Shown here: one piece after another, positions 1 through 64,000 of the stretch
Position numbering within the stretch: position 1 is the stretch's first letter
Layout of the letters: each line of letters starts with the position of its first letter
Notes under the pieces: generated by a model
The model's database searches: none
Told to the model about the DNA's origin: nothing
The model's input: the letters and a program-made list of their open reading frames with translations, nothing else
Assembly (NCBI GenBank): GCA_030704615.1
Contig: CM060732.1
Span: 72,168,001-72,232,000, forward strand
DNA length: 64,000 nucleotides
Source of the DNA: Takakia lepidozioides
Lineage: Eukaryota; Plantae; Bryophyta
Reading direction: 5' to 3'
Translations under genes and position numbers: made by a program

Positions 1-350
1 CCTTATATTCTGTCATCGCCGACATTTATGTAAACGAAGTGGAAGTACGGTTCGTCGATGTCTTTGAGACAGTACCCGATCAGCAAATATATGTATGCAA
101 GACTTTGCCTCGTAATAGCTTGCAGTGCACATGATGCCCGGCCGGTGCAGATTTTGGATTGTCCCAACCTAAAACGTTTTTAATTTGTTTGTTGAGCATG
201 ATCAAATTCGATATGTAGACCTTACACACCATTTGTAGATGGCCATGAAACAAAGTCCATCATTTCTCTAGTGAACAAACACCTTACGTGCATTGTGTTT
301 GTAAAAAACGTCCATTTTTTAGAGACAATCTCCACCAATGTCTCATTATG
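1..350 (-). pseudogene. Replitron-type HUH endonuclease remnant (runs off the left edge of the window)
   Basis: Manual minus-strand translation across frameshifts gives SLEK..HGHLQMVCKVYISNLIMLNKQIKNVLGWDNP..HHVHCKLLRGKVLHTY..IGYCLKDIDEPYFHF. This has the HUH motif (HGH), LGW, LHT and GYCxKD, and is colinear with the HUH at 32.7-40.1 kb. Confidence 0.75.
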
Positions 351-1059
351 CTACCGCTTTAGAGACGCTTACTTCAAGTAATTTTTTGCCTAAGCGTTTA
401 TTCGCAATGGCTTTATCTCTAGCCAACGCTTTCATGGACTCAAGTTTTACATGAGCTGCATCGGCACCTCGTGTACAACCCTTTAACACCATTACGCAAT
501 AGAACATATCGGTTTAGGGAGACGCTTATTGAGTCGCTCTGATATTCCTCGGTGCATTGATTGTATCTCGCCTCGTGTATGCAACTTGCACTGAGCCCAC
601 CTCCTCATCCCATGGCGTAATAAAAAAAAAAATTGCATGCAGTCCTACCTGGGAGCGTCTTACACATGGTGTAAGGTATAACGTCATCTCAGGATGAAAC
701 TTCCCATCGGAGAAGATAACCGATTTTAACAAAGAAAATTTCCAGGTGGTTTTAACATACTCATAAGACAGCCATAGCCTTTCGGCCATAGACCCTGCGC
801 CCGATTGGGCGAAACAAAAGACACCAGAAACTATGTTTGTGAAGACTCACTCCGGTAGTATGACTTATATTGATACGAACAATTAGTTTGGGCTTTCCAA
901 ATATCCTCTAGCTAAAGTGCTCATCATATTTCCAACTGTAAAATTGTGAAGCAATTTCTCACCATAAGTTATGGTGCAACCACAAGCTCTGGAAGTCACT
1001 CAGGCCAACAAGTTATGGGTCCACAGGGTTCAAATGAGTTTGGCATTGTGCCAAAGCTC

Positions 1060-3015
1060 CTATAGTCACTCCCCTAATTTGGTAGTGAGAACTTCCATCT
1101 TTGGAAATTCAAAATCATGTATATGGTGTTGAAAGAATTGAAGCTATGGAACATAGTGAAAAGGACTCAGCATAGACCTTTAGAACATGATGCTGCAAAT
1201 AGATTGCAGTATGATGAGAGGGACCAGAGGGCATAGGCTCTCATTGCTCTAAAGTTTACAAGACTCTCAATTATCCATATGCGTTTAGCTAGAATTGCTA
1301 AGGAAACATAGGAAAGGTTGGAAGCTCATTGATATGAGAAGAGGGCATTACCTTCTAAGACATTTAATGAATGTACAGGTGGAATGAGTAGACACCTGCA
1401 TGACAAGTCACATCAATAAAATTAGAGAATTATCACTGCAACTAGAAGCAAGGGGGGAGGTAGTTAATGATGGCATGTTAGTGATGATTTTGTTATTAAG
1501 TTTGACTGAAAACTACCACAATCTCATTACTGCTTTGGAGACTATGATAAATACTCTCAAACCCGCTGCCCTGCCTGGTGTGTGGATTGTTCGTGACCAG
1601 CTGGTCTGGTGGTGACGTTTCCACCTGTGTGCCTAATGGCTTATCTGAAAGGGGGTTAATTTTTCCCCCTCCTCAAGGGCCTGAATTGTGAGCAGTCGCT
1701 CCCATGTTTCCTTTTCAAAAAACAAAACAAAACAAAACCAAAAAATAAATAAAAATTGGGGCATGTAAGTGAGAGATTGTTATATGAAGAATTAGAGATC
1801 AAGATGAGGGAATAATAATGTATTCAAGTGATGAAAATGTCTTCTATGTACAAAAGCTAAAGGGGAAATTCAAACGAAAGTCGTATGAATAGATGCAGTA
1901 ACAAAAGCAACAAGTGTTTAGGCGGAAAGGCAACTGTAACATCCGCCAGGAGCGCTGCCATTGGGCACCAAAATGTCCAAAGAAGTATGCAAATGAGGCA
2001 AGTACATTCCATCAAAAAGGTGTTTGTTGTAGGTCCAGAAGTTTCGAAATCAGGGAGCTGGTATGTTGATTATGGTGCATCACAACATCTTTCCAGAAAT
2101 AATTATTCTCAGATCTGAAAGAGATTCCTAAGATGAGGATTTACTTGGGAGATAATTCAATACAAAATGTTACGGAAAAAAAAATCTATAATTATTGATA
2201 TGTTAGTCAATAGTAAAGGTAGAAAGGTTTGTCTGTATTTGTTCTTCTATATATGTCAGGCTTGGCCAAGAACCTTTTCTCAATCAATAAGGCTACAACC
2301 AGGAGCTTATCGGTCGACTTCAATAGTCAAGATTGTCAAATAAAAAATGATTATGGAAAGGTTATAGCAGAAGCTATGAGGCATGACAAACCGTATATAT
2401 TACCTTGTAGCTTAGAGATAAAAGATAAAGATAAAGATTTTTTAACGTCCAGTGAATTTACAGAGCCTACTGCTCAACACACAGGCCATCGAGGGCCCAA
2501 TGGACGGTCTGAAGGCACATGTTGAAGGATTGAACCCAGGATCACCTAGGTTATGCACAAGCAAGGCACAACCCAACCACTGGGCTACCTGCTCAAGTGC
2601 TTAGAGGTGGCAGTAAAATATGCTCATGTTGGAAGAGACCAAAAGCAAGATGTGTCACTTCGGCATAAAATAATGGAACATGTTAGTAATATTTTAGGGC
2701 TTCAACAAATACAAAGTTTGAAGTAGTGGATGGAATGGACCCTAGGTATTGAGCCAATCTACAAGGCTGCAAAGCTTGCTTAGTTTGCAAGTAGAAAAGA
2801 CTTCATTTTGCGAGTGATGAAGTGCAAAATGCTTCCAAGCCCTTGGATCAGTTGGTGCACCTTGACATATGTGGAACCATGAAGAATAACTCTTTGGGAG
2901 GTTGTAAGTATTTTGTCACCTTCATTGATGATTGCACTAGGAAAGTATGGTACTACTTCTAAAGCAAAAGAATGAGGTTCTAAATAAGTTCAAAGAGATC
3001 AAGATGGGGAAACCT
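1060..3015 (+). mobile_element. Degenerate Ty1/Copia gag-protease-integrase N-terminal part
   Basis: Fragments: NFHLWKFKI (gag N-term), UBN2-like MTSHINKIRELSLQL..LLLSLTENYHNLITALE, protease WYVDYGASQH, LAKNLFSI, and integrase VHLDICG..SLGGCKYFVTFIDDCTRKVW. Many stops and frameshifts. Confidence 0.85.
2418..2600 (-). mobile_element. tRNA-derived SINE family A, copy 1
   Basis: Head GCACTTGAGCAGGTAGCCCAGTGGTTGG (A box) and GGTTCAATCC (B box), with a (TTTATC)n tail. Flanked by GCTTAGAG at 2410-2417 and 2599-2606 (TSD). Homologous to 9490-9687 and 44818-44997. Confidence 0.85.
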
Positions 3016-4619
3016 TAAATGAGTGCCAAGAGGATGAACACAAAACTATATGTGAGCTTGTCCAGCTGTGTCCATTCTCAAACTCGGCAGCCAAGGATAA
3101 CTTTCTCGTGGAAGCACGATTGCACTGAGATAAGTCATCATGTTAGGTGGTTTAATTGAAAAAACCTAGCGGCTCTGAGCGACATTTTCCACGAATTACT
3201 TGTTCACTTTCGATATTGTTGGACATCGCGGGCCTTAGTAATTGACGAGTGTAGTACCCTTGTGGAAATTTCCTTTGAATGTACGAGCTACATCCACAAT
3301 GCCAATACCTTGATCAATTGTGCATGCAACATCGATCTGCACTACAATATCATTTTGGAGCTCTGTCAGCTCTCTAGCTCAAAAACTCGTGCTCAACACC
3401 TTGAATTTGGATTATAAACACTAAAGACATGTCTCAAACATAACTGTCTATGTGTTCATATATGGTCAAATTTCCCGATGACAAATTTGACAACATCGCC
3501 AAGCAGCACCTGCGGAGGGGCTAGATGGGGCCTTGATGAGCAGGAAGGGATGTCCCCATGTGTCCCGATATGCGTATTAAGTATCTGGAGAAGCATTCGG
3601 CCTCAATGGACTGGACAGACACTATACTTTGAGACGTCAGCTATATCGCTCGTTCTATCCTAAATGCAGCGGATGAGCGTCATCTCGTGAAATCTGGTAG
3701 GTATGTAAGAGAGGTAATGAATGGCACTGACAGACCTAGAACGGCTTGGATTTTGTCCGGTTGCAAACCTTCAACACTTTGGGCTTCGTACCCTTTTGAT
3801 TCGAAGCTCCGAGCGTGGTTTCGTTCGTAAGATAGGTCCTTTACTTGTGTATGTGTCGTGCATTCCATTCCTTTCTTCCTGGTCCCTAACAACCCATTTC
3901 CTTCTCATATCTCTATCCTTTCATCGCGGGATGGCGAGACCCATGTCTTGTTTTAGGGGTCTCTCTGAGTATGTGTCTGGCCATCTCCCTCTAGTTCTCG
4001 TACCCCCTTGTTAGACGCTGCCTCTTTGGCATATAGGTGTATGTTAGTTTGCCCTAACTTGGTAGATGCATCCGTCTTTGCTCTACGGAAGCAATTCTGT
4101 CTAACTCTACTCTTTTGGTCTAGTTATTTACCCTCATCTCCCATGTAACAAGTTACACCAGGGTCTTTCTCATCTAGAAAATGGACTTTCTAACAAGAGT
4201 GGAGAGGAGACTGGTGGACGGCAAGAGCTAGCATGATATGCGCCGGAGTGAAAATTAGGGATCGACAGTTTTCAATGCCTATGAAGCTAGATACGAAGGA
4301 AAAGAAACAGGGGACCGTGGAAAGGCTGCGGATAGCATTTGGACATAAAACCGAAATATCCTCGCAGTACGCAAAGTAGATAGCGTTGGGGATAAATCTA
4401 TATTCACTCTACGTCCAGTGGTTGGGGGAGGTTACCGTGTGGACTCTGTAGTTTATAAAAGACAAAAGAAGAAGGGAGGCATTTTCTATAGAGGGAAGAC
4501 TCCCGGGGCCGAAGCAGACTCTACTGCATGCCTTCCATATGAAAATCTACCATCATATCTGGTCAAGCAGGGCGACGTGAAAGTGAACATGAAAGTGAAC
4601 GCTATGAGGTAATCCTCCA

Positions 4620-5530
4620 CTTGTTGTCAAAGTCTCCCGAGCTCCTTGCTTCCTAACATTCAAGCCTTCATGATAAAATTGACTTATTGTATGTCTTCTT
4701 CGAGCTCACCATTGAGAAAGACTGTGTTTTACATCCATTTTATGTATTTCCAAATCATGGATTGCCCCAAGAGCCAACAAAGTGTGAATAAGACAAACTT
4801 AACGACATGAGCAAACATTTCATTAAAACCAACGCCAAGTTGTGTTTGAGCAATACCCCTTAGCCACTAATTTGGCTTCATACCTCTTGTTAACTTCTCC
4901 TTGAACATTTCACTTGATGCAAAAGACCCATTTACAACCAACGGCTTATCTTCTACGTGGTAAGGTGGCCAATCTCTAAGTCTTGTTCTCCATGGACTTG
5001 AGCCTATCGCTTCCCATTCTTCGGCTTGGTCTCCCATTCTTGCTTGCTAATTAAGATTCTTGGTCTCCTTCATTTCCAAAATGTTGGCCGATTCATCTTT
5101 AGCAAAACTTCCAAAGATTATTGTAGGTTTTTGAATTAGCTCACTTCTCCTTAGCTGAAATTCAGCTAGTACAGGTTCAGTAGATGGTAGTGGTTCTACT
5201 ATAATTGCCCATTGCTCCACTTTTCCCGCAAGCAATTCTTCTTTAGAACTTCTTTCAGAAATTTGATCATCAATTTCTAATGCTTTTGTAGCTTTCTCTA
5301 ATATTACTACATCCCGGCTGATCACAATCTTTATCTTCCTAGGATCCCATAGCTTGTAGTTTTAGCCATCCCCCAAATATCCAACCAAATTAATGCATCT
5401 TGTATTTTTCAGCTCAAGCTTGGTTTCTTTAGGCTTGTGCACATAAGCTACACTCCCAAAGACTCGCAAGTGCTTAATGGATGGTTTTTTTCATGCTTCC
5501 TCTGGTGTTGCCCCTTTTACAGGTGGGACA
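4620..5530 (-). mobile_element. Degenerate Ty1/Copia integrase C-terminus plus RT N-terminal part
   Basis: HLRVFGSVAYVHKP..VGYLG..YKLWDP..VISRDVVI, then KWVFCIK, YEAKLVAKG and MDV..FLNGELEED motifs. Confidence 0.85.
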
Positions 5531-7911
5531 TCTGTTCTTCACCGTTAGCGTCAACTTCCGTCAAAATGTGTAGCTTATTTAAATATAACCGGCTTCTTAA
5601 GATTCTCAGATTGAAGCTGCTTCAATTATTCCAGGCGTTGTTCTACATTTATTTGCATACCACAAGCTGAAGGAGTGTGTGCAGGTGATCTTCTGATTGA
5701 GAGCTGAGCATTCAAAATCGACGAGTATTGTCTACTGGAATGCGACATGGAGAAGTGTCTTGAAGGCATGCAGGATTCGAATGAGAATGCAGGGAATGCA
5801 CCACTATCGTCTATAATTTGCATCAAAACTCCAGACATGATTGCAAATTATGTTCACATGAGTGTGAAATCGATCTTTCAAGGGCACTGAGGTTTCGGCG
5901 CCGAAATTGGGCCTACCAATCTAGAGAGGTCGGCGTCGGTGCCCCCCACCGCTCTCAGCAGCCGCCAGAGAGGCGGTGAAGGTGGTTTTGGTCTCGCAAA
6001 TTTCTAAAAGTTTCCATTGTAGCCTCATCCCTCTCACACTTCCATCAGACCCCAAGTGCCGCGGACAACCCGGACAGGTTAGGTAGATGGGACAGAAGCG
6101 GTGCAGAACTTGCTGGACACCTTCCTCGTACGTGGTTGGTAGGTGGTCCTCCTAGTGCCGTAGTGGTGGGCGGGTGGTTTGCCTCACATGACATCAATGA
6201 ACTGCATCGATCATAATAGTCTCATCGTTTTCCTTAACTTCTGGAAAGGCAGAAGGTTACTTAAAGCTACAACATCTGCTCAAGTTTGAGATGATATATT
6301 TGAGAGTCTACAAAAGGTTCGGAGCACGCCAAGCACGAGGTGGACCAATCTTTTAGTTAGCGATTGTGTGATGAAGAAGCTGTCCATGTGAGGGCCCTTC
6401 AAAAAGCTGACTTCAAGGTCAAGTTTCCAATCTTAGCTGGCCCGGTCAGGTTTTCACCATTGCGGATATTGCCCGCCTCCGTTCCGCCCAAGTATATATA
6501 CTTGTGAGGATTTCAGCTTATTGTTGAGACAGGAGATCCCTCTTATTTTGTAGCGTGAGGGGATGGGTGATCTGCGTTCTCACTTTAGCATTGAGCATAT
6601 ATTAGTATCTGTGTGTTGTATCATGGGGGACTGCAGGTTTATGAGAATATTAGACTAGGCCTCCTTGGACTAATGCAGCGTTCGGTGAGAGACTTTCAAA
6701 TTAAGATTCTTGATGTCTCCAGCCCTCTACTCAGGAAGCTTCAGCGTCAAGTTCGTGAAGCAAGAACCTTCCAGCTGGTGGCCTTTGGCCAGGTCGCAAA
6801 GCACCATATAAATGGAGTCTAGCCTAGTAGCTCTCAATGTGTTCCTCCATGGCCTTCGATAGTGGAAGTGATGTTAGGATTCAGCCAACCTGCCCTTTCA
6901 GAGCACCAGATGGGAGTACTCCAGGCATGGCGACATTGGCGATTCTCAGTCTTTGCTTTTGAAGCATGTGGTTGACTGAGAGAAATCAAGCATCAGAGTG
7001 ACACTCTATCGCGCAATCTCTCTCAGCCAACCATATGCCTTAAAATGGGGATAAATGAAGTAAACGTACCTGAGCAGTGGGAGACGATTACAGCTCGCTG
7101 CAGGTGCGAGCACGGTACGTTCAATTTCCTTACAGATTCTAACTATATCTCCGAGGATGGGGAAGAAGGAAAACAAACCTGTAGTGCAATAGAATTGCAG
7201 ATATGACCTATTCTTTGGAACTGACAAGTCTCATGGCGTGTATGGTATGCAGGGTAAGTGCAAAGCTTTCACTCTTGCCTGAAGGCGGACCTGGTGCTCA
7301 GGTTCGATTGTCCTCATGCATGCAACTTATAGATTTGTAGTATTTGAGAGTCTGACCTAGCTAGATCCAATCCTCATTTTAGTATGTCAAACAGGTGTGC
7401 CAGCAGCCAGATGTTTCCCGATCATCCCTACTTGAAGTCACTTGAAGACAATGCCTGAAAACAGCACTAAGTTGGATCCTTGACAGATTTAATGTCCATC
7501 AGTCAACCAGGGTTGGGACCAGATTCTCTAGATACACAGTCTAACAAGCAATCCTTTCGATCATCGCTCCGCAAAATCGTAATCAATCTTCAAGCATAGA
7601 GACGTAGTTTATATGAAGTGCTGAAAGCAAGTCAGCAGATGCATAAGTCTTAGTCCCTGCACATAGACAAGCCCGCTAGCAGCTCCACTAAATTCGTGAC
7701 CCTCTCTGCTCTGCAATTTCTGATTTTGCAGGTGCGGAAGTACCATCTTCTCCGATGTGTTGACCGATGTGCCACGTGCATCATCGGGTTATTTAGAACA
7801 TTTATGTAGTTAGGGTTGACGTCCACCGAAATAGAAGGCCCGTACCAGGCAGGTGGCCCCCGCCGCTTTTTTCTTTTGGTGTTGGTTTTGCTTGTTTATC
7901 AAAACCCTCTA

Positions 7912-9411
7912 CAGTCGGACCTGGCTAAGTGTTATGGGTTGGGAGTAGGAAAATACCAGTGTTGTGCGGGTTCTGCGTTTTTAAGGAACCCGCCTTGGTC
8001 GGGTTTTGGTTTTATTTTTTGAGCTGGGTCCGGATCTAGGTTTTTACAATTTGGAAAATCCGGGTCCGGGTCCTGGTTTGTCAACACGGACTCGGATTAG
8101 GGTCTGGGTAGTTGTTGGGAAATGCTTACTAGCGGGTTCACGGGTTCGGATCCGGGTCCTAATTAATTGATTAAATAAATTAAAAATAATATTAATTTGG
8201 GATAAAAAAATATTTTTGGCTGGAAAAAAATTAAATCCTAATAATAAATTTTATTTTAAGAGACATTCCTTCAAAATATACCATGAATATGTATTGCCCC
8301 TTTAACACAAGAATTAAAATAGAAGTTTGAGTTCCATTTTCCATTCTTCAATGTCAATTCTTTAAACATGTTAAGAATAGTAATATGTCTCAAGGCTCAC
8401 AGATCACTATAGTATGGATGTGTGGAATCTGGCCTGATAATAATATATGACGCCTTCTTTGGGAGGTGTAAATTATGGGGCACAACTTTGTGACACCAAT
8501 TCGTGGATTGAAGGTGGTATGTGGCCATTACCAGATGGCTACACCAAGTTGGCTGCTATTGAGGCCTATTGTTGCTTGTCCCCTCCACACATATGACAAA
8601 ACCTACCAAATCTAAGGTGGACCCCGCATGCCCCATCTGAAATTAAGACCCAGACCTGTAGCCCACGCGTAGCTGGTTTAAGGGGTTATGGACCAGCAGG
8701 TCCGGATCGGGTTCCTGGTTTATTTTAAAAATGAACCTGGATCAGGGTCCGAGTTTTTGGTGATATCACGGATCCGGGTGCGGATCCGGGTAGCCCGGAT
8801 CCTAACCCGTCAGGTACCCACGGTCAAAAATCCGGACCTGCACAACATTGGAAAATACGTAACAGAAATAGAGTATTAACAATTTAACAGTTAGAAAGTT
8901 TCCATCGACAATCTTAACACTTACAAAATTAATACACATGAAATACCATGTCATTAAAATTAACACTTATAACAATAAAAATAAATCAATCGAACAAAAT
9001 TGCGTTGAGTATCACACCTTACTCAGATGGCTTGACATCAATCTATGCATGTTGGAAGAATGAATCTACCGTGGTTTGATGAGATTCTCAATGGTCATTA
9101 GAAGCTAATGAAGGTATGGTTAGGATTGGTCAGTGGTTTTAGTAAACAAATTGTGACCACATCGAGAGGATTTGTTTTAGATCAGCTGATATGGATAAAT
9201 TACTAGCTACTTTTACGCCTTATCATGATCCTAATCCATTATCGTCACCATTAACACTTACATGGGTCATTTTGATGAAGAAGGGAGTAAAACTTTTATA
9301 ACACTTAAACACTTAACACTTGCTAGTGTATTTTTCTGCGGGAGTAGAAGTTTCCATAACAGTTATAGGTTCTTAACACTTATAGAGATAACACTTAGCC
9401 AGGTCCGGCTG
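7912..9411. mobile_element. Non-autonomous Tc1/mariner (pogo-like) TIR element
   Basis: TIRs CAGTCGGACCTGGCTAAGTGTTA (from 7912) and TAACACTTAGCCAGGTCCGGCTG (to 9411), with TA on both sides. Confidence 0.85.
7957..8850. mobile_element. Non-autonomous hAT element nested in the Tc1/mariner MITE
   Basis: TIRs CAGTGTTGTGC..GCACAACATTG, a perfect 8-bp TSD GAAAATAC (7949-7956, 8851-8858), and clustered subterminal CCGGGT/GGATCC motifs. Confidence 0.9.
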
Positions 9412-9489
9412 TATAGGAAAGGTTTTGCTCATTTGGATCCTTCTCTTTACTACATTGGGAAAGTGTGGAATGGTTAAGTCTAGATTGAG

Positions 9490-9687
9490 GCACTTGCTTG
9501 TAGATAAGGAACCTTCAACAGGTTTTAGTTTCTTTCCACAAGGTAGCCCAGTGGTTGGGTGTTTGTGCCTTGCCTGTGCATAACTTAGGTGATCATGGGT
9601 TCAATCCTTTAACATGTGCTTTCAGACCATCCATTGGGCCCTTGATGGCCTGTGTGTTGAGCAGTAGGCTTTGTAAATTCATTGGAC
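9490..9687 (+). mobile_element. tRNA-derived SINE family A, copy 2 (head interrupted, 3' truncated)
   Basis: GCACTTG at 9490, a ~45-nt insertion, then AGGTAGCCCAGTGGTTGG..GGTTCAATCC..CATTGGAC. The tail is absent, cut at the junction with the large element. Confidence 0.8.
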
Positions 9688-9694
9688 CTTTTGA

Positions 9695-9907
9695 ACCTGG
9701 TATTAAGATATATAGAAAGCAAAGTTCGATAAAAAAATATAAGTGCATGTCAATCCAAATCAAAGGCAAAACCTTGCGCAAGTGAAGGGCGAAGAGATTT
9801 GAATAACCATAAATAATTATGATTATGGTATGGATACTTCATTCCCAGTATGATTATGGAAGTATAGTCATTGCATCGGACAAGTATTTAAATGAAAGAC
9901 TCGTCCT
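9695..9907 (-). repeat. Inverted, rearranged copy of the 25.4-27.0 kb repeat unit
   Basis: The reverse complement of 9695-9849 matches ~26025-26180, and that of 9853-9907 matches ~26182-26237. Confidence 0.85.
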
Positions 9908-9909
9908 TT

Positions 9910-11557
9910 TGGCAGGAGGGGTTTTCTTTCCATCCTTTAGAAAAACCTCACAAAGGTAACCGATGTCCAGAACCAGGACGTAGTATCCTGGTCGGCACCC
10001 GTTCGGTCCCCAAGGAAGGGAATGCAGATCGTTTGGATTGACAAAAAGGGAATAGTCGACTGGAGGGTAATGCATGTTGTCCTGTGGAATAACAGAAGAG
10101 TTCATTATTAATTTCAATTTCAGAAATTCCAAAGTAGACAAACGGAAGAATAGAGTTGAAATCATTACCGTTTTTTGGGGCGGCTGCTGAGATCCCTGGG
10201 CAGGCTACTCCTCATCTTTCCCATCTCTACGGCAAACGTTATCGTCCTTCTCTGTGGCATCAAATGGCAACCTCGACTGTCCAGTGGAGGTAACTTGTAT
10301 GACCGGCTCAGATTGAGCGACAGTGATTGTTCGATCCACTCTTCTCTTCACCGTCTCAGTGTCGATGGAGTCGGTCCTCGTGTGTTTGATCTCCTCAGAC
10401 GTCGTTTCACGAATCTACAGGAAATGAAAGAATCCCACGGATGAGGATTATGATGGTCCAAATTGATCCAACAAAATTATCGAATTGAGTAATATCGAAG
10501 ATGAGACTGAAAGACCAATAATATGAAATAAGAATAAAGCCAATGTTTTACCCGAATCGGGATCTGTTGTTGGATTACATGCTTGTGGTGCTCTGTCTCT
10601 TCTCCCTCCCAACGAGTAGGAGGATTCTTTGACTCATTCCCTGCAGATGGCAACGTCCACTGGACAATGGAGGTTACTTGTGGAACCGGATCAGGTGACC
10701 TGGACCTCACTGTCAGATCCATGTGTCTCTTCACCGTTTGAGTCTCCTTTGAGCCTTTTCTTGTGTGCGTCATTTCCTCCGATTGGGATTATTGGATCTA
10801 CAAGAAAAGTTATCCAAATCAGTTAGTGGTTGTCCACAAAGGTGTGCGAACGGAAATATGTGTGCGGGTGGAAATATGTTTTATTCGGAAATCCAGAAAA
10901 ATGGATATGGAAAAAACATTGGGATTATGTATAATTACAATATTGTCATATTGTATTCAGAAGTGTGTACGAATAAAAATTCACTAATTGTCATTCGTTA
11001 CCTACATCCAGAACCACTTCCTGGGTGACATTCTGGGATACCAGCTCACGACGATTGTTAACGGGATCCGCTGACATAATCAATGGCTCGTCACCTTCCA
11101 CAGGTGTGAAGCCTTGACTGAGGTTTCAACTAACTCCGTCGATGTCGCTTCTTGTCCCCCTGGAGAAGCCGGATTCTTATTCGTGCTGTTATCGGAACTG
11201 GAGGAAGAGTTGTCCAAATTGTGTACATCTTCTGGTGCAACGCGTTCTTGGGTATTTGGAGTACTACCTAGATTATCCAACCGGTATTTTTCCTGGCCCT
11301 CTCTTTCCCTTTCCCACATTAGCCGTATCTTCCTCTGGTCTCCGTCGACGATTTCCATGTTCTAATCTTCATCTTTCTCCTCCTCCTCGTCCTCTTCTTG
11401 TTTCTCCTCCATTTCCTCGTCCTGATCCTTGTCGTGTCCTTCTTCAACATCTTCTTTGTCCACTTCGTCATCCTGCAATGAGTCTACGTCATCTCCGTCT
11501 CCTGCGATAGTCTGATTGTCAATCTGGAGCGTCTTGAAATAGGCCTCCACCTTGCTT
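9910..11557 (-). pseudogene. Multi-exon acidic/low-complexity coding remnant of the large element (possibly the 3' part of the 14.8-18.1 kb gene)
   Basis: Acceptor TTTTGTAG near 11558. D/E-rich ORFs 11362-11550 and 11080-11358 are separated by one in-frame stop. Duplicated exon-like segments 10233-10400 and 10620-10760 each contain the element palindrome. Confidence 0.5.
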
Positions 11558-11659
11558 CTACAAAATTTAACAACAGATGTAAAATGCGTATGCCTTTCTA
11601 CGTTTGCTACTGTTCCAGGGCGACATCTTCAGAGCTGGAATTGCACCACAACAAATCAG

Positions 11660-12058
11660 CAGGATAGGGTGCACCCACATTTTACATGTACATGTCCACA
11701 AGGGTATTGTTCATAATGACATTTGGTAAAATTCCATATCTGACAATGTTGCCATGTTTCCAGAGCTGTCAGGCTTGCACATGCGTCGCAAATGCACAAA
11801 AATGTGATGTGGTCAGGCCTCACCCCTTCCCCCATCATTTGATCATAGGTCTCCAAAGCCTCCATACCACGTCCGGCCTGCTGTGCATACCCTGCAAGCA
11901 TCGCGTTCCATGACACCACATCTCGTTCAGCCATAGTGTTGAAAACTCCCTTCGCATCCTTAATGCACCCACATTTGGCATATATGTCACCAGGGCAGGG
12001 TTCAGAATGACATCAGGTACAATTCCAGCTTTGACGATGTCACCATGGACCTCTTTCT
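11660..12058 (-). pseudogene. PLS-class PPR gene fragment
   Basis: EVHGDIVKAGIVPDVIL..YAKCGCIKDAKGVFNTMAERDVVSWNAMLAGYAQ..EALETYDQMMGEGVRPDHITFLCICDACASL; frameshifted. Confidence 0.9.
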
Positions 12059-12901
12059 GGCCCTCTTGGATGAATCTGGACCCACACTCTATCCCTGCTC
12101 CTTCAGCTATCCATGCCTATGCATAAATCATGCATACATCCTTGCCTTGCTGCTAGCAGCTGACGATGACAGCCTACATTTATTCTAGGAAACACCCAAC
12201 TCAACTTATCACACTAGTTCATATGCTCAATTGCATCTGCTACTCTCTATAATCAGACAGACATTCACCTTCTTGCCTGGATTGTCCCACCATTGACTGG
12301 GTAAGAAAAGTATTCATTCCATAGCTTCTCCTCATCTCTGTTACATGTTTCTGGATGCTTTCCTGTTGTCACATTGGCAGTATCATGTCAAGTCACTCCA
12401 AACTATCAAAGATTCACTCAACCAGCTAGCATGCAAAATTCAACATGGAAATTTAGGGTCAATTCTGATAAGAAGGAAAAACAGGGTGAAATGTGTTGAA
12501 GAAGGTGCCTTCATTCGTAGTGCCTGATTTGTCAGTTCCACCGCTACTGCTGCAGCTTTCAATTGACCATCTATCCATGCAGGTTGCTAGTAGCTATTGA
12601 TCCACAGGGAATCATAGGACCTTGAAGTCCGGCCCTCTTCGATGAATCTGGACCCACACTCTATCCCTGCTCTTTCAGCTATCCATGCCTCTGCCAAAAT
12701 CATGCATTCACCCTTGCCTTGCTGCTAGCAGCTGATAATGAAAGCCTCGAATTGTTCTAGGAAACACCCAACTCAACTTATCACACTAGTTCCTATGCTC
12801 AATTGCATCTTCTACTCTCTGTAATCCAACAGGAATTCACATTTTTGCCTTGATTGTCCCACCGTTGACTGGGGTCAGAAAAGTATTCACTACAACAGAA
12901 C

Positions 12902-13780
12902 GCTCCCAGGCTTGTACACGCATTGCAAATACAAACAAATGTGATGCGGTTGGGCTTCAACCCTTCGCACAACATTTGCTCATAGGTCTCCAAAACATTC
13001 CTACCAACCCATGCTTGGTAAATCCTGCCAACATTATTTCCACATGATCAAAGATCGTTGAGGGATTATATTGAACACTTGGTGAGCATAGATGTACACC
13101 AAGGGAATGTTCAGAATGACATCTGGTACAATTCCAACTTCGATAATGTCACCATGAACCTCTTTGACCATTCCCAGGGCTGCTAAGCTCGCATATGCAT
13201 ATTATAAACACAAATGAACATGACCCGGTCTGCCTTCATCCCTTCCCACATCATTTGCTCTTAGGTTTCCAAAGCCTTAATCCCATACCCATGCTGCACA
13301 TACCTTGCAATCATGGCATTCCAAAACACCACATCTCGTTCAGCCATATTGTCGAACTCCCCCTTTGCATCAGGCTTGCTGCACCCACATTTGGCATACA
13401 TGTCCACCAGGGCAGTGTTCATAATGACATCTGGTACAAATTCAGCTTTGATGATGTCACCATGAACCTCTTTCCCCTTTCCTAGAGCTCCCAGGCTTAC
13501 ACACACATTGCAAACACAAACAAATGTAAAGTGGTTGGGCTTCTCCCTTTCGCACATCATTTGGTCATAGTTCTCAAAAGCCTCCATCCACGCTGTAACT
13601 GTGCATATCATGCAATCATCGCACTCCATGACACCCACATCTTGTTCAGGCATACTGTCAAACACTCCCTTCATACATGTCCACGAGGGTATTGTTAAGA
13701 ATGACATGTGGTATAATTGCAGCTCTGACAATGTCGCCATGGACCTCTTTGCCCTTCTCCAGAGCTGCCAGGCTTGCACA
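12902..13780 (-). pseudogene. PLS-class PPR gene fragments (about 3 degenerate triplets)
   Basis: ORFs 13261-13779 and 12799-12993: GKEVHGDIIKAEFVPDVIMNTALVDMYAKCG..FDNMAERDVVFWNAMIARYVQHGYG; frameshifts and deletions. Confidence 0.9.
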
Positions 13781-14789
13781 CACTACAAACTATCAAAGGT
13801 TCACTCAACCAGTAACTTACAGAAATTCAACCTGAAAATTTTTGGAACCCACAGGCTGCCAGCAGATGTAACAATCTCCTTAGTTCTTTCATGGGGGTTT
13901 TTTGTTATTCTACTTTAGGGCCGACTTTGATAAGAGGGGAAAATAGGGTGAAATGTGTTGAAGAAGGTTGCCTTCATTAGCAGTGCCTAATTTCAATTGT
14001 GTCGCTGCTGCTGCGGCTTCCAGTTCACCATCTACCCATGCAGGTTTCTTGTAGCAATGGATCCACAGGGAATCATAGGTAATCTTGTGCTTGAAATCCG
14101 GCCCTCTTCCAGCAAACACCCCAACCCTAATGATGAGAGGGCAAAATAGACTGAAACAGGTTGAAGAAAAGGTGCCCTCACCAATTTAGGGCCGATTCTG
14201 ATAAGAAGAGAAAACAGGGTGAAATGTGTTGAAGAAGGTGCCTTGAGTAGCAGTGCCAGATTTTATCAATTGTGCCGCTGCTGCGATTTCCACAACTGAA
14301 CTGGCAGAGATTGAAACGCAGTTTGCTAAGACCAAGCTGACTCTCCCAAGAACCTTGTAAACATTAGGAAGAATACCAAATCATAACAAGAGCCAAGAGC
14401 ACACATTTGCAGGATGGACTAACTTAGAACTTTACATGGTACATTAAGAAAATGCCACACCTTGTGATTGCGGTTGTCCCACCATCGTGAAGAAATTCAG
14501 GGCCGAGTCTGATGAGAGGTCAAAACAGGCTGAAATAGGTCGAAGAAGAAGGTGCCTCACCACATTGTCCTCGACCTTGTGTCATGACCCATGGAGGATT
14601 TGACTGACCATGAACACAATAGGACACAATAGTCACGTAGTCATTTCAACGACTACGTGAAGCCCCATTTGATCCAAAAATACAGGGAAGTCATGGTCAA
14701 AGTTAGAAAAACCATGACTACCACGGCTCGATATACCACGATCTGTTGTAGTGGAACTTCCACTGCCTAGTGGAGGTTAACAAAATGGA

Positions 14790-17700
14790 AACATTCAGAC
14801 ACAGGTTAAACACGCTATTCCGACAACATAAAAAATACGAGTTAAATCCGGCAAACTGAAAACACAGACAATTCCAAGATGCAGAATCCACTTACAAGCA
14901 GAACGTATATCATTGCCAGTCCTCCGAAAATGTTCACACAAGACATTCCATCCTTGCCAAAAAAAAAAAAACCAGGTAATCGTAGGTGTCCGCCCTCAGC
15001 TCATGAGTGTAAGTCCTGCACTCCTTCTCCTGCGAGGTCAGGTCTACATCTGGTCCTTGGATAACGGGATTAATTGGGTCCGGCGTTAACAAAACAGTTT
15101 GAATGTGATCGTCCGGATTCACCATCTCCTCATCTGTTGCCGGAAATACGTAGTCGAGGCAGAGGACCGTCCGGGAGAAAATAGTCGTGCAGCTCTTGTA
15201 AGGTGATTCAAACTCGCCGGGAATGTAATAACCCTGTAGGATAATAAACGATTTTGATCCAGGACCATTCCGGATGTATGACACAAGATTTCCCGATGAT
15301 TCTTGTGTCGAGAAAAACACAAATGCACTGGACATTAGCTTCTAAGCCACAAAAGCATCCAGGGTATTGGAGTAGTCTTTTGCCTCAAAGACAACAGAGT
15401 CATCATCACAAATTGTATTGACGAACACCATCGATATGTCGTCGAACCGTTTCTTCGGTGCAAGTCCCAACCGTGATCTGGCATCAGCAAATTTCTGGTT
15501 TCCCCCCAGCTGTGTGTAATCGGACCTGAAGCTCGTGCGTAGAATCGCCAGGGCATTCTGGTTATCCTCGAAGGTCTGCTTGCACGACAAGACATACTTC
15601 TTTAAGGCAGCTGTCATTGGCTGCGTCTCCATATTCATCTTCTGTTTGCTTACAATGTAGTCGTTCCCGAGCCGATCTCGAAAAATTCAAACTCAGCTTT
15701 GTTGAAGTTGTATTTTTTTTGTCACATCACGCCACTCCTGTTTGGTATACGGTTCCGGGTTCTGTTTGCTCCTCCGAGGCCACCCTAAGACTTCCATTAC
15801 ATTGTCGATAATAAACCATCGCAATTTCATTTGGTCAATATACTCGCTCATTGTGTTTTCGGATTTGTCCACGCCCTTGAATTTCGTTCCCCGAATGCAA
15901 ATGTCTCTGTTTAGAATTTTCTCCGCCACTCTTTTCAACTGCCTGCTATTAAGTCCTTGCAGTTTCGCGATAGCAGTTTTATTCAGCGGTAGCTGTTCAC
16001 CTTTGCACTGAATCTCGAAAATATCAATAAGCTTCCCTTGATCCCACTGTTTGAAAACCTCCTCCCACAGGTTCCATACGTGTTCGTCACAAAGAACCAG
16101 AACCATGGCCTCCTTCATGCTACTCATCTCCAATATGAGTTGACATGCTTGCATAAATTCTTGCGAAAATAATCAGGGCCAAAGTTCGACATTTCATTCG
16201 ATATTCGATATTAATTTTTGAGATGAAACAATAGTCACAACTATCATGTCAATTATAATATACTCCATGTAATGATTCGATTACCAATTCATCTCCGTCC
16301 ATCTTGTTGTGCCTTGTAATTTGAAGCTCTTTTTGTAGTGTCTCCTGCTTCGAAATGCGGTGCTCCTCCAAGTCAAATTTGTCCAATCTGTTCATGTTCG
16401 CCACCAGGAACAGTTCCAAGAGTGTATATAGAAAATCCTTGAAAAACCCAATGAGCATGAAAAGTTTTGGAAGCGTTCTCCGTAACATCACGTTTTCATG
16501 ATCATATGATGTTTCAAGTATTTTTGCGGCACAATTGCGGAACTGTTACAGGTGGAGAACATAAATAGATTGGGAAAATAAGAGCTGGACAAGCACCTCA
16601 TTACCAAACAAGACACATTACAAAAGACCCAATCATGTCGAATTTCCGAATGCTGAACCATCTTGCTCGTTCATTGTAGCACCCTCCCTTATGAAGCTAT
16701 GTTTGTAGTGTCTCATGCTTTGTAATGCGGTCTCTGTTTGTCCCATTAAATCCGAGCTTGAAAATATTTTGGTTCTCTAGCAAAAGGAACACAAAACTCA
16801 ATGAATCATTTACCTTCCATTGTCTAGTCTCCGACTTTGTTGTGTGATCGTTGTACTTTTTCGGCCTCCCCCTCAGCTCGAAGAAATTTCGGGCATGTGT
16901 AACTTTCTCGGGAAATGTTGTGTCAAATTTTTGCGCCTTATTCGGGTCGTTTAGGAGCTTAGATAGCTTCACGAGCCTCATCAAATCCTTTGACCATATA
17001 ATCTTTGAGGGCCAGTCAGTGTAGTACTTCTTAAGATTGTCGTCGTTCACGTCTTGCACAAGTTCCTGCGAAAGAATTGAATAAGGTCAGAAATGATATC
17101 GACCTAACAAACATGTTGTTTAAAGTTCATGAACCTCCACCTGACGAAGAATCTGGAATTTTCCACCTCCTTCCAGTTTCGAGGTTTCGAATTAGAAACC
17201 TCCATAGGCTTCTCGGGGTTTACGGGAATCAAATAAACTGGATGTTTGGAGTCGAACACCCGCAGCTGGTAAAGACGCGCTTTGACTTCGTCTTTGTGCT
17301 TCACATTTAGGGGCCTGTACACCATATCCGTGGGAGCAAGCTCCATCATGGCAACTTTGACGTCCTGAGTCGCCTCAAACCCAAAAAGAAACATGTCCTT
17401 GTAGTCTTGCTCCAGCCTCTCCAACATCTTCTCACACTTCTCTTTGTCGAATATGTCTGCAGCCCTGGGTTTCTTGTTATCTGTCATAAACGCGGGATCC
17501 ATCTCCTCTTTTTGTTTCTTCTTTCTCCCTGATGTCCCGGCTTCATTCTCATCACCACCGGCGTCAATGGATTTTCGTTTTCCCTTCTTTGGCCTCCCTC
17601 TTGAAGCCTCCTCCTCCCGGGTCTTTGCAATCTCCTTACTCTTTAGGTAAAGCACTTCCAAGAAAATACCCCAAGCCATGCAAATTCCTTCATCTGTAAA

Positions 17701-18135
17701 TTGAGTACCCTCGTCGCAATATGTGAACCCCGCCCTCATGGACTCTCTCATCATGGCCTTCCTTAGAATTCGTACCTCCAGTTTGAAGCCAAACATTCTG
17801 GGAAATCTACCATCTTCCATCATGAACATTACCAGCATCGGAAATTCCACCTCCATCTCCAGCTCTACGTCGACCACATCTGCATATTTGAGCTTGGCGA
17901 CCTTTGCACCAATCTTGTATTGGAACTGGAACTTATGGTCCGGAGGTGTGCCAACGGGTACAATGCCCCATTCTGTGATCTCCGGGTTGAGCTCAAAAAT
18001 TGCCAGGTGATCATTCTTGAAATTCGGAGATTTTCGGGAAACAAAAGAACCACAAATAGGTTTGCACATTCCAACAATACAATCCCTGGGGGTGATGTTG
18101 CTGTGCACAGAACAAACACCTCTGTCGTCAGACAC
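14790..18135 (-). pseudogene. Large multi-exon cargo gene: putative ParB/Srx-like region plus degenerate C-terminal methyltransferase-like fold
   Basis: Same-strand ORF chain 17104-18135, 16697-17059, 15693-16154, 15342-15638, 14934-15335 with GT-AG sites (acceptor ~17066, donors ~16813 and ~14896). Contains YRPLNVKHKDEVKARL..PVYLIP, and at the C-terminus ELRADTYDYL..FGKDGMSCVNIFGG (resembles MTase motif X-I). Domain calls are by resemblance only. Confidence 0.5.
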
Positions 18136-18423
18136 ATATCATAACAACCATACAAAACTCCCAGGATAGTAACCTCCACTGTCCAGTGGAGGTTCACCAC
18201 TTCACATGCTCATAGCTGACAGATAAAATAATCCAATTCAGGAGAAAAAAAAGATAGCACTCATAAGAAGAAAAAAACATTTATTCAGAGAAGGCTCGTC
18301 TCGCCATTCAATACATCATGCGGTCTCAAAATTGTTCGAATAACGAATACCCAATATCTACAAGAACTCGATATTCTTTTTTAAGATGAGGTTCATCTTT
18401 TCATTTTCTTATATCTACAATAA

Positions 18424-19019
18424 CTACAGGAGGCTCTCTCGAATCATCCTCAAGGTTTCAGGGGAGTACTCTCTAGGGGTATATGTCGGAGAATCTCCAG
18501 AGATGTAATCTGGAGAATGTCCATGGACGTACTGAGGAGAAGGGACATATTCTGGAGAATCAGCGGAGACATATTCTGGAGAATTTACAAGGACAGATAC
18601 TGCATACTGAGGAGGGTGAGGACTATATCCGGGAGTGGACGGAAGGACGGATCCCGGGTACTGTTCACTATCTCCTACAGAAATGTCATTATCTGAATCA
18701 GACTGAAGATTGCACTCATCACTTTCATCTTTCTCTTCCTCTGTTTCTTCCGCTGTCTCCCGTCGAATAAGTCCCTCGAACATTGATTCGTCAGTGCACA
18801 GAGTTATGAAGGTTTGCACGTCAGAGCCCACATCTGATATTTCATTCTCAAATCTCTTCTAGAAGGTTTTTGTTTTCGATACAACTAGTGATGCGTCTTG
18901 GTTTTCTGCTTCGTTGATGTTTACTGGATTCTGTCTCCTTGGCCTCTTACAGATGTCGACGACGATCTCAGAACCATCTTTGGCCACCGTGTGCACTCCT
19001 ACGCCCCTTCTTTTTATAC
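18424..19019 (-). pseudogene. Cargo ORF with acidic tract and SPxY/YSP repeats
   Basis: ORF 18424-18831 extends upstream through one TAG (~18859) to an acceptor at ~19019 (GVHTVAKDGSEIVVDICKRPRR). C-terminus GYSPHPPQY..SPEYVSADSPEYVPSPQYVHGHSPDYISGDSPTYTPREYSPE. Confidence 0.55.
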
Positions 19020-19533
19020 TGACAGAACAAAAAATCAACGCAAGGGAGGCATCGACATAAGTCTATCTCAATACATCCTTATGTTGTGCCTTGGCATAGT
19101 AACACGTAGGAACCTCCACTGGGCAGGCGAGGTTCGTGTGGTTTGTCCTGCCGGAGTTTATGGAGGTCTACTAGAGGTCTAGTGGTCTACGGAGACTAGT
19201 CTACTAGAGTAGCCTAGGCCTGAAGAAAAACCCGTTTTCAAATGTCGGAAATTCGGAAAAACAATCGCGAAAAACCATGATCCTAACCCGCCATAACCCT
19301 AATCCATAACCTAATAATCCAGCGCCGCATTCTCGGCCGAGTGTCATAGCTGCATGAATTCATGAAACGCTTGTCATCGGCGTCAGGCCTTCATCCACTT
19401 GGACAACATTGAATGCGAAATACGTACTGCTTCATAAGCACGAGTGCGAAACCATTGAACCACCATTATCGTTCTGGCATTATGATTGTTACATAGGGAT
19501 CTACCAGTAAAGGACATTTTTTTCCGAAATCGG

Positions 19534-19845
19534 TCAAAGAGTACACTCCTGCACCATCCAGAACCGTTCGATTGTGGCCATATCGGATATCAACGGGCGA
19601 CGGAAATCGATCCGCGAGACAATGTATCGCACTATCCCATTGGAGGAGTTCCAGCGGGCAACCTGGTTTCCACCTCTATATAAGTCTGAGTGCAAACTGT
19701 TCAAACTTCTATCTCCAAACCTCTCACTTGCAGATTGTGTTTCCCGCACCTCTCTGATCATCTCCCACCTCACTTCCCAGAGTGCACCTCTCTGAGCATC
19801 CTGTACCTCTGTGGCCATCGCAGGTGTACCTCTCTGAACTTCCAT
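19534..19845 (-). CDS. Small hypothetical cargo ORF (possibly an upstream exon of the 18.4-19.0 kb gene)
   Basis: 103-aa ATG-initiated ORF between palindrome copies; no recognisable motif. Confidence 0.25.
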   Translation of the reverse strand: MEVQRGTPAMATEVQDAQRGALWEVRWEMIREVRETQSASERFGDRSLNSLHSDLYRGGNQVARWNSSNGIVRYIVSRIDFRRPLISDMATIERFWMVQECTL

Positions 19846-20375
19846 AATCTCTCATGTGAACTGCATTTTTTCTCCTGTACAAAATGTTATGACATCTGTG
19901 TGTTTTCGGTACTCTACAGGAAAATCTACTTATTTCTCATCTGCATGTTTAGAAGTTACAGTCCAATACTCTTCAATTTCTATATTTCGTCATACCTCAA
20001 GTTGTGGACCTCCACTGGATAGTCGAGTCAATGCTCACATTCATCCGTCATTACCATTATTCATCCACGTAACCATGTTCATCCACTAGTATTCATCCGT
20101 CCGACTTTTTTCATTATTATCTCATCCAACCTCCACTGTACAGTGGAGGTTATATAATTAGACACAATCTTCATATGACATGTTCCAGACCAAACAGTAA
20201 TTCCATTTCTATTCTATTCTCTGAAACGTTCATACGCGAGTGTATTTCCTTTTATTGTATTGATTCATCTCTGAATATAGTCTTAACTCATACTACTTAT
20301 GACTGTAAGTAAGGTCGTCACGAAGGGGTTTTCAGTTTCTTGAACCTCGCGTGTGGAGTGGAGGTTCAGGTGATC

Positions 20376-23300
20376 ATGAGCTTAGAGACGGGTCAAAGAG
20401 TGTTTCTTACTCTTCCCGGGTCTTCATCTCCAGTAGCCACTGGGGACTGCCTTAATGTCTCCGGGGTTGGGACCTGTCATGGACACCAATTATCTTCCTC
20501 AACCATTTCAGTGGTTCTCATCTCCTGTGATGAAGCACACTCATTATGTCCTCTTCCTTATGGACATATGGATGCTGACACCTTGAAAAGAGGCAATTGG
20601 GACACCGGTGGTGTGGAAGGTTGGCGAAGTTCATGCAGGGAATAACGAGTATCAAGGAGGGCCTGACATGAATCCTGATTTTATGCCGGAGACAAGGGAT
20701 ACTGCCGAGAATTCTGACGTCGACGAGGATGAATCAAACCACAGACCATCGAAGAGTTCCGGGAATCCGAGAGGAGGACTCGGAAGAAACAACTGGAGAA
20801 ACTTGCAGTGCGTACTGTTGGGTGATGATGGGGGTACACTGTTCGAGGGGAGGATTCAAGCCTGCATTCCGGACGAGGTGATCCTCAATGACAAACTGGG
20901 AGAGGACGATGTTGGAGTTCTTGTCACCAGAATACTTTTTGGAGGTTCTGGATCTTTGATGTCTCTTGTAAAATGGCCTTTAACAAAAACACGACTTTTG
21001 GAAGGTGGGAGACTACTCTCAAATGATGTGGAGAATTTTATTAGATCCTCCGACAGCATATTGTACGAAGATCACGAGGCAAGTGTGAAGAAAACGGCAT
21101 ATAGGCATTTTACGAGGAAGAAGATGGATTGAGATTTGGATCACTCCAAAAAAAGAATGAAGAATCTTACTCTGGAGGAAATCCGGTCCGTGAGCAGCAA
21201 ACCTTGCTGCAGACTTCACTGCTGTCAATATTTTTGTCGCGGCCCTTTGCCTTGAGGGCAGGGGGTCGGGACACATGAGGGGCTGCCCCTGTGGTGGGGG
21301 CAGCGGCAGCGATAGGTATTGGGGGGCTGAAGCACCCTTGAGTGCCCAAGGCACTCAAGGAGGCGGAGGCGCTCACTAGGTGGAGCCCCGCACACCGGGT
21401 TGCGGTGGGGGTGGCTCCACAAGGGGTGGTGGTAGCTTAGTGGGACTTAGTGGGGGTGGCATAGGACTCACCATGGGGGCGGAGGCCTCGTGGTGGGAGT
21501 CGTGGGGAGTCTTGGGACTCATCACGGTCCATAGGGGCCGTGGTGAGCGGGCCAAGACTCACCGCGACTCATCACCGGGAGTCGAGGGTTTTCGTGGTGG
21601 TTCGCCATAAAATGGCATGGCTGGTTGTGGAACCCCCGTGGACAGCTACAGAAGTATATATAGGGAGTAGTAACCCCGAGAACAGTGCAAGCCCGTTGGT
21701 GACCAAAAACTAGTGAGTAAGCGAGCGAGCCGGAAAGCGACCAAAGAGTGGGGAGCTGTTCCGGACTGCCATCTACCAAAGGGAATTCTCCTAGTCCCAA
21801 TTAGGTGGAGGGTTTAGAGGGAAGCGAAGGGGGGACCGTTATGTCCCGGTGAGCAGCCGAAGCTCCAAGTTGGCCCGGGCGGCCAGGTTGGGAGTCAGGC
21901 GCGCGCATCAAAGCGAGTAACTATGACTTGAAGGGGAGCTTACAGAAGTGAGGTGTGCGACAATTTTGCTTGGCGAAAAACCTTGGCTATCCGTACGTCG
22001 TTTTGGGGATCCACTTTCGATGAGAGGAGAGAACACGGACTAAATGTTTCAAAACGACTTCACATGCTGGAAGGGACCTCTCGCAGGGCATACGTTACGA
22101 TTGGGGGTGTGGATGTTTGTGAGATTGCTTGGTGGAAAATTCCTGGAATCGGCAGGTCCACATACATGGAGTACAAAAAGTTGAGTAAACAAGATTGATT
22201 GTCAAGTCTCCATGGGAACCGTGGAGTGAAGAGGCCACGCCCAAGGACGCTTCAGACAGAGGGTAACATTATGTCCATTATCAACGGAAATACTGACCTC
22301 ATGCCCCATAAGACAAGATGCATTGGGGAGGGAAGGATGGATACTTTGAGAGTCTTACCACCTGAAATGAACTGGAAGCGAATATGAGACGAGTCCAACA
22401 AGGTATGAAATCTCCATTCTTCAATTTCTTTCCTGGAAGTCTTTTCTAATTCAATTTGGATGATCCTCCCTTCGATTTTGTCTCTTTCGACTGTGGTTGT
22501 AGCTTCATGAACCTCCACTGTCCAGTGGACGTTCTTTTCCTGACCATGCCTTATTGTAACAGTCCAACAGACTATTCGGGTTGGAAGGAGTCTCGCAATC
22601 GGCTGTTAGCCACATCCGGAGTCCGATATTTCCTAACGTGGAGGTTCGTAAAACTGGGAGTACATTTGCGAAGTGCACGGAGTGTGAGATGTTAAAGGAC
22701 CTGATCAGAAAGTTTCTAAAGAGAAGTGCGGAATAGGTGACACACAAACGAGCTCTTGATAAACATTTGAGGCACCAAGAGTCGTGTAGAAGACTGTACC
22801 ATAGCTGGAGGAATGAGTCTGTTATGATTCCGGAGGAGTTTCTCTGTGTTATTCATGACAAAAATGGATCATAGGAAAACAGCTATTCCAAGGCTACAGA
22901 CTCCAAACAAGATGATTTCTGGATTGGGTCAGCTTCCAGTTTCACTAACGGGAATGGTCACGCACGGACACGGTGATGGAGCTTACAAACAGTACTCTCT
23001 TGAGTTCTGGAAGGGAAATTCAAACTTTACAATTGGTTCTTTGGCCCGTTGCCTGCGTCAGCTGGAGAAGCCAACCTGTCGCGATGCACCTTCCTGAATA
23101 GTTTGTAGACAAACCATCTTCCATTGATAGACTCTTGCAAGCTAAAGCAAAGAAATAAAACATTTTCGATTGCCGACTTCAAAACGAGTTTTTCGAATCA
23201 CGGAAGAGAGGTAAATCGAGATGTTTGGATGCTCTGAAACTCTGCAGGCCGGAAGACAAACGTGGTGCTCGTCCACTTCTGAAAAGACTGTACTTGCAAA

Positions 23301-24589
23301 TGGATAACTCCGCGAAGGACAATAAGAACAGATAGATGCTTGTTTTTCTATCCCTCCTGACCGCCAAAGATGTTTTTGAAGAAATCCAACTAGGGTTCCT
23401 AATGGTCGGACACACCCATGAGGACATCGATGGGTTCTTCAGCTACCTTTCGAAGAAGCTAAAGGAACGAAACACCTACATTCTTTCGGATTTGATGAGG
23501 TCTTTTATGACCTCGCAAGATCTGCAGTTCATTCCACAGATTATTCAGGAGGTTCCCGACTTCAAGAATTTTGTCAAGGGCTGTATTCTGGATGGAAAGG
23601 AGGCGTTGGTCGGGATTTCGGAGATGCATGTCTTCCGTTTTTTTAAGGATGCCGAGGGCTGGCCCGTCATGAAGTACAAGAAGTCCGCTACTGATTCGGA
23701 TTGGCTTCCAACAAACAATAGCGTGAAGATGTGGAAGTCCAATCCTGACGGGACTCCCAAGCTCCATGAAGGAGACCCAGACGCCGTGCCAAGGAGACCT
23801 ATCTGGGGAGTCGGGGACGACTCCTCCGAAAAACAGTCATTCATTAAGAATGGAATAAAAAAATACAGGGATTTTTGGACGAAAGGAATGATGCTTGACG
23901 ATCATTACAGAGGTCGAATGGAACAATACGACCAGTACTGGGGAAACATTCTCGCCGAGCTGGATAAACCAATTCCAAAATCTCCCGAGCGTATTCAGCT
24001 TCTTGAGGGATTCTGGCCGAAAACAAATTGGTCCAAGAATCATCACAGAGATGGAATTCATCCACATGTAGTGCCAGATGTGGAAGAAGAGGATGAAATC
24101 CTAGAACCTTACTGTGGCCCGAGGTGTGAGCGACCAAGAATATCCCTGAATCCGTTCAAGGAGAAAGGGTTCTTTGTGCTCGTTCACCCTCATGACCCAA
24201 GTACGTGCCCGGTCTGGATGGGGGTGGCAATATCTGACGTGATCCGCGAAAGGGAGGATCCTAATTTTAAGAAGGTGAAGGTGGAGTGGTGGAGACCGAG
24301 AAAAGGTGGTAACCCAACAGACTTGGAAAGGTACAGGGACTGTTGGTCAAAACTTTGGGAGTATAACTCGACAGATCCTCCTCAATGGATCCACGTGAAC
24401 AATGTTGTGTGGACAATGCCTCCACGGAAAAATACGACAAGGAATAGCATTAAGAGAATTACTGCCGCCGAAGCAGTGAAGGCGCGCGCTAATTTGGAGG
24501 AGGCTAATCGTCAGTCAGAAAGCGAGTCGTGCGAGCGAGTTCTAGACCAAGGACATATTGTTGAGGTCAACTCCAGTACTTCGATTTAA
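20376..24589 (+). pseudogene. Sola-like (DUF7869) DDD/RNase H-fold transposase, disrupted by a solo LTR, stops and frameshifts
   Basis: N-terminal Tnp1/En-Spm-like repeats (VATG..CHGHQL..LPYG..TL-K-EAIGTPVVW after a frameshift), then CCRLHCCQYF|AWRKTLAIRTSFW (rejoined across the LTR), IHDKMD, HGHG, LYLQMDNSAKDNKN and FLMVGHTHEDIDGFFS. Intron donor AAG|GTATGA at ~22403. Confidence 0.8.
21235..21962. mobile_element. Solo LTR (728 bp) inserted in the transposase
   Basis: TGTCGC..GCGACA termini, 5-bp TSD ATTTT (21230-21234, 21963-21967), internal TATATATA at ~21655. Removing it restores the transposase frame. Confidence 0.92.
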
Positions 24590-24677
24590 GAAATAATTTT
24601 TTTCTTCTCTATATGGCCCTTCTTGTTTGCGTTGGGGGATCATTTTTGCAATCTTCTTATGTCGCACTAAACCTATA

Positions 24678-27468
24678 ATGTCTAGTGGACGTTCTCGTCC
24701 TTTGTTTCTGGTTTGCTGGATTCTGGCCTGCTGTACGTCCTGGTCAACAAAGAATACCCTGTGGGGGAGTTTCGCCTACATAACATATAGATCACAAGAA
24801 CAAAATGGGCGGGCACGACCACTGGAGTCTTCAAATTCGGTCAAAGAGGTTTTTAACAATGAAAGAAAATAGCCTATTTCCAGTCCTTCTCTGAAACATT
24901 AGACTTGTTTTTTGCATAACCAATTCTCCCACTGAAGTCTCCTACTAGGAGGAGCCTTACTCAATTGTTGTTGACATACTTTTCAATTTGCCAGTCCTGA
25001 AATTTTTTCTCTGAGGCTTTCCTCCATTTTCCCTCTAAGCTCTACAACTTTTCTGGACCAAATTTTCATTTCATTTCATTTTCATACTTCTCATCGTTGG
25101 CCCTGGTTTAAGAGGGAATTTCGCATGTCCATTTCCGTTGTTCAAATTTTAAGCAATTTTTATTTCTCATAGTTTTTATTTGGTGGTTTGACTTTTTATC
25201 CTCTCTCATGTTTTCTTCAGATCCATTTTCTCCCATGAGATCCAGGCGCTTCCCAAAAGTCGTTATATAACGTCATTTTCTTTCCAAATCTCATAGCGTG
25301 TTTTTTTTTTTTTTTTTTTAAATCTAGGATTTAGGATTGACATACTTTTTTTTATAGTACCTTGTTTTTTTTGTTAGCATTACCTCTAACCCTTACCCTT
25401 TTGTACAAATGGCCCATGAACTATTCATACCATAACCATAGCCATAACCATAACCATTATGGTTATTGAAATGTCTTCTCCCTTCACATTTGCGCTAGCT
25501 TTTTCTTTTGTTTTGGATTGACATGCATTTAGGCATGTTACAGTTTGCTTTCTATGTTACATCTTAATACTAGGTCCAGGTTCCAACGACGAGTCTTTCA
25601 TTTAAATACTTGTCCATAATATTAGGTTCTTCATTTTTTTTTTGCTTACTAATACCCTACTAACAACACTAAGTTCTAGCGAAGTCTGGAGTTTTCCATA
25701 AGTGTTTGTCTATTTTGTAACTTAAACAAAAACCCTAAATATTTACCCTTAACCCAATACCCCAGAACCCTTTCCCTTCCCTTTGCAAATGAGAATCAAC
25801 TATCCATACCATAACCATAACCATTTTAGTTATCCAAATCTCTTCAATGTAACCAAATTTCCATTTTGTACCATACTAACACACACTAAGTTGTAGCGAG
25901 TGCGAGTCTTCCGGCATGTATGCTCACCATTTTTGCCTTCAACCCAAATCCTAAACCCTCGTAGAAAACCCTAAGAAAAACCCTACGCCATTGTTACGTC
26001 TAAACCCTTACCCTTCTCTTGCAACTGGGAATGAAGTATCCATATCATAACCATAACTATTTATGGTTATTCAAATCTCTTCGCCCTTCATCTTGCGCAA
26101 GGTTTTGCCTTTGGTTTGGATTGACATGCACTTACATTTTTTATCGAACTTTGCTTTCTATGTAACTTAATACCAGGTTCCAAGGATGAGTCTTTCATTT
26201 AAATACTTGTCCGATGCAATGACTACACTTCCATAATATTAGGTTCTTCATATTTATTTTGCTTAGTACGACCTTACTAACAACACTAAGTTGTAGCGAG
26301 TGCGAGTCTTCCGGCATGTATGCTCACCAGTTCTGCCTTGAACCCAAACCCTAAACCCTTGTCGGGAACCCTAAACAAAACCCTACATCATTGTTACGTC
26401 TAAACCCTTACCTTTCCCCTGCAAATGGGAAATGAAGTATCCATACCATAACCATATGTATCTTAATACCAGGTTCCAAGGACGAATCCTCAATCTAAAT
26501 ACTTCTCCGGCCCAATGACTCTTCCATAATATTTGTTTCTCCATTTTTTTATTTTTTTATTATCCTACTAACACACACCAAGTTCTAGCGACTGTGAGTC
26601 TTCCATATTTGTTTGTCCAATAGTTTTTTAAACCCAAACCGAAAACCTACCTTTACCATCACCCCTAAGCCATTAATCTTACCATAAACCAATAACTTTA
26701 GTGTACTACCCTAGTTACACTCAAAACCTTATTGTATTACCATGTTACATCTTCTCAATGTTTCATGCTCTTTTAATATTTTCTTTTGTTGGATAAGGTA
26801 TGATAGAATGATTACAGGGATATCAAATTCCTCAACCATTTCTTAATTCTACCGAGTGTGAGTCCATCATATTTGTTTGTCTTTTTGTACCCTAAATCCA
26901 AACCCTAAACCATTACCCTTACTGTAAACCCAAACCTTATTACACTTCTCTCTAGTTACACCCCAAACCTTATTGTACTACCCTAGTACCTCTTCCGAAT
27001 GTTTCATGCTATTCTAGTATTTTACTGCCTTGTCAGATCCAAAACATGATTCATTCCAATGGTGTGGTATGTGAACATTGTGCTTCATCATGTCGTATGA
27101 AGATTGTATCATTTGCTCAAGCAATCTGCACCCAAATTACCGAATGGGACAAAATCAACCTCCTGTGTTCTTGAAACCACTCCTTAAAGTATGGCAGAGT
27201 TCTGAAGGTTTTTACAATCAGAGTAACACTCTGCTAATTGATGATACGGCTTTGAAGTGTTTGCTGAACCCTCCTAAATCTTGTCTTCTTCTCAAGTCTT
27301 TTGAGAACATTGACGTCAACGATTTCTTCCTTCTCAAATTTAGATTTCTTGGTTAGCTTCTTGAAATTTGAGAACGTCTCAAGCTTCTTGAAAGCAAGGA
27401 GAATATGATTTCCACCTTTCAAAATTAACGATCCACAGTTCAAGCCTCTTCTTGACTATATTGACTGA
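24678..27468 (+). pseudogene. FCP1/NIF-like HAD-fold domain gene, split by a long repeat-rich intron
   Basis: 3' exon LCFIMSYEDC..PVFLKPLLKVW..YNQSNTLLIDDTALKCLLNP matches the NTLLIDDSPxKxxxNP motif of FCP1-homology proteins. Putative 5' exon RPLFLV-LDSGLL (frameshifted) resembles LLVLDLNGLL. The 5' exon assignment is weaker. Confidence 0.6.
25380..27030. repeat. Degenerate complex tandem repeat (units ~220-400 bp) with telo-box-like AAACCCTA motifs
   Basis: TACTAACA..CTAAGTT.TAGCGA recurs at ~25658, 25874, 26276 and 26566. CCATAACCATAA runs and several AAACCCTA(A) copies are present. Confidence 0.85.
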
Positions 27469-27484
27469 GCACGTGAAGGCTTAC

Positions 27485-28959
27485 CCGTGCCGCATGTGAG
27501 GTCCAGAATCCGCCCTTGGACATCCGAGCACGTCTCCATGAGGGTTTGGATGAAAGCAGGGCTCCGGGTCCGGCTGTACCGCCACGGTTTGCCTGTCTTT
27601 GTGTCCTTCGGGATACTGGAGTGGGGCACATAGTTGTAGAGGACATCGTAGGTAACAGGGTCCATAGCGGCATCAACAAGACGACCGTCGTTGCGGAATT
27701 TGAACGTAGACCCTCTCTTCACAAAGCAATATGCCTCAAACACCAATGTCTGCACATCCAACAAAAGAGGGATCAACTCCGGGATCTTGTTTAGATACAC
27801 CACAATATGAGGTGAATGCAATAGATTGATAACTTACACTTTGGCCCTCTGTTCGCAACCCCTGTGTATTGATGCAGAACCATTTTCTGAGGAGGACCGG
27901 GGTGACATTTTTCGGTGTCCACCTTGCCACCGCATTCTCTGTGGTCTTCCCTCTTGTGGCAAGGACAACCACACATCCACCGTCATCCAGAAGCATCCCC
28001 GCCAGCCCAAACCCGGCTTTCCAGTAGTCCTCAATAAACCTGTTCCAGGTGGGCACACCATCCAGGCCCTCCAGCAGCTCCCCATCTGGAATGTCGAGGA
28101 GAATCATGTCGCAAGCTCTCTCCACCTCAACCCCCCCCCCCGGAGTGCTCTTGCAATCCGTGCTCACAGCCGTGAAGAATTCCATCATGGCTTCAAATCC
28201 AGAGGTGTCTTTAGGCTCTGTACCGGCAGCCCTCTTCTTGGCTTTCCCCTTCTGCTCCGCCAGAGACTTGCTGTGTGCCACCTTCTTCGCCCTGGCAGCG
28301 AGAGCGTCAAGGAAGCTCTCATTGACGCATTGGATGATGGTTGGAGGTTCTAGCTTTGGCCTGTGCGTAAACGTCACCGCCGAATACCGCCGTGTAGGCT
28401 CGCCCTCAAATGCCAACTTCTTGGCAGAGCCAGTCCCACTCCGAACTAACTTGGGAACCCGGACGACCGGTGACTGGGTAGCAGCAACAGCAGTCGCAGG
28501 ACTTTGAACAAAGTCGTCGTCCGAGTCACTCTCTTGGGTCCCCTCCTGCGCCTCCTCCGATGCCCCGATGGTTTTCTGTTTTTTGGGTGTTACTGCACTC
28601 ACCTGTTTCCTTGTCCTTTTCCTTTGGCCTTTACTCTTCTCATTCAATTTCTCCTGAATTCCTGCCTGAGCAAGCTCTGCCACTTTCCTGGAGTTCGCAA
28701 GCGCTTTTGCCTCTTTTGCACCCAACAGAGGCAGCGGAGCCTGCTTTCGTCGGGCCTAGCATCCAGGTTCAATTGAAACTCGGATGGGTCGAGCGAGCCG
28801 GGCGGAAGGTCCACATACCAAGGGCAATCACGTTCCAGATGCCACTCCTTCACAATATCGTCAGTGTACATGGAGTCAGCCCCAGGGTTCCTCCATGCCA
28901 GGAAGAATGGTGGCTCGAAAGACATATGACCTTTCTCCAAAAGGGAGAACTTGCAGTAC
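27485..28959 (-). pseudogene. Beta-class DNA amino-methyltransferase (N4-C/N6-A) homolog, spliced, 5' and 3' incomplete
   Basis: Exons ~28959-27838 (one frameshift near 28750) and 27749-27485 with canonical GT-AG. Motif IV-like CDMILLDIPDG (DIPD at 28084-28095), LLDDGGCVVV, then motif X-I RSPAFIQTLMETCSDVQGRILDLTCGTG, which is beta-class order. Confidence 0.72.
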
Positions 28960-28987
28960 CTGCATTCATGAAAAACACAATGAGGTC

Positions 28988-29551
28988 CCTGAACTGCAAA
29001 TTCGGCACCATTTTCCCAGGTTGGGGCGGATCTGAGTGGGCCTAGAAATGGAAAAATGGCGCTGAATTTCGGTTTTCGGTGACTGCCACCCTAGGGACTT
29101 AGCCATCTTGGGAGCCCTGAACTGGAAATTCGGCGCCATTTTTCCTGGTTTGGCCCGAAGATGGCTAAGTCCCAGAACGGCAATAGGGCCTAGAAATGGA
29201 AAAATGGCGCCGAATTTCGGTTTTCGGTGACTGCCACCCTAGGGACTTAGCCATCTTGGGAGCCCTGAACTGGAAATTCGGCGCCATTTTTCCCGGTTTG
29301 GCCCGAAGATGGTTAAGTCCCAGAATGGCAATAGGGCCTAGAACCGGAAAAATGGCGCCGAATTTCCAGTTCAGGGCCAGCCACCCTAGGGACAGCCATT
29401 TTCGGAGCCTTGACTGGAAATTCGGCGCCATTTTCCCAGGTCCGGCCCGAAAATGGCTATGTCCCAGAACGGCAATAGGGCCCAGAACTGGAAAAATGGC
29501 GCCGAATTTCCAGTTCAGGGCCAGCCACCCTAGGGACTTAGCCATTTTCGG
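28988..29551. repeat. ~145-148 bp tandem array (~4 units) of alternating inverted AAATTCGGCGCCATTTT motifs
   Basis: GGAAATTCGGCGCC at ~29124, 29272 and 29416, alternating with AAAAATGGCGCCGAATTT. A second inverted pair is GGGACTTAGCCAT/ATGGCTAAGTCCC. Confidence 0.92.
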
Positions 29552-32500
29552 CTCTGCTTCTGTTTACTGTTCAAAGATAGTCTTCCTGCCCTGACTTTAA
29601 ATTTAGGTCTGGTGCCAAGAGTAGGATAGACCCTTGAGCGCATCTTCACAATCAATTTTAAATAGTAAATTGTGTCCACAGTAGGACGCGAATATTTACT
29701 TATCATTTACTCGGAAATCACGATATTATATGAGATTCAATCAATAAAATTACTAGCAAGTTGTATCGAGTATGGTAGAGTACGAGTTTGGCCCATGTTC
29801 GATGCGACCCATTTGGAATTTTACTTTATTCGACTTCCAAGTGGATGTTCAATGAATTGTTCAATACTGCTACTTCACATTGAGCACTTCAATGTCAAAT
29901 GGACCTCTTATATGACACATTTTGAAACAAGTATGACATCACCTGAAATTTCACAAAGTTCAATCACACATTACACCATGATATTATTAATATTTCAATT
30001 AATTTTAATACAAATATATATTAAGTTTAGTCCAGATTTAAGCCAAAAGTCCAGAATTAATTAAAATTGTGTTGTGTATTGATTTTTGTCCAAGGAAAAT
30101 GTTCAATTTTTACGTCAGTTTACTGGAACTTTTTTTTCCTCACTCCTCTTGCATGATTGTATGTCTTTTGTGTCTTTAAGGAGATACAGAAGAGTATTGA
30201 AATTTTTCTTTTGTGATTTACATATTATTTCAGGTATATGTCCTTTGGAGCCGGTGTAACAGAGGTAGAAGTGGACATCCTCACAAACAATATGAGAAAG
30301 GCTTGAAATGTTTTGCTCGAATTTCAAAGAATTAGGCATTGTTGTCCCATTATAGTTTCTGAGCAATTGTACTGCCAAAATTGAAAAATTCTCAAAATGC
30401 GTTAGGCACTTTGAATTTGAATTAATTATTGCCTAATGGGCTATAGAGGTACGCTACTCAAATGCAGACACTTGACAACAACACTTGGCTACAACATCAG
30501 ACATCCTTGAGAGACATTAATACACGATAAAATATATATATATATACTTAAAAAAAATACTAGGGATGGCCCGCAAAACACAATTCTAGACAAATATGGA
30601 GTAACATGCAGTACCGCTATGTACACCACTCTGTACCACTATAGATGGGTGGGCTACTCGGATAAATACAATTCTTGAGAAGTTGAGGAGATTCATCTCT
30701 TTGGCAACCACGATGATTATGACCTGGAATTTAATGTCTAGTTGGTAGTTGACTACCACAGACGAACCATGATTTCTCACATATCTTACCACCACATCCA
30801 AATAGACTCTAATATTGCTTATATATATGGAAGAATAAGATTATACAATATATGAAGCATTACGCTTCGTGGCAGATAATCGTGGCTTTGAAAGCAATTC
30901 CACTTGAATAATCTTTTCAAAATTGAATCCCGCCCATCAGCTATACTAAGTTTCCCGTTGGAGACATCTAGATACAATGCTATATCTAGGACTATCTCCA
31001 GAAAACTTATACGTGTAACAATAGAAAAACTTGTGCACTCGCGTGCAAATTCCCCACACCCTTCTTTACCACCACAGAATTATTGCTTACCCATTCATAC
31101 TACTCCAACCCAATCACATGCCCACTTGGATTTATAAGCTAATATTCTAGCTTATGCTAATACAAATATCAAGATCTAAACTTGACACCTGAAACATCTT
31201 GTCCTCACGCTCGTCAAACGTGTGGCTCATCTCTCTCGAGTTGAGTCTGCACGATCGAGCTCGCTCTCTCTTTGGCGTATGCGTGTACCTATGGGATGAG
31301 GATAGGTTGTTCTGAGGTGGATTCCCCATAGCTAAGGTACCGCATTTTTTTTTAATTTTAATTTTTAAAGAAAGAAACTTGGGAGCGACAGCCCACAATT
31401 TAGGCCCAATTCGAGCTTAACTTATTTACAAGTGATTTAGTTTTTATGTAAATATGAATATGAATGTGAGTGTGTCTCTCTTAGTTTAGATTCATTATAG
31501 CAGACTAGTTTGTGTGTATGCAGTTTGTGTACATGCATGCATATGTTGTGTGGGTTGTGTAGCGACGTGTATGTGCACAACACTTAATTTCACATCCCAC
31601 GTATGTTTTATCCAAAGCCCACTGCAGTTTGAGTTTTTTTTTTCTTTACGAATCCCCATAATGCATTGATAAAGCTAGAATGTGAGGCTTACAATGTGGA
31701 TTATCATTCCCTAACCAAGTCACCAAAGAAGAGAACTCAAACATATGCAAACATTTTTCCCTTTAAGAAAAATACAAACTATAAAAAAAATACAATCGTG
31801 AACCGTGTCCACTCTTGAAATGCGCAAGGTACTTTCCTCGAATCCTTTATAAAATCGGAGTAGACTCATACGGCGTCGTTATGGAATATAACGAGCTCTG
31901 TTGCAAATATAATTATGGGCAGAAAAATCTAGTCATATAGAGATCTTGCAACATAATATAAATATACATTGACATATAATTCGTCTTTTGGCCCGTGTAT
32001 AGCATAGTTTTAGACCCTCAATCCCCCTGTTTTGTGGCCAACCCGTCAACGAGGGACACAAATAACAAAGCATGTTGACGGCAAAGAAATGAACTAAGTA
32101 AAAAACTTAGCAGCTTGCATACAAAGCCTCCCTGGAGCCTCCCTCCTCCTGGCCCTACCGCGACCTCTCTCCTCTTGCTGCCCCGCTAGTGCCTATCGTG
32201 ACCTCCCTCCTCCTCCTCCTGCCGCCAGCCTCTACCGCCAACACTTCGTAACATCTGCAGCCTCTGGTACAACGGTGAGTCACTACGTAGGTATAGTATT
32301 GGCAGGACCGGCTCCATCTAGAATGTTCTGCATTCTAGAGCATTCTAGAATTCTCCCCCTATTCAATAGGCACCCATGTGGGGCCCATCCCCTTACCACA
32401 TGCTCTAGAATGCAGCCCGCCACATCTTTTCGGACAGCCTCTACGTGTCCGTTGGGCTTTCGCTGATTTTATTTTTTGAACGATTGGGGCACATATTTCG

Positions 32501-33190
32501 TATGTCTATGTCTATTTCGTATTCTCCTGTCAATCTTAAGAAAACTGGCAGACGAGCTGCCGAGCATAGTTCATGACGAAACCAAACCCGATAGCAAGCT
32601 AATTTTTTGTATAGAATTCAGAGACAATCATCAATCAATATATACATCCGGATTTACAAGTCCATAGTGCATATGGATGTATGCGTCTTGATTGTCAACT
32701 ACCTGCGATCACCGTACGCTACGTTGAGGTCTAGCGGTTCTTCTATACAGGGCTGGTCGTCAAAATACTGTGGACCTCGTTTGTAATCGTCATGGAAGAA
32801 AATCTCCTTGACCACCTCAATGCCGGTTTCCATTGGCATTAGCATCGGACGCCATAGTGCCTCGCACCTGCGCAGGTTCATTCCCTTCTGCAAAAACATA
32901 CCCGATGCATAGAATTTGATTTTAACATTGTTAACAAGCAACCTAATAATGTGTCTGTCAGTTGTTTTCCAGAGCGTTGGAGAAGGTGGTAGATGAACGC
33001 CCTTTCAAAAACATTAGAGGGTGTTAAACACACCTGCTTTTTGAGCTCCGCGCTACCGTATAATGCGTACATTTCGTTGCCCTCTTCCATGTCATGCGCT
33101 GTCACGTTGTGACCGAAAAACTTGAAATGCAGTTGACCAAGATCCTTTAGACAATACCCTAACATATCCTTCCATGTATGTAGCCGGACC

Positions 33191-33818
33191 TGTCACGGAC
33201 ATAGCCCAGAAGAACTTACCAGGAGTAAATACCAGAAGTTATCAAGTTACCATGACTTACCGTGATTTACCATGATCTACCATGATTTACCTTCCAAGTT
33301 ACCGGGAGTTTATCAAATTACCCAGAGTAACTTGGGAAACTACTCATGAAGCTTCATTTTGAGGAAACTTCTCCATCAAGATACCTCATTTGTTTAAGGA
33401 AGCTTCTCCATCAAGAAACCTTTGTTTAATCTTGGAAACTTTTCCAACAAGAAACCTCCATAGGGGAAGCTTCTTGGGGAAACTTCTTAGTAGCCAGTAT
33501 ATATAAGAGGCGAGACTGGACACTTTTCAGTCTCGCCAACACTAGTTCAAGCTACTCTTGTTTCCAGTTCTCAGTACTCCAGTCCAATTCCCAGTACTCT
33601 AGCCTAGTTTCCAGTATATGGTACTCCAGTCCAGTTTTCAGCATTCCAGTATTCAAGTCGTGTTCCAATATCTTGTACTCTTGTTCATTGTTATAAAGAT
33701 CATCTTGATTCTTATTTACTCATCGAGCATACGGCCACGCTGACCTTGACTTCTTGTCTAGTCTTGTACCTCTCATCTGATCTCTTGTTTGTGTTCAGTG
33801 ATGTTCTCGTCCTTGAAA
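33191..33818 (+). repeat. 5' LTR
   Basis: Colinear with 39005-39625 apart from small indels; TATATATAA at 33498. Confidence 0.95.
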
Positions 33819-33856
33819 GTTTGGCGAGACTAAAGTTTGTTTTTTAGTTAATTAAG

Positions 33857-34897
33857 ATGGAAGACACATTTGCGGAAAGGGTCACCACATTGCAGAGTCT
33901 TCAGCTCCAGATGCAAGAACTTCGTACATCTACCACCCAATTGCAAGCTGATCAGTCTCAAGATCTTGGCAACGCTTTCCACAATTTGCAACAACAAATT
34001 TCAAAGTTAAAGGAGTCGAACAATGGATCTTCAACCATACGAGTCTCTACTGCAACAGCTCCTACGGCAACGGTTCCTCTTCAACAGATTACGAGAGAAC
34101 CAAAGATCAGCATGCCCGAGAAATTTGATGGGACGAGATCAAGATTTCACGGTTTTGTTCAACAAGTACGACTGTTCCTACGACTACATCCACACCGCTA
34201 CCCCGATGAAGGTATTCAAGTGGGATTCATGGGCACCATTCTATCAGGCACTGCCCTATCTTGGTTTGCATCGCTATTAGAAAAAAATTCGTATTTACTA
34301 TATAATTTTGAAGCATTCATGTCTGAGTTCACTGCAACGTTTGGAGAGAATGATAGAGAAAGAGTTACAGAAACAAAGATGCAAAATCTTCGACAAGGAG
34401 CACGTCTTGCTTCCGTTTATGCTGCCGAATTTCGACAACTTGCATGCGACCTCGACTGGAATGAGAAGAGCCTTATTAGTCAGTTTCGATGTGGACTAAA
34501 ACATGATGTAAAAGATTTGTTGCTGACAATGCCAAACGTGAGCACACTGAATGAATTCATCACCCAAGTCATTGCATGCGATAATCGTTTGTTCGAAAAA
34601 CATCAAGAGAAGCGATCTGGATGGTCGACGACGCATCATGCCACTGCTACTACGACACCAAACACAACGATCCATCAGACATCCAGTAGTGATCATATGC
34701 AGATTGATGCTGTCCGATTCAAGCCATTGACGCCACAAGAAAAACAAAGACTGCGCTCGAATGGATTATGCCTCTATTGCGGAGAAGAAGATCACATAGC
34801 ATTAAACTGCCCCAACAAGAGAAGATTCAAAGCTCGGGGCACAACTCAAGTGTTCGATACGAGGAGGTCGGAAAACGAAGATGTCCAGTCACAGTAG
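33857..34897 (+). CDS. gag: Gag (Ty3/PEG10-like capsid plus CCHC zinc knuckle)
   Basis: Intact 346-aa ORF: PEKFDGTRSRF, LRQG, YAAEFRQLA, MQID, CLYCGEEDHIALNC. Confidence 0.95.
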   Translation: MEDTFAERVTTLQSLQLQMQELRTSTTQLQADQSQDLGNAFHNLQQQISKLKESNNGSSTIRVSTATAPTATVPLQQITREPKISMPEKFDGTRSRFHGFVQQVRLFLRLHPHRYPDEGIQVGFMGTILSGTALSWFASLLEKNSYLLYNFEAFMSEFTATFGENDRERVTETKMQNLRQGARLASVYAAEFRQLACDLDWNEKSLISQFRCGLKHDVKDLLLTMPNVSTLNEFITQVIACDNRLFEKHQEKRSGWSTTHHATATTTPNTTIHQTSSSDHMQIDAVRFKPLTPQEKQRLRSNGLCLYCGEEDHIALNCPNKRRFKARGTTQVFDTRRSENEDVQSQ

Positions 34898-37800
34898 GGA
34901 CCATGCGGCTGGACACCACAAATTCCTTACCGAAAAAAGGTCTTTTTTTACCTCCAGACCCTGCACCTTGCTTCACAGTTCCGGTAAAAATCAGAGTGCA
35001 AAATCGAGATATCGCTGTAGAAGCACTTTTGGACTCAGGAGTTTCAGCTTGTTTTATGGACAAAAACTTTGCGAAGCAACACAATTTAACGCTCGTACAG
35101 AAGAAACTCTCGGTCCCCGTTGAAGTCATCGATGGACGACCGTTAGCATCAGGAAATTTGGACCATGAAACTCGACCACTTGAAGTGAAGCTTAAATATC
35201 AAGCATCACATATTGTTTTCAATGTCATCCAATCTCCAACAAATCTTGTGATCCTTGGACTTCCCTGGTTCGTACTTTACAATCCCGACATCGACTGGCG
35301 ATCGCGAAAAATTTCTACAAGACAAAAATGTAGAAATATCAAAGGTATTCAACCCCTATTCCTTGGAGCTAGAGCCTTCATGAGAGCTACCAAAAAAGAG
35401 GCGACATTTGCATTTTATGCGACTCCGATCAAGACCACAACAGACAAAGGTACTTCAACATTACCCGCTCAATATCAAGATTTCAAAGATGTCTTCGAGA
35501 AGAAAAATGCAGACATGTTGCCAGAACATCGACCTTATGACTGTGCAATTGAGTTACAAGAAAGAGCCCAACCACCATTCGGCCCAATCTATAACTTATC
35601 CCAGACGGAGTTGGCTGCATTACGTGAATACATTGATGAAAATTTGTTGAAGCACTTCATCGGACATTCAAAATCACCCGCGGGGGCGCCTATCTTGTTT
35701 GTGAAAAAGAAGGACGGATCATTACGCATGTATGTCGACTATCGCGGTCTTAACAAAGTCACAATCAAGAATAGTTATCCGTTTGCCGCTGATTTCTGGG
35801 CTTCTCGACCAACTAGGACGAGCGAAGATTTCACCAAAATCGACTTGAGATGAGCCTATAACCTTGTACGGATAAAAGATGAGACGAATGAAAAACAACT
35901 TTTCGAACAAGGTATGGACATTTTGAATACAATGTTATGCCTTTCGTCTTACCAATGCTCCAGCAATTTTCCAACATATGATGAATGACATCTTTCGAGA
36001 ATTTTTAGATGACTTTGTAGTCATCTATTTGGACGACATTTTGATATTTTCACAGAATGAAGAAGAACATGGCCACCATGTACGCCTTGTCCTTGATAAA
36101 TTTAGAGAAAGATGACTATATGCCAAGTTGGAGAAATGTTTTTTCCATCAATCTGAGGTCGAATTTCTGGGCTACATTATTTCCGACAAAGGCGTCTTTA
36201 TGGATCAGAAGAAAATACAAACCATCATCGAGTGGATTAAACCAACTTCGGTCCGAGATGTACAATGTTTTCTGGGCTTTGCAAATTTTTATAGAATCTT
36301 CATCAATGACTACTCCAAAATTGCTGCACCATTGACACGACTCACAAGGAAGGACAAATTTATATGGGACGAGAAGGCTGACCAGGCATTTGAAAGGCTG
36401 AAGCAGACATTTACAATGGCTCCAATACTGGTACATGCAGACCCATCTAAACCATTCTTCTTAGAAGCAGATGCATCGGACTTTGCACTTGGCGCGATAC
36501 TCTCTCAATACGGTACAGATGGCCGACTCCACCCTGTTGGTTTTCGTTCTCGCAAATTTTCCGCTGCGGAGATCAATTATGAAATCCATGACAAAGAACT
36601 TCTAGCGATTATCGATGTTTTTGAGGAGTTGCGACATCTATTGGAGGGAGCTAAACATCAGGTCACTGTCTATACCGATCACAAAAACCTCGAATATTTT
36701 ATGAGTGCTCGTGTTTTGAATCGACGTCAAGCGAGATGAAGTATGTCACTAACAAGGTTTGATTTTGTTATTACCTACAGTCCCGGACATCTTCAAGGAA
36801 AACCAGATGCTCTTTCTCGACGATCGTATCTTGCGCCAAAAGAAGGGGATGCAGTTTTGGACCCAAAAAAATCCATCATCTTGAAACCAACAAATCTCCA
36901 ATTGAATATGCTATCTATGTCCACCTATGATGATGCAGAGATCATAAAAGAGATTTAGGAAGCACTGAAGAGCGACCATTTTGCCACGACACTATGAAGT
37001 CAACTAAATCAACCTCGAGACAACCCACATGTTAAAAACGACTTCGAATTCAAAGATGACTTATTTTACTTCAAGGGACTTCTCTATGTACCTCCAGGAC
37101 CTACACGACTTCAAATTCTTCAAACATGTCATGATCTTCCGGCTGCAGGACATTTCGGCTTCAACAAAACAATGGAATTGATATCCAGGGACAATTGATG
37201 TCAGCAGATGTGGAAACTCATGAAAGAATTTATAAAATCTTGCGACACGTGTGCTAGAGCGAAGGGACCACGACATCGACCTTACGGCCTTCTTCAACCA
37301 TTACCCATTCCCAAAGGTCCATGATCGTCCGTGTCTATGGACTTTATTACGGATCTTCCAATCTCCAAGACCACTGATTCAATCCTTGTTATTGTAGATC
37401 GTTTTACGAAGATGACACATTTCATTCCATGTAATGAGACAGTTACCGACGAGGAAACTGCAAGACTCTTCCTCAATAATATCTATCACATTCATGGACT
37501 CCCGAAGGACATCGTATCTGATCGAGGACCACAGTTCATATCAAATTTCTGGAGGGGATTATTTCACATATTGGATACTAAGATTAACCTCTCTACAGCT
37601 AATCATCCATAGACTGATAGTCAAACCGAACGTGTAAACCAGATTTTGGAGCAGTATCTTCGCTGTACGATAAATTATCACCAAGATAATTGGACGGACC
37701 TTCTGTCATTGGCTGAGTTTGCCTATAACAACACTATACATTCTTCGACCAAGCAAACTCCATTTTTCTCCAATTATGGTCATCATCCTCGAGCAAACCC

Positions 37801-38395
37801 TTTCCACAAGAAGACTGTTGGAAGCCCTGCTGCAGAAAATCTTACTACTCATCTTGCTATGATTCACAAGGAGCTTACATCCCACCTCGCAGAAGCTCAA
37901 AAACAATACAAAGAGTATGCAGATCAACGTCGCCAACTCCAAACCCCAGTTCAAGGTCGGAGATCGTGTGTGGCTTTTTCGACGAGACATACAAACCTCG
38001 CGACCATCAAGGATGTTGGATTATCAACGCTTGGGACCATTCAAAATTATTCGACAAATAAATCCGGTCAGTTTTCGGCTTGAACTCCCACGAAGTATGT
38101 GCATCCATCCAGTCTTTTATGTTTCATTATTGGAGTTGTATCATCCATCAAATATTCCAGGGAGAGTCTCCGTATCACTTCCACCAGTCGAAGTCAATTA
38201 GGAAATTGAGTATGAAGTCGACGAAGTCCTAGACTTTCGCATCAAGTATAAATGTCTTGAGTATTTCCTACACTGGAAAGGCTACGACATCAGCGAACGA
38301 ACGTGAGAACCTTCATCCAACCTCGCCAATGCATATGACAAAGTCTAAGAGTTTCATCAACGATATCCAGCCAAGCCCCGAGCTACACGTCAATA
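34870..38395 (+). pseudogene. pol: Pol (protease, RT, RNase H, integrase, chromodomain) with stops and frameshifts
   Basis: ALLDSGVS, YLDDILI, ADASDFALGA, VYTDHKNL, MDFITDLP, VSDRGPQF, GPFKI, and chromodomain EYEVDEVLD..WKGYDISERT*EP. Begins in the -1 frame relative to gag. Confidence 0.95.
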
Positions 38396-38434
38396 AGACG
38401 TCACAACGATGATGTCAGCCAAGTTAGCTTCAAG

Positions 38435-38992
38435 GTGAAGACTCCACATTCAATGTACCTGATATACGCTAAGGAGGGAGGAGCACCACACATCAGTATA
38501 TATAGCTATACTTCCAGCACTCTTGCATCTTATATTCGCAGTATGGAGTCACATGAACCAGATACATTGGAGTTGTCGCTTACCCAACTACCAGATCAGC
38601 CATTCCGATTCTCACGACCTTCAACATCACACCAACGCTCTCGAGACGATGGGCCACCAATGCGACGCGTACTTCCTCGTCTGAACCCCGTACGACGGCA
38701 AGTAGAGCCTACTCGAAGTCTGATAATTCTGTTGGAGGTTGAGGCTTCGGACCCAGAAGGCAACGAAATCATGTTTAAAGGCACATTCGAAAATCAATGC
38801 TCAAATTATTGCGTGTTCCCAAGTTCAAGGTGTTGGACACTATCGATGGTTGAAGGGACCTATAAATCATTTGGGTCAAGAACGAAGAGCCAAATACTTG
38901 ACAAGTACTATTCGCCGGATTTTGGATTTTGGATTTTCTCCGACTCTAAGCAAGTCCAAGACTTTACCGCTCCTCGAGGAACTCGGCGCTAG
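38435..38992 (+). CDS. Extra ORF between chromodomain and PPT, unknown function
   Basis: 185-codon open frame (internal ATG at ~38543, MESHEPDTLEL) ending at the PPT; no recognised motif. Confidence 0.45.
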   Translation: MKTPHSMYLIYAKEGGAPHISIYSYTSSTLASYIRSMESHEPDTLELSLTQLPDQPFRFSRPSTSHQRSRDDGPPMRRVLPRLNPVRRQVEPTRSLIILLEVEASDPEGNEIMFKGTFENQCSNYCVFPSSRCWTLSMVEGTYKSFGSRTKSQILDKYYSPDFGFWIFSDSKQVQDFTAPRGTRR

Positions 38993-39004
38993 AGGAGGGG
39001 GTGA

Positions 39005-39625
39005 TGTCATGGACATAGCCCAGAAGAACTTATCAGGAGTAAATACCAGAAGTTACCAAGTTATCATATTATCGAAAATTACAATGATTTACCGTGATTT
39101 ACCATGATTTACCATGATTTATCATTACTAATCAAGTTACCGGGAGTTTTTTAAAATTACCCAGAGTAACTTGGGAAACTACTCAGTAAGCTTCCTTTGG
39201 AGGAAATTTCTCCATCAAGATATCTCATTTGTTTAAGGAAGCTTCTCCATCAAGAAACCTTTGTTTAATCTTGGAAACTTCTCCAGCAAGAAACCTCCAT
39301 AGGGGAAGCTTCTTGGGGAAGCTTCTTAATAGCCAGTATATATAGGAGGCGAGACTGGACACTCTTCAGTCTCGCCAATACTAGTTCAAGCTACTCTTGT
39401 TTCCAATTCCCAGTATTCTAGCCTAGTTTCCAGTATATGGTACTCCAGCATTCCAGTATTCAAGTCGTGTTCCAATATCTTGTACTCTTGTTCATTGTTA
39501 TAAAAATCATCTTGATTCATATTTACTCATCGTGCATACGGTCACGCTGACCTTGACTTCTTGTCTAGTCTTGTACCTCTCCTCTGATCTCTTGTTTGTG
39601 TTCAGTCATGTTCTTGTCCTTGACA
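39005..39625 (+). repeat. 3' LTR
   Basis: TGTCATGGAC..CCTTGACA, followed by TSD GGACC. Confidence 0.95.
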
Positions 39626-40860
39626 GGACCTGCCGTAGTTTTTTTTGCACATAACAGTGTGTTCCGCCAGTGAGCAAAGATCTCATCCTAGATAAGCTTT
39701 TATAAGTTTGTTCACTTAGATAATGCTTGTAGTTACAATTCTAATGACCATCTGAAAATGTAGGTGGGACATGTTACCACCGCGTTCCGCCGCAAAAAAA
39801 ACCGACAAGACATTTTTCTTGGACAAACCTTTTTAACAATTCAAAGAGCTCAACATGCACGTCGGAGGATCCAATGCCTACAGTACACGAGACCTCGAAT
39901 AGTTTTGTTGCACCTTTCTCCATCGGTGGAAGTTTTTTCGGGTGCCCCTCCTTTTCTTTGTGTACGATTCTGCTTCTCCTTTCATTGCCTCCATGAAAAC
40001 TCCTAGACCGTCCTTGCCTAGTCTTTGCAGCCTCCGGTACAGCCCTACACCTCACTTACGCTCCCACGCCTCTGGTACAACATGCCCTGCAATCTCGAGC
40101 CTGTGCTACAATGCTAAGCGATTACGCATGTATGTTCTAACGGAGGTTGGGTAGCGTGTGAGCATGCTTACGTGAGCACAAGCGAATATTAAGGATATTC
40201 CCTAGATGCCTTTCAAATATTCTCCAGCGAAACTAAAATTGAGAAACTAAAAACTTTGCGAAAATTTTTTTAACTGCTCACATATGCCCTCACAGCATCA
40301 CTTAAGAAATAGTAACACCTATACACGATAAACATGTTACCCTATAGGCGTGGGTTTCCTCACGTTATGCGAACCGGATACCCCAGAAAACTCCAGAAAA
40401 ACAAAAATCGTGGTTTTCAGTCCGGGTATCGGCAGTTTAAGCCTTAGAAAAGTTATTTTCACATTGAGAAAATAAATCTGAAGGCACTCATATGCACCGT
40501 GCCTGTTAATATGTATTTCCTATGACCGTGGTTTGAAAATATTTAACCCCTATGACCGCGGGGTGTGCTCACGCCGTTTTTCATGTGAGCTGCAGCCCGC
40601 CACATCCTTTTGGCTCTACGTGTCCGGTGGGCTTTCGCCGATTTTATTTTTTGAACGGTTGGGGCAGATATTTTTTCCTTGCGCATTTCCATTGACAGGA
40701 CATGTTGTCCTTTCCCCAATATATATATTGACTACTATTACTTATTTTATCCTATTTTTATAGCCATATATATATATATATAAAGGGAAACACCTGGGAG
40801 CGACAGCTCACAAATCAGGCCCCTTAATTATAGTGAGAGGAAAAAATAACCTCTTTCAGA

Positions 40861-40945
40861 GTAACATACCACAGCCAGCAAGGTAGCAGGATTTGACCCC
40901 AGAATCATCTGGGTGGCACGGAGTGCACTATCCAATTGATCTACC
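40861..40945 (-). mobile_element. tRNA-derived SINE-like family B, copy 1
   Basis: Reverse complement GGTAGATCAATTGGATAG..GGTCAAATCCTGCTACCTT..GTGGTATGTT has A/B-box-like motifs and matches 53462-53538. Confidence 0.6.
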
Positions 40946-41200
40946 ATCTGTTGGTACATACATACATTCTAGGGAGATCATCAGAAATTAACAGCGAAGT
41001 AACGAAGTAACGCAGACGAAATGCTATTTTCCCGGGCAAAGCCTCGGCAGGTTCCTGGCAGGTGACAGGGGAGAAGCCCGCCCGGGAACCTGAGCGGCGG
41101 AGGGTTGCGAAAGAGGAGCCCGGAGAGGAGACAGTGGGAAGGCAGAAAGAAGGAGAGAGGAATTACGAGTGAGAGTTGGCAGTGGATCGAGTAGAGATTC

Positions 41201-41542
41201 ATGGCGACACCGCTGATAGCAGGTGTAGCAGTGGCAGTGACAGCCATGGCGGGAAAGTATGGAATTGAGGCGTGGCAGGCCTTCAGGGCTAGGCCTGCGG
41301 TGCCGCGCATGCGCAAGTACTATGAGGGGGGATTTCAGGCTGTGATGACACGAAGAGAAGCTGCACTGATTCTTGGCGTGAGGGAGAGTGTCGCGCAGGA
41401 GAAGGTGAAGGAGGCACACCGGCGGGTGATGCAGGCCAATCATCCAGATGCGGGAGGCAGCGATTACATTGCGTCCAAGATCAATGAGGCTAAGGAGCAC
41501 TTGCAGCTTGGGCAATCCCGGGGAAGTGGGTCTGTCTTTTAA
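41201..41542 (+). CDS. TIM14: Mitochondrial import motor J-protein PAM18/TIM14 (intronless)
   Basis: 113 aa: N-terminal hydrophobic segment, YYEGGFQAVMTRREAALILG, J-domain HPD motif (NHPDAGGSDYIASKINEAK). Confidence 0.95.
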   Translation: MATPLIAGVAVAVTAMAGKYGIEAWQAFRARPAVPRMRKYYEGGFQAVMTRREAALILGVRESVAQEKVKEAHRRVMQANHPDAGGSDYIASKINEAKEHLQLGQSRGSGSVF

Positions 41543-43011
41543 AAGGTTTTTCGAGAAAATCTGGGTCTAAGAGATAGTGTAGTTAATTTTCCCCGTGAGT
41601 TTTAGTCAAGTAATTATTAAGTGTGCAAGAGTTAGGGTATCTACTTGCTGCATGGTGTGCGTTTCAGCTTTTGTTATTTAGGGCTTAATCTGTACTCATC
41701 CCCTTACCTCATGAACCTAAGACCCATCAGGAAGCCATTTAGCCTGAAAATTTGGAGAGCAGCCATACTGTCTGCAACTTACTACTGAATGAAGCTCTAC
41801 TTCATATCATGAACATATTTCTTCGTCTCGAGTCCTCCCCGTTATTCTTATCTTTGACAAATATACTGGGATCAACCCCATGGACAAATAATAATTTCTG
41901 CTTGAAATCCATTTCCAAATCTAAATTGATGAGGTGAGATTGATAGCACTCGGCCAACAATTGGAACTGGCACGGTGCCTGGAAGATTTTGATCCGTGCT
42001 GGCACAGAGCAGTTGCAGTTTGGGCGCAAAGTTTCCTGTATATAAAATTGAGTAGCCAAAGCTGATTCCAGGTTCATCAACCAATGTGGGCATAAAAACT
42101 ACTGGCTTGGAAGGTATCCCACAAAGTACGAATCCCTCGTTCTGAATCAATGTGAGAACATGCATGCATGTCAAATATTTCGATGGAAACTTGAAGCAAG
42201 TCTTTTAACAAAATCACACGAACCCATGGCAAGCGAGCCAAGGAAAAACTGAAAGACCCACTTAGGCAGAGAGTGAAGCACGGTCTCAGTCCTTGGAAGA
42301 ACGAGGTCTTACCCTCACGGGAGGGGTCGGTAGGGGATTGTCTTTTGCCATCGGTGCCATCAGATCAGTCCCTCTGTCTATGGTTCCGTTCATTGAGGAG
42401 ATTGAGGTTGAATTCTGTCAAAACACAGTCTGGCTTGCCTGCATGTGATTTTATTTTTCGTTGGGGGGGCGTGGGGGGGGTAGTGAGGCGCGTTGCTGCA
42501 GAGCTGAGAACAACTCTTGGCAACTGGGCCACGTGTAGAACTGCAAAATCATCATAGTAGGGGACCCTGCTTGCAGAGCCCACCAAAGTAAGGTCAGCCC
42601 AAGAAACCCTCTAGAAAGTAGCCCTCACCATCTTCATGTAGCGCCTCAGGGCTGCACCTTCTAGAGGGGGCCCACTTCTATGCTTAGCCTCTACACGTGG
42701 CCTCACATTCCAACACTCGTGCCCTCCCTACCTTCCTCCCATTGGCCGCTTCAATCCTCGCCCTTTTTTCGACCTTCAGGAATAGCCCTGGGACCCTTAC
42801 CTTAGTTTGTTTGGGAAGGTAATCAGATTTCACCACAAAAGATGTGGTCCGCTGTCCCCTCTGCAGCAACGCACCTCATTACTACGAGTCCACCAGAAAT
42901 TCGTGGTCGTCTAACTTTATGTGCCAAAGGATCTCCTTTGGTCAGCTCATGGAGTTGACCCAGATGAACAGCCAGACGCTCCAGAGGGTTGAGCAGGTCT
43001 CAACTACCCTA

Positions 43012-43147
43012 AACAATATACAGCTGCAGAGCATTCACATGGACATCGGATCTTCTTTCTGCCCTTCCCGAGAACTGTCACTTGGACCGAACAATATACA
43101 GCTGCAGAGCATCCACATGGAAATCGGGTCTTCTTTCTGCCCTTCCG
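43012..43147. repeat. Two-copy tandem duplication (~79-bp period)
   Basis: AACAATATACAGCTGCAGAGCAT.CACATGGA.ATCGG.TCTTCTTTCTGCCCTTCC at 43012 and 43091. Confidence 0.85.
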
Positions 43148-43533
43148 CCACCGAGAACTGTCAATTTTGGTGCTGAAGCAATGCAAATTTGAAAAAGGGT
43201 TTGTGGTTTTAGCGACAAGGAAAACAGGGGGCGCCTCATTGCCACATGGTAGTTCTATAACTACATACCGTCTTTGGGTTCAGTCTCTTCATACTTATTA
43301 GCTCTAACATAGACCTCGTTGCCACCTTAGCTAGGGAGTGTGTCTCCCACGCAGTGTCTGGGCCCACCTTTAGATTTCCCACTATCTCCGTGCTTGTGCA
43401 TAGCGTGGCAGCAGAGATCTGGATGCTCACTATCTGCTGCACCCACACTTTGGTGGGATCAGCTCCCTTACTCCACACATGTCCAAAACCCTTACGGTCT
43501 ACCCTGGATAAATGGTACCTCTATAAACCTTAA

Positions 43534-44173
43534 CCCTTAAACGCCCGCGAGGCCGAAACTGGGCCTCGAAAGATTTTTCAGGAACCATAACTTTTTCAGG
43601 TCTTGATCAAATTTTGCAAAATCAGGGCCGTGGATTTTCTCCCATAGTCTAGTTTGCCGATGGGAACCCCCCTAGCCCTAATTCCTGATTAGCTAGTTGC
43701 AATTGCGATTTTTCAGGGGTATGTGGCGAAGCGTGGAGGTTCCCGCGTTGTGGTTGTGCACGCTCCAGTTCCCGCACGTTGCAGGTGGTCTGACACCCTG
43801 CTTTGACCAACCACAGCAGTGTACACTTGGCCAATTTGAGCACTTTTTGGCTTGTTGGATGTAGGATGTGGTGGGGATGACCAGTGAGATGCATCAGCCC
43901 AATCGAGTTCCATCCCGTCATCCAAATTTCAGGAAAACCACTTGCAATTTTATTTTTTTTGCCCCAAAAAATGCACCCCACATGCAACGGTGGCGTTTTC
44001 CTGATTTCCATACGATTGGCCTGGAATTTGGCAGGTGTATGCAAGGGGTAGTTAGGAAGATAATGTCCGGTCAAATTTCCAAAATCCTTTTTTCCCCTGA
44101 AATTACAGGGTTTTTTCATCCCAGGGGTAGTGATTTTGGGAAAAGTCAAACTTACCCAGTGGGCGTTTAAGGA
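43534..44173. mobile_element. piggyBac-like non-autonomous element (TTAA TSD)
   Basis: TTAA|CCCTTAAACGCCC .. GGGCGTTTAAGGA|TTAA; 13-bp TIR with one terminal mismatch. Confidence 0.72.
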
Positions 44174-44817
44174 TTAAACTACCATAAATGTTAAGAAAAT
44201 TTTACTCCCCTACTTGTGCACACTAGCATATGTTAAGTGTTATTTGTTAACAATTGTTTACTCCCCTCTTTGTTAATTTGCCCTCTATAAATGTTGTGTA
44301 CCATAAAGGCTACACCTAAGAGGAGAAAGTAATATAAGTTCCAACTAGATTATGATAAGATTCCATCTTAAAACATAACCAATTGCAGAAGACCAGAAAG
44401 TAAGTGGGAGGTCATACTAAAGTGAATAGATGAAGCAAGTGTATATACAACATTTGGAGACTTGATATGGAGGTTATTTTTGAGATACAACGAATGTATG
44501 TTCAGCATTTTGAGACTTGACATGCAGAATGTTTCGGAGAGACCAGATCACATAAGTTATGTAGTAGTTGTACCTGCGTTAGCTATTTTGCAAGTACATG
44601 GTATCAATTGGTCTTTTAGTGAGTGTAGTTAAGATATTCTTGAAATACCTATGCAGTTTTCTTTTTGGTTGTTGATAGGTAGGCCCACCCACATATGGTT
44701 AGATAGATGTGTTGTACTAATAAGTTAGATATTAGGTAATTAATAAAGATGAAAGACAACTCACAAACAAAGAGAGAATATATTGAATATATTACACTTT
44801 ATTTCACTTCATAACTT

Positions 44818-44997
44818 GCACTTGAGCAGGTAGCCCAGTGGTTGGGTGTTTGTGCCTTGCCTGTGCACAACCTAGGTGATCCTGGATTCAATACTTGGAC
44901 ATGTGCCTTCAGGCCGTCCATTGGGCCCTCGATGGCCTGTGTGTTGAGCATCAGGCTCTGTAATTCACTGGACGTTAAAGAATCTTTATCTTTATCT
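44818..44997 (+). mobile_element. tRNA-derived SINE family A, copy 3
   Basis: Full head, body and TTTATC tail; TSD TTCATAACTT (44808-44817) / TTCATAAGTT (44998-45007). Confidence 0.85.
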
Positions 44998-46661
44998 TTC
45001 ATAAGTTTTACTTTCATAATTTTTACATTTGTTAAATGTTACATTCTGTAAATGATAAACACAACTAACCCCTTCATAAACTGTTAATGTGTTAACCTTG
45101 TCTAAATGTTAGTTTTTTTTTCTACTCCCGACTGTTAACATTTATCCAGGGCAGACCGTACTTATTATCTGTGGTGTCAGATCTATCAACTCGATCGTTA
45201 AAATGGTGTGTGCAGCGACGCGGCAAGCAGGATCGTAGTGACTCATCCCTCGGATCCTGCGATGGCGTTGTAGGAGGCTACCTGTCAGGCTATAGCAAGC
45301 ACAACACAGAAGTGTTGCAACATCCACAGATTAATATCGGGATTCGAGAGTGAGCTTTCCTCTTGTCTTATTGTGCGTGTCTTGCTCTGCGTGTCGGGCT
45401 CATTCCATCCCCACTTTGCACTACATTTGTGGGCTGCGGTGACCTGGGCGAACTGCCATGTGTAAAAAATGGACACGTTATGCCGCTTCGAATGAAAATC
45501 GGATGCATTTTTTCAGTAGTGATCTAGCGTTTAGCGTGCAGCTGTTTTGTACTTGGATGTTTCGTGGGAAGAGGAAGTATGAAAGAACTACGAACTCCGG
45601 TCACAGAAAGACTGAAGAGGAAAGACACATGCTTCAAAGAGGAGAAAAGAGTGGTTTCAAAGAACACACAAAGAACAATGAGTGCGAAAGAGTCGAGACA
45701 TGTTACAGGTTTATTGTGCGGAAAAATGTGCAAGAGTGCACAACATTGTCCCAATGCGGGATGAATCACATGTATGGACTACAATTACAAGGGTCTCTAT
45801 GTTAACATCCGGCTACAAGCCTCTGCTAATTCTACCAAAGACATTATTCACAGTTTGCTACTTTCATTGCTCCCCACTACTCGCTGGTCCTCTGTTTGAC
45901 ACAATGCATATAGCCACTCATCACACGTTCTGATTGTGATGACTCTGGTATGAATTTGATATAGCGAGGAGGTTAAACTTGGAAGACTAGATTCCGTTGC
46001 ATCTCCGGTTGCTTATAAACTTGCTCAAAAGCAAAAAATTGAAATCTAGGATCTGACGCAGAGAGAAGAAGATAGATTCTGAAGATGCGTGAGCATCCAG
46101 GCTGCAAGTAGCGCAATCCCGCAAACCCTACTCTCACAAAGCGTGTTCCCTCAAAGCTCAACTTTCTAAGGCCAAATGCTTCGTGCAACAAAATTGTCCG
46201 GACCCAAATTATGCCAACAGGCATTATAAGCATAAGGCTTTTTAAGCCTTATGTTGTTTCTATGTAGCAGCCTCCACATCGTTTCGTCTTGCCGGTTGTT
46301 GAATAACAGCTTGGCAGCTGCCCCAAAAGGAAAAACTTTCACAGCCTCTTCTCCTTCCAGAGCTATGGTTGGAGCGTGTGCCTGTAAGCTGTGGGATGTG
46401 AGCACAAGATCATTATGTGCAATCGTGCGTGGTTTCGAATGAACAATATCCGTCCATAGAGCCGGACATCCACTCATGAAGCCCAGTTTGTATCAGGGCG
46501 CACTGCAGTCCTCTTTCATGCGGCACGGCAACTAGTGATAGAATTGATGATGCATGCTGGGCTGAGGGTTGCGACCAGTACATCAGAGGCCGATGTGTGT
46601 GCATGTGTCGATGTAATGCGTGTTTGGGCATTCGGATCCATGCAGCTGAAGCTTATACCAG

Positions 46662-47453
46662 TCAGTCAGAACTCTCCGGCGGGGAGTCGCAAAAGTTCCA
46701 GAGAGAGACTTTCTCCTCCCAATTCTCATCCTCAGTCTTGATATAATGGCCCAAATCGTCTGGGGCTGGAAATGACGGAAATGCATCACCCATGGACAAT
46801 GGAGGCAAATCCAGCAAACTGCTAGATATATCCTCCTTCACAGTCATACTCTCCAACCAGCTATCGACATCTTCTGACGTTTGACCTTGAGTCGGCATCG
46901 ATTGGCCCGTGCATTCGGTCTCCTCTGTCTTCACTTTCGCATTACATCCACTATTGGAAGACATATGATCTCCAGAGACTCGTGATTCTTCAGGCTCTGA
47001 CGAGTCGTGCATCAAGAACTGATCTCTACTACTGGACTGCAATTGTGAGCTGAGAGAAATGGCTTCGACAGAAAGTGGCGTGCAGGGTTCCATGGCCGCT
47101 GCCGCCGCAGCTGCTGCCGCTTGAATGTCTCTTGGTGAACGAGACGGAGGGAGAGAGGGCATTGGTGAATCGGGAAAGTTGAGGGTGGCACCGGTTCCTC
47201 GTAAGCAGATCACAGCAACGTCATAAGCGCGAGCGGCCATCTCTGCGGTGGGGAAGGACCCCAGCCAAATGCGGGAGCGTTTATTCGGCTCCCTAATCTC
47301 CGATACAAATTTTCCCCATGACCTCATTCTAACACCCCGATAGCGTGCACTCCTTGGACTATTAGAGACCTGCGACTGCTTCACAGGAGCCAACAGGGCT
47401 GCGCCCCTTCTGGCAATCACCGCCGAGACCTGCGTCCTTTGCTTCTCGACCAT
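46662..47453 (-). CDS. AP2/ERF transcription factor, DREB subfamily (TINY/A-4-like)
   Basis: 263-aa intronless ORF: [45 protein letters not shown] with V14/E19, [13 protein letters not shown], and C-terminal SLWNF. Confidence 0.95.
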
Positions 47454-48774
47454 CCTCAGAACTCCTACTGTTCTCTACGCGAGGCTGCAGGAACAATCTG
47501 AACAATCTCAAACTAGGCTTCTTTTCCTTCCGTGTACAAAGACGTGACTTGGGCGGGAATTAATCCGAACTAGGAATGCGTGATCCTCAAACTTTCTAAT
47601 AAGTTGCAGACGCGCATGAAGCGAAGCGCGTAGGTACAGAAATGTTTGGAAGGACCGAGAGCGATCGAGAGAGAATGTGAGAGAGAAAGTGAGAGCGAGC
47701 CTACTAGAAAGCGACAAGCAGCCCTTTTCCTGAAGCACCAGGTTTTATATCCCAGTACTTGGACGGGTGTCGCACTCCTACGTCGCCACATCATCGCTCC
47801 TCTCTGGACAGAACACGGGGTACGTCATGACATCCTGTCCGTTCAGCTGTTGGCCCGAGCAGCATCTGGACCGCTTGAGCGAAAAGACAGAGAACAAACG
47901 CGGAAGGGAATGCGAATGTGTCCCAGACTCCAGAGCCAGGTCACAGCAAATCCCGGAACACGTCGCACGTGTGTTGTTACTGTGGTTACTCTGACTAGTC
48001 AATGGGTTAGCATTTATCTCGATGTGGATAAACATTTTTTTCATTTAATAATAATAGTAATAATAGGGCAATTGAATGAGCTAAAAACATAAATTTACTA
48101 ACTTGGGAGTGAAAGTAGAAGTCTGTAGATCGCTCAATAATGGCGCCATCCATCCATGCGCTACTTTTTTCATCCATGTTGAGATCGGGCAAACAGTCTG
48201 CTTCAGTGCGGGATTGATCTTCTCTCCAACTCGGGTCAGACTGTCTGATTTGAGAGTGTCTGACTCAGACACTCTCAAATGCAATCCCACATTGCGATCA
48301 AATCCCTCTGATATGAAAAGGGATGTGTTGGAAGAGAGTGTTCCTGGGCCTACTCTGATCCTTCTGACTCATTCACTCTCCCGGAAATCATGCAGACATA
48401 CCCAAGTTGGTGGGTCCTATGTCTACTGATTTGCTCGAGTTTTGGTCCTTGGAGTCTGCAATGTGCGGTGTAATCAAGTGGGAAGCAAGTCAGCGAAATG
48501 GAGATCTGACTCAAGGGGCGTGGCTCCCCATCAATCTTCAGAGGGAAGACAGCTGAGAATGATTGCAATACGCGCGAGTGCAGTCGCAAGTCGCTTGTTG
48601 CATAATTTCTCTGCCCTTGTACTACACCAACTTGCTGAGCAATCAACTACCAGCTAGTAATTATTCCACACATGTAATAAGAAGTTGGGCGATGTCTTTC
48701 TTTCTTGAATCAGTTCGGTGGAGGCAGCCATAAATGGCGTGGTAGAGTGCAATCTAAAATTCATCACATGTGAG

Positions 48775-50122
48775 CAAGGCTGATTTTTGCACCTGTCACA
48801 AGGCATTTGACAGGCAAAAAAAGGAAAAAAAAAATTGAGCCTGTCAAAAGAAAGGCAATGAGAAAAAAATGCCTGTCACAGTGAAAGTCAAAAACAAAAA
48901 TAGCCTGTCAAAAGAAAGGCAGAAATTTCTGATAATTAGGGTTAATTTTATTACTAAGTCCACCTAGGAGAGGCTCACAAAGCCTGAAAGGTAGGTACAA
49001 GTTATGAATAGAGAATCTACCAGAGATTACTGATAGTTATTAGCAATTTTATTAGTAAGTCCGCCTAGGAGAGGCTAAAAAAGGTTGTTAGTAGTTATTG
49101 TTATCTTACTAGTTCCACCTAGGGGAGCCTCACCGAGGCACTGCCAGCCCTTCTTTTTTGTGTTTCAAGCCTTAAACCTCTAAGTAGGCTCTCCATCTTT
49201 GTTTCCTATATTCTTAGTTTTCTTTTTCTTTTTTCTTTTTTTTTGACAAGGGTGTTGCGTAGACGGATATTTGGTTGGAATCCATTTTGGACCATTTTGA
49301 ATAATATGGGCATGCACCAACTTTCCCGTTTAGGGTTTAGGGTCTTCACTCTTGATACACCCTTGTAAAATGCACAATTAAGTATTGGAGTCTGGCAGCC
49401 AAAATGAATGGCTGGTTCAAAACATGTAGGGCCTGTTTGACTTGTTCTCCCTTACAGGGGTACCCGCAGCCACAACAGTGTCAAAAAAATTCTTCTTGAG
49501 TCTATCTCCTGATCAAATTTCAAAAGCATTTGTTGTGGAGGAGGTGCCATACTGCACCTAATTCGACGCGGCCATTCTGCATGATTTTTTTTAAAAACAA
49601 TTTTAAGAGAACAGTGGACAGTGGCCCTGGGTACTTTATTAAAAAAGGTATGTATAAAGCATATCAGAGGGAGGAAAAAATAACCTCCAACAAGGCCGTA
49701 AAAGCATGTCGAAAAGGGAACACCCTAAGGGGGAAGAAGGAGTCTAAAAACCGAAGATGATATGGGAAAAATATCTCTCAAAGAAGAGAGGCTCGGGGCT
49801 TTGTATGAGGAGGTTAAAAAATGCTAAAGTCTTATAGTTAGAGGTACGAATGCTACATGTTTGGGTTGGAACCCATGAAAATAGTAAAGACAATACCATA
49901 TGTATTCACGGACTGGAGCTTCACTAATTATAGTTGTAAGAAGTTCATACTTCTTTTCATTTTTCGTTTTAATTTCATATGACAAAATTGTGTGAAAGGT
50001 CACAAATCTGTCAACCTGTCATGTGAAAGGCATTTTCTCAAAGTTGTCTGTCACAGTGAAAGTAAGAAAAAATTAACCTGTCACAAAAAAAAGTAGGGCT
50101 ACCTGTCAAAAAACAACACATG
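48775..50122. mobile_element. Probable non-autonomous hAT-type element
   Basis: CCTGTCA subterminal clusters at both ends, CA..TG ends with a degenerate TIR, and flanking ATGTGAG(C) direct repeat at 48768 and 50123. Confidence 0.55.
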
Positions 50123-50239
50123 ATGTGAGCGTTTGGCTGTGCTACAGTGTAGTAATGTCGCATCCTTAGCATGTATTATAATATTATCCAAATCCTTCAC
50201 CAAAAGGTCCGCACTACCAATAGAACCTCACGGGGGAAA

Positions 50240-50460
50240 CAGATGGTTGTACAGGGAAGGTGGTGAAATACGTGAGCCCAAGGATTTGGCTTGCCCGATG
50301 TTTGCTAATAATAAGTCAGCAGTGGAGGCTGCTAGGGCCTACGACTGTGCAGCATGGTATCTTGTATCTTCATGTGCCCCGAGCCCGATTGAATCTTCGG
50401 CTCCCGCGTACGATAATTTCGTGCCTATGAAGCCTCAGATTTTGCTAAATTTTTCCTCAA
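50240..50460 (+). pseudogene. Degenerate AP2-domain fragment
   Basis: EIREPK..SAVEAARAYDCAAWYL..LLNFS in ORF 50133-50537; lacks intact YRG and WLG motifs. Confidence 0.6.
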
Positions 50461-50539
50461 CAATGCAACTAGCAGGGTGGCAGTGCTGCCCCTTCATTTC
50501 TTATTGCAGCAGACTCTCTAAATTGATTATCTACTAGAA

Positions 50540-51250
50540 GCAAACCCCAACATCATTGGTCTGAAAATCCCTGTCTCGGGACAACCGTACTAAGCAGATA
50601 AAAAATTCTATATTTGTGGACGATACGCTACTCGAAAACCTATCTGCTGCAGCAGCAAGTCTAGAGGTTTTCTTCGAAGCATCAGGTTTCCTAGTCAACG
50701 AGGAAAAAACCGCAGCCATACTTGTCGGGACATCCCGTACGTCCATTAATGAGTTGTCTTTAGCTGAGTTATACAGGACCCAGCTGCAACATGAGGACTT
50801 TTGCATGTCATCCAGCCTGTTTCAGCCATCCGCCGCCCTCAGGTTGTTGGGCGCAAACTGCTTAACACTCCAGATTCTCCAGCATGCGGCTGGCAATGGA
50901 GGACTAGCAGCTCAAGGCACGGCTGCCTCAGGTGGATACATAGAGAGAGTGAGCCAAGTTGCAATACCACCTCAATACCACCTCAATACCAGTTGCGGGC
51001 CCTCTGCGCAGTGAGGAGACCAAATACCATAAGACCTGAAGACTTTGTAGAAGAAGGGTGGGGCAAGGTATATATGCCGGCAATTTTGCATAAGATCGCA
51101 TCCCAAGCAGATCAAGGCTCGTTATTGGAGGTAGAAGAGACTAAGTACCTACATCAACCAGGATTGTGAACTACTAACGGATGAAGAGTTGGGCGCGAAC
51201 CCGCTTAGAGTCGGAGAGCAAATTCGGGAATCACATGAAAATGGGATGAT
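50540..51250 (+). mobile_element. LINE (L1/Tx1-like) RT remnant
   Basis: SIFVDDTLL (FADD-like) followed by FFEASGFLVNEEKT. Confidence 0.7.
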
Positions 51251-51335
51251 CTCCGTCAGGTAGCAAATTTTGACCATGAGCTGAGCTCGTCCAACGTCAT
51301 TTGAACTAGTCCCCTCTAAAATATGGCATGGCGGG

Positions 51336-52394
51336 TGTTACCCTAGTGCCGATCCTCAGCTGCTACTCATCTCATACCCTCTTCACCCTTCACACCCGAG
51401 CAAAGTCGCAGGCAAAGGTCCTAAGCCTCGGGATCCTGTTTTGCCATGTGTTTTCGCCACTTGGATGGCAGCAGTATCTATATATATATGCGCAGACTGT
51501 GCATACACGGACGGGGGTTTCTTATCGTGCGAGCACAGCGAGAGCACAATCCTAGGTCTTGGGGGTTTTATCTTTTTCAACCCAGGTCATAGGAGTTACA
51601 TGTTCTTACCGATAAGGAAGGCCTAGCAGTTATATTTGGGATTAAATATTTTAGACAATATCTTCATGGCAGCCCATTTGTTGTTGAAACATATCATCTT
51701 CCTCTTAAGGCCTTGAAGACCAGCCCCTCGTGAACTTGGCACGCTGGGCACTTACTCTTCAAGCATACGAGTTTGATGTGGTTTATAAGAGAGGCAAAGA
51801 TAATACTAACGCTGATGCTGTAACTCGGACAGAGCCACATGTTGCTGCTCCTTATAGCAGGATTGAAGATCTCGTAGATCTTTCTGCCCCTTGTGCTAAT
51901 CCTGTTGTACCTGAGACTATGGCCCTTTCGGCTAAGACTGAATCTGATCCTTTCAATGCGGTTATGGACTGGGAAGTTGTTCTTAAAAAAGGCACTTGAG
52001 ATCTGTGATGAGTGTTGGTGTGACAGGTGCCAGTTTACTCCTTCGGAGACCATGAGGGAAGAATGCTCTTCCTATCCTTGATTCCTCATTGCTCCGTGTT
52101 TTCCTACCTGTAACCATGACTGGCCAGCAAGCTTTTGCTCTCTCCGGCACAGCCCTGACACAGCCCTTAGCAAGGGGCGAATCCGTGGGAGCGCCCCTTA
52201 GGAGATATCCTGTTTTGACCACTCACGCTTCGTAAATCCTGGGGCGATTAATGGGGGGGCGCTTGCAGCTGGCCATGGAACCCGGCTCTTATGGCCCTCT
52301 CACTGCCATGGCCATGGGGGTTCTAATGGTGTGATATTTACAGTTGTGTTGTCTTCTTCTCCACCCCTTTCAAGGGCTATTTCCCACGATAACA
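51336..52394 (+). mobile_element. Gypsy remnant (RNase H C-terminus with possible LTR pieces)
   Basis: LARWALTLQAYEFDVVYKRGKDNTNADAVTR at 51730-51830. TGTTA..TAACA ends are tentative and no TSD was found. Confidence 0.55.
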
Positions 52395-53461
52395 GGTGTT
52401 CCCCTCGCGGTGGGCAGGGTAGGCTCACATGAGCCTAACCAAGCTCACCTGCTCATATGCTTACGTTGCCAGGCTTACAATCTAGCACACTCCCAGTTGA
52501 ATCTATTTGGAAAGCCATGATGCAACAATACCTTTTGCATATGATTGACGTTGCACAGATTTTTTTTAAATGCAGAATACCTGCTTCATATCTCCATGAA
52601 TTGTAATGTGCTGAGCTTGCAGACAAAGCTACCGCTCTATTTACCTCATTCTACAGGTTCAACAACAGTCATGTTACTCTCATGGATATGTAACTTGCCG
52701 AACAAGTTTCATATATTCCGATCCCTCCCCAAACACATCGCAACGAGCACACATTTTAGATATTTGCTTCACTGTTCTGTTATGCATTTACAAATACTGT
52801 TATATGCCATAAATTTTGTAACTCTTTAAATTGTTTATATTTGTGTAGAAAACCTTTATGTCCGTAGGACCATCTACTATTTAAGAGAAACGTCAATAAG
52901 TTCAATAAAATGATGAAACCCTGTAAAGCTTTATTTATAAACTGACATGAGGTAACTGTACAAAGGATGAAAAGTTCACATAACAAGGGAAGATTTAATA
53001 TGAAGAAATGAAAAAAAAAAAACATAGCGTGCCAATCAAACCAAATGATCATCCCATCCACCTACCTGAATCACAACGGACAAAGAAATGGGTGTTGCAT
53101 CCAAAAGAGTATGTTAAGGTTGCCATGATGGAAACAGAACCCTAGAAAACAGTACAAAAGCCTCCATCCATTCCATACACCAGTTTGCATCCATATTGGA
53201 GTTGTCATGTCCTCATCCATCCATACTAATCACCCATACTTCACCCAATGCATTTCATCCAACCATACACATTTATCCATATATATCATCCATATATATC
53301 ATCCATACTTCATCTTTTAATTTGCTGGCTCAGGGAGACCAGGCAACATGTTGGAGTGAACAGAGAAAATGTGATCAAAGGACCTTATGCAGCAACCGTT
53401 GGTGTGTGGGTACCCTTGATTCCTCTTTTTCGTGGCTATCTACATGCAGCACCAGCAGTCA

Positions 53462-53538
53462 GTAGCTCAATTGAATAGTGAGTGCCACCCAGATGAGTCT
53501 CAGGTCAAATCCTGCTACCTTAATGGGTGTGGTATGTT
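53462..53538 (+). mobile_element. tRNA-derived SINE-like family B, copy 2
   Basis: GTAGCTCAATTGAATAG..GGTCAAATCCTGCTACCTT..GTGGTATGTT; matches 40861-40945. Confidence 0.6.
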
Positions 53539-54047
53539 CTTCTCCTTTTTTATGATGCTAGAGGTATGATTCTCCCAAGCATCATTCTCCTATGCTCTGG
53601 TGACTTTTATGGGTGTGCATTGGGACCCTGCAAAAATTGATTGATTGATGGATGGGTGGATAGGCTCATCAGTCCATACCTGTGTCTGCATGCAACTGCA
53701 GCAGGTGGCACCCAACAGACTTGTTTGAGCAGCTACCAAGGAAATATTTTGGGCAAGGGGTTAAGTAGACAAGGAGCCAGGATTATCCACAGTACTGAAG
53801 GGAGTCGTCCAATGCCTCACAGAAAGGACCCCCAAAAAAATATCGCGAAGAAACTGAATGCTATCTGTGAAGGCATACACGTCCTTTGAGACATGAAGCT
53901 TAAGACACCAGCTGAGTATGGATTGTGCTAACTGGCAAAAAGCGAAAGATGTTCTCGCTGATGGTCCTGCGATTGTTGGCCATGATGCATTACATCGGCC
54001 CCCTAGTCTGTAGTAGCTTGATCACCTCCCTTGCAAATTCCTGCGCG

Positions 54048-57000
54048 TCATTCCATGGAGGTGAAGGCATTTTTGAATAAGGAAGTCCTGATCTTGACTC
54101 CGTGCATACTAGCAATTGCGGCAGCATATCTGCAGCAGAACAACACCCACACCTGTGAATTCAAGGTAAAAAGAGAGAAAAGTAAGAATGATGAATGGTA
54201 CACAACCACCGAGCCCTTGACCTGTAAAGGTTGACAACCCTAAAACAAGTACACTCTAGACCAGAGGGGAATGGGCTTTCAAAGCAGAGGATCTCGCACT
54301 TAACTGAGCTTGAAGTAGTCCCTATCCAACCAGGAAACCTGCTCCTGGACCATAGGTATGACCTTCGAGGCAATACTCTCCGGGGATAATAACCTTCCTA
54401 TGACAAAGACGTTGTCCAAACCGTCGAGGTTTTTGCACATAGTCAGTCAACAACCATCATATTACTCGATTCAAGACGGACAAACATGTACTAGTCAACC
54501 ATTGCACGGTTTGAGAAAAAGAGAGGAAAAGAAGGCTGAAACTAAATGCAACTCTAGACTGTTAAATAGCCCATGGGCCAATCAACTTACGCAGTGTCCA
54601 ACACAAGACCGTGGTCAACCACCCCGTCAATCGTCTCCAAGGCATCTGCCACCTCCCCTGCACACAAATAATTCCCACCTCATTCAGATAAAGACAGTCG
54701 CTGAGGCCACGACACGTGCCACGCAGGCTCATTTACCCATATCCTGCCATGTACAGAAACCACTCAGTCTCACTTAATTGTCACCCTATGTTGAGGGTTA
54801 CTCCAGGAGTTCAATAATTGTGAGTGGACTCAGCTGTAGTACATGTAAATGGCATAAAGTTGGCACTGAGAGAACTACAGCAGTTAACATTAAATGCGTC
54901 AGCCCCTTCTCTTGTAGTGAGACTGCAGTATCAAATCTGTGGCAGAATAGCTCTAAATAGTAATGCTGGTATCCCATTCTCTCTTCTACAACTGTCTTCG
55001 TCAGCCAATTCAACTCCATGTAATCAGTTTGCCAAGGCTGTGCGAGAGCATTATTGCAATTCAGTAGTTCCATACCCTGGTGGATAGAATCCCCACACTT
55101 GGCTCCGGCAGAGTAGATATCTGCTCTCAACTCATGACTTCATTTTTCACAGGTCTCTAATCATCCAGTGCTAAGCATTTCACCTAAACTAACTGACAAG
55201 CAAACACTACCTGGGCCTATTGTTCTCTTCCCAATAAAATCCAGAAGGAGCAACCACCTGGACTTAAGATAGGGGTTGTGAAAATGATGTCCAGCACAAA
55301 GTGGCCGTCCGCTGTCACTAACGGGAAGTCCCCACCTAGCGGCCCTGCTTCTCCACGACTGGGTCTCCTCCAAACCTGGATGAAGCAAAGAGAGAGTTGA
55401 GCACAGGATCTGCCCTTGTCAAATAGCAAAACAGATTCAGAAGAGAAAGTGGAATGATGTCACCCCAATTTCACATAACCTTTCGCTGCCTTGACCTGGT
55501 AGGTCTACAGTTCCTTGTAGGAGACTGGCATTCTTTAAACCCATTCCTAGTGCTACTCGGCGAGTCTGTTGGCGATCTCTGCCCTGAAGGCTGAGAAACC
55601 TCTCAGTGGCCCAAATACAAGGCCAGACCACTCCTGCAGCAGGGTTGACCATTTAGCATGTTTTGTGACTGTGGGGTTGAGCCAACCCCACTAAGATGGT
55701 CACAGTGCCCTAAGCGTTGGGCATCTGCCAGCGGCTATTCATATAGATGAAGCTGTAAGAGTCTTCAGCATTTGCCAGAATGAAGGCGACAGCCAGCTGT
55801 ACCACAAAGGGGTTGTGTGCAGGCCGGCACAAACAAGACATGAAGTTAAAATACAGATAGGCAAGTCCAAAAGGGACAGAGAGCTCCTAAGCAGGGCTCA
55901 ATGATACACAAAATGTCATCAGCCCTGGGTAACAACCCCATCAAGTGGAATTCAGACCAAATTGCTCCTGTAGGACATGATACAATGAAACATTCAACCG
56001 CCAAAAAAGTCTTTTGAGTGCTTGGATGTACCTCTGCATCACCTAGAAATAAATCATCAATTTCCTCAGCTACATCGAGCCAATTCTCCTGTAAAATGAC
56101 ATCCATGGTCCTGGTCAGAATAAACAAATGGATGGACGGATGGATGGCTACTCTAGATGCAAGCAGGTATGGTGAGAAGACGGCAGACCTGCCGAATGAT
56201 GACAGGGACTGTACCCTCCAGTTGTGCCACAAACTTTGCTTCCTCAATTATAAACACCATCTGTTTTGCCCCCTTTGCTATAGCCTGGGCAACAAAAGTA
56301 CATATGTCAGCCAAATATTGCACAATACAAGAGTTGAGTGTCCATGTCCACACAATTGTAAGCTCGGCCATATACACCATGAGAGCCAAATAGGGATATA
56401 AAGGGGAGATAATGTGATGTAACTCCAATGTGTCACGCCAGGTATCCAGCCCTGGATCACCTAATACCTCCGCATGTTTTGACGGACTAATATCTGTCTC
56501 TTTCAGAAATTACCCTCTCTCACTTCTCTATTTCACCTACTTTTCTTGGTTAAGCAAAACACAGCAGACTCTTTGTTAACGGTTACATGGTACAATTGCC
56601 AGTAGCTGCACTTGGTGTCTTGATCTTACAGCATTCACACCCTTGGTGTCCATCTGTGCAGGTCTGTTTTCCCTTTGTCCCTCAAGTACATTGCTTTCCC
56701 TTGAAGACATAGAAGACCCTGCCATAGTGTATGGACCTGGCCTTAATTGATGAACAACTAACTCATTATTTGGCCCTTCCAAAAAATGGTCTCCAAGTGT
56801 ACACCCCATCACCTGTATGAGAAAAGGGATGGGACGGGCCGGAATGGAGGCCAGCACACCTTACTTTCTCCTTCTGAATGGACTCCCGGCCTGCTACTCC
56901 CTTGCGCCCCACAACTGCAAACAGCGTGCCTTCTTGCACTGTATCAGCATCATCAAATGCAAAATCAACCTGCCCAACAGCCAACACATAACTCAACTTC

Positions 57001-59292
57001 CTCAGATTTGAAGGCAAAGTAACATCAGCCTAACAACAGCAACTTTAGAACAATTTACATTTCATTTCAACAGCCTGTTTAAGGGCACCGCAATCCATTT
57101 CATGGCTCAGCACTGTGGTATGCAATAGACTGCCCTATCAGATCACTCGTGTGGTATTGATCTTGTTTAAGTAGATACGGTCCAAATAACGAGTTTCTCG
57201 GACATCTCCGTACTTTTTCACTACTCCAAATCAAAGTATGGGGGAGGGAATAGGACGGATTCATCTAGTTAGTTCAGTGCAGGTTTGCTACTACTCCCAA
57301 ATTTGGAGTTTCAGGGATAATTCAGTTGTTGACAGTTACACAGCACATTCCATGCCTCTCTCTCCTATGGATGTCAGAAAACCTCCATTTCTTTGGCCTC
57401 AAAAGGTGGCAAACCTAGGCATTCAAAAATGCTGTTGACATGAAATCCAGTTCAAAATTCCTCTTTTGCAAAGCTTTAGCCCATATCTTGTGACCCTCTA
57501 CCTGTGGACATTCTTCGAAAGACAAGAGGGGAACCCCTGCAGTGGCTGCTGCAGCAGCACTCGAACTTGACCTGCAGTAAAATCCAGTGATCTATCATCC
57601 ACTGGCATTCAAACCCTCACTCCAGACTTGAGAATGACCAGCAGATTGACCTGGTTGTATAACTGGATGCAGACAATAAAATGAACTATTGCTTGTTCGT
57701 CACACAAGGCTAGACTCAATTTAGGAGACAATTGACCATAGACTATTCATAAAATTTGCACTAGTAACTAGAATGGGCATGCTTCTCTGCAAATTGGGTG
57801 ATTCCTGGCTAGTTGCATCAGACGATATTCATTAGAAGTGGTAATAAACTTATTATTGTCCGCGGACAACCACAACTATACACCTACTTTTACTGCTGAT
57901 ATGACCACCAAGAAACATTCCCTCACACACACGGCCATTGCTGAAACTCTCAGACATTGGGATATAGGCTAGGCTGCATGTGATAAACTTTAAAAACACT
58001 ACACCCGTATCATTTCCTGTAAACTGAATATGATCGGCTCTGGAAAGGAGCTACAGCATTCTCAGGATAACAGGCTTGTGAGACATAGCACCCGGCAGGG
58101 ACTATCCCAGCGCAGTCAAAACTCACAAAGGAGATCAACCGGCGCGTCTGCCTCGGTTCGGCGACTGGAAGGTCCTAAGCAAAATTCCATTCCTTGAATA
58201 CAACCAACTTGAGGTGCCAGACAAAACGGGTACTGACATTGGAACACCGACAACGTCTCGGAGAGAGCCATCCCTGAGCTTGGCTCCCAAATAATGAATG
58301 GCCATAGAGGACGCCGGGCCTGTTCCCAGTCCCACCGCCATCCCACTCCTCACGAAGTAGTCCACCTGCTCATCATGATTCATTCGCTAGGTAGTCAGTC
58401 CCCAATCGGAACCCAGTACAAATTCTTGAGACCATCAGTTCAGTGGACCTCCTCAGACGCTCTTGTGTACTGAAGGTTGTTGTACACTGATCAATCGAAC
58501 GAGCTACTGTTACGACCGAAATGCTGGAAGAACAAAAGACTGTGCACGGTAGAATTACAGTACTTAATTATGACAACATCGGAGGAGGAGACCTATTGGT
58601 CAACAGAGAAGAAAACAGATCAAAAGTGAGACAGGCTACCCTGCATTTAGCTGTGAACGTTGAACTGATTAGAGTCCGAAAGTAGCACAAGTTGTGTTCC
58701 AATGGGATTGGTTGGCGGGATATGAGTCGCATGACAGGGGATGTGTTTCAAACTACCCTTATCATTCTCCACATAAACCAAGAGGCAGAGGTGCAGAACC
58801 GGCTATTGGCACAAGGCCCTGAGTACATGTTGAGGGACTGCAGATCAGGGATTGGATATATTGCTGCTAGAATTGACAACATTCTCCAGCCCCATCGAAA
58901 AGAAGGAAAGAAGAGACGTAACAAACCGTGTGCGTGGCGGCATCTTCCAGCTGCGCTTCGAGCGAAGCTTGCAAACATAGCCGTCCCCACCTTCCTCCCA
59001 CTCTCCTTGAAACCCTCTCTGATAGCCTTCGCAATTCAAGGTCCACTTCTCCTCGGAAGAAGGCCAAGGAACTACGACACTCAATTGTTGCCCGGGTTTC
59101 ATGCAATGAGAAACAAGCGGAGCATCCAGAAACAGATGCCCGTGAGATCAATGCAACATCCGCAGCGCATTGTGGAGAGTAGCGCGGATGAAATGCAGCT
59201 GAGCGAGTTGCGAGAGAGACGCAGGACGCCATAGCCACCCCGCCTCGAATAGCAGCAACCCGTTGATGGAACACGGTGACGGATAACGCCAT
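54048..59292 (-). CDS. RPI4: RpiA-family ribose-5-phosphate isomerase, RPI4-like, probably plastid-targeted; 9 exons
   Basis: Phase-consistent GT-AG exons: 59292-58927, 58365-58238, 57571-57502, 56969-56865, 56284-56189, 56088-56032, 55375-55258, 54657-54591, 54129-54048. Motifs [39 protein letters not shown]. The start could alternatively be 59337 or 59232. Confidence 0.9.
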
Positions 59293-61390
59293 GGCCACCG
59301 TGCCTCGACGAATGATCAGCGGATGACACGCATTCATCTCTCATCCAACAATGCGTTGCTTTCCTTTTTTTCTTTCTTTTTTTCTTTTTTTAGAACAGGG
59401 GGATTGTAGCCCTGATAAACTGTATTATAAATAATTAATGGGGAAAAATTTTTAAACCCCAGTTACACCATAAGGCACACACATTGTGTTCAGTGTTCTG
59501 CGAACCATACATCATCTACGAGGCAAAATTAGGGCACTCTGCCCAAGGCATCAGAATAAACATAACCTACCTATTGTTGGACTTTCCGGGACAATCCAAC
59601 ATAACAAAGGGAAGGGATGTTCTAAGTTATTAGGCCATTGACCTTTCCATAACCAGAGAGGATGATCTATCTATAATGAAGTCTGGAGGTTGTTGTGGAG
59701 GGCTTGAGATGCTTAGAGTTAACCTCTCACTCCGACTCGAGTGGTGCACGGAGATCTCACCATGCCGGTGGGGGGAGCTCGCTCCAGCAGCACTGGTCTT
59801 GCACAGGGCTGCTGCAGATAAGTCCTTGTTTGTCCCAGGTGTGTTGGAAGGCCCTGTGAATCGCTGCTGCGTTCCTGGCATCTCGGTGAATGTCTGCACA
59901 TATTTTGGCCCATGCCTCCCTAGCGTCAGTTTGCAGATCAAGAAAGATAATGGCAAGGAGAGAAGAGATCGAAGTAGTTTGGCCCAGGAAGGTATTCTTG
60001 CATCTTAGCTTCTAGAGGTGCCATAATGTTTAAGAATAGAGGGTTTCGAAAACTGGGCAGTTGTGTTGATAGCGATCGGATGTTGAGGTGAGAACAGGCA
60101 GGCCGCTTTGTATAACATGCTCTTAGATGTTCGGATTGGACGACTGGAATCGCTCGCCTTCAACTGCTGCTCCCTGCAGGTACCCTAGTCGTATTAATGC
60201 CTGAGCGCTTTGGCTTCATGGACGTCGCAGACCCTTCCATTTGTGGGCCGTACCAGTAGTTGTGTCAATGTTTCGCCTTTTCTGTAATAAATGGTCTTGA
60301 TTCTGTACTATCTACGTACAATTCGGCTCTCCTAGCCCAAAAACACTAACAAAAATCCTCGTGTTAATTAATGCACCTACAGTAAGTAACACTATGTATG
60401 GACTTACATTGTTGAAGTCTAATGCAAGTGTAGAAGCGTCTATTTGAAGAGGGAAAATGCATGTAATTTATATTCATGTATATTCTGATTTTGTAATGTG
60501 ATTGGCTGCGCAGTTCAGCATTGGGGATAAAGTGATAATATATGATATTGCTAAGATGGGACGGCTTATATATTGATGGCTACCCCCGACGAAATGACAC
60601 CGTGGCCTTTATACATGAAACCACGTGTAAAGATTGGTAGTATCTTTGTGTAGGATAGTTGACACATGTGTTAAAAATGACAAGCATTGGTGTAGGATAA
60701 CCCACATAAAACATTGTACACTACTGTTTATTAACATACACATTAATTATTTGCCAATGAAGAGTATTCTACACCAATGTGAACTATCACATGTAAGTTA
60801 TTTCACACTAGTGTACAATTACCACACGTAATTAACCTCACACTTGACACATGTCATAAATACATCACACATGTTGGTGTAGGTTATTTCACATTGTGTG
60901 GAATAACTTACATGTAAGTGGCCTGACATTATCCAGCTATAAATATTATTAAATTATTTATAATTAATTTTATTATTATTTAAAACCTATGTGTCATATT
61001 TGTTGATTGACATGTGTCTGCCACGTTATCTAATTTATTGTAAACTTGTGTATTATAACTTACATGTAGGTGGCCTAACATAATCAAGCTGTCAATATAT
61101 TAAAATCTAAAATTATTATTATTATTATTTTTGAACCTACATGGCAGAATCGCTCACTGGATCCAGAATCGCTCATCGTTCACTCACAGTTATTATCACC
61201 AACAAACGCCAACTGGAATCCGGCACTTCAAACGCACCTTAGGATACCTCTGGGTACCCAAGGATACCCTCGCCCCCTCTATTCTCAGCGGTCACCCTGT
61301 GTCCCCTAGACACTTTTCTGTTATAGGGCCCACCCCCGAAAGGGGGCAGTAGCCGCAAGGCGAAGTGGCTCTTAGTTAGGCCGGCCTCGG

Positions 61391-61391
<1 letters not shown>

Positions 61392-61448
<57 letters not shown>
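61392..61448. repeat. (CT)n microsatellite
   Basis: About 28 CT units. Confidence 0.98.
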
Positions 61449-61450
<2 letters not shown>

Positions 61451-62036
61451 CTATTCCAAGTCTCATAACCAAAAAAACAAATGGTTAGAAATTATAGACA
61501 ATAAATGGCCAAAAAATGAAAATGTTGCATTTTGTCATGGTATAGTATATTGGGGAACTCTACAAATGATTAACAAAAGAACAAGTTTGTATAATATTAA
61601 TCCAAAATTCATTGGAGGCCCACAATTCTAAGTTACTAGTATGATTATTTGATCAAATCTGTCGATACAAAAAATTTGGATTAAAAAAAGTACTGAATTA
61701 ATGGACTTCTTTCTGGCTTTGAAGGTCATGGGTACATTGTCACTAGTATGGAAAATTATTTCTCCAGCCATATTTTGTTCCATGATTTGCCTGCTAAAGG
61801 CGTCTATGCCATTGGCACTATCCAAAAAACAAATGTGGGATATCTTAGTTGTCTGGATCAATTTGGAAGAGGTGGTAAGAGAAGAAGGTCGCAGTGGAGT
61901 GCACATATTTTGGAAAATGTGTGCTTTGGCATGGTATGATCAGAAGCCCATGAATTTGCTTTCTACGTAGAAAACAAATTCATACCATGTCAAAGCACAT
62001 ACTGTCGTGAGCCCTGTTGAGACAGACTACTTGCAA

Positions 62037-63484
62037 TAAATAACTAGTTTTTATAATGACACTTGGGCTTGATCCAAGTGTCAATCCAGGGGTCAAGATA
62101 TTTGTTGGCCCCTCGGCGTGGCTTATCTTCATGGTGAACGCGCGGTGAGGCTCATCTCTCTCGAGTTGAGCCTCCCGAGAGCCAGATTTGTTTGCATCCA
62201 TTCGTAGAGAAGCTGCTACAGTTCTCAACCTTGACGATCCGGACGTGTGGGCACGTGCGTGTGATCAGCGTGCAGAGTTGTTCAAGAAAGTCATGCCCAT
62301 GGCTTTTGAGAACCTTGTCATTGCACAACATCGTGATACGTTGAGGTATGTTACCATACGTGGTGGGGGATATCGTCCTGGGGTTCGGAGATTTAACCCT
62401 GGTGACTATGTTTATCTGCAGCAGACTGCTCCTACGACCCTGGATGTGACTGCAGGTCGTACTATTTTGAGGGTTCGAGAGGTGTTGCCCTCAGGAGTCT
62501 TGATCTTGGAGGGTCGGGATGGCATGACTTGGAAGGACCATGTGCGTAATTGCGCGTCATGTCACCTTCTAAATATTGATGGAAGGGTTGACCCAAACTT
62601 GGCGGTGGTACCTGCAGGTTTGCGGTGCATGTTGTGTAGGTCTGCTAGAGGGGCAGCCACCATGCTGGTATGCGATCGATGCTCAAAAGGTTGGCACATG
62701 GGATGCTTGACGCCACCTCTTGATATGGTTCCTGATAGGGATTGGTTGTGTCCACGCTGCATTTAATAGTGATAATGGATACAACCATGGGAGACTAATA
62801 AGAACCACAAGGCCAAGCTACTATGGGACCAATACACGAGATCTCTGGCTCAAGTTCACAGATTGCAAGACGGCGAATAATGATGGGGCTACTCTTGTAC
62901 TCGACCTCTTGGTCTATAGAGTTTGAGTACAATAGGGACAGTGATAGGACTTAGTGAGGCTGTGGCTATTACCTCTTGTAGCTATCTGGAGTTAGAGGGA
63001 CCTAACCACCAGCTAAGGGGGCGATTGTGGCAAACTGATTTGCGTGTATATATATGTTGTGTGGTTTGGACAACGATGTAATTGTGTAGCGAGGTGTATG
63101 CGCACGACAGTTGTCAAGTAAAGTTTACTAGTAGTGTGAAACTAGCCAATAAATAATTAGTTTTTATATATGACACTTGGGCTTGATCCAAGTGTCAACC
63201 CAGGGATCAAGATATTTGTTGGCCCCTGGGCGTGGCTTATCTTCATGGCGAACGCGCGGTGAGGCTCATCTCTCTCGAATTGAACCTCCCGCGTCGGCTA
63301 TGGCGCGTGTACTATTGATTCCCCAAAGCCTTGGGGGTGCAGTGGACTTGATTATTATTTTATGAGTGAAATGTTGGTTTGGTTTTGTGCATCTTTTCAT
63401 TGTGGCAGACTGATTTGTGTGTATGTATATGTTGTGTGGTTTGGACAACGATATAGTTGTGTAGCGAGATGTATGCGCACGACA
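62037..63484 (+). mobile_element. Rearranged Gypsy 3' end: integrase C-terminus with PHD finger, PPT and LTR pieces
   Basis: ORF 62188-62766 (AFENLVIAQHRDTLRY..FNPGDYVYL..CMLC..CDRC..HMGC..CPRC). PPT AAGGGGGCGAT precedes TGTGG at 63026. LTR segments are duplicated (62037-62178 ~ 63150-63291; 63026-63110 ~ 63401-63484). Confidence 0.85.
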
Positions 63485-64000
63485 GATATGAAGGATGATT
63501 TTGAATTGTGAGCTGTAGAATGGTATTATTTTGGGATTTACTGTCATTATTTTTGTTTGTTTTTCTTCCAATGAAAACATGGGAACAACAACTCACAATC
63601 AAGCCAACACTAGTTTTTAAAGGTAAGATGACTGTGAACTGATCTGAGACCGGTCGTAGATCAAAGCCGATGTATCTGTGTGAGCCACAACTTGCAGGTC
63701 TATGTATCATATCTTATTAGATTTATGCTGGTTGGATAGAGTCCACCCCCTAAAAAGAAGCAGTGTGGTGGGATCATAGTCTATATGCGTAAAAAATGTC
63801 CATATGCTATATCTTAAATTTGGACTTATGCTATTGACCCATGGGAAAGTGACGAGGACAAACTCTGAAGATCATATATTGGTATCATATTAGACTGGAC
63901 TCATTTTCCCTCCTCACTTTCCACACCTTGATAGATTTGCATTGACTCTACACTAACTCATTGCTCCAAAGCACTATACTGCAAATATAATAACATCTTA

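Follow-up and report, generated by a model that had tools for sequence, protein, structure and literature searches.

The means by which plant transposons escape methylation silencing are understood for few systems only, and accessory genes of the ParB/amino-MTase kind have been noted in algal transposons only in passing. A 64,000-nucleotide stretch of Takakia lepidozioides DNA, referred to here as the window, raises the question of whether such a system also exists in land plants, as one interval of it had been read from the letters alone as a giant Sola-like transposon with a prokaryote-style DNA-modification module. The reading favoured here, whose two parts are jointly given a probability of about 0.6, is that the interval holds a dead, left-truncated member of a family of large, Sola-like DDD transposons found in land plants, and that it represents a VANC-like self-recognition element, by analogy with VANDAL, to which pieces were added later at this locus. 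The element spans about 9690-30072, roughly 14 kb after subtraction of nested pieces (Table 1), and its core unit consists of a DUF7869 transposase, a divergent accessory gene, a NIF/FCP1-like fragment, an ORF of SPxY repeats and nine palindromes.

Table 1. Features of the element and of the pieces nested in it (window positions)
Feature	Position	Strand	Remarks
Inverted and rearranged counterpart of the internal repeat 26024-26237	9690-9908	-	Leftmost recognisable element DNA; no terminus
Family palindrome (24 bp)	10269-10292; further copies at 10652, 14755, 18171, 19111, 20128, 20343, 22510, 24670	.	Non-coding
Decayed acidic, low-complexity ORF	11000-11628	-	Only composition-level match to relatives
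Rearranged host-type PPR gene debris with internal duplications	11650-14560	-	CpG o/e 0.3 vs ~0.8
Divergent accessory gene (pseudogene)	14851-18138	-	N-terminal and middle exons share homology with the ParB-motif/MTase fusion gene of Riccia and Calypogeia
Pol II CTD-like ORF: an acidic stretch plus five SPxY units	18427-18858	-	No counterpart in the fetched relatives
DUF7869 (Sola-like, DDD-type) transposase pseudogene	20587-24589	+	Pfam E 1e-24
GC-rich nested insertion breaking the transposase	~21241-21949 (~710 bp)	.	Ends approximate, without clear TSD
Array of degenerate ~400-bp repeats, AT-rich	25380-27023	.	Belongs to the element
C-terminal fragment of NIF/FCP1-like HAD gene	27075-27353	+	Pfam E 0.008; z 16.6 vs the NIF gene of Calypogeia L021
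Piece from within a separate and far more abundant ParB-motif/beta-MTase gene	27465-29732	-	Upstream exons and last exon absent
Beta-class amino-MTase-like exons	28962-27838, 27749-27483	-	Match the family profile at E 1e-12 and 1e-14
Intron of the MTase fragment	27750-27837	-	88 nt, GT-AG
74/148-bp tandem repeats	28987-29551		Part of the MTase fragment
Right terminal region	29733-30072	+	Adjoins 27088 directly in other copies; last base uncertain, 30071-30076

The transposase, whose presence in the interval is confirmed by Pfam, is of the cut-and-paste type. Its reading frame contains no fewer than five premature stops, shifts at ~22862 and is interrupted by the ~710-bp insert. The motifs IHDxMD, QxDN and GHTHEDxD are kept both in the window and in its homologues, and an intron at ~22403-22562 contains one of the palindromes. 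The closest homologues (40-45% identity) sit on plant-like metagenome contigs; named relatives occur in the liverworts Calypogeia fissa and Riccia sorocarpa, and more distant ones in animals. DUF7869 goes unnamed in the literature searched.

The limits of the element differ from those first proposed, 9690-29551. On the left, an unrelated, dispersed repeat of ~150 bp (9541-9690) adjoins the inverted copy of an internal-type repeat, so that 9690 is a repeat junction and not a terminus; the shared inverted repeat itself (9690-9908 against 26024-26237) had been described correctly. On the right, the element reaches ~30072-30120, and a motif at 30049-30072 is common to the termini of twelve related loci (L001, L002, L007-L016). 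A left TIR partner of this motif was not found in the window, nor was a TSD or a TIR pair at the window element, the left end of which is missing. One relative, L007, has an imperfect TIR pair of ~26 bp, with no TSD evident on its short and perhaps chimeric metagenome contig.

Whether the genes between these limits belong together can be judged from other genomes; for spliced models, each exon was searched separately. In Riccia, two loci on two chromosomes (L006 and L020), 87-92% identical over 13.6 kb, both carry DUF7869 and a divergent long gene with the motif ISGQHS and a C-terminal match to PF01555; a third (L019) has a related fusion gene and a NIF gene downstream of the transposase, and in Calypogeia (L021) a divergent fusion gene is followed by a NIF gene. 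Pfam supports both domains in these relatives (N6_N4_Mtase, PF01555, E 2e-4; NIF, E 6e-7), and hhalign gives the MTase domain a probability of 91.7. Direct homologue searches with the left gene of the window were blank; three of its exons nonetheless have colinear matches in the Riccia and Calypogeia fusion genes (z 10.1, 9.5 and 7.8-9.0), and an opposite-strand accessory gene thereby co-occurs with the transposase in the window and at L006, L020 and L021. Judged by sequence, the family carries a long ParB-motif fusion gene, with a beta-class MTase-like domain in relatives, and a NIF/HAD gene. The cargo genes are not single-copy host genes, which had been named as the alternative. Recurrence is established in those other genomes, and within the same genome it depends on contig depth. 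A NIF gene at L004 and fusion genes at L002 and L007 were rejected as cargo because small DUF7869 elements end just before them; such small elements insert into the cargo genes of other elements at these three loci.

The proposal that the left gene is itself a ParB-like/MTase fusion survives for its N-terminal and middle exons, which are homologous to the fusion gene of relatives, and not for its MTase half or for a ParB fold. Its C-terminal part has no significant match to any MTase by profile comparison or alignment scoring; a colinear alignment by eye to the Riccia MTase, with the stop and the frameshift read as X, scored z 0.2 and was discarded as not significant. No clear ParB motif is present in the window's left gene, and the putative domain has no match in Pfam, NCBIfam, PHROG, PADLOC or PDB, its low-confidence model likewise having no fold match; the putative ParB-like identity is read from the GQHS and GNHR motifs of relatives. 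The acidic ORF at the far left is possibly the tail exon of this gene, to judge by its position.

Two further proposed cargo genes were borne out. The CTD-like ORF does hold its SPxY units, and no counterpart was found in the fetched relatives. The NIF/FCP1-like fragment, which lacks the N-terminal half of the gene, matches both Pfam and the Calypogeia gene, and some but not all family copies have this gene; in place of the catalytic motif DxDx(T/V) of FCP1/SCP (NIF) phosphatases, relatives read DLN or DMN.

The right-hand MTase, by contrast with the claim of one equally decayed gene set, has another origin. Contigs of four public runs were mapped to positions 24550-30500, the stretch to which all depth data refer. 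Summed contig depth, which does not equal copy number, is about ten- to twenty-fold that of the flanks over ~27465-29730 in runs X7 and X2 (in X7, 168-780 vs 9-39), and contigs from three runs (two samples) connect 27085/27088 straight to 29733. The skipping contigs and the depth step together indicate other copies of the element without the NIF fragment and the MTase, and the step indicates that the MTase and its 74/148-bp repeats come from a far more abundant element. Depth is near background beyond ~30120, a drop from which the DUF7869 element is taken to continue to about 30072. In run X8, which we guess to be RNA, a contig connects 27838-28136 with 27483-27749, leaves out the intron between them and extends a further 204 nt, while a second stops at the acceptor 28962 and then continues through another 385 nt. 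What the window has is accordingly a pair of internal exons from a longer gene, and this one run suggests that other copies of that gene are transcribed. Part of a second ParB-motif/MTase gene and the PPR debris, a nested or captured passenger that fits a land-plant host, were added later at this locus, and the window copy is both dead and composite. The spliced beta-class amino-MTase of the sequence-only reading stands in so far as both exons match the family profile, and it is foreign here; likewise, the multi-gene cargo transposon family is upheld by the same unit at unlinked Riccia and Calypogeia loci, minus its headline amino-MTase.

It could be argued from these additions that the whole interval is a pile of unrelated nested repeats. 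This is true in part, as the MTase fragment, the PPR debris and the insert at 21.2 kb testify, and cargo genes of other elements do serve as landing sites for small DUF7869 elements. However, one palindrome family covers the left gene, the SPxY ORF and the transposase, and the arrangement recurs in two liverworts; the pile-up is largely refuted for the core at 10.2-24.7 kb and, as an account of the interval, is very improbable.

What the MTase could do depends on its family. Direct homologue searches with the MTase exon were blank, and a profile of two sequences, the window exon and its homologue at L002, retrieved 122 proteins, a few of them spurious. Compared with phage beta-class amino-MTases, the family gives an alignment of 201 columns (hhalign P 94.7, E 6e-8), and its ESM Atlas neighbours are PF01555 (N6_N4_Mtase) clusters at 0.93-0.94. 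The structure model is reliable for the first half only and gives weak MTase-type matches (CcrM, E 0.3; best Z 6.5). The beta-class motif order, IV ... X, I with the SAM-binding motif, is found in the right fragment and in the family, which also retains the SAM-binding end and a conserved PxWN throughout. The canonical (D/N/S)PP(Y/F/W), sought anywhere in the sequence, occurs in 2 of 73 family rows; the window reads DIPD, the clade of the right fragment has DxPE or DxPD at the DPPY position, and Riccia and Calypogeia have DLT or DFS. The right-hand MTase is, as far as sequence can tell, of beta-class build without the catalytic motif, and because this motif is missing in 71 of 73 rows, catalysis is doubtful.

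The family includes two Ceratodon purpureus proteins (KAG0605740 and KAG0624017). Their gene copies are 98-99.8% identical over at least 15 kb, lie on different chromosomes and are divergent from the adjacent transposase, which has what we read, with no Pfam hit, as Mutator-type motifs; an unannotated upstream exon of the fusion gene bears EGNHR. No similarity is detectable between the liverwort and the Ceratodon-type MTase domains (E 0.13), which indicates at least two accessory lineages.

It has been proposed for the Ectocarpus element (PMC12477816) that such an element modifies itself. Applied here, the fusion protein would load at the palindromes as ParB does at parS and write 4mC or 6mA on its own element, thereby blocking 5mC silencing or marking the element for transposition. 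The alignment of the whole beta-class domain with phage enzymes, the Atlas neighbours, the preserved SAM end and PxWN, the intact twin copies in Ceratodon and the spliced contig in a probable RNA run would all fit. Nevertheless, DPPY is replaced in the ways given above, and the palindromes occur in DUF7869 elements without an accessory gene while none was found in the Ceratodon MULE with the fusion gene; active self-modification is therefore considered unlikely, and the DNA modification suggested from the letters doubtful.

The palindromes are the most distinctive part of the element. As had been claimed, they are confined to the interval: nine copies within 5 mismatches all lie within 10269-24693, seven of them within 3 mismatches where 0.00 are expected, and a weak extra one was seen near 20009. 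Dispersed palindromes of 20-24 bp are present in 8 of 8 DUF7869 families examined (the window, L001, L002/L004, L003, L005, L006/L019/L020, L007/L008 and L021). Those of L001, L002 and L007 are mutually related and the others are private, the window motif matching no other locus. In the four elements scored for this they avoid coding sequence (0/9 in the window, p 0.003; 0/29 in L021; 0/15 in L020; 1/9 in L001), and in each lineage they spread across promoters, introns and gene ends, with one in a conserved transposase intron in most families.

Their occurrence in small elements without cargo, together with the negative result in Ceratodon, points to the transposase as their reader. It might accordingly be supposed that they are sites of the transposase only, serving the transpososome or activation, and that the cargo genes have no part at those sites, being passengers that large elements exchange: the palindromes track DUF7869 in all eight families, cargo or not, and are absent from L017 and L018, related fusion genes adjoin different transposases in both orientations, and transposases can activate cognate copies sequence-specifically (bioRxiv 10.64898/2026.08.24.746577). 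Yet recent copies in distant lineages keep their cargo ORFs intact and spliced, as selection would lead one to expect, and palindromes fill the cargo-gene introns of L021, while elements without cargo could be served in trans. The passenger account is accordingly rated somewhat below even self-modification.

In the favoured, VANC-like reading, the palindromes would be candidate binding sites for an element-encoded protein, the transposase and/or the fusion protein, by which the element would tell its own copies from host DNA and keep them active or free from silencing, in the manner of VANC on VANDAL elements. Owing to the loss of DPPY and of the second HAD aspartate, the MTase-like and HAD-like domains may serve mainly as binding or scaffold modules, or may perform altered chemistry. 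A bolder and improbable extension is that seed-free land plants would harbour such transposon-borne self-recognition as a widespread class: a ParB-like clamp fused to a non-canonical amino-MTase would read the lineage-private palindrome, a CTD-phosphatase-like decoy and the Pol II CTD-like ORF would help, only the element's own copies would be marked (4mC/6mA) or activated, and the cassette would move between Sola-like and Mutator-like transposases. Being dead and composite, the window copy is itself a poor model; Ceratodon, a transformable moss, as well as Riccia and Calypogeia have near-intact, recently duplicated copies, and with a specific candidate binding site for each DUF7869 family, both self-recognition and self-methylation become testable.

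Among known systems, the Sola superfamily has a DDD transposase, a 4-bp TSD and TIRs, and is known in Physcomitrium (PMC10741241). By its description it shares with the present element three conserved acidic motifs, large size and presence in bryophytes, whereas the 4-bp TSD and the TIR pair are not seen in the window copy. The view of Sola elements as simple transposase carriers is outdated, as some exceed 15 kb. As beta-class amino-MTases (PF01555; CcrM, DpnA) do, the transposon MTase has motif IV before motif I, and it matches phage enzymes over the full profile; it differs in lacking (D/N/S)PP(Y/F/W), in being borne by an element and in its fusion to a long N-terminal region. Eukaryotic beta-class examples are MpDN4MT1 and the rotifer N4CMT (bioRxiv 2021.02.12.428880; PMC8885841), and compared by motif, MpDN4MT1 has a canonical TSPPY (bioRxiv 2021.02.12.428880), unlike the transposon family.

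VANDAL elements likewise combine an accessory gene with family-specific motifs concentrated in non-coding parts, and the motifs targeted by VANC evolve fast and differ between lineages (PMC5735166); the transposase and the accessory protein are different here, and the palindromes measure 20-24 bp as against oriented motifs of 9 bp. The nearest counterpart, noted in 2025, is algal: PMC12477816 describes Sola1-1_Ec32 of Ectocarpus as a giant (21.5 kb) Sola1 with an opposite-strand ParB/N4C-N6A-MTase gene, and cites similar accessory proteins in green and red algae (via Iyer 2011; Petroll 2025). Likened through that description, both are giant Sola-type elements with an opposite-strand accessory gene (in the land plants ParB-like by motif and MTase-like in relatives), nested insertions and a proposed self-binding and self-modification. 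The land-plant element has in addition the NIF/HAD gene and the SPxY ORF, lineage-private palindromes, of which the description of the Ectocarpus element makes no mention, and a non-canonical motif IV. The element is a land-plant variant of an already described type of transposon, probably a VANDAL-like self-recognition system: the algal ParB/amino-MTase transposon is known, and what is added here is the land-plant setting, the NIF and SPxY cargo and the private palindromes.

The cleanest example of the cargo unit is that of Calypogeia fissa, in which the transposase is accompanied by a divergent fusion gene (ParB-motif/MTase) and a NIF gene (NIF/FCP1-like), and one palindrome occurs at this locus in 29 copies, all of them in introns and intergenic DNA. 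In the Riccia elements (L006, L019 and L020), a further conserved ORF with a duplicated domain lies downstream of the transposase (e.g., L020:12835-13738). Another DUF7869 element, at L003:12504-14665, carries a palindrome of its own, and the multi-exon gene lying downstream is a different one; no match to the window's cargo was seen. Small cargo-less DUF7869 elements at four loci have an end in common, which contains a hairpin and is succeeded by GGCAT; several of them sit within or adjoining the NIF and ParB-motif/MTase cargo genes of other elements, which hints that they target related elements.

In the window, a nearly duplicated 9-10-bp word (27094-27103 and 29729-29737) brackets the segment missing from other copies, whose deletion or capture it may have mediated. 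One of three dispersed repeat copies forms the apparent left edge of the noted interval. The PPR debris carries internal duplications as well as a repeated ~100-bp unit (at 12450, 13914, 14183 and 14494), and is strongly CpG-depleted. Elsewhere, a small element contains many subterminal repeats that are CCGG-rich, and the direct-repeat pair probably delimits an LTR retrotransposon.

Features in the window and comparison loci
Feature	Position	Remark
Dispersed repeat, ~150-185 bp, three copies	window 2418-2600, 9541-9690, 44818-45002	
Small element	window 7906-9417	30-bp terminal inverted repeats
PPR-gene debris	window 11650-14560	within accessory-gene region
Direct-repeat pair, ~630 bp, 86%	window 33191-39626	encloses long ORFs
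End of small cargo-less DUF7869 element	L002:8318, L004:7564, L007:9766, L008:8691	
DUF7869 cargo unit	L021:14-11407	Calypogeia fissa
Element copy	L017:1132-16035	Ceratodon purpureus chr 9
Element copy	L018:1-16095	Ceratodon purpureus chr 3

The two Ceratodon purpureus copies, each >15 kb and 98-99.8% identical, combine a Mutator-type transposase with a divergently oriented ParB-motif/MTase gene, which is seemingly intact and whose first exon is absent from the annotation. This element is a good model for tests.
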